A DNA stretch of 29,021 nt from Acaryochloris thomasi RCC1774 (lineage in GTDB: Bacteria > Cyanobacteriota > Cyanobacteriia > Thermosynechococcales > Thermosynechococcaceae), in assembly GCF_003231495.1 (NCBI RefSeq), contig NZ_PQWO01000037.1, positions 1-29,021 on the forward strand, in the 5' to 3' direction. Both the position numbers and the translations under genes were made by a program. Under the pieces are notes generated by a model, which was not told the origin of the DNA, made no database searches, and saw only the letters and a program-made list of their open reading frames with translations. Shown here one piece after another: positions 1 to 29,021 of the stretch. Position 1 is the first letter of the stretch. The number at the start of each line of letters is the position of its first letter.

Positions 1-865
1 AAGCAAAGTGTCCAATGAGCGCGGGGCCATACTCAGCTCTATTCATCCAGCCTTGCAGTCGCCGCCGAATCGCGGTGGCCGACCCCAGCACCAGCAACGC
101 CTGCAGCATCTCGTCCTGGCCGGGTGCAATCGCTTTGGCGGTGTGGTTGCGATAGAGGGCCGGTTGATCGCGGTCGGCTAACCACTGGGCAGCAGCAGTA
201 TTGGCCGCAATCATAAATTCCTCAATTATGCGATGGCTATGGTACTTAGCATTGGGATTGGTGGAGAGTTTGCCTTCTTCATTGATGTATATGTTTTTAC
301 CGAAAGCTGATGCTCCAATAGCCCCTGTCGCCATCCGCTGCTGGTTCAGCTTGGCGGCCCACTGCTGGCATAGCTTTAGCGTATTGTGCCAGCGGAGTTT
401 GGGGCTTGCAATGGCGTAGTCGGCTTCAGCGTAGGCAAAGCGTTTGGCGCTACTCAGGCAGGACTCGAAAATCTTGCAGTTACTGACTGAGCCGTCATTG
501 GCTAACTCTAGTTCGAACGTAAGTGTGGCTCTCGGTTGTCCCTCCTGCAGGCTCAGTGTGGCCTCACTCAAGATCCTCGGCAGCATGGGGCTGTTGCCCT
601 GCTTGTGATATCGGGTTTGGGTGGTTGCGATCGCGCTGTAGTCGAGGGGGGTGTTCTGGGGGATGCGATCGGATACATCGCTGATGTGGACTTGGAGGGT
701 TGCGCCTGTATCTGTTTCTTCGCACCAGATCGCATCATCGAGGTCGAGGGAGGTGGGGCCGTCGATGGTAATGCCCTGGACTAGGATGCGATCATCGGCG
801 GCGGTTTGAGATGAGACCGCTTTGGCTTGGGTGATTGCTTCTGTTGAGAAACGCTGTTCAATCAC
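1..865 (-). CDS. RNB-domain exoribonuclease (RNase II/R family), paralog A; the 3' end lies beyond the window start
   Basis: Absent from the ORF track because there is no stop inside the window. Hand translation of the minus strand from GTG at 865 (in-frame TAG three codons upstream, GGAG about 12 nt upstream) stays open down to position 1. It reads MIEQRFSTEAITQAK..GITIDGPTSLDLDDAIW..HISDVS..GNSPMLPRILSEATLSLQ..HSHRIIEEFMIAANTAAAQW..ALIGHFA. DLDDA and HISDV are RNB catalytic motifs. The segment is collinear with 10250-11116. Confidence 0.8.
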   Translation of the reverse strand, partial: MIEQRFSTEAITQAKAVSSQTAADDRILVQGITIDGPTSLDLDDAIWCEETDTGATLQVHISDVSDRIPQNTPLDYSAIATTQTRYHKQGNSPMLPRILSEATLSLQEGQPRATLTFELELANDGSVSNCKIFESCLSSAKRFAYAEADYAIASPKLRWHNTLKLCQQWAAKLNQQRMATGAIGASAFGKNIYINEEGKLSTNPNAKYHSHRIIEEFMIAANTAAAQWLADRDQPALYRNHTAKAIAPGQDEMLQALLVLGSATAIRRRLQGWMNRAEYGPALIGHFA

Positions 866-1055
866 GGCTTGCTAGTCTCCTATCTATGAAGGTGCAAAGA
901 TTTCTAACACTATCGGCAAATCTGCACAAATTAACTGAATATCTATCAACAGGGAATTATTGATTCTATCTTTCGATAGGAAACACAAGGTAAGGACTGA
1001 GTTAACTTACTATCAACACTCTTCTGAACTCCGCACACTCTCATCGAGCAGACGC

Positions 1056-1265
1056 ATGTCTTCCTCTGTTCAGGCCAAGCTAATCGAATATCTGAGACAG
1101 GAGTTGACGATACCCAGTGAGTCTATCAACCTCGCGCTACGTCAGCAACCTGAACCATCGAGCCATCTGCACATTATCCTGTGGCAATACGGTCTGATCA
1201 CCCTAGAGCAGCTCGCCTGTGTCTTTGACTGGCTAGAGACCACCACTCCAGCTTTGACGCCCTAG
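1056..1265 (+). CDS. small cyanobacteria-restricted protein, DUF2949-like
   Basis: The ORF-track frame 960..1265 begins at TTG. I prefer the internal ATG at 1056 (MSSSVQAKLIEYLRQELTIPSESINLALRQ..ILWQYGLITLEQLACVFDWLE). The LWQYGLITLEQL..FDWLE signature matches my memory of DUF2949. This was not verified by search. Confidence 0.55.
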   Translation: MSSSVQAKLIEYLRQELTIPSESINLALRQQPEPSSHLHIILWQYGLITLEQLACVFDWLETTTPALTP

Positions 1266-1481
1266 CCATTCCCCCGCAATCTCAGGCTCTAGGGAAAAGT
1301 AGATAAAAATTCTTCCTGCCTCCAGAGCTGCTTCTTCTGAAGCGTATCGTTCTCCATCATGAAGCGCTGCCCCCTCCGGTGTTCTGACCCAGCAGCGGTA
1401 TTCATCGGCATCAGAATAGCTGACCCAAACAATCCAGTCTGGGAAGGTTGAAACGTGAATCAGTCTGACCTGAGCATTCAT
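1233..1481 (-). CDS. hypothetical protein (82 aa)
   Basis: ORF track. ATG start with GGAAG about 9 nt upstream, and a balanced, non-repetitive composition. It overlaps the 3' end of the DUF2949-like gene by 33 nt in convergent orientation. No family recognised. Confidence 0.4.
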   Translation of the reverse strand: MNAQVRLIHVSTFPDWIVWVSYSDADEYRCWVRTPEGAALHDGERYASEEAALEAGRIFIYFSLEPEIAGEWLGRQSWSGGL

Positions 1482-1526
1482 CTCAGTGCTTCCATTAGCC
1501 TCAAAGAAAGGGGCAAAAAATGGTGC

Positions 1527-1555
1527 TTGACCCTGTTATGGTATAAGCGTACTAT
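1527..1555 (+). promoter_or_regulatory. candidate sigma-70-type promoter for recA (TTGACC-N17-TACTAT)
   Basis: TTGACC at 1527-1532, a 17-nt spacer, then TACTAT at 1550-1555, about 65 nt upstream of the recA ATG. Sequence match only. Confidence 0.35.
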
Positions 1556-1620
1556 AAAGACCCACAGAACACCAGTCAGCACCTTCATAGGCACATCACT
1601 ACCCTTCACGAGAGAGAACT

Positions 1621-2670
1621 ATGGCTACCAGCGCGAATACAGATAAAGAGAAAGCCCTAGGAGTGGTCGTCAACCAGATTGAACGCACCTATGGCAAAGG
1701 AGCCATTATGCGCCTCGGTGATGCCGCTCGGATGCAGGTGGAAACCATTTCCACTGGAGCCTTGACCCTTGATATTGCCCTTGGTGGTGGTCTTCCCAAG
1801 GGACGCGTCATTGAAATCTACGGTCCTGAAAGCTCGGGTAAAACCACATTGGCCCTCCACGCGATCGCCGAGATTCAAAAAGACGGAGGTACTGCAGCTT
1901 TCGTTGATGCCGAACATGCCCTAGATCCTGTCTATGCAGGTGCTCTGGGTGTTGATATCGCAGAGCTTCTCGTTTCCCAGCCGGACTCAGGTGAGATGGC
2001 TCTGGAGATCGTTGATCAACTGGTGCGCTCCGCCGCCATTGATTTGGTGGTTGTTGACTCTGTTGCTGCTCTCACGCCCAGAGCTGAAATTGAAGGCGAG
2101 ATGGGGGATTCCCACATGGGCCTGCAGGCCAGACTGATGAGTCAAGCCTGTCGCAAAGTGACCAGCAATATCGCCAAATCTGGCAGTACAGTCATTTTCC
2201 TCAATCAGCTCCGGCAGAAGATCGGCGTCACCTACGGCAACCCTGAAGTGACCACTGGGGGCAATGCGCTCAAGTTTTATGCTTCGGTTCGACTAGATAT
2301 CCGTCGGATTCAGACCTTGAAGAAGGGCAATGAAGGCTATGGCAATCGTGTCAAAGTGAAAGTCGCCAAGAATAAGGTGGCTCCCCCGTTCCGCATTGCT
2401 GAATTTGATATCCTTTTTGGCCAAGGAATCTCCACATTGGGTTGCATTGTGGATATGGCTGAAGAGCACAACATCATTGTCCGCAAGGGAGCTTGGTACA
2501 GCTATGACGGCAACAACATTGCTCAGGGCCGGGAGAATACCGTCAAGTATTTAGAAGAGAATTCTGAGTTTGCTCAAGATGTAGAGCAGCAGGTGCGTGA
2601 GAAGCTCAAGCCAGAGCCAGCGGTAGAGCCTGAAGCAACTGCTGATGAAGAGGCCATCACTGCTTCATAG
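1621..2670 (+). CDS. recA: recombinase RecA
   Basis: 349 aa. Walker [10 protein letters not shown], Walker [11 protein letters not shown], and full-length collinearity with bacterial RecA ([63 protein letters not shown]). Confidence 0.97.
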
Positions 2671-2692
2671 ATACTCACGGTAGAACAGCTTC

Positions 2693-3529
2693 ATGTTTGA
2701 CAACACCTGTAAGTTCCTAGCGGAGGCATTTTCGAACGATTATGCTGCCTGGCTGTTGGGTCAGTCAGTCACCCTAACCCAGTTAAGCCCATCGGAACTT
2801 GCAGTAGAACCGATTCGTGCCGATGCCTTGATTCTTCTGGAATCGGACAATATCATCCTGCATTTGGAGTTTCAGACTGAAGCAGATCCAACAATGGCCT
2901 TTAGGATGTTGGATTATAGGACTCGTGCTTTCCGGCGCTTTCCGAGGAAGCAGATGAAGCAGGTGGTCATCTATCTGAATCCGACGACCTCAGAGCTGGT
3001 TTATCAAACAACGTTTGAAATACCGGGCACTCGTCATGAGTTTGAAGTTATTCGGCTGTGGGAGCAGCCCACTGAGCCGTTTCTTAATTCAGCGGGTTTA
3101 TTGCCTTTGGCGGTACTGACGCAGGCTCAAGACAAAGCCCAGATATTGCGACAAGTCTCTGCAAGGGTAGAGGCTATTGAGGATAAACGGGCGCAAAGCA
3201 ATGTGACAGCATCTGCCGCTATTCTGGCAGGGTTATCATTGGATAGGAACACCATCTACAAAGTGCTGAGGCAAGACATCATGAAGCAATCAGTGATCTA
3301 TCAAGATATTCAGCAGGAAGGTGAACAGAGAGGAGAGCAAACGGGTGCTCTCAAGGGTGAACGCTCCCTCGTCCTTCGTCTGCTTGCCCGCCGCATTGGG
3401 GAGATTCCGGCTGAGTTGCGATCGCAGATTCAATCGCTGTCTCTAGAGCAGACTGAGGCGCTGGGAGAGGCGTTGCTGGATTTTACAGAAAGGTCTGATC
3501 TCACAAATTGGCTGAAATCTCACGAGTAA
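2693..3529 (+). CDS. Rpn-family (YhgA-like) PD-(D/E)XK recombination-promoting nuclease / putative transposase with DUF4351-type C-terminal tail (intact copy)
   Basis: 278 aa. N-terminus MFDNTCKFLAE..EPIRADALILLESDNIILHLEFQTEADP (D..E.Q nuclease core), and C-terminus GEIPAELRSQIQSLSLEQTEALGEALLDFT, typical of the abundant cyanobacterial Rpn/DUF4351 proteins. Paralogous to 11212-12043. Confidence 0.85.
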   Translation: MFDNTCKFLAEAFSNDYAAWLLGQSVTLTQLSPSELAVEPIRADALILLESDNIILHLEFQTEADPTMAFRMLDYRTRAFRRFPRKQMKQVVIYLNPTTSELVYQTTFEIPGTRHEFEVIRLWEQPTEPFLNSAGLLPLAVLTQAQDKAQILRQVSARVEAIEDKRAQSNVTASAAILAGLSLDRNTIYKVLRQDIMKQSVIYQDIQQEGEQRGEQTGALKGERSLVLRLLARRIGEIPAELRSQIQSLSLEQTEALGEALLDFTERSDLTNWLKSHE

Positions 3530-3561
3530 TTCATACTGCGTCAACCGTTACGAGTTTTAAG

Positions 3562-4767
3562 ATGAAACTTCGCTCGATCGAGACAACACCCAGTCCGAAC
3601 TGCATGAAGCTGAATCTAGATGAACAGATTGGCACTAAGCCCCTGACCCTCAAAAAAGATGGCGAATTTATTGACGCACCAGAAGTCTTTCAGGACTTGC
3701 TTGCTCTAGAAGGGATACAGTCTGTCTTCTTAATGGGTGATTTCATCACGTTAACGCGCAAAGGGAATACGGATTGGCAACCCATCTTGTCAGAAGCAGG
3801 CAGTCTGCTCGGGCTTGCAGAAGAGGCAGATTCGAGCATCGGCGATAGTCTCGTCCAACGCCAATCCTCCTTCTCTGAGAATAAGGGTTCGTCTGCGCAG
3901 AGCCAGACTCAAAACTTCGGCCAGGTAGAAGTAGCTGTTCAGGTTTTTCGAGGCATTCCCATCCAAGTTCGTGTGATTTCTGGCGAGGGTGAGCAGGCTC
4001 GTGTCGCATTGCCAGAGCGGTTTAATCAGGCTCTCCAGAGAGCGATTGAATCAACCAATGCTGATTATGTTGTTGAGCGCCTCTGGTCCCCCTATCAACC
4101 ACAATTTGGGCCACCAAATGAAATTGCTCAACAGGTCGCTGAGGAGATCGATATTCTGATTGACGAGCCTGAATTAAATCAAATTGAGAAGTCAGCAATT
4201 GATCATGAGCGAGGGAAGGAAATTCCTCATTCTGAACAGTCTCAGCAAGTGTTGCTATCGGAACTCCGCGAGACTGATTGGAAGCGACGGCTCAAAGCGA
4301 TTCAGCAGATTGAAGTAGATTCAGAAACCTTCTCGGCAGTTGCAGTCGCTCTGAAAGATGAGCGCAACGGCATCCGCCGTTGGGCCACAGCCCTTTTGGG
4401 TGCAAGTGAAAATCCTGAAGCCCTCGATCCTCTATGTCAGGTATTACTCTCAGATCGTTCTCCCATCGTGCGACGGACAGCAGGGGATGCTCTCAGTGAT
4501 TTGGGAGACCCCAAGGCAGCTGAGACGATGATTAAAGCTTTGCAAGATTCTTCTAGCTTAGTCAGATGGCGAGCGGGTCGCTTTCTTAACGAGTTAGGAG
4601 ATACGAGTGCTGTCGCTCCCTTGAAGCAGGCTTCAGAGTTAGAAACTGAATTTGATGTTCGAGTCGAACTGATGGCTGCAATTGAACGCATTCAGGCCGG
4701 ACGAGAGTTACAAATGCCGATGTGGATGCGGATCAGTCAGGGTAGAGAGAAAGAATTGAAGGGATAG
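3562..4767 (+). CDS. Nfu_N (scaffold NifU N-terminal-like) plus PBS-lyase HEAT-repeat protein, resembling the conserved virulence factor C (CvfC) family
   Basis: The ORF track starts at 3508 and overlaps the upstream gene, so I prefer the ATG at 3562 (MKLRSIETTPSPNCMKLNLDE, Nfu_N-like). The C-terminal third has HEAT/PBS-lyase repeats (IRRWATALLGASENPEALDPL, VRRTAGDALSDLGDPKAAETMIKAL, VRWRAGRFLNELGDTSAVAPL). Confidence 0.8.
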   Translation: MKLRSIETTPSPNCMKLNLDEQIGTKPLTLKKDGEFIDAPEVFQDLLALEGIQSVFLMGDFITLTRKGNTDWQPILSEAGSLLGLAEEADSSIGDSLVQRQSSFSENKGSSAQSQTQNFGQVEVAVQVFRGIPIQVRVISGEGEQARVALPERFNQALQRAIESTNADYVVERLWSPYQPQFGPPNEIAQQVAEEIDILIDEPELNQIEKSAIDHERGKEIPHSEQSQQVLLSELRETDWKRRLKAIQQIEVDSETFSAVAVALKDERNGIRRWATALLGASENPEALDPLCQVLLSDRSPIVRRTAGDALSDLGDPKAAETMIKALQDSSSLVRWRAGRFLNELGDTSAVAPLKQASELETEFDVRVELMAAIERIQAGRELQMPMWMRISQGREKELKG

Positions 4768-4810
4768 AAACAGTTGTAGTCTACAAGTTCTCTAAGTTTA
4801 GTCGTGAAGC

Positions 4811-4930
4811 TTGAAATCGCAAATACAGTCGCTGACTCTGGAGCAGACTGAAGCATTAGGGGAGGCGCTGTTGGACTTTACAGAACGGGGCGATCTGGTG
4901 AGGTGGCTTGCACAGACCACGGACCCCTAA
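4811..4930 (+). pseudogene. orphan Rpn/DUF4351 3' tail fragment (39 codons, no nuclease domain)
   Basis: Hand translation from TTG at 4811, immediately after an in-frame TGA, gives KSQIQSLTLEQTEALGEALLDFTERGDLVRWLAQTTDP followed by a stop. This parallels the last ~38 residues of the Rpn genes at 2693-3529 and 11212-12043. Confidence 0.6.
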
Positions 4931-5065
4931 ATATTTAGTTACTTTCGAACATCTCAGGCTTTCAATACCGTTATTAATCAGGTAAAGATATTGTGTTCAA
5001 ACTTTCCGTGATTCAATAGAAGGGTTGATTTTCCAAAGATCATATATCCCTTCCTCAATCAGCCC

Positions 5066-5800
5066 ATGATTCAACATCGTATCGCTGTAGCTGCCAGAAA
5101 AGGTGGGGTTGGTAAAACATCAATTTCTAGTGGTCTTGCTTCTATCTTGAGCACCCAGGATAAGAAAGTGCTTCTTATTGACCTGGATCCACAGTCCAAT
5201 GCTGCTTATGCACTGGGCGTAGATCCCACTGCACCTGGAACAGCAGAACTTTTGACAGGGCAAAATCCGATACCGCTATCTGCAGCCAAAAACCTCGATG
5301 TCTTACCGGGTGGACCAAACCTGACTAGCCAACAAGTACAATCACTTCATCCAGAAGACCTTGCCGATTCGATCTCCACTCTGGATTATGATGCAGTATT
5401 GCTTGACTGTCCTCCAGGCAATGAAAGCTTAGAGCGCTTAGGAATAGTGGCAGCCAATATAGCCCTCGTGATTGCCAATGCCCACCCATTTGCCATCATG
5501 GGAGCTAATCGAGTCATCGGTATCCTTGAAGACTATTCCAGCAAAGGTAGACGGGGTGCCCAGCACTGGGCCATTGTAATGTCCCAGGTTGACGAACGCC
5601 GAGCAATGGATAAACAACTACCCGGTAAGTTGTTTGAAGTGTATAAGGACGTGAAAAATTTTACGATTCACCAAGATGTAAATATTGCCCAAGCAGGCGC
5701 TCAACAGCTTCCCTTGATGGAGTATGCATCGAATTCTCGCGCTGCCCAAGAGCTGACCCAAATCGTGCAGTGGTTTGAACAGCTTGAAAAATTAGCCTGA
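5066..5800 (+). CDS. parA: ParA/Soj-family partition ATPase
   Basis: 244 aa. Deviant Walker A AARKGGVGKTS, LLIDLDPQSNA and VLLDCPPG motifs. Followed after 40 nt by a ParB-like gene. Confidence 0.9.
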   Translation: MIQHRIAVAARKGGVGKTSISSGLASILSTQDKKVLLIDLDPQSNAAYALGVDPTAPGTAELLTGQNPIPLSAAKNLDVLPGGPNLTSQQVQSLHPEDLADSISTLDYDAVLLDCPPGNESLERLGIVAANIALVIANAHPFAIMGANRVIGILEDYSSKGRRGAQHWAIVMSQVDERRAMDKQLPGKLFEVYKDVKNFTIHQDVNIAQAGAQQLPLMEYASNSRAAQELTQIVQWFEQLEKLA

Positions 5801-5840
5801 CATATCTACTTGTAACCAAATCAATATTTTATGGAGCATC

Positions 5841-6638
5841 ATGGCAAGACCAAGACGTAGTAGTGCAGATATGGTGGATTCTGCAACCAAGGCAGGCACT
5901 GCCATCCAAAAGCAGGACCGTGCAGTAGAAGCACAAGCCCAGGAAGAGAAGGCAAAACCGTCATCATGGCCGTTAGAGAAGATACTTGATCGCAGTAGTA
6001 ATACCCGAGACATACAGGTTGAACATGTAGAAGAACTGATGGAATCGATTGCCGTCTTAGGTCTATTGGAACCTTTAGTCACGGATAACCGAGGCCGACT
6101 ATTAGCCGGTGCCCACCGCAGAGCCGCAATCCATCTCCTCAAAGATATAGATACCAAAGCTTACCGTAGACATTTCCCAAACGAGCTGGTTCCGGTACGA
6201 ATCATGCCCTTTGATGCAGAACAAGATCCAGACCTGGCACTTCAAGTTGAAGTTAGTGAAAATGAAAAACGTCGAGACTACACCCCCTCGGAAGTAAAAT
6301 CTCTTGCCGCACAACTCAAGGAAGCCGGGTATGTCGATGTAAAAGGTCGGCCACCCAAAAGTAAAAAAGCGCTCCGTCCAGCCTTGGAAATAATTATTGG
6401 TAAGAGCATTCGTACTGTCCGACGATATCTCAACACTGAGACAGGGAAAAGTGTGACAGATGTCCGCCTTTCTGAAACTGAACTTGAAATAACTGCTTTA
6501 AGGCGTCTGCGTTCTGAATTAGTCCGCTGGCAACGCTCCAGCCTAGAACCTGGTGTACAGGAACTAACGCCTATGGATAAGGATGTGGCCAAGCTGATTC
6601 GACGGATTAACCGCAAGCTTGATTCTGTTGAAGGATAG
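5841..6638 (+). CDS. ParB N-terminal-domain protein (partition/nuclease-like) with C-terminal HTH
   Basis: 265 aa. VEHVEELMESIAVLGLLEPLVTD..LLAGAHRRAAI resembles the ParB/Srx box (GxxRxxA). A possible HTH lies at IIGKSIRTVRRYLN. The position right after parA supports the call. Confidence 0.8.
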   Translation: MARPRRSSADMVDSATKAGTAIQKQDRAVEAQAQEEKAKPSSWPLEKILDRSSNTRDIQVEHVEELMESIAVLGLLEPLVTDNRGRLLAGAHRRAAIHLLKDIDTKAYRRHFPNELVPVRIMPFDAEQDPDLALQVEVSENEKRRDYTPSEVKSLAAQLKEAGYVDVKGRPPKSKKALRPALEIIIGKSIRTVRRYLNTETGKSVTDVRLSETELEITALRRLRSELVRWQRSSLEPGVQELTPMDKDVAKLIRRINRKLDSVEG

Positions 6639-6706
6639 TCTCAGTAGAGGGATGATTTTAATCTTGATGGTTTACCGGGTTGATCTAGAAAGCCGAGTAT
6701 CTCGAT

Positions 6707-7069
6707 GTGTTAGCTCTATTGCGCCAGCCCAAGGGCCGGAAGCCACCAGTTAAGCCTGATGACGGGATTGAATCTCGCGTTGCGATCGTGGAGAAGGAGG
6801 TGTTGCTGCAGGAGCTTGAGCTGCAGGAACCCGAAGAGGTGTTGAATGTGATCGAGGAAGAGAACGTGGGGGCTTGGGTGGATGCGATCGCACAGCATTT
6901 GGGCAATGGCAGAATCAATGTTTCTTTGGATGAGTTGCAGGAGCGGTTGGGGTTATCGCTGGGGCGGCTGTGGTTGGGCCTCTTGTTGGGCGGGGGCGGA
7001 TTTGCTCTGCAAGGAGATTGCGATCGCTTCTATGACGGAAGTATTAGGGTGAGCTGTACCGGATGGTGA
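6707..7069 (+). CDS. hypothetical protein (120 aa), third gene of the par cluster
   Basis: ORF track, GTG start. Acidic N-terminal half and a Gly/Leu-rich C-terminal half. It contains HIP1 sites like the native-looking genes. No family recognised with confidence. Confidence 0.4.
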   Translation: MLALLRQPKGRKPPVKPDDGIESRVAIVEKEVLLQELELQEPEEVLNVIEEENVGAWVDAIAQHLGNGRINVSLDELQERLGLSLGRLWLGLLLGGGGFALQGDCDRFYDGSIRVSCTGW

Positions 7070-7347
7070 CAATTAGGCAGGTTGCATCGAAACCAAAATC
7101 ATCGGAGATTATGCCCTCAAATGAGTTTGGCTACTCCGAGCTGACGGTTTCGCCCGCTCGTATACCATGTCAGCTAATTTGACAACAACATCCTGCTTTG
7201 ATCCCTCTGGGTAAGCCTTTCAAGACTTTTCTGTGCCACTAAGCCCGCAACCAGTAGAGCACCAAAAAAAACTGGATATCGTTGAGAAAAAGATGGGAAA
7301 TGGGAAAACTATTTCTTAGGTGCTGTCAAGATCTAGATTTATACTCC

Positions 7348-8646
7348 ATGAAAATTTTTCATCCAATAACGACTATATTGCTCAGTGCAGCCATACTAGT
7401 TTCAACCTCCTTTCAATCTGCCTATGCAAATAAAAAAATTGAGTGGATACTTCAACCCGTACTATTCGATGACCTTTATAAAGAGCAGCAATACACAGGC
7501 CATATAGGATTGCAATCACATCTAGAAACTCTAATTAAGCGTCATCCGAAGAATTCGAAACTGTACAACAATCGGGGACTAATTCACGCTCAATTTAATG
7601 AATTCACTAAAGCTGTATCTGATTTTGATAAGGCTATATCAATCAATCCATACAATGCCGCACCATACATCAATCGTGGGCTTGCTTATGCTTACTTGAA
7701 AGAAGATGCCAAGGCACTATCAAGTTTTAAAAAGGCCATATCAATCAATCCATATGAAGCAAGAACATATAATAATCGTGCGCTTATATATCTTGGTTTA
7801 AATAAATATTCTAAAGCAATATTAGATTACGATAAATCTATTTCCATCAACCCAAGAAATGCCAGAACATATTCTAGTCGTGGAGATGTCTACTCCATAA
7901 TCAATGAACATGACAAGGCGCTCTCCGATTATCAGGAAGCTGTTGAAAGGGGAGCAGATGATATCGATGTCTATGTCAATCGGGGAAATACTTATGCAAG
8001 ACTAAAGGAATATAACAAAGCGCTCTCCGATTATGCAATAGCTTTTGAAAAAGGTGCGAAAAGTCCCCATTTCTATAACAGTCGGGGAATTACTTACTTA
8101 GAAATAAAAGAATATGATAAAGCCCTTACTGATTTTAATCAATCGATTAAACATGGTGGATTATCAGATGGGTATTATAACCGAGGTCGCACCTACTATT
8201 TATTAAACGAATATGAGAAGGCCATCTATGACTACGAATATGCTATTAGTCTAAGTTCAAAAGGATTTGATTCCTCTATTGTATATCCCGCTCGTGGCCT
8301 TACCTACTACCGTTTGAAGGAATATCCTAAAGCCCTTTCTGATTTTGAAGAAGCTATTTCTCTTAGTCCTGAAAATCCTATAGTTTATAATCGGCGGGGC
8401 CTTGTTTATGCTGAATTACAGCAATATTTCAGAGCACTATCTGACTATAACAATGCTATTTCTCTAGATCCATTCTTTGGTGAAGCATACGCAAATCGAG
8501 GAACTGTTTATGCTTCAATGGGAAAGATAAATCTAGCGAGGCAAGATTTAAAAACTGCGGCAGATCTATTCAAGAAAGAGGGTAATGAAGAAGGATCTCA
8601 GATGTTAATTCAAACATACAAAAAGTACAATATAAGTCCAGAGTAG
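7348..8646 (+). CDS. secreted tetratricopeptide (TPR) repeat protein
   Basis: The ORF track begins at 7282. I prefer the ATG at 7348, which gives a signal-peptide-like N-terminus (MKIFHPITTILLSAAILVSTSFQSAYA). At least 10 tandem 34-aa TPR units follow (AxSDFDKAISINPxNAxxYxNRG). The gene is markedly AT-rich. Confidence 0.85.
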   Translation: MKIFHPITTILLSAAILVSTSFQSAYANKKIEWILQPVLFDDLYKEQQYTGHIGLQSHLETLIKRHPKNSKLYNNRGLIHAQFNEFTKAVSDFDKAISINPYNAAPYINRGLAYAYLKEDAKALSSFKKAISINPYEARTYNNRALIYLGLNKYSKAILDYDKSISINPRNARTYSSRGDVYSIINEHDKALSDYQEAVERGADDIDVYVNRGNTYARLKEYNKALSDYAIAFEKGAKSPHFYNSRGITYLEIKEYDKALTDFNQSIKHGGLSDGYYNRGRTYYLLNEYEKAIYDYEYAISLSSKGFDSSIVYPARGLTYYRLKEYPKALSDFEEAISLSPENPIVYNRRGLVYAELQQYFRALSDYNNAISLDPFFGEAYANRGTVYASMGKINLARQDLKTAADLFKKEGNEEGSQMLIQTYKKYNISPE

Positions 8647-8661
8647 ACCGAAATCTCAGAT

Positions 8662-8694
8662 TAGAGGGTTGCGTTGCAAAGTCGCAACCCTCTA
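8662..8694 (+). terminator. perfect 12-bp stem / 9-nt loop hairpin downstream of the TPR gene
   Basis: TAGAGGGTTGCG (8662-8673) pairs with CGCAACCCTCTA (8683-8694), 16 nt after the stop codon. There is no U-tract, so it may be a terminator or an RNA-stability hairpin. Confidence 0.45.
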
Positions 8695-8800
8695 GAATAA
8701 AGGGGGGTAGCTAGATTCAGGCAGTTGCTACAGTACGTTGGGTTGTCGGAAGATAGTGTCTTTTGGGGACTAATCCTGGGTTGTTTCGTCTTGAAGGGGC

Positions 8801-9271
8801 ATGGCGGATCATTCTATGGGAATGGTCTTAATAATCAATCAAAGAGAGTACTCATTTCTTGGAAAATCAATGAGTATTTCATTCAGGAAAGAGAGTGAGT
8901 GGCTTGGATATTTGCTCGTACTGCTGATAACGACTGGGTTGATGATGGCCACGTTTTCGTTGCTGCCGAGAGCCTCTATAAGTGTACTTACTGTGTTGAG
9001 CGGTTTTTGTGGACTGATAGGTCACGGATTCTCGCTAGATGATTCACTATTGTCAGTTGTGGCCCTGACTATTTCTTCTGATTACTTTGTGCTTGGGCCG
9101 TTCTTTCTCGGTTTCATTTGCTCATCTATACTAATGGTCCGGTTGATCGACTCCGAATGGTTGTCGCTGAGAGTTCTCAACTGCTCCAAGATATACAAGG
9201 CATGGTTCCAACTTTTTCCACTCTCGGTTGCTTGTCTGGCTAATGCTTCAGGTATGACCAATTTGTTCTAA
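8801..9271 (+). CDS. hypothetical membrane protein (156 aa)
   Basis: ORF track. Three to four hydrophobic segments (WLGYLLVLLITTGLMMATFSLL, VLTVLSGFCGLIGHGF, FVLGPFFLGFICSSILMV). The 3' end overlaps the convergent RNB gene by 32 nt. No family recognised. Confidence 0.4.
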   Translation: MADHSMGMVLIINQREYSFLGKSMSISFRKESEWLGYLLVLLITTGLMMATFSLLPRASISVLTVLSGFCGLIGHGFSLDDSLLSVVALTISSDYFVLGPFFLGFICSSILMVRLIDSEWLSLRVLNCSKIYKAWFQLFPLSVACLANASGMTNLF

Positions 9272-11116
9272 GCTCTGCCAAATGTAATAGAACACTAGAT
9301 GCCGCCCTCTGCTTCGCCAACTTTTTCTTCTGCGCGATCGCATCCCCCACAACCCCAGCACAAGCGCACCGGCAGTAGAACCCCTCCGATCGCTCCTCGT
9401 ATACAAAGACTGGAGACTCCCAATCCATCAACTGACAGATTTCAATTAAAGTCCCCACATGGTTCTGTCCATCCACCAAAGGCTTCTCTAGAATTGCCTT
9501 CAGCTTCAGTTCACGCGGTTCCACCACCGGCTCTACTGCACTCTCAACCACCGGCTGCTCCGGCACTACCCGCGCATCGACTCCCGCCAGCTCCCCGCGA
9601 ACAAAGCTACAGAGCCACAGCCAACAAGCCCGATGCTTCGCCGCCAGCTTCCGCCGATCGCAACCCGGCCCCACCGTCGTCCGCACATCGCCATCGATGT
9701 ATACTTCAGCCCAGGCCAAGAAAGAACCCTCCTGCGATAACTCTGTATATTCCAGTTTCTCCCACTCTTGCTCTTGAGAAACGGCCATAGACAAGACGCT
9801 TGCTGCATCCTGAGTTTTACTCTCAAGGTGCGAGAGAACCCGCTCCTGCAGCTCCCGGTCCCTTCCTTGTATAAGCAATAAATAGTAGTCGAGCACCACC
9901 AGCCTCCCCTGAGACAAGCGCGATCGCACCTCCTCTGCCAGAGCAGGCGGCAGCTCACCCTCAGCATGTTTGATCAACCGCGAGAATTCCTTCTCGGGCA
10001 GCTCATCAAAACTCTCATCAGACTCCAGCTTTTCCTGTAGCTCCTGCTTCGCCTTGTCCTTGAAGTAGGTGCTGGTGCGTTGTTCTTCTTCGAGCACAGT
10101 CCCATTGATATGCCGACCTAAATTCTCTAGATCCTCCTTTGAATAGGGGGACGCCTCCCCGCGTAGCAGAGCCTTTATGATCCGATGGTTGATCAAGTCG
10201 GCAACTCGACGAATAGGCGAAGTGAAGTGCCCGTATGCCGGAAGATTGAGCGCAAAGTGTCCAATCAGCGCCGGTCCATATTCAGCCTTATTGAGCCAGC
10301 TCATCAACCGCCGTCGTATCTCCTGAGCAGACCCCGCCACCAGCAATGCCTGCAGCATGTCGTCCTGGCCGGGTGCGATCGCTTTTGCCGTGTGGTTGCG
10401 GTAGAGCGCTGGTTGATCGCGGTCGGCTAGCCATTGGGCGGCGGCAGTGTTGGCCGCAATCATCATTTCCTCAATGATGCGATGGCTGTGGAATCTGGCA
10501 TTTGGATTGTTGGTAATTCGCCCTTCTTCGTCGAGGTAGACCTTGCTGCCGAAGACGGACATGGCCCCGAGTGCCCCTGTTGCCTTCCGCTGCGCGTTCA
10601 GCTTTGCGGTCCACTCCTGCATCAGCTTCAGCGTGCTGTGCCATCGGAGTTTTGGGTGGCTGATCGCATAGTCGGCCTGGGAGTAGCTGAACCGCTTTGC
10701 ACTCTGGAGCTGAGACTCGAAGATTCTGCAGCCAGTGACTTTGCCTGTTGGGTCTAGCTCTAGCTCGAACGTCAATGTGGCTCGGGGTTGGCCTTCCTGT
10801 AGGCTCAGGGCATCCTCGCTGAGGACTCGCGGCAACATTGGATCGTTGCCCTGCTTGTAGTATCGCTTCGGGTGGTTGCGATCGCACTTTCATCTAGGGG
10901 AGTGCCTGGGGGGATATGTTCTGATACATCGCTGATATGGACTTGGAGAGTTGCGCCAGTCTCTGTTTCCTCTAGCCAGATCGCATCGTCGAGGTCGAGA
11001 GATGTGGGGCCGTCGATGGTGAACCCCTGGACCTGGGGGCGATCGTAGTGATGGGGGTGGGTTGCGATCGTTTTGGCTTGGGTGAGGACAGGGGCGCTGA
11101 AAAGAAGCTGGGGCAT
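9240..11116 (-). pseudogene. RNB-domain exoribonuclease with two C-terminal dsRBD-like modules, paralog B; reading frame broken by a 1-nt deletion
   Basis: Two ORF-track pieces in different frames. 10805..11116 carries IDGPTSLDLDDAIW and HISDVS. 9240..10838 carries PMLPRVLSEDALSLQ and YGHFTSPIRRVADLINHR. Aligned with paralog A, copy B has 20 nt (accacccgaagcgatactac) where copy A has 21 nt (accacccaaacccgatatcac), placing the shift near 10857-10876. Confidence 0.8.
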
Positions 11117-11211
11117 GGTGAAAGGCTGAACGGGCTGTGTTCGTTTCTATTATGTCCGTGTTCAAAGATGCGATCTCATTTTCTGCGGGTCCGGTCTGAT
11201 AAAATCACTCT

Positions 11212-12043
11212 ATGTATGACAGCACCTGTAAGTTCCTCGCAGAGTCATTTTCGAGCGATTTCGCTTCGTGGCTGCTGGGTAGACCCATCGCTTTTACGAA
11301 GCTGAGTCCTTCTGAATTATCACTGGAGCCGATTCGCGCAGATGCATTGATTCTATTGGAGTCTGAAGAGTTTGTACTCCATCTGGAATTCCAAACTGAG
11401 CCAGATAAAATAATGGCCTTCAGGATGATTGATTATAGGCTGCGGGTCTTTCGCCGTTTTCCTAATAAACAGATGAAGCAGGTGGTGATCTATCTGACTC
11501 CGACAAGTTCTGAGTTGGTTTATCAGACGGTCTTTGAGATTCAGGGAACCCGGCATGAATATGAGGTTGTGCGGCTTTGGGAGCAGCCGACAGAAGCTTT
11601 TCTCAACTCACCAGGGTTGTTGCCCTTTGCTGTATTGACGCAAACATCAGACAAAGCAAGAACCTTGCAGCAAGTGGCTGCTCGGTCTGATGTAATGGAG
11701 GGTATGTGAGAGCAAAGTAACGTGGTGGCCGCTGCTGCAATTCTGGCCGGGTTATCATTGGAAAGGAGCTTTATCAATCGAGTTCTTCGCAAGGAAATTA
11801 TGCAACAGTCAGTCATCTATCAAGACATTAAAGATGAAGGCCGTGTAGAAGGGCGCGAGGAAGGGCGTCTCGAAGAAAGCCAGTCCCTCGTTCTCCGCCA
11901 GCTCAACCGCCGCATTGGGGAGATTCCGGCTGAGGCGATCGCAGATTCAATCGCTGTCTCTAGAGCAGACTGAGGCGCTGGGAGAGGCGTTGTTGGATTT
12001 TACGGAAAGGGATGATCTGGTGGGGTGGCTGGAGAGGATCTAA
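11212..12043 (+). pseudogene. Rpn-family PD-(D/E)XK nuclease/DUF4351, decayed copy (in-frame TGA plus 2-nt deletion)
   Basis: 11212..11709 and 11722..11973 lie in the same frame, separated by TGA at 11707-11709 where the intact copy has CGG (Arg). A further 2-nt deletion sits at about 11934/11935 (gctgag--gcgatcgc versus gctgagttgcgatcgc). It pushes the conserved tail QIQSLSLEQTEALGEALLDFTERDDLVGWLERI (stop at 12041-12043) out of frame. Confidence 0.8.
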
Positions 12044-12047
12044 TAGC

Positions 12048-13157
12048 TTAGATTTCACTCAATGCAGCAACCGCTTCTTGATATCCTTCAGCATCGTTTT
12101 GCTGCTGTAGTAACTCAATGGCCTTTCGTAAGTCTATCTTTGCCTCCTTTATCTTTCCCCTCTTTCCTTGGACAATGCCACGGTTCATGAATGCTCTTCC
12201 ATTATTGGGTTCGAGAGATACTACTTCAGTGAAATCGGTGAATGCTTGCTCGAATTGTTGGGTGATTTGGTAAGAGCGTCCACGACTGTAAAATGCGTTA
12301 GCGTTACCGGGGTCAACTGAAAGTGCTTTCGTAAGATCAGAGATACCTTCTGAATGTTTGCCTTGCTTGATGTGGGCAGCACCTCGATTGATATAGCCTT
12401 CAGGATTTTCTGGCTGGAAGGTAATCATCTGAGAAAAGTCTGATGCTGCTTGATTGAATTCGCCAGTCGCCATGTAGACGCTGCCGCGTAGACTGTAAAA
12501 GGAAGCTCTCTCAGGAGTAAGTTTGATTGCAAGATCTACGTTTTTTTTCGCATCATTGTAGTTGCCTGATGCGAAGTAGACAATTCCAAGATCGTAGTAA
12601 GTTTTAGCATCCTTCGCATCGAACGTCAGCGCTTGATAAAAGTCTGAGAGTGCTTCAGTGTATTTCTGCTGAATCATGTAAGCCTCCCCTCTGCTTCTCA
12701 GAGCCAGGGCAAGTTCAGGATTGATGCTAATAGCCTTTGTGTAATCTGCAATTCCTCTGTCAATTTCTTTCATGACGACAAACAGGAAGCCTCTGGAGCT
12801 ATAAGCTTCGGCATTGTCAGGATCAAGTGCTATCGCCTTGGTATATAGTTCAAGTGCTCCCTTTAAATCTCCTCGCTGAAATTTTCTTTCCGCTTCAGCC
12901 AGCAAATTCTCAGTTGTTTCGGAGTCTTCTAGAGCGCGGCCAAGCTTGATTTCAGGAATTGCTGGAAACTTAAGCTCTTCTCCATCAAAACTCCTGTCTC
13001 TTATCAAAAAAACAGCGTTCCGATTTCCCACCGCTCTCTGGACTTCCCCTAGCTCTGCCTGCGTCGGCTGTCGTATCTGCTGTGCGATCGCTGTAGCGAT
13101 GAATCCTTGGCTCACGAGAAGGGATGTTGCGAGTGATGCAAGCTGCTGGTTTCTCAT
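12048..13157 (-). CDS. secreted TPR repeat protein
   Basis: 369 aa. Signal-peptide-like N-terminus (MRNQQLASLATSLLVSQGFIATAIAQ) followed by about 8 TPR units (ALELYTKAIALDPDNAEAYSSRG and similar). Confidence 0.85.
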   Translation of the reverse strand: MRNQQLASLATSLLVSQGFIATAIAQQIRQPTQAELGEVQRAVGNRNAVFLIRDRSFDGEELKFPAIPEIKLGRALEDSETTENLLAEAERKFQRGDLKGALELYTKAIALDPDNAEAYSSRGFLFVVMKEIDRGIADYTKAISINPELALALRSRGEAYMIQQKYTEALSDFYQALTFDAKDAKTYYDLGIVYFASGNYNDAKKNVDLAIKLTPERASFYSLRGSVYMATGEFNQAASDFSQMITFQPENPEGYINRGAAHIKQGKHSEGISDLTKALSVDPGNANAFYSRGRSYQITQQFEQAFTDFTEVVSLEPNNGRAFMNRGIVQGKRGKIKEAKIDLRKAIELLQQQNDAEGYQEAVAALSEI

Positions 13158-13294
13158 GGGTATTTGTGTGGACGATTCTATCGTTAGGCTACCGCTCTTT
13201 TTCTTTCCCTACAACCTTCGTCAGAAGCCCCCCAAAACCCTCCGTGCTTTACATAACTCAAGGTGATGTTTACATATCGTTACTAAAAAGCTGG

Positions 13295-13323
13295 ATTTTG
13301 GCCCAAATTTTGGATGATTTTGG
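13295..13323. repeat. three phased ATTTTGG direct repeats
   Basis: ATTTTGG occurs at 13295-13301, 13307-13313 and 13317-13323, giving 12- and 10-bp phasing, roughly one helical turn. They lie in the 570-bp intergenic region between the TPR gene and the putative rep gene. Confidence 0.5.
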
Positions 13324-13474
13324 GGGTCTCCCTATACTTCAATGGAGGTGTGTCTACTTATAGATCCTGTGATCTTTTGTTTTAAACCCTTTGTCGATAG
13401 GGGCGTGAGGCGTACACTTGATCGGTAATTGAACAGAACGCGCAAGGAGGAATCTAAAACGGTCTTTAAAACCT

Positions 13475-13500
13475 AAAAAACCCGAGACTGGCATCTCAGG
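13475..13500 (-). terminator. intrinsic terminator on the minus strand
   Basis: The minus strand reads CCUGAGA-ugccag-UCUCGGG followed by UUUUUU. This is a 7-bp stem including one G-U pair. The same position would be a C-A mismatch on the plus strand, so the hairpin is strand-specific. Confidence 0.5.
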
Positions 13501-13578
13501 TCTTTAGGCAATTATTTCGCGAAGTCGCGGGAATTAACTGAAAGCTTAGCAGGCTAGATGTTAAAACCTTTAGGTCGT
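13475..13578 (-). ncRNA. candidate ~100-nt small RNA bounded by a promoter and the intrinsic terminator
   Basis: Minus-strand TTGCAC (13614-13609), an 18-nt spacer, TAAAAT (13590-13585), and a purine about 7 nt downstream (~13578). The terminator lies at 13500-13475. There is no plausible ORF inside. No expression data. Confidence 0.3.
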
Positions 13579-13766
13579 TCGCCTATTTTAAGCTGGAAAC
13601 ATGCAGAAGTGCAACCAGCGATAAATATCTCTTAACGGACGACCTCGACCTCGCTCCATCACTACGATAGGAGCCTCGACGTGTTCAACAGTGTTCGACG
13701 GCCAACGCCATTATTGGCGGTGGATTCGTGCGTCCAAAATTCAGCTCACTCTTATGGAGTCACCCC

Positions 13767-15815
13767 ATGAGAGCAGGCGCATACCCTCAGCCCTCCGACG
13801 AGCGCCGTCGCTCTCGAAGGCATCAGAAGACCTCTCGCCGCACTCAAGATCCCCTCCCCAAGAGTGCAACTGGCCGAAAGCTAGCTGAACTGTTCCCTAA
13901 CGGTTGGGATTGGATCTATGCCAGTGCTCCCCACCCCGACGAATCGCCCCAGTGGGAGACGATTGGTCAGTTTCCCTTAACGCCCATCGAGCTAGAGCAG
14001 CTTCATCAAGATCCCGAAAGCCTAGTCGGTATCCGCCCCAATGCCCAGTCGCGGTGGCTCGTGATCGACATCGACCACCACTCCCTCTACCATCCCAGCC
14101 ATAACCCCCAGTGGCTCCCCAGGATTCAGGAGATGCTGGAAGACATTGGTATCTGTAGAACTCTTCTGTGCCAGAGCAGCTTTAGTGGTGGTCTGCACCT
14201 CTACCTTCCGCTTCCCCAACCCGTCTCAAGCTACTGGTTAAGTATTTGCATCAAACTGAATCTAGAAGCCATCGGTATCAAATTAATAGGTGGTGACTGC
14301 GAGATCTATCCCAACCCCAAACGCTATGTTCCCAAAGGGCAAGGCTACAGTAAATACGCCGCCATTCGCCTACCTATGCAGCCCGAGAGTGGATTTTACC
14401 CGCTCGATGCAGACTTGAACCCCCTCCCTTGGACCCTAGATCAATGGCTAGCCGCCTTTGAGCAAGCCGCAAGCCATCAAGATATAGAAACCTTTACCCG
14501 CGCCCTCACAGATAGCCAAGAGACCTACAAACTCCGCCGTCATCATCACCCCAAAACCTTAAATAGCTGGCAGCAGCGGAATGACCAAGAGAAAGCCCAG
14601 GGCTGGACCGGCGCTGGGCAAACCAACGCCAAGCTCAAAGTTTTTGCCTGTGAAGCCCGAGTGTTCATGGGTATGGACTCCGTTGAACAAATCGCAAACT
14701 ATGTCGAAGAAACCGCCCGCAACAGCCCCGGCTTCTATCAACACAGTCGTCATGTTCATGAACTTCCCCGCAGGTGTAAAGACATCGCATATTGGGCCAT
14801 GCGCTACTACTGGCCCAACGGAACCACCCCCCTAAGAGAAACCAAATATCACAGCAGAGAGACAGCCCCCGCCGACTTCAACTATCACCAAGCCAAACGC
14901 AATGCCGCCAGCCATCGCATCAAAGAAGCCGTTACCCAGCTAGTCGAAGAGGAACGACTGCCCAAGAAGGTATGCGATCGCGCCAAGGCTATCATCGAAC
15001 TCTCTCATGTCTCTCAGCAGACCCTGTACAAGGCCCACAACAAGTCATTGTGGCACCCGAAGGAATACCAAGCTCCACCCACTTCAAAACAGTCTCAAAC
15101 CCAATCAGAGCGAGACATTACACAACAACCATCAAAAAATAGAAAAGGAGGCGTTAGCCAACCACTCAAACTCCTACTACATATAGTTATTTCACAACTC
15201 CTAATACAAGTAGGGTTTGTGTACGCACTCCTCAAAATATCAGCCGCGACTGCCCTGGCCCTCAAAGGCCAAAGGGCAGGTCAAGCGGCGCTGGGATTGC
15301 AAAATCTTGAAGAAGGGGGGGAGTCTGAGGGGGGCAGCATTGCTCATCAGAGGGCTGAGGTTGCCCACATAGAGAACTGGCAGCAGCTCCAGTTGTCGCT
15401 TCCTGAGAGGTTTCGGCGCAAGATTGAACAAGTCAAGAGTAACTTGCGATCGCCTAAGGTTGTTCAGCTGCCACTACCGCAGCAGCTAGAGACAGATCCT
15501 ACTGCTGATAACGAAGGCAGTAGGATTGGTGAAGGTTGTGATCGTCGGATCAAACCCTTGCTAATGCAACCTGAGATGCCGGTCGTTTTAACTGAGGCTG
15601 ATGTTGGGCCGTTGCGATCTCCGTCTGAAAAAGAAGAGCGTGAGTTTAGTGTTTGGTTTGATTTGGCGGTGCAGGTGGGGATAGTCTTCGATTCAGAATG
15701 GCAGGAGGGTGAGTATTGGGTCGAGGCTTTTGACGGCTGGCATCCCTTTGCAGAGATAGTGGCTACTTTTTCAGTCTCAGCTCTCAATCGAATACTAGAA
15801 AATAAACTTATATGA
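13767..15815 (+). CDS. putative replication initiator with archaeo-eukaryotic primase (prim-pol)-like motifs
   Basis: The ORF track starts at GTG 13728. I prefer the ATG at 13767, with GGAG 6 nt upstream. The motifs RWLVIDIDHH (DxD), SFSGGLHLYLPL (sGxGxH) and AAIRLPMQPESG resemble AEP motifs I-III as found in plasmid Rep/prim-pol proteins. The C-terminal half is unrecognised. The family call is from memory of the motifs only. Confidence 0.55.
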   Translation: MRAGAYPQPSDERRRSRRHQKTSRRTQDPLPKSATGRKLAELFPNGWDWIYASAPHPDESPQWETIGQFPLTPIELEQLHQDPESLVGIRPNAQSRWLVIDIDHHSLYHPSHNPQWLPRIQEMLEDIGICRTLLCQSSFSGGLHLYLPLPQPVSSYWLSICIKLNLEAIGIKLIGGDCEIYPNPKRYVPKGQGYSKYAAIRLPMQPESGFYPLDADLNPLPWTLDQWLAAFEQAASHQDIETFTRALTDSQETYKLRRHHHPKTLNSWQQRNDQEKAQGWTGAGQTNAKLKVFACEARVFMGMDSVEQIANYVEETARNSPGFYQHSRHVHELPRRCKDIAYWAMRYYWPNGTTPLRETKYHSRETAPADFNYHQAKRNAASHRIKEAVTQLVEEERLPKKVCDRAKAIIELSHVSQQTLYKAHNKSLWHPKEYQAPPTSKQSQTQSERDITQQPSKNRKGGVSQPLKLLLHIVISQLLIQVGFVYALLKISAATALALKGQRAGQAALGLQNLEEGGESEGGSIAHQRAEVAHIENWQQLQLSLPERFRRKIEQVKSNLRSPKVVQLPLPQQLETDPTADNEGSRIGEGCDRRIKPLLMQPEMPVVLTEADVGPLRSPSEKEEREFSVWFDLAVQVGIVFDSEWQEGEYWVEAFDGWHPFAEIVATFSVSALNRILENKLI

Positions 15816-15997
15816 AATGTCTGCTTGTACTAATCTTGAAGAAGGCGACTGGCAACCCTGGGCTGAGCTGTCGTTTGCTTTTACCATTAGGTGTCTAAAG
15901 AGGTTGGGAGCGAAGGATATACCTTAATGATTTTGGTTGTTTTGAACAAGTATCTATTGCAGAATATCGTTTGATGCCAGCGGCCATATGATTGCTG

Positions 15998-17155
15998 CTA
16001 TCCAGCGCTAAGCGTATCTGTGTCGAGTGTGATCCATCTATTCCGCCATAGAACTCGTTTTGAAAATATACTTTGAATAAATATAGGAAATACCCAGATT
16101 TCTGAGAGGGCTGCAACCCAGAGAAAAGGCCACAATTGTTTGTCTCGAACAATAAATATATTTATAGCTGCTGCAGAAGTTATGTCGGTTACCAATGTAC
16201 AAATGACAAGAAATATTCCCAAAATTTGAAAGTTGCCACTTAATATAGTAGTTATTAAGAAAGCTAGAGACCACCAGAAAGGAATGCCTAAGAATATAGT
16301 GATTGGAGTTAAGGACGGAAAATAATATCGAATAGTCACTAGCCATCGATGAACTTGCCACCAAAGTCTTCTTAATGTATCTGTATGGTGATAAATTCTT
16401 GCAGGCTCTCTCAGTAGCTTTAATCTATAGCCCGCTTTCGTAACGGCTTGACTGAATGATATATCAAGTCCAACCTTGTTCTTCGCAATACATTCCAACC
16501 CACCAATTCTTTCAACAACTTCTCTGCGTGTCACCATGCACGAACCAACTGCTGCTGAAATTTTTTCTTGTTGAGCTGATACTCCAGAATTAATGATAGA
16601 TGCACAGACCGAGATGTTATGTAAAGCAGCAATCCAATTTTTGCTTCCGACTGCTGCAGGTACAGCAAAAGCGATACCAATTTCATCATTTGTGACGATA
16701 CTGGATGCATGTCGTGAAAGAAAGTCTGGGCTAAGTCTGACATCAGAGTCTACAAGCACAAAGACATCATTATTGCTTTTCTGAATACCTGCAATTTGAT
16801 TCTTTAGTTTTCCAGAGCCTAAACAATTATGGCTGTATACAATATGTACGGGACAGCTATTAAGACTTTCCTTTTGTATCTTCTTTAGTAGTAATGTTGC
16901 TGGATCATCACTATCTTCTAATGCAAATATAATATCGTATGTACCAGAATATTTCTGAGATAAATAGCTTTTATAGTTTTCCTCTGCACCTTGATCTAGT
17001 CCTCGAACTGGTACAATTATTGAAATGCTAGGTTTCTCATCACTCTTATTGAATGATTCTTGCTTAAAATATTTGATTGCAAGGATAAGGCCCACGAGTT
17101 TTGCTGTGATAGAAAACACTATTGGAATTACTAAGAGTAAGTTGATTCTATTCAT
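15998..17155 (-). CDS. membrane glycosyltransferase, GT2 family (ceramide-glucosyltransferase-like)
   Basis: 385 aa. N-terminal TM helix, SIIVPVRGLD, VLVDSDV (DxD) and QVHRW (the Q/RxxRW motif), plus C-terminal TM helices. AT-rich. Confidence 0.85.
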   Translation of the reverse strand: MNRINLLLVIPIVFSITAKLVGLILAIKYFKQESFNKSDEKPSISIIVPVRGLDQGAEENYKSYLSQKYSGTYDIIFALEDSDDPATLLLKKIQKESLNSCPVHIVYSHNCLGSGKLKNQIAGIQKSNNDVFVLVDSDVRLSPDFLSRHASSIVTNDEIGIAFAVPAAVGSKNWIAALHNISVCASIINSGVSAQQEKISAAVGSCMVTRREVVERIGGLECIAKNKVGLDISFSQAVTKAGYRLKLLREPARIYHHTDTLRRLWWQVHRWLVTIRYYFPSLTPITIFLGIPFWWSLAFLITTILSGNFQILGIFLVICTLVTDITSAAAINIFIVRDKQLWPFLWVAALSEIWVFPIFIQSIFSKRVLWRNRWITLDTDTLSAG

Positions 17156-17238
17156 AAATACTGAAGTATATATTTAGACTTTTTGACACTTAGTCAGATT
17201 GTCAGGATGTTGTCTATCTTTCTTCGTTCTGAAAGTTC

Positions 17239-19764
17239 ATGAAATATATTAGATTAACACCTCTTTTCCTTAATGCTTTTTTCATTAGTCTAAATGCCTC
17301 CAGTTTGGCTAAGGCTCAGGTTGTTCCTTCTGGACCATCATCAACAGTTGTCGATGTTCAGGGAAACTCAAAGGGTAGGAGGTATATCATAGATGGAGGG
17401 AAAAATTCAGGAAGCAATCTATTTCATTTTTTTGATAAATTCAATCTTAACGAAGAACAGCAGGCCGTATTTAGGAACAGTCGTAATATTAATACTATTT
17501 TTAGTATTGTTACAGGGAATACTTCTTCGAGTATTAATGGAGGTATCACTGCTAATGGTAAGGCAGATATATCCTTTTTCAATCCTAATGGTATCTTGCT
17601 CGATCGTCGTGCGATGCTGGATATTGGTGGAGACTTTCTAGCATCCACAGCAAACAAGCTTTTATTCACTGATGGTGAAAGCTTGTCGATTGAAGACCCT
17701 GTGCAGTCTAATGTGTTACTCAATCTTAGCTCAGGTGACTTAGCGAAGCTTCAGTTTCTCGGCACCTCCGGTGGCATTGTCATTAATGGTACTGGCCATG
17801 AACTTGAACAGCAGACACCTACGAGTCCAGCTACTGGTCTAGGAGATGTCGATTCAGGCTTGTCTGTTTTACCAGGACAGACTATTTCATTGTTCGCAAA
17901 TGGTATTGAATTAAGTGGGGGTAAAATTGTTGCTCCTGCTGCGACTATTTTGTTAATTAGTATTCAGCAAGGCCAAATTCCAGCTGATGGATTTGGCCCC
18001 TCGCGTAATATATCGTTCTCTGGAGAAGATAAAAAAAATATATATGCTCCAATTGTATTGGATGAGTCATCCTTGATTGATACTTCTGGATCCTCTAGAA
18101 GCTTTGTCTCAATTAAGGCGGGAAACTTACAGATTCTGGGAAATTCATTTATATATAATAGTTATACTGGGAGCGGAAGTGGTGGTACTTTGAGATTTGA
18201 TGTTTCTGGTGATTTTTTAATTGATGCTTCAAGCTTTGATGCAAACTTAAATCAATCTGCGGTTCCGGTTGAGTTTGGTGCTGGGATTATTTCTGACGCT
18301 ATTAGTGGCCGCGGTGCCGATATTGAAGTATATGCAGGTAATTTATCTATTCTTCAGGGAGCGTCTATACAGACCTTTGCAAGGAATTCTGCCTTGGGAG
18401 GTAGGTCAAGATATGATATTCAGGAAGATGTATTAATTCAAGGGGACTCTCTAATTAATCCCTTGTCTAATTCTTCTGTAATTGGATCTTCTAGCTTTGA
18501 TTCAGCGTCTGCCGGTAGCATCGAACTTAGTGCAAATAATTTATTTATTCGTGACTCTGGAATACTTTCGGCTCTGAATTTATCTAGTAATTCAAACGAG
18601 CCTGTTACAATCATTGTTGCCGATACTACTCAAATTGATGGATTGTCACCCACTTCATCTATTGGTAGTTTTCTTATCTCTTCTTCTTTGTCTACAGGAA
18701 GCTCGGCTGATATTAATCTAAGTACTAAACGCCTAAATATCTTTGATGGTGCCGTGATTGCATCTACTACTTTTGGTGCTGGTTCGGGGGGGGATTTGAA
18801 TATTAATGCTCAAGAAAGTTTATCTGTATCAGGTTTTAGGATAGATCCTTTCGATGGAACTAGATTTGATTCAGCTATTGTTGCATCTGCTTCTGCGTTA
18901 CCAGGATTTATTGCGGATCCTTTGAATTTGCCATCTCCACCTACTGGTGATGCAGGGATCGTAGATATTACTTCGCCCTCGATTAGTTTAGATAATTTTG
19001 GTACAGTGAGTTCCTTTAATCAAGGCTCTGGTTTGGGTGGAGATATATTTATTAATTCTGATGCTTTTATCTCGAATAAAGGGCGCGTTACGGCTATAGC
19101 TGCTAATGATAATGGAGGTAACATTAATTTAAGCATTGATGGCCCACTGATTCTGTCGAATCAGAGTCAGTTTACAGCTTCATCTTTGGGGGCTGGTTCA
19201 GGTGGTAATATTAGGATCCAGTCAGACTTAATTACGCTTTCAAACAGCGACATTCTCGCAAATGCAGAACAGGGGACTGGTGGGCAAATCACTATATCAA
19301 CTCAAGGACTTTTCCCTGATAATCAGAGCCGTATTTCAGCAACTTCTGATTTTGGTGTTGACGGTCAAGTTGAAATTGATGTTGAGAATAGGCCCGTCCT
19401 TGTAGATCAAGTTGAAATTCAACAGCCAAGAACTAACACTGTCAATCTAGCGTGTTCACCTGGTTCTTCTAGTGGTCAGTCATCTTTCTCAATGCAAAGC
19501 TCTGGCGGGCTTGCTGCTCAGCCAGGAAACTTCTCTCAGACGCTACCTATTGCTTCGAAGAAAGCTGCAGAGCCACAGTTGTCGTTGTCTGCCCCGTTTA
19601 TCGTTGATGAAGAGTCGGGTAAGAAAGTATTTTTGGTTGAGCCGTCTGGTTTTCATAGGCGATCTGACGGTACTCTAGCTTTTGTTGTTGAAGCACAGGT
19701 GTCCGAAGAGCGAAGTGTTCTGGTTAGTTCATCATGTTTGCCATCTTCGGCCTCAAATTCATGA
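17239..19764 (+). CDS. exported filamentous-hemagglutinin-type protein with an N-terminal TPS (two-partner secretion) domain and a beta-helix repeat body
   Basis: 841 aa. Signal peptide MKYIRLTPLFLNAFFISLNASSLAKAQ. TPS signature NLFHFFDKFNLNEEQQAVFRN..INTIFSIVTGNTSSSINGGITANGKADISFFNPNGILL. Recurrent beta-helix units: GSGSGGTLRFDV, GAGSGGDLNINA, GSGLGGDIFINS, GAGSGGNIRIQS. Confidence 0.9.
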   Translation: MKYIRLTPLFLNAFFISLNASSLAKAQVVPSGPSSTVVDVQGNSKGRRYIIDGGKNSGSNLFHFFDKFNLNEEQQAVFRNSRNINTIFSIVTGNTSSSINGGITANGKADISFFNPNGILLDRRAMLDIGGDFLASTANKLLFTDGESLSIEDPVQSNVLLNLSSGDLAKLQFLGTSGGIVINGTGHELEQQTPTSPATGLGDVDSGLSVLPGQTISLFANGIELSGGKIVAPAATILLISIQQGQIPADGFGPSRNISFSGEDKKNIYAPIVLDESSLIDTSGSSRSFVSIKAGNLQILGNSFIYNSYTGSGSGGTLRFDVSGDFLIDASSFDANLNQSAVPVEFGAGIISDAISGRGADIEVYAGNLSILQGASIQTFARNSALGGRSRYDIQEDVLIQGDSLINPLSNSSVIGSSSFDSASAGSIELSANNLFIRDSGILSALNLSSNSNEPVTIIVADTTQIDGLSPTSSIGSFLISSSLSTGSSADINLSTKRLNIFDGAVIASTTFGAGSGGDLNINAQESLSVSGFRIDPFDGTRFDSAIVASASALPGFIADPLNLPSPPTGDAGIVDITSPSISLDNFGTVSSFNQGSGLGGDIFINSDAFISNKGRVTAIAANDNGGNINLSIDGPLILSNQSQFTASSLGAGSGGNIRIQSDLITLSNSDILANAEQGTGGQITISTQGLFPDNQSRISATSDFGVDGQVEIDVENRPVLVDQVEIQQPRTNTVNLACSPGSSSGQSSFSMQSSGGLAAQPGNFSQTLPIASKKAAEPQLSLSAPFIVDEESGKKVFLVEPSGFHRRSDGTLAFVVEAQVSEERSVLVSSSCLPSSASNS

Positions 19765-22229
19765 CTAGACTAAATGTGTTGCTGTGCGCTGCTTTATCAC
19801 TTGCTTTGACAGCACAACAGGCTTTTTGTCAGCCTGCTCAGTCTGCAGCTCCTCAAGCGCTCTATGAATCTGCTTTAAGTCGTCTTGGGCAAGGCTACCC
19901 CTGGCAAGCCTCTCTTTTGCTGAACGAAGCTTTAGCCAAGTACTCCTCAATGGGAGATCGCTCAGGGGTTCTGCGGACGCGCATTGCACAGAGTGAGTTG
20001 CACCATTCACTTGGACAAAATCTGAAAGCCTGCAAGACAATGATCGCAGCACTTAATTTCAGCGTAGTGGAGATTTGTTCTACTGGCTTATCAGGAAATA
20101 AAACTCACGCGGATGCTTTCAATGCAGATTTACTGGCTCTCACTTCAGAACGGTTGCATACAAGAGCATTGACAAATCTTGGTTTTTACTTGTCTGCACT
20201 GGGTAATTTAGAGGCATCGGGGCGGGCTATTCAACGAGCTGAGGAGATGCTTGAATCACCTCAAGATGACTCTGACTCTGAGTTGCTACTAGTATTTGCT
20301 AAAGCTAATCTAGAAAAGTTTTTCTTTCTCCGGAATCAAAACCGCGCAGCAAGGGATGATAGCCCATTGCAGCAAAAACAACTTCAGAGAGAATCAGCGC
20401 AATATGCTCAGGTTGCTCTGTCCCTTTATGAGAGGCTTGCACGTACTTCAGATCCCAGCATTTCTCTTAAAGCTAGGCTGAGCTGGGTCGAGTTGTATTC
20501 AGCTATAGGTACCTGGAGTCGAAGTGTTAGTCAAAGCTCTCCACTTTTAAGTCTTCAGCGTCGAAAACGAGAGACTTACACAAGTATTTCGTCCTCTTTG
20601 AGCCATTCATCCTTTGACGATTTACCTAGAAGCGAAGCGATCTATGGAAGAATACGATGGGCTGAGTTGCAGCTAGAGAATCATAGTTCGCCCGTTGCAT
20701 TGCAGTCGATCTATGCTCTAGCAAAAGACTCTCTTCAGGATTCTAGAGAGCTAGAGAATATAAGAGGTCAATCTTTTGCGCTTGGTCTTTTGGGGCAGAT
20801 TTATGAGCGCAGTGATCAGCCATCTGAAGCTCAATCTTTTTTTCGCAGTGCCATCAACCAAGCTCAGTCTATTAATGCTTGGGATAGCGTATACCGATGG
20901 CAGTGGATGATGGCTAAAAGTCTAGCTGCCGATGGTCAACGCGATGAAGCTCTGGCTCACTATCGCATGTCTGTGCAGTCCCTGGAGCATGTTCGTAATG
21001 ACTTGTTAGCGGTCGATTCAGAGTTACAGTTTTCTTTTGCTTCGGAAGTCGCGCCAGTCTATCGGGAGTATATGCATCTACTTCTCGATAGTGTTGAAGT
21101 TAATAGTGTTGAGCCTGCATTGGAGGTATATAGCCAACTGCAAACTGCTGAGCTAGAAAATTACCTGCGCTGCGGTCGCTTGAGCAATATTTCCATTGCT
21201 TCTATCAAAGATGCGCCTTCTACCGTCTACATTCTTGATTTAGGAGATCGTTATGAGGTTATCTTACGCAAAAAGGATGGGACTTATGTTCGACATCAGC
21301 CTGAGGCTCAAGTGGTTCGAGCAAGTGTTACTGACCTACAAAACTACCAGGACACCATACAGACCTCACGATTTGACAGCAACGTCAATGCGTCGCTGTA
21401 TCTGAATACTAGGATTCTGTATGAGCAGCTATTCGAGCCATTGGAAGAGCATCTATCAGAAGGCTCTACTGTCAATTTTGTATTGGATTCAAGCTTGCAG
21501 GGTGTTCCAATCGCCTTACTGAATCGAGGTCAAGATTTCCTGATCGATGCCTATGCCCCTGCGACAATTCTTCAAGATCATCTTCTTCCTCCTCGACAAC
21601 TAGATGCTGATTCTCTGAAGGTGCTCATAGCCGGTATCTCTAGTAAAAGTCCTAGTATGAAGTCGTCAGCGGATCCCAGTTTGAAGCCACTGCCGGAGGT
21701 GCAGGTCGAGGTGACGCAGATTGCCTCCATTGCTAATAAATCGGTGTCTTTGCTCGACGAGCAGTTCACACTTGAAAAGTTGGATCAATCGCTTGGGAGT
21801 TATCCGGTTGTGCATATTGCCTCTCACGGCCAGTTCAGCTCTAATCCAAAGCAAAATTTCATCTATGCGTGGGACTCGACGCTCGGTGGGCAATACTTTC
21901 AGTCGGCATTGGAACGACAAGACCTATCGCAAAACTCAATTGAGTTGCTAGTCCTCAGTGCCTGTCAGACGGCCAAAGGCGATCCCCAGTCCTCGTTGGG
22001 ACTGGCTGGTCTATCCGTCAGGGCGGGCGCTCGAAGTACCGTGGCTTCCCTTTGGAAGGTCGATAGTGGAGCAACTACACTATTAATGAATCTTTTCTAC
22101 GACGGTCTACGGGAAGGGCTGTCGAAAGCCGAAGCACTTCAGCAGGCACAGCAGGGAATTAAGCGGCTTCCACGGTATAGCCACCCTTATTACTGGGCCG
22201 GATTTATTTTGGTTGGTAGCTGGCTGTAA
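19761..22229 (+). CDS. exported TPR-like/CHAT-domain (caspase-fold) protease
   Basis: The ORF track starts at 19734. The ATG at 19761 overlaps the upstream TGA as ATGA (translational coupling) and gives the signal peptide MTRLNVLLCAALSLALTAQQAFC. The C-terminal CHAT domain carries a His/Cys dyad (VVHIASHGQF, LVLSACQTAKGD) and the ending HPYYWAGFILVGSWL. Confidence 0.9.
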   Translation: MTRLNVLLCAALSLALTAQQAFCQPAQSAAPQALYESALSRLGQGYPWQASLLLNEALAKYSSMGDRSGVLRTRIAQSELHHSLGQNLKACKTMIAALNFSVVEICSTGLSGNKTHADAFNADLLALTSERLHTRALTNLGFYLSALGNLEASGRAIQRAEEMLESPQDDSDSELLLVFAKANLEKFFFLRNQNRAARDDSPLQQKQLQRESAQYAQVALSLYERLARTSDPSISLKARLSWVELYSAIGTWSRSVSQSSPLLSLQRRKRETYTSISSSLSHSSFDDLPRSEAIYGRIRWAELQLENHSSPVALQSIYALAKDSLQDSRELENIRGQSFALGLLGQIYERSDQPSEAQSFFRSAINQAQSINAWDSVYRWQWMMAKSLAADGQRDEALAHYRMSVQSLEHVRNDLLAVDSELQFSFASEVAPVYREYMHLLLDSVEVNSVEPALEVYSQLQTAELENYLRCGRLSNISIASIKDAPSTVYILDLGDRYEVILRKKDGTYVRHQPEAQVVRASVTDLQNYQDTIQTSRFDSNVNASLYLNTRILYEQLFEPLEEHLSEGSTVNFVLDSSLQGVPIALLNRGQDFLIDAYAPATILQDHLLPPRQLDADSLKVLIAGISSKSPSMKSSADPSLKPLPEVQVEVTQIASIANKSVSLLDEQFTLEKLDQSLGSYPVVHIASHGQFSSNPKQNFIYAWDSTLGGQYFQSALERQDLSQNSIELLVLSACQTAKGDPQSSLGLAGLSVRAGARSTVASLWKVDSGATTLLMNLFYDGLREGLSKAEALQQAQQGIKRLPRYSHPYYWAGFILVGSWL

Positions 22230-23106
22230 TCTTGTCGGCATTGCGAGAAAACAGCATCTTTCCTAGCTTAGGAAAGCCTGCGTCTTGGTATCGTTGAGAC
22301 AGTAATTGTTTTACTCTTCTATTAGCCCCTTGCTTCACGGCAAGCTCCAGACTTTCAATCGATTCGTTAAGAAGGTTGTGTGACATATATAGCCGGTCTC
22401 GTTTTATTGCTGTTTCCGACAGCGAAAGCCCTAATGTTTCTAACTGCTGATTAGCCGATCTGATTCGACTTGCTTCATCAGGAGCTACGACGGAATAACT
22501 TGCTGCGACAAAACTGATTTCCTTATCTTCGGAGATTGCCAGCACCGTTGTCTTGTATATTCTTCCAGGTGTCAGAGGAGGCGCAGATGCCGGATACTCT
22601 AGCGCCGTTCCCTTGACAGTTGACTGCCATTTGAAATTGTGACCACTGACTACGATTTCGTAGGTTGATGCGTTTGGAACTGGCTCCCACTCAAAGCGTG
22701 GCAGACGGCCTAATAAGGTATTCCCGAAGGGCCGCTGTAGCCTTCCTGCAGCCTGCTGGCTTCCTCTGGTATTTAGCTTTGCTCCCTCTCTATCTGTGCT
22801 CCACTTCTGTATATCTTCTCGTTGAGCCGGTTCACACAAGCTTGAGACTTGCCCTCTGGCGTTATAGATAATGCGACCAGTGCCATTGCAAGAAATCGTC
22901 ACGAGACGATTGTTGATAGGTGTGATGATGTCTGTCTTGCAAAGCAGAGTGCCCTTTTCGTGGACTGAATCGCCTGTCGTTAGTACTTCTGCAACTGCCG
23001 TGGAGTGTCTACATTGAGCTAAAGACTTTGGTGCTTCGATAGCTTGAGCTAGTAAAATCACAGCGGTAATTGTTCCCCCGCTAATGCAAGTCACCTTTGA
23101 ATTCAT
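22204..23106 (-). CDS. secreted protein, DUF928-like (tentative)
   Basis: 300 aa. Signal-peptide-like N-terminus. Core LPRFEWEPVPNASTYEIVVSG..LEYPASAPPLTPGRIYKTTV and a later helix RDRLYMSHNLLNESIESLE recall the DUF928 pattern often found next to cyanobacterial CHAT genes (from memory, not searched). The start ATG overlaps the kinase stop codon as ATGA. Confidence 0.55.
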   Translation of the reverse strand: MNSKVTCISGGTITAVILLAQAIEAPKSLAQCRHSTAVAEVLTTGDSVHEKGTLLCKTDIITPINNRLVTISCNGTGRIIYNARGQVSSLCEPAQREDIQKWSTDREGAKLNTRGSQQAAGRLQRPFGNTLLGRLPRFEWEPVPNASTYEIVVSGHNFKWQSTVKGTALEYPASAPPLTPGRIYKTTVLAISEDKEISFVAASYSVVAPDEASRIRSANQQLETLGLSLSETAIKRDRLYMSHNLLNESIESLELAVKQGANRRVKQLLSQRYQDAGFPKLGKMLFSRNADKITASYQPK

Positions 23107-24914
23107 GTTGCCAAAATCGCAATTTTTGCTGATGGTAGTATATCAGAATCTATCTTGGCGTTAAGTTGATCAATGTACTCTAGCTTCCACTCAACGCCTT
23201 CTGGTGTATCGCTATCGAACAGTAAACAGGCACGATAGGTTTCTTTGTCAAAGTTATTTAGCTTCTTTTGCACCTTGAGGAGTAAACAGTGGGCATCTGC
23301 GGGGGAAACAACTCTTTTTCGATATCTTTCCAGTAATTCTGATTGAATGCTAATGGAATTTTCCAGATAGATCTGCGCTGCTTCGAAATTCTTTAGCTGG
23401 AGTTCTGCCCAGCCCATGTTCTTGAAGACGGAACTCATTTCAAGCGGATCTATTTGTTGCTCCATTAGCGGCATCAATCGCTTTCTTGCGTCTGGTGCTT
23501 TACCCTCCAATAGATCTAATCTTGCTAAGTTGTTAATGGGGTAGGCTTCTTTCCCTTTACTTTCCTTTATCGATAGCTCGTAATACTGCCGGGCTTCTGA
23601 GAATTTGCTTCCCTCATCGTATACGCGGCCAATATTTGCGTAGTTTAGCCATCTTGATTCTGGAGGCCCTTTTTCAAAAGACTTTTGGTAATTCTCACGC
23701 GCACATGCAAAATCCTGTGATTGAAAGCAAGTCGTGGCTATGAAATTATATGCGAGGTGATTATCGGGATTGATTTTAATTGCTAAATCAAATTTATTCT
23801 GTGCGCTTTCGTATCTGAACTCCTTTAAATACCGCTCTCCTTCTTTCACGAGTGCTTCAGACCACTTTAGTTGTCCTATACGCACCCCAGTGCCAGCGGA
23901 AACTATCGCCAGTATTACTATCAGTAATCTTGCCCACTTAGATCCGAAGTAACGATGTCTTTCTCTAGCTTTTGGTACCGACTGGGTGAGATCGTGAATT
24001 AAGTCCTCTGTGTTTGTGGGCCGTTTTCGAGGGTTGCGCTCTAAAAGTTTGTCGATATAGTCGGCCAGTGTCTGTGATATTTGAGGGGCTTTATCTCGCC
24101 AGATCAGTTTTGCTGTTTCATCCTCTTCTGGTAGGTACATTGGATGAATGCCAGTCACCATGTGAACAATAGTTCTCCCGAGTGCAAAGAAGTCAGAGCT
24201 TGCGATCGCCCGCCCCTTTATCTGCTCTGGTGGTGCATAGCCGTGAGTGTAAATCCTGGTGATTTCAAAGTCTGTGCTATCTGTTCCCATCTCGCTGAGG
24301 TCTATGCTCAGTTTTGATAAATAGGTGTTGGTTATTTCTCGAATCGCCCCATAGTCGATGAGGACTAGTTCACCCGTTGCTTTGAGCAATATATTGTCAG
24401 GCTTTAGGTCTCGATGGATAACACCTATTGAATGCAAGATATGTAAGATTTGAGCCAGTTGTTGTAGCCAATTAAGTGCGACTTCATCTGAGATGGGCTG
24501 GTGTTCGCGGAGCCAATCGAGTAAGGTCTGTCCTTCAACATACTCCATGACCATGCAATGTAGGGTGTCCCCCTGCGGGGTCACTACCTCAAAGTAGTTG
24601 TCAAATTCTGCTTTAGGAATGCCTGGGTGGGCCAATATGGGTAAGACTCTAGACTCTCGTTGCAGTAACTCAATGTTTTTGAAGGTTCCAAACCTGCTGA
24701 TTTCCCACACCGCTTTCAATACTTTTTTGCAGTCAGGTTTCGAGAGATCGTCGCTCAAAAATACTTGTGAGTGCTCTCTTGGCTGTCCAGTCTCTAATGG
24801 TGCGATTAACCGAAAGCGTTCATTCAGGATTAGTGAAGTACCACAGCTTTCACACGTATCAAGTGTGTCGCTATTCGTTCTCGCAAGACATTTGGGATTG
24901 ATGCAATAAGTCAA
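23103..24914 (-). CDS. membrane Ser/Thr protein kinase with N-terminal 4-Cys zinc ribbon and C-terminal TPR region
   Basis: 603 aa. CINPKC..CESCG zinc ribbon. Kinase motifs VLKAV, HRDLKPDNILL, IDYG and YAPPEQ. One hydrophobic span, LLIVILAIVSAGTGV, followed by TPR-like repeats. Confidence 0.9.
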   Translation of the reverse strand: MTYCINPKCLARTNSDTLDTCESCGTSLILNERFRLIAPLETGQPREHSQVFLSDDLSKPDCKKVLKAVWEISRFGTFKNIELLQRESRVLPILAHPGIPKAEFDNYFEVVTPQGDTLHCMVMEYVEGQTLLDWLREHQPISDEVALNWLQQLAQILHILHSIGVIHRDLKPDNILLKATGELVLIDYGAIREITNTYLSKLSIDLSEMGTDSTDFEITRIYTHGYAPPEQIKGRAIASSDFFALGRTIVHMVTGIHPMYLPEEDETAKLIWRDKAPQISQTLADYIDKLLERNPRKRPTNTEDLIHDLTQSVPKARERHRYFGSKWARLLIVILAIVSAGTGVRIGQLKWSEALVKEGERYLKEFRYESAQNKFDLAIKINPDNHLAYNFIATTCFQSQDFACARENYQKSFEKGPPESRWLNYANIGRVYDEGSKFSEARQYYELSIKESKGKEAYPINNLARLDLLEGKAPDARKRLMPLMEQQIDPLEMSSVFKNMGWAELQLKNFEAAQIYLENSISIQSELLERYRKRVVSPADAHCLLLKVQKKLNNFDKETYRACLLFDSDTPEGVEWKLEYIDQLNAKIDSDILPSAKIAILAT

Positions 24915-24926
24915 GGCATTGAAACC

Positions 24927-26306
24927 TTATGCGGTCAAAGGTATCGAGTCACTTTGGCTGACTGTCGATTTTGCGTTTAGCATAACGAGTTTTTTTACGA
25001 TTTTGCTGATAGACAGTTGAAAAGGCTGATCCGATGATTTATTGATCAACGATCTGCTCTCCAATCTGGTGACTGCGGTCATCAGATCTGATCTTGAGTG
25101 GTTGCTAAAGATGCCGCACAGCTCTTTGAAGTCAATGGATTTTGGACTCATCTTAGCTAAGTTTGCAAGCACGTCTTGTTCTAGATAGCTAGATCGGCAG
25201 ATTTGATCAAGGAGTGTTTCTGTAAATGGATCATCAACGCGAATGGTATTGAGTTCCAAGAACTCAGAGGCATCTCCTCCAAAAAAATCATTGATTTTTT
25301 CAGCCACCTCCAATAGGGCATATGGATTTCCTTGATAGTCTGCGATGAGTTGCTTCCAGACTGATTCATTTTTAAGGCCAGTGTGCTTTAGCAGCTCAAT
25401 GGCATCTTTCCCTAGCCCCTCTATCTTGAATGACCGTGCTGCGAACCCATTGTTCTGTAGGGATTTCACTTCACGAATCGGCTCCTGACTGCAAAATATG
25501 AAGCAGCTTCTGTGTTGTTCCTCAATGATTCTGTGGACGAAGGAACGATATTCGGTGTGATGTCCCCAGGGATTGCTTCGGCTTGCCTCTTTCATTAATG
25601 CCTCTACCGAGTCAAAGACAATCAGCAATCTATGCTTGCGCAAGCATTGCAATAAATCATTCGTAAGTTGCGGAATATCCTTGTCAGATACTGTTATGCC
25701 AAATAGGGAGACTAATTCGGCTAGAAGTTCTGTCAGTGATGGTCCGTAGTTAAGCGACTTCCAGATGCAGGCTTCAAACTTAAATTGCTCAGGTAATTTA
25801 GGGCACATTTGGCTAACTTTGGATGCCAGGGCACTTTTTCCTATCCCAGGTGCGCCGATCAAGCTGATACATTGATTTTCCTTGATCGCGGCTGAAAGCA
25901 TCGCTATTTCTGGACCACGACCCACGAAGGAATTGACGCTTGGTGGTTGCCCTATGAGAACGGAGAATCCATCTGATTTATCAAATCTGTATTCAGTGCT
26001 GTTTTCATCCGACTTCGATGCCGAGTCCTGAATAATCTTTTCTTCAATCAGCTTTCTGTATGTATGCTTGGTAACCTCCTTAACATTCAACGCAACTGCC
26101 AGCCTTAGCCATAGCCTACGACCAACGCAAGTGCGTAAGTGATCAGCGTCTACATCGTCGAGCTTCTCTGCAATTTGCTTAAAGGTTTCCTTTTGCCATG
26201 TACCCCTGAGGACAGCTTTCTCATCCTCGTTCAGAGGTGTATCGCCACTGTCGAATAGATACGTGTTGGTTAGCTGTAGAGCATCTTTAATATCAACAGG
26301 AGCCAT
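24927..26306 (-). CDS. STAND-class P-loop NTPase (NB-ARC-like) with N-terminal HTH-like module and no repeat sensor domain
   Basis: 459 aa. FVGRGPEIAMLS..ISLIGAPGIGKSALA (Walker A), RLLIVFDSVE (Walker B), YQGNPYALLEVAEKI (the GxP/ARC-like motif). The N-terminus LNEDEKAVLRGTWQKETFKQIAEKL resembles the HTH module preceding many cyanobacterial NB-ARC/WD40 proteins. It lies 12 nt upstream of the kinase gene. Confidence 0.85.
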   Translation of the reverse strand: MAPVDIKDALQLTNTYLFDSGDTPLNEDEKAVLRGTWQKETFKQIAEKLDDVDADHLRTCVGRRLWLRLAVALNVKEVTKHTYRKLIEEKIIQDSASKSDENSTEYRFDKSDGFSVLIGQPPSVNSFVGRGPEIAMLSAAIKENQCISLIGAPGIGKSALASKVSQMCPKLPEQFKFEACIWKSLNYGPSLTELLAELVSLFGITVSDKDIPQLTNDLLQCLRKHRLLIVFDSVEALMKEASRSNPWGHHTEYRSFVHRIIEEQHRSCFIFCSQEPIREVKSLQNNGFAARSFKIEGLGKDAIELLKHTGLKNESVWKQLIADYQGNPYALLEVAEKINDFFGGDASEFLELNTIRVDDPFTETLLDQICRSSYLEQDVLANLAKMSPKSIDFKELCGIFSNHSRSDLMTAVTRLESRSLINKSSDQPFQLSISKIVKKLVMLNAKSTVSQSDSIPLTA

Positions 26307-26647
26307 GATTCGCGCTAGTTGTTTAAGAAATGTGCGGCATGTGTTGTTTCTTTCTCACATACTGGCATATGATGTCGCCAGGGACAATCAGGTTCTACAA
26401 ACTGCCTCTACTATTTTTGCTAGGGAGGATATTTTGAACTAAATAAAAGCGGAATTCTAGGTTTCGTCTTTATCGTCTGGATGATTGGAGTTATCCGAAA
26501 GGCCGATGTCCACGGTCTCTGAGATGACTCGCTCGTTGGTCCATCGAACGAAGATCTCACCTTTCATTGCCACGATGATTGATTCAAAGGTTTTTGTATT
26601 GGTTTTGCTTGGCTCAGCTAGAGCCTATGTTTTGTTTTGGCTGTAGC

Positions 26648-26860
26648 TTATTCATCGCCTTTCGGATTCCAGTTCTCTGGCATATCCTCTAGTAGTTCCA
26701 ATGATTCAGTTTCGCGTAGCTTTGACTCAATGGCATCTCTTGCAAGCTCACTATCCGATTTTCCAAGCTTTTGTCCTAACCATGCAAAACGCCTGTAGTA
26801 ATAATCAGACAAATAGGTTGTTACTCGTGGCCTCTTTGCTGGCACTGGTTTCATTTGCAT
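26648..26860 (-). CDS. ribbon-helix-helix (CopG/Arc-like) DNA-binding protein
   Basis: The ORF track starts at 26902. I prefer the ATG at 26860 (MQMKPVPAKRPRVTTYLSDYYYRRFAWLGQKLGKSDSELARDAIESKL). This gives a beta-strand (RVTTYL) followed by two helices, the typical RHH layout. Confidence 0.65.
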   Translation of the reverse strand: MQMKPVPAKRPRVTTYLSDYYYRRFAWLGQKLGKSDSELARDAIESKLRETESLELLEDMPENWNPKGDE

Positions 26861-27120
26861 TTGTACAGAAGTTATTCTTGCATCTTGTAACGTACATAGC
26901 ACTCTGAATGGACTTAGGTGACACTCTGGAGTAACACCATGCTACTATAGCGATGTATTTACAAGTCCATTTCATTAATGACCCCTATATGCTTTTTCTG
27001 CGACCAAAAGCTTGCAGCGTTCTGCTTGTCGGCCATTAATTCGCGGTTACCTTGTTTGCCACACAACTGTATAAAGAGGCGATAGACCAACTAAATTAGT
27101 CAAATAACATCCCCACTACC

Positions 27121-27161
27121 GATCAGCCGTGGAAAGCAAGCGGTAGTGGGGTGGCCTCCGT
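27121..27161. promoter_or_regulatory. perfect 11-bp inverted repeat upstream of the sigma-factor gene
   Basis: CCCCACTACCG (27121-27131) and CGGTAGTGGGG (27151-27161) are separated by 19 nt. This could be a leader hairpin or an operator. Function unknown. Confidence 0.35.
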
Positions 27162-27251
27162 CACATGTATTCACACGCATGGAGATCTCTATGTTACCCG
27201 TTTCCATCGCGGCTGCAGTCTGCGGTCGTCCACCCGCGCAGGGCTAGAGCG

Positions 27252-28505
27252 ATGACTTTTGCTGCTATCCCCGCCAATCTAAAGCCTCATCTGCAGCACA
27301 GGCTTTTGTCTGCAGATGAGGAACTGTTACTTGTGATTAAAGCGCAGTCAAGTGATGTTCGTGCGCGGAATCGTTTGCTCCGGCATAACCTTCGTTTTGC
27401 GGTGGAGCAAACGAAAAACCTTTGTGAATGCTACCTTCACCTGGATTTTGACGAGGGGTTCGATGCCGCCATCATTGGCCTGAATAAAGCCATTGATGGG
27501 TTTGACCCCACTCTGGGTTTTCGCCTAAGCACCTACGCGTACACTAAGGTCCTGTACGAGATACAGAAATTGATGGCGAAGGTTGTCACCTACACTAAAC
27601 ACCGTAGTGACAAACCCGTTGAGGAGCTGGAGCTTAGTCATCAGCCACTCCCCCTGGAACAATTAGAGCGTCAGGAGCGATTAACGGAACTCCGGCAAAA
27701 ACGCCGTGATATCTGGGGGGCACTCCGCAACTTCCCCAAACAGATCCGCAAGCTGATTGTCTGGCGTTTGCTCGGTCACTCTTATAAGGATCTTGGTGAG
27801 CGTTTCGGGTTCTCCAGGCAGACTGCTAGCAATTACTATCAGAAGTACTTTCCTTGTTTCCTGCAGGCCCTATTCCCCGCCCAAGTCTGCACCCCACCCC
27901 GCCGATCGCTCCGCCGCTTGCTGACGCGCCGTACTCCGAAGCTGCGCCTAACAACAGCCACTGTCCGCCCCAAACGATCGCATCGTACACCCCAGAACGA
28001 TCTCACCTCCAAAGAGTGCCGGTGGCCGCAAGTCCTGCGGAAGATCTCGCGTTCAGCCAGCGTTGCAATCACACCGCTTCTTTGCAAGCTACAGCACTCT
28101 AAGGTCAACAGCCGATCGTCAAAGCCCCAGGTTGCGATCTTACGCAGGGCACCCCAATTGTTGTTAGCAGCAGCTACACGCCTGTTTTCCACTGTTTTCC
28201 AGTTACGACCCATTGCTCAGTCATCGAACTCCGAGCTGCCGTCAGCTACGGTTGGGCTGCAGGAGGTCCGGGGTTCTCCTGGCTCTAGTCTTGCCGGTAG
28301 ATTTTCTCGTGTTGCTCTATTGATCCTAGAGGCAGTTCCCCCTGATAGCCTCACAATCCAGCTTTCCGATCGCATTGAACTACAACAGTCGCGATCGGTC
28401 GTTACGGGGGATGCGACACCCCCGCACATCTCCCGCTTATTCTTTTTACCCGTACTGATTTTGGAGATTATGCTGTGTTTCCTCGCTTTATTGGCCTGTT
28501 GTTGA
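27252..28505 (+). CDS. sigma-70-family RNA polymerase sigma factor (regions 2 and 4) with an unverified ~200-aa C-terminal extension
   Basis: The ORF track gives 27165..28505; ATG 27252 is an alternative start. Region 2: NLRFAVEQTKN..DFDEGFDAAIIGLNKAIDGFDPTLGFRLSTYAYTKVLYEIQK. Region 4: IRKLIVWRLLGHSYKDLGERFGFSRQTASNYYQKY. Only the first ~230 residues look like a sigma factor. The true 3' end is uncertain (see findings). Confidence 0.65.
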   Translation: MTFAAIPANLKPHLQHRLLSADEELLLVIKAQSSDVRARNRLLRHNLRFAVEQTKNLCECYLHLDFDEGFDAAIIGLNKAIDGFDPTLGFRLSTYAYTKVLYEIQKLMAKVVTYTKHRSDKPVEELELSHQPLPLEQLERQERLTELRQKRRDIWGALRNFPKQIRKLIVWRLLGHSYKDLGERFGFSRQTASNYYQKYFPCFLQALFPAQVCTPPRRSLRRLLTRRTPKLRLTTATVRPKRSHRTPQNDLTSKECRWPQVLRKISRSASVAITPLLCKLQHSKVNSRSSKPQVAILRRAPQLLLAAATRLFSTVFQLRPIAQSSNSELPSATVGLQEVRGSPGSSLAGRFSRVALLILEAVPPDSLTIQLSDRIELQQSRSVVTGDATPPHISRLFFLPVLILEIMLCFLALLACC

Positions 28506-28699
28506 TTTTCCCCGCGACCTTTATCAGCGGTGCTGTGATCGCCGAAACTCAGTCTAATGATGAATTCCTGGCAAACTACCCTCCCGGCAACACGATCACC
28601 CAACGGATGCGAGATTATCGTTCGTTTACCTGTGGAAAGTACTGTGAGAACTATCCACAGGGCATTAGCGAAGTTCGATTTCGCGACTGGCAGCGTTAG
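28475..28699 (+). CDS. small exported protein (74 aa), hypothetical
   Basis: GTG start with GGAG about 8 nt upstream. Signal-peptide-like FPRFIGLLLIFPATFISGAVIA, then a polar region with two Cys. It overlaps the end of the long sigma ORF by 31 nt. Confidence 0.45.
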   Translation: MFPRFIGLLLIFPATFISGAVIAETQSNDEFLANYPPGNTITQRMRDYRSFTCGKYCENYPQGISEVRFRDWQR

Positions 28700-28709
28700 A
28701 GGCTAAAAG

Positions 28710-29021
28710 ATGGTGAATCAATTACTTAGCTCCCTTAAAAAATGCCCTAACTGCGGGTCGGATAAATCCTTGACCCGAGACGATCGGCACTTTTGTTATA
28801 TGTGCGAAACACCCCTCGTCGAGCATGTACCCACGAATAGCTGGAACCAAAAAACCCCTTCATGGCCTTTGGGGCAAGTCCAAGGGATCTGTTCGACCGT
28901 CCTATCAAATGAACGACTCACATTGATTTGGCAGAAGCTGGGCCGCAGAAAGGTGGTCGTCGGCAGTGGTCTCTTCGGAATTCTACTGCTTGGGTCTGGT
29001 TTGATTCTGGGTGCCCGCAAT
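28710..29021 (+). CDS. zinc-ribbon plus single-TM protein (possible anti-sigma-like factor); the 3' end lies beyond the window
   Basis: Absent from the ORF track because there is no stop in the window. Hand translation from ATG 28710 (GAGG about 8 nt upstream) gives MVNQLLSSLKKCPNCGSDKSLTRDDRHFCYMCETPL...RRKVVVGSGLFGILLLGSGLILGARN, open to the window end. It has a CxxC...CxxC zinc ribbon and a TM helix. Confidence 0.55.
   Translation, partial: MVNQLLSSLKKCPNCGSDKSLTRDDRHFCYMCETPLVEHVPTNSWNQKTPSWPLGQVQGICSTVLSNERLTLIWQKLGRRKVVVGSGLFGILLLGSGLILGARN

Follow-up and report, generated by a model that had tools for sequence, protein, structure and literature searches.

We describe here a conserved five-protein module in which a eukaryote-like kinase and an NB-ARC switch are linked with a TPS protein and a caspase-like protease that is exported. 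Its five genes form one conserved two-operon, envelope-spanning unit, and its association with the replication region of cyanobacterial megaplasmids is both unreported and very regular. We propose that the module, carried on these megaplasmids, performs outside-in signalling to a DNA-binding switch, a reading to which we would give a nearly even chance of being correct. The DNA analysed (the window, 29,021 nucleotides) is the entire 29-kb contig of Acaryochloris thomasi RCC1774. A sequence-only reading of this contig had pointed to a candidate signalling or conflict system, and all the genes, overlaps and domains it listed were found, with open reading frames starting and ending exactly where it had placed them. 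It had also known of no described function for this combination, and indeed no description of it was found in the searchable literature.

The plus-strand operon opens with a TpsA-like exoprotein of 841 aa (17239..19764, +), composed of a signal peptide, a TPS secretion domain and a beta-helix. The Pfam TPS domain PF05860 is matched with 113 bits against a cut-off of 33.5 (2.6e-32) and the NCBIfam NPXG domain TIGR01901 with 66.9 bits against 29.1 (1.1e-18); the N-terminal hydrophobic stretch ends in AKA-Q. Pfam profile searches detected no toxin domain and nothing beyond the TPS domain in this protein. There is no ShlB/POTRA (TpsB) open reading frame within the window; 8 of the 21 comparable (class-A) loci have a TpsB gene within the cluster, and one is also found on pREB6. 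Through an ATGA overlap between the TPS stop and the CHAT start (MTRLN, 19761) the exoprotein gene is translationally coupled to that of an exported TPR-CHAT caspase-fold protease (19761..22229, +). The Pfam CHAT match is strong (PF12770, 185 bits, 2.4e-54) and is accompanied by TPR; the predicted export signal, a signal-like N-terminus by hydropathy, is conserved across orthologues. As neither the catalytic His (HIASHGQF) nor the catalytic Cys (LSACQTA) varies among 21 homologues, the protease appears, by motif, to be catalytically intact.

The minus-strand operon begins with a cytoplasmic STAND NTPase of 459 aa (24927..26306, -), which carries an N-terminal HTH followed by an NB-ARC nucleotide-binding domain with helical and winged-helix parts. 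The NB-ARC domain scores 33.6 bits against a Pfam cut-off of 23.5, and the HTH is annotated as PF26355 HTH_VMAP-M9 in the precomputed record of an identical protein; a STAND relative, P0275, has HTH_3/HTH_31 in its place. Walker A (GxxGxGKS) shows no variation, nor does the Asp of Walker B. In the AF2 model (pLDDT 85), for which the best Foldseek matches are NRC3, ZAR1, CED-4 and Apaf-1 (E 1e-12 to 1e-10), as well as in Pfam searches, no C-terminal repeat sensor (TPR, WD40 or LRR) was seen, the protein ending after the winged-helix region at aa 459. The earlier NB-ARC and CHAT assignments are thus both backed by profile HMMs, the former also by the predicted fold.

After a gap of 12 nt the STAND stop is followed by the TTG start of a membrane Ser/Thr kinase (23103..24914, -), built of a 4-Cys zinc-ribbon prefix (NF045510), a Hanks kinase domain (PF00069, 112 bits, 5e-32), a transmembrane helix and TPR (TPR_2, 1e-11). 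All 21 of 21 orthologues keep the beta3 Lys, alphaC Glu, HRD..K..N, D(F/Y)G and APE Glu, the window protein having DYG, and by these motifs the kinase would be catalytically intact as well. The kinase stop in turn overlaps the start of the last gene of the operon in an ATGA, and the two are translationally coupled. Direct reading of the sequence thus bore out both proposed ATGA overlaps and the 12-nt gap. The last gene and that of CHAT are convergent and overlap by 26 nt (22204-22229); judged from locus coordinates, such a 3'-end overlap of the two recurs in about 15 loci.

This last gene (22204..23106, -) encodes an exported protein of 300 aa, termed P300, with a Cys-rich N-domain, an FN3-like domain and TPR-like helices, and four conserved Cys residues. 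It belongs to a family of 663 representatives, and its AF2 model (pLDDT 85) retrieved FN3 domains and MtxA in Foldseek. The protein had been called DUF928-like, which holds for remote homology and fails for Pfam membership. P300 has no Pfam match even at E=10, and only 2 of 60 family members match the DUF928 model, weakly, at 6e-4. On the other hand, a comparison of the family profile with 33 DUF928 proteins gave an hhalign probability of 84% (E 7e-6, 146 columns), which is suggestive of P300 being a remote DUF928 (PF06051) homologue. The P300 gene is also placed as DUF928 genes are: it comes right after that of a membrane transducer and faces the CHAT gene in convergent orientation.

A hydropathy heuristic was the sole basis for predicting the topology of the five proteins. 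The TPS, CHAT and 300-aa proteins have N-terminal hydrophobic segments with A-x-A/Q-like ends; the kinase has a single transmembrane helix (~aa 326-345), which would leave its kinase domain in the cytoplasm and its TPR region outside, and the STAND has none. This pattern is repeated in about 20 orthologous loci, with the position of the kinase helix conserved. The predicted export of the CHAT and DUF928-like proteins therefore withstood comparison, and so did the layout previously drawn by eye, with the NTPase and kinase domain inside and the kinase TPR region, P300, CHAT and the TPS protein outside the cytoplasmic membrane. In this topology a classical death route, in which a STAND activates a caspase, is excluded, as CHAT is extracytoplasmic and the STAND is an HTH protein devoid of sensor repeats; of the two halves of the original “signalling or conflict” proposal, it is thus signalling that is favoured.

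All five families occur together in 21/21 class-A loci, orthologues of the TPS exoprotein among them, and the co-localisation in other genomes that had been anticipated is therefore real. These loci come from Nostoc, Nodularia and Komarekiella (Nostocales), Leptolyngbya, Synechococcales, Coleofasciculus and Acaryochloris (Acaryochloridales). CHAT identity is 30-40% in the loci on genome contigs and 41-64% in three metagenome loci (L001-L003). The STAND gene is inverted at some loci with the module intact, and locus L015 is rearranged with all five genes retained. A sister cluster (class B), commoner in cyanobacteria, comprises TPS, TPR-CHAT, DUF928 (33 loci), CHAT-CHASE2 (39) and DUF1822 (10) genes in mirrored order; a CHASE2-caspase membrane protein replaces the kinase and STAND in it, and TPS and CHAT are adjacent in 43/63 loci that are missing the kinase arm. 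As the same TPS/CHAT/DUF928 set is found with another transducer, the inner-membrane transducer is swappable behind a constant periplasmic front end.

The genes next to the module are less constant. Divergent from the TPS gene, as had been noted, lies one for a membrane GT2/GT21 glycosyltransferase that is HpnI-like (15998..17155, -; Glyco_transf_21, 78 bits, 8.6e-22; TIGR03472, 154 bits, far under the equivalog cut-off of 310). This gene is absent from all other class-A loci and so is an accessory rather than a member of the conserved unit; an unrelated GT28/UDPGT-type enzyme stands beside the TPS gene at L001, L013 and L018, and a P450 at other loci. Divergent from the STAND operon is a gene for a sigma-70/ECF-type sigma factor (27165..28505, +; TIGR02937, 55 bits against a cut-off of 42.9) with a long C-terminal extension and a hydrophobic tail. 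A. marina pREB2 has a homologous gene (30% identity, E 2e-10) in the equivalent place, with STAND on one side and CyRepA1 on the other, and a sigma-factor gene is also present at locus L024. A tentative open reading frame cut by the contig end (28710..29021, +), whose translation shows a 4-Cys zinc ribbon with weak Pfam matches (~7e-4) followed by a transmembrane helix, may encode an anti-sigma-like partner of this factor. No conserved repeats and no operator-like sites were found in the intergenic region between STAND and the sigma gene.

The region had been described as an AT-rich, HIP1-poor island. Its GC content is indeed lower (0.434 within 15998-26306 vs 0.489 on its left and 0.496 on its right), with the deep dip limited to the GT2 and TPS genes (0.37-0.41). 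HIP1 (GCGATCGC) is present in 13 copies in 1-15453 and in one copy in 15998-26306, a depletion that is real and, at a binomial p of 0.019, of modest significance. Another AT-rich patch lies at 7.0-9.0 kb of the window. The contig also carries genes of ParA, ParB-like and Rep-like proteins. A ParA-type ATPase (5066-5800, +; Pfam AAA_31/CbiA/ParA) and a ParB-like gene (5841-6638, +; PHROG ParB-like, 6e-12) are a plasmid-type partition pair. A 695-aa protein with prim-pol-like motifs (13728..15815, +) is a candidate plasmid replication protein: profile searches against Pfam, NCBIfam and PHROG gave no family match, its LigD prim-pol match is marginal (E 0.058), and its homologues are found on 74 cyanobacterial plasmids, including pREB6, where the gene adjoins ParB-ParB and a complete module. 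The “island” is thus better described as a plasmid replication-region module, the contig itself being a plasmid or a chromosomal island.

The link to plasmids extends well beyond this contig. A P300 homologue is carried by 51 PLSDB plasmids, and in 39 of them, pCC7120alpha of Nostoc PCC 7120 and pREB2 of A. marina included, CyRepA1 is 4.4-7.5 kb away; laboratory model strains are among the hosts of such plasmids. CyRepA1 adjoins STAND in 13 class-A loci vs 1/63 class-B loci (Fisher p 1e-10, with a class-A denominator of 17 that was estimated by eye from the available flank). On pREB6 it is ParB-ParB and the Rep-like gene that the module abuts, and at least three types of replicon have it beside genes for plasmid replication or partition. 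Of the 51 plasmids that carry the P300 family, 19 are typed as conjugative. About half of the Nostocales-type CyRepA1 plasmids and several Acaryochloris ones are without the module. In Nostoc PCC 7120 a TnpB insertion splits the kinase gene and the plasmid persists, which indicates that the module is not essential for replication.

How might such a module work? In the signalling scheme that we prefer, TpsA would cross the outer membrane through a TpsB, encoded in cis at some loci and in trans here. A surface or periplasmic event would then trigger cleavage by CHAT, with TpsA, the kinase ectodomain or the DUF928-like protein as its substrate. For the TPR ectodomain of the kinase, the DUF928-like protein may be the ligand or a co-receptor. 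The kinase would phosphorylate or recruit the STAND, whose nucleotide-dependent assembly would place its HTH onto DNA; at Acaryochloris-type loci the neighbouring sigma factor may join the output. The likeliest targets would be promoters of the module itself or the region for plasmid replication and maintenance next to it. A stronger version of this idea, in which the STAND switch acts at the adjacent rep/par control region and the pathway tunes the plasmid's own replication, partition or transfer, seems to us rather improbable. If true, it would mean that a replicon senses the state of the cell envelope or neighbouring cells. The rep-gene adjacency could also reflect selection for stably inherited useful cargo and not replicon regulation. 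Two genetically tractable strains, Nostoc punctiforme PCC 73102 and Trichormus variabilis ATCC 29413, have apparently intact copies of the module, and Nostoc PCC 7120 offers a natural kinase-disrupted copy, which makes the idea directly testable.

The module could also be viewed as a conflict or defence system, anti-phage or acting by programmed cell death. The STAND would sense a cytoplasmic invader, or the envelope parts an attack, and the kinase and CHAT would be the effectors that arrest or kill the cell so that filaments or plasmid-bearing kin are protected. STAND NTPases and caspase-fold proteases are hallmarks of multicellular-bacterial conflict systems (PMC7159879, PMC8195603), and it is in this way that Kaur et al. 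2021 interpret the caspase-CHASE2, DUF1822 and ECF set of the sister cluster (PMC8195603). Moreover, the TPR-CHAT protein DdvA controls a CRISPR-Cas operon (PMC6061681), and the module is plasmid-borne, like many defence systems. The kinase matches PADLOC-DB v2 models with E 1.6e-93; however, these are the broad, single-gene PD-T4-6 kinase models, and none of the other five proteins has a meaningful match. An extracytoplasmic CHAT could neither be activated by a cytoplasmic STAND nor cut cytoplasmic targets. In addition, the only non-NTPase domain of the STAND is its HTH, with no nuclease, TIR, pore-forming or other effector and no sensor, and the TPS protein has no detected toxin domain. We thus consider a defence system unlikely, if worth keeping in mind. 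As the input of the signalling pathway could be envelope damage or phage attack, a role in inducing defence would be compatible with the proposed wiring.

Another possibility is that the plasmid encodes a cell-surface system. TpsA would then be an adhesin or a factor of contact-dependent recognition or competition, matured or released by CHAT, with the kinase/STAND arm only regulating TpsA expression, and for the plasmid the benefit would lie in kin discrimination, in mating-pair contact or in exclusion. The classical TPS-domain proteins are adhesins, cytolysins or CDI toxins, for which TpsB is the exporter. The in-cluster TpsB genes described above (pREB6 included), the TPS-CHAT adjacency that holds in class B even without the kinase arm, the 19 conjugative plasmids and the glycosyltransferase or P450 genes that at times flank the TPS gene would all fit. 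Nevertheless, we find this reading quite improbable: TpsA is short (~840 aa) and there is no recognisable toxin/immunity pair, the constant co-translation of the DUF928-like protein with its transducer and the unit-wise swap of that transducer are left unexplained, and no reason is given for the constant rep-gene adjacency. One could also argue that a TPS/CHAT secretion pair and a STAND/kinase/P300 operon are unrelated neighbours, whose adjacency was inherited and is not functional. The two sets are separate, convergent transcription units, TPS and CHAT are widespread without the kinase arm, and since the class-A loci mostly belong to related Nostocaceae plasmids, their synteny could be ancestral. 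Yet the 21/21 co-occurrence holds at ~30% protein identity and across orders, the pairing persists in three different replicon contexts, neither the STAND inversion nor the rearrangement at L015 broke up the module, and in the sister cluster this convergent pairing recurs with another transducer. An accidental neighbourhood is therefore very improbable.

Among known systems, the exoprotein resembles those of two-partner secretion (FhaB/FhaC, ShlA/ShlB, HMW1/HMW1B, CdiA/CdiB) in its signal peptide, its TPS domain with an NPNG motif and its beta-helical passenger, and also in the ShlB-type TpsB genes at related loci. Unlike in those systems, the window is without TpsB, the passenger is short and is accompanied by no toxin, haemolysin or immunity gene, and a CHAT protease is the invariable partner; we know of no CHAT partner in a classical two-partner secretion system. 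CDI (CdiA/CdiB/CdiI) was ruled out as an identity of the module on account of the TpsA length of 841 aa, the missing toxin domain, the CHAT gene that comes next and the lack of a small immunity open reading frame.

The STAND shares with CED-4 and Apaf-1 the NB-ARC P-loop, the helical and winged-helix core and intact Walker motifs. CED-4 has no repeat sensor, and neither has the protein described here. MalT and AfsR (of the MalT/LAL and AfsR types) pair a STAND core with an HTH, as does this protein, in which the HTH is of the HTH_VMAP-M9 type and N-terminal. In contrast to STAND regulators and apoptotic NB-ARC proteins, it has no CARD or death-fold adaptor, is small at 459 aa and is always encoded beside a membrane kinase. 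TPR-plus-CHAT architecture is also known from the type III-E Craspase (gRAMP/Cas7-11, Csx29). Csx29 resides in the cytoplasm in complex with a Cas effector, whereas the CHAT protein described here has a predicted signal peptide; Pfam and NCBIfam searches found no cas gene families among the window's open reading frames.

Closer in wiring is the M. xanthus DdvS/DdvA pair, an ECF sigma factor and an anti-sigma factor with an extracytoplasmic TPR-CHAT that is a proposed signal sensor (PMC6061681). Both pathways would place an extracytoplasmic TPR-CHAT in a trans-envelope route with transcriptional output, and a sigma gene adjoins the module in the window and on pREB2. However, the TPR-CHAT is fused to a membrane anti-sigma factor in M. 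xanthus, and here it is a separate exported protein, with a Hanks kinase as the component that spans the membrane. The window gave no match to an anti-sigma domain and holds only the truncated zinc-ribbon/TM open reading frame.

The closest relative is the sister cluster. In 2021 Kaur, Iyer, Burroughs and Aravind described EACC2-caspase systems that include DUF1822 and an ECF sigma factor (PMC8195603); the inner-membrane part of the sister cluster corresponds to these systems, and we found their features in the sister loci. Their paper makes no mention of TPS, POTRA or DUF928. Among the open reading frames of the window there is no CHASE2, cytoplasmic caspase or DUF1822, and a sigma-70/ECF-type gene is adjacent. 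In both clusters a TpsA-like protein and, next after it, a TPR-CHAT are exported, and the last gene of a convergent operon, right behind that of the membrane transducer, encodes an exported DUF928-type protein; TpsB is optional in both and a sigma factor is sometimes nearby, the order being mirrored at L021, L022, L036, L060 and others. They differ in that CHASE2, a cytoplasmic caspase and DUF1822 are replaced here by a TPR-TM-Ser/Thr kinase and a separate HTH-NB-ARC STAND, that a Cys-rich N-domain has been gained by P300, which falls outside the Pfam DUF928 model, and that the module is rep-adjacent, as only 1/63 sister loci are. A shared periplasmic front end with an exchangeable transducer thus provides a concrete functional hypothesis for DUF928 and extracytoplasmic CHAT proteases.

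At the six positions named in the sequence-only reading, ORFs were found as described: the GT2 gene at 15998-17155 (minus strand), the TPS gene at 17239-19764 (plus), the TPR-CHAT gene at 19761-22229 (plus, with the NCBI start MTRLN), the gene for a 300-aa protein, here called P300 (NCBI protein C1752_12235), at 22204-23106 (minus), the membrane Ser/Thr kinase gene at 23103-24914 (minus) and the STAND NTPase gene at 24927-26306 (minus). The two ATGA start/stop overlaps and the 12-nt gap proposed between these genes were likewise all seen on direct reading of the sequence. The convergent CHAT and P300 genes share 26 nt (22204-22229). Judged by coordinates, such a 3'-end overlap, 4-59 nt long, occurs in about 15 loci (the window and, among the related loci compared with it, L001, L004-L007, L009, L011, L013, L016, L018, L019 and L085-L087), and in sister loci L021, L036 and L054 the CHAT and DUF928 genes also abut or overlap. 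This arrangement leaves no space for terminators; it may represent mutual antisense or transcriptional interference. An Rfam search of the window gave no matches, and promoter and terminator consensus scans of it yielded fewer sites than shuffled controls, which makes them uninformative.

The low-GC, HIP1-poor character claimed for the region is borne out by the counts, though the "island" is shallow. GC content is 0.434 at 15998-26306 vs 0.489 to the left and 0.496 to the right, and the deepest trough (0.37-0.41) is confined to the GT2 and TPS genes. There are 13 HIP1 sites in the first 15.5 kb and a single one in the region (the entire window would be expected to have 0.36 by chance; binomial p for depletion in the region, 0.019). 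A further strongly AT-rich patch at 7282-8646 (plus strand; GC 0.36, zero HIP1) encodes a 454-aa all-TPR protein, which is, as far as tested, unconnected with the module.

Domains were assigned by Pfam and NCBIfam searches of the window proteins. These backed GT2/GT21 for the 15998-17155 protein, a TPS plus NPXG domain in the TPS protein, a CHAT domain with TPR, and Pkinase, TPR and the cyanobacterial 4-Cys prefix in the kinase; the CHAT and NB-ARC assignments of the earlier reading agree with the HMM scores (185 bits for CHAT, and 33.6 bits vs a Pfam cut-off of 23.5 for NB-ARC in the STAND protein). An alignment of 21 homologues shows the His and Cys of CHAT to be invariant, the kinase Lys, Glu, HRD..N, D(F/Y)G and APE as well as all four prefix Cys are kept in 21/21 orthologues, and both Walker A and Walker B of the STAND protein are invariant. 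The AF2 model of the latter (pLDDT 85) has plant NLR resistosomes, CED-4 and Apaf-1 as its nearest folds (E 1e-12 to 1e-10), with Orc1/Cdc6 ranking lower, and no repeat sensor was found beyond its winged helix. Its residues 1 to about 100 match PF26355 HTH_VMAP-M9 (Pfam's precomputed annotation of this same protein); by eye this N-terminal region has a LuxR/sigma region-4-like pattern, with a very weak Sigma70_r4 match (E 0.2), and in a distant relative (P0275) HTH_3/HTH_31 takes the place of HTH_VMAP-M9.

Export and TM segments were called solely by a hydropathy heuristic. The TPS, CHAT and P300 proteins each start with a hydrophobic segment that ends in an AxA/Q-type site, a single TM helix is predicted near residue 326 of the kinase, beyond which lies the TPR part in a predicted ectodomain of aa 346-603, and the STAND protein has zero predicted TM segments. 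This predicted pattern is kept in roughly 20 orthologous loci and agrees with the envelope-spanning topology that had been proposed by eye. With such a topology, a classical STAND-to-caspase death route is excluded.

For P300 an exact look-up found no entry, Pfam gave no match even at E=10, and a word-index homology search returned P300 itself alone; a full HMMER scan recovered 663 family representatives at E≤1e-3. Members start with a signal-like segment and share a strongly conserved core and a domain in which four Cys are conserved; this Cys quartet fits an oxidising compartment. The AF2 model (pLDDT 85) has TPR-like hairpins after an FN3-like sandwich, and Foldseek and PDB profile searches concur (FN3 domains, the MtxA C-terminal domain, TPR proteins). 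A FecR-like fold, considered for the Cys-rich N-domain, was supported neither by Pfam nor by Foldseek and was dropped. The P300 profile matched 33 bona fide DUF928 proteins with 84% probability (E 7e-6, 146 columns spanning the FN3-like and helical parts), and 2 of 60 family members touched the DUF928 model. The label "DUF928-like" thus holds as remote homology, not as family membership, given the profile-profile match and the lack of a Pfam match. Distant family members (E about 1e-12) come from short contigs on which TPR genes are the sole neighbours, an uninformative context, and a relative at 25% identity again follows STAND and kinase genes, with ParB and an RHH gene close by. Three giant proteins of 981-2376 aa (P0132, P0167, P0229) contain 10-13 copies of the FN3-like core (query aa 123-200), so this unit also forms tandem repeats elsewhere. 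The window encodes a DUF4351 protein at 2693-3529, and in metagenome loci L088 and L089 DUF2887/DUF4351 proteins adjoin the P300 gene (in L089, between P300 and CHAT).

Whether these families travel together was assessed by a locus scan, in which the CHAT alignment served as query against species-representative genomes and gave 80 loci with TPR-CHAT relatives, onto which families were mapped by local HMM and phmmer searches. The co-localisation of CHAT, NB-ARC and DUF928-like families expected from the first reading was found: TPS, CHAT, P300, kinase and STAND are united in 21 loci (class A), with STAND recovered in 20/21, the remaining contig (L002) stopping inside the kinase gene. Unsupervised clustering of these loci recovers exactly the same five families. 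Hosts are Nostoc, Nodularia, Komarekiella, a Chroococcales MAG, Leptolyngbya, a Synechococcales MAG, Coleofasciculus and Acaryochloris. The nearest CHAT homologue (64% identity) lies on a metagenome contig where the six-gene layout of the window recurs, an unrelated GT28-type enzyme taking the place of GT2; a homologue at 41% shows TPS, ShlB and CHAT convergent with P300 and kinase, and on a second contig of that sample a P300 homologue again lies between kinase and CHAT-TPS. The STAND gene is inverted yet in place in some loci, and L015 is rearranged with all five genes retained. A TpsB (ShlB) gene lies inside 8 class-A loci and none within the window. GT2 occurs in the window alone among class-A loci and does not belong to the conserved set; elsewhere a GT28-type enzyme is sometimes found beside the TPS gene (3 loci), in other cases a P450 (4-5 loci).

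The surroundings of the module point to plasmids. In class A, the next large gene past STAND lies 0.85-2.9 kb off, points away from the module in every case and encodes a DUF3854 protein annotated in RefSeq as "plasmid replication protein, CyRepA1 family". CyRepA1 is found in 13 class-A loci vs 1/63 class-B loci, the sister cluster described below (Fisher p 1e-10, with a class-A denominator of 17 that is a by-eye flank estimate). P300 homologues are present on 51 PLSDB plasmids (Nostoc 33, Acaryochloris 7, Leptolyngbya 6, plus others), and in 39/51 CyRepA1 lies 4.4-7.5 kb from P300 (median 5.1 kb), which is the space occupied by kinase and STAND. Examples are pCC7120alpha, two N. punctiforme PCC 73102 plasmids, T. 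variabilis ATCC 29413 and A. marina pREB2. The copies of PCC 73102 and ATCC 29413 appear to be intact. On pCC7120alpha (L085, 245.5-248.7 kb) an inserted TnpB gene splits the kinase alr7232, leaving a separate 50-aa "4-Cys prefix" ORF, and between STAND and CyRepA1 there is a further TnpB gene identical to it; Nostoc PCC 7120 probably carries a disabled copy of the module. On A. marina pREB6, reported to be without CyRepA and CyRepX homologues, a complete module including TpsB adjoins ParB-ParB, followed by a homologue of the 695-aa ORF of the window (13728-15815, plus strand). This ORF has prim-pol-like motifs by eye (VIDIDHH, FSGGLHLYLPL) and a marginal LigD primase-polymerase match (E 0.058), gave no match in Pfam, NCBIfam or PHROG, and has homologues on 74 cyanobacterial plasmids; we regard it as a candidate new plasmid Rep family.

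In the window itself no CyRepA1-like gene was found at the end, where the last ORF (28710-29021, cut by the contig end) encodes a zinc-ribbon and TM protein. It follows a sigma-70/ECF-type gene (27165-28505) whose product has a roughly 220-aa C-terminal extension with a strongly hydrophobic tail (…FFLPVLILEIMLCFLALLACC), and the two may form a membrane-tethered sigma/anti-sigma pair. The sigma gene is homologous (30% identity, E 2e-10) to a sigma-70-family gene in the same position on pREB2, between STAND and CyRepA1. A repeat search of the STAND-sigma intergenic region gave no iteron-like elements. In several loci small DNA-binding genes lie just upstream of STAND (RHH_5 genes in L001, 12287-12481, and L088, 1949-2137; a weak Cro/C1 HTH in L086, pREB2, 7886-8167). 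The 84-aa ORF upstream of STAND in the window (26648-26902, minus strand) had been taken by eye for a ribbon-helix-helix protein, for which Pfam gave no support. The module's replicon neighbours elsewhere, the plasmid homologues of the 695-aa ORF, a ParA-type ATPase gene (5066-5800) and a ParB-like gene (5841-6638) suggest that the contig may be plasmid-derived, although it also carries recA (1621-2670), which may then be plasmid-borne.

The other 63 loci with TPR-CHAT (class B) contain TPS in 43/63, a membrane protein uniting a CHAT/caspase domain with CHASE2 in 39/63, DUF928 (1e-51) in 33/63, DUF1822 in 10/63 and ShlB in about 10. Their recurrent order, TPS>TPR-CHAT> <DUF928<CHASE2-caspase<DUF1822, mirrors the class-A order TPS>TPR-CHAT> <P300<kinase<STAND. 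The exported trio is thus a constant front end, with which an exchangeable membrane transducer and cytoplasmic partner are combined.

How might these parts work together? At the level of sequence, the composition of the module, the catalytic competence, predicted topology and tight coupling of its parts, the strict five-gene co-occurrence, the presence of a different transducer in class B and the adjacency to replicon genes are all established. A plausible scenario is that TpsB carries the TpsA-like TPS protein over the outer membrane, and that a surface or periplasmic cue causes the periplasmic TPR-CHAT protease to cut TpsA, P300 or the kinase ectodomain. The TPR ectodomain of the kinase might have P300 as its ligand or co-receptor, and STAND would be what the kinase acts on. 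Nucleotide-driven assembly of STAND could then bring its HTH onto DNA, possible targets being the adjacent rep/par control region or the module's own promoters.

The main rival to such signalling, a defence-inducing or envelope-stress-sensing role, is compatible with the same parts; as to defence, PADLOC matches the kinase only, by broad PD-T4-6 models. A purely surface or adhesin role is less likely. Mere co-inheritance of two systems is also less likely. Because most class-A loci are from Nostocaceae, the raw counts overstate how many independent observations there are; even so, the Acaryochloris, Leptolyngbya and Coleofasciculus cases and the three replicon contexts speak against plain shared ancestry.

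No account of the five-part combination turned up in the literature, whether sought via CHAT, DUF928, TPS/ShlB, CHASE2/DUF1822, CyRepA1 or the PCC 7120 loci; alr7232 is listed merely as a TPR kinase, and the accessible CyRepA1 literature does not mention an adjoining module. A tie between such a module and megaplasmid replication regions has no earlier report in the literature covered. In the anti-sigma factor DdvA (PMC6061681), a TPR-CHAT outside the cytoplasm offers a precedent for a sensor of this kind. The inner-membrane part of class B corresponds to systems that Kaur et al. 2021 (PMC8195603) describe, in which EACC2-caspases go with DUF1822 and an ECF sigma factor; TPS, POTRA and DUF928 are all unmentioned in that paper. 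The module is real, conserved and uncharacterised, and it is a new variant of the cyanobacterial STAND/caspase/TPS-type multi-component systems.
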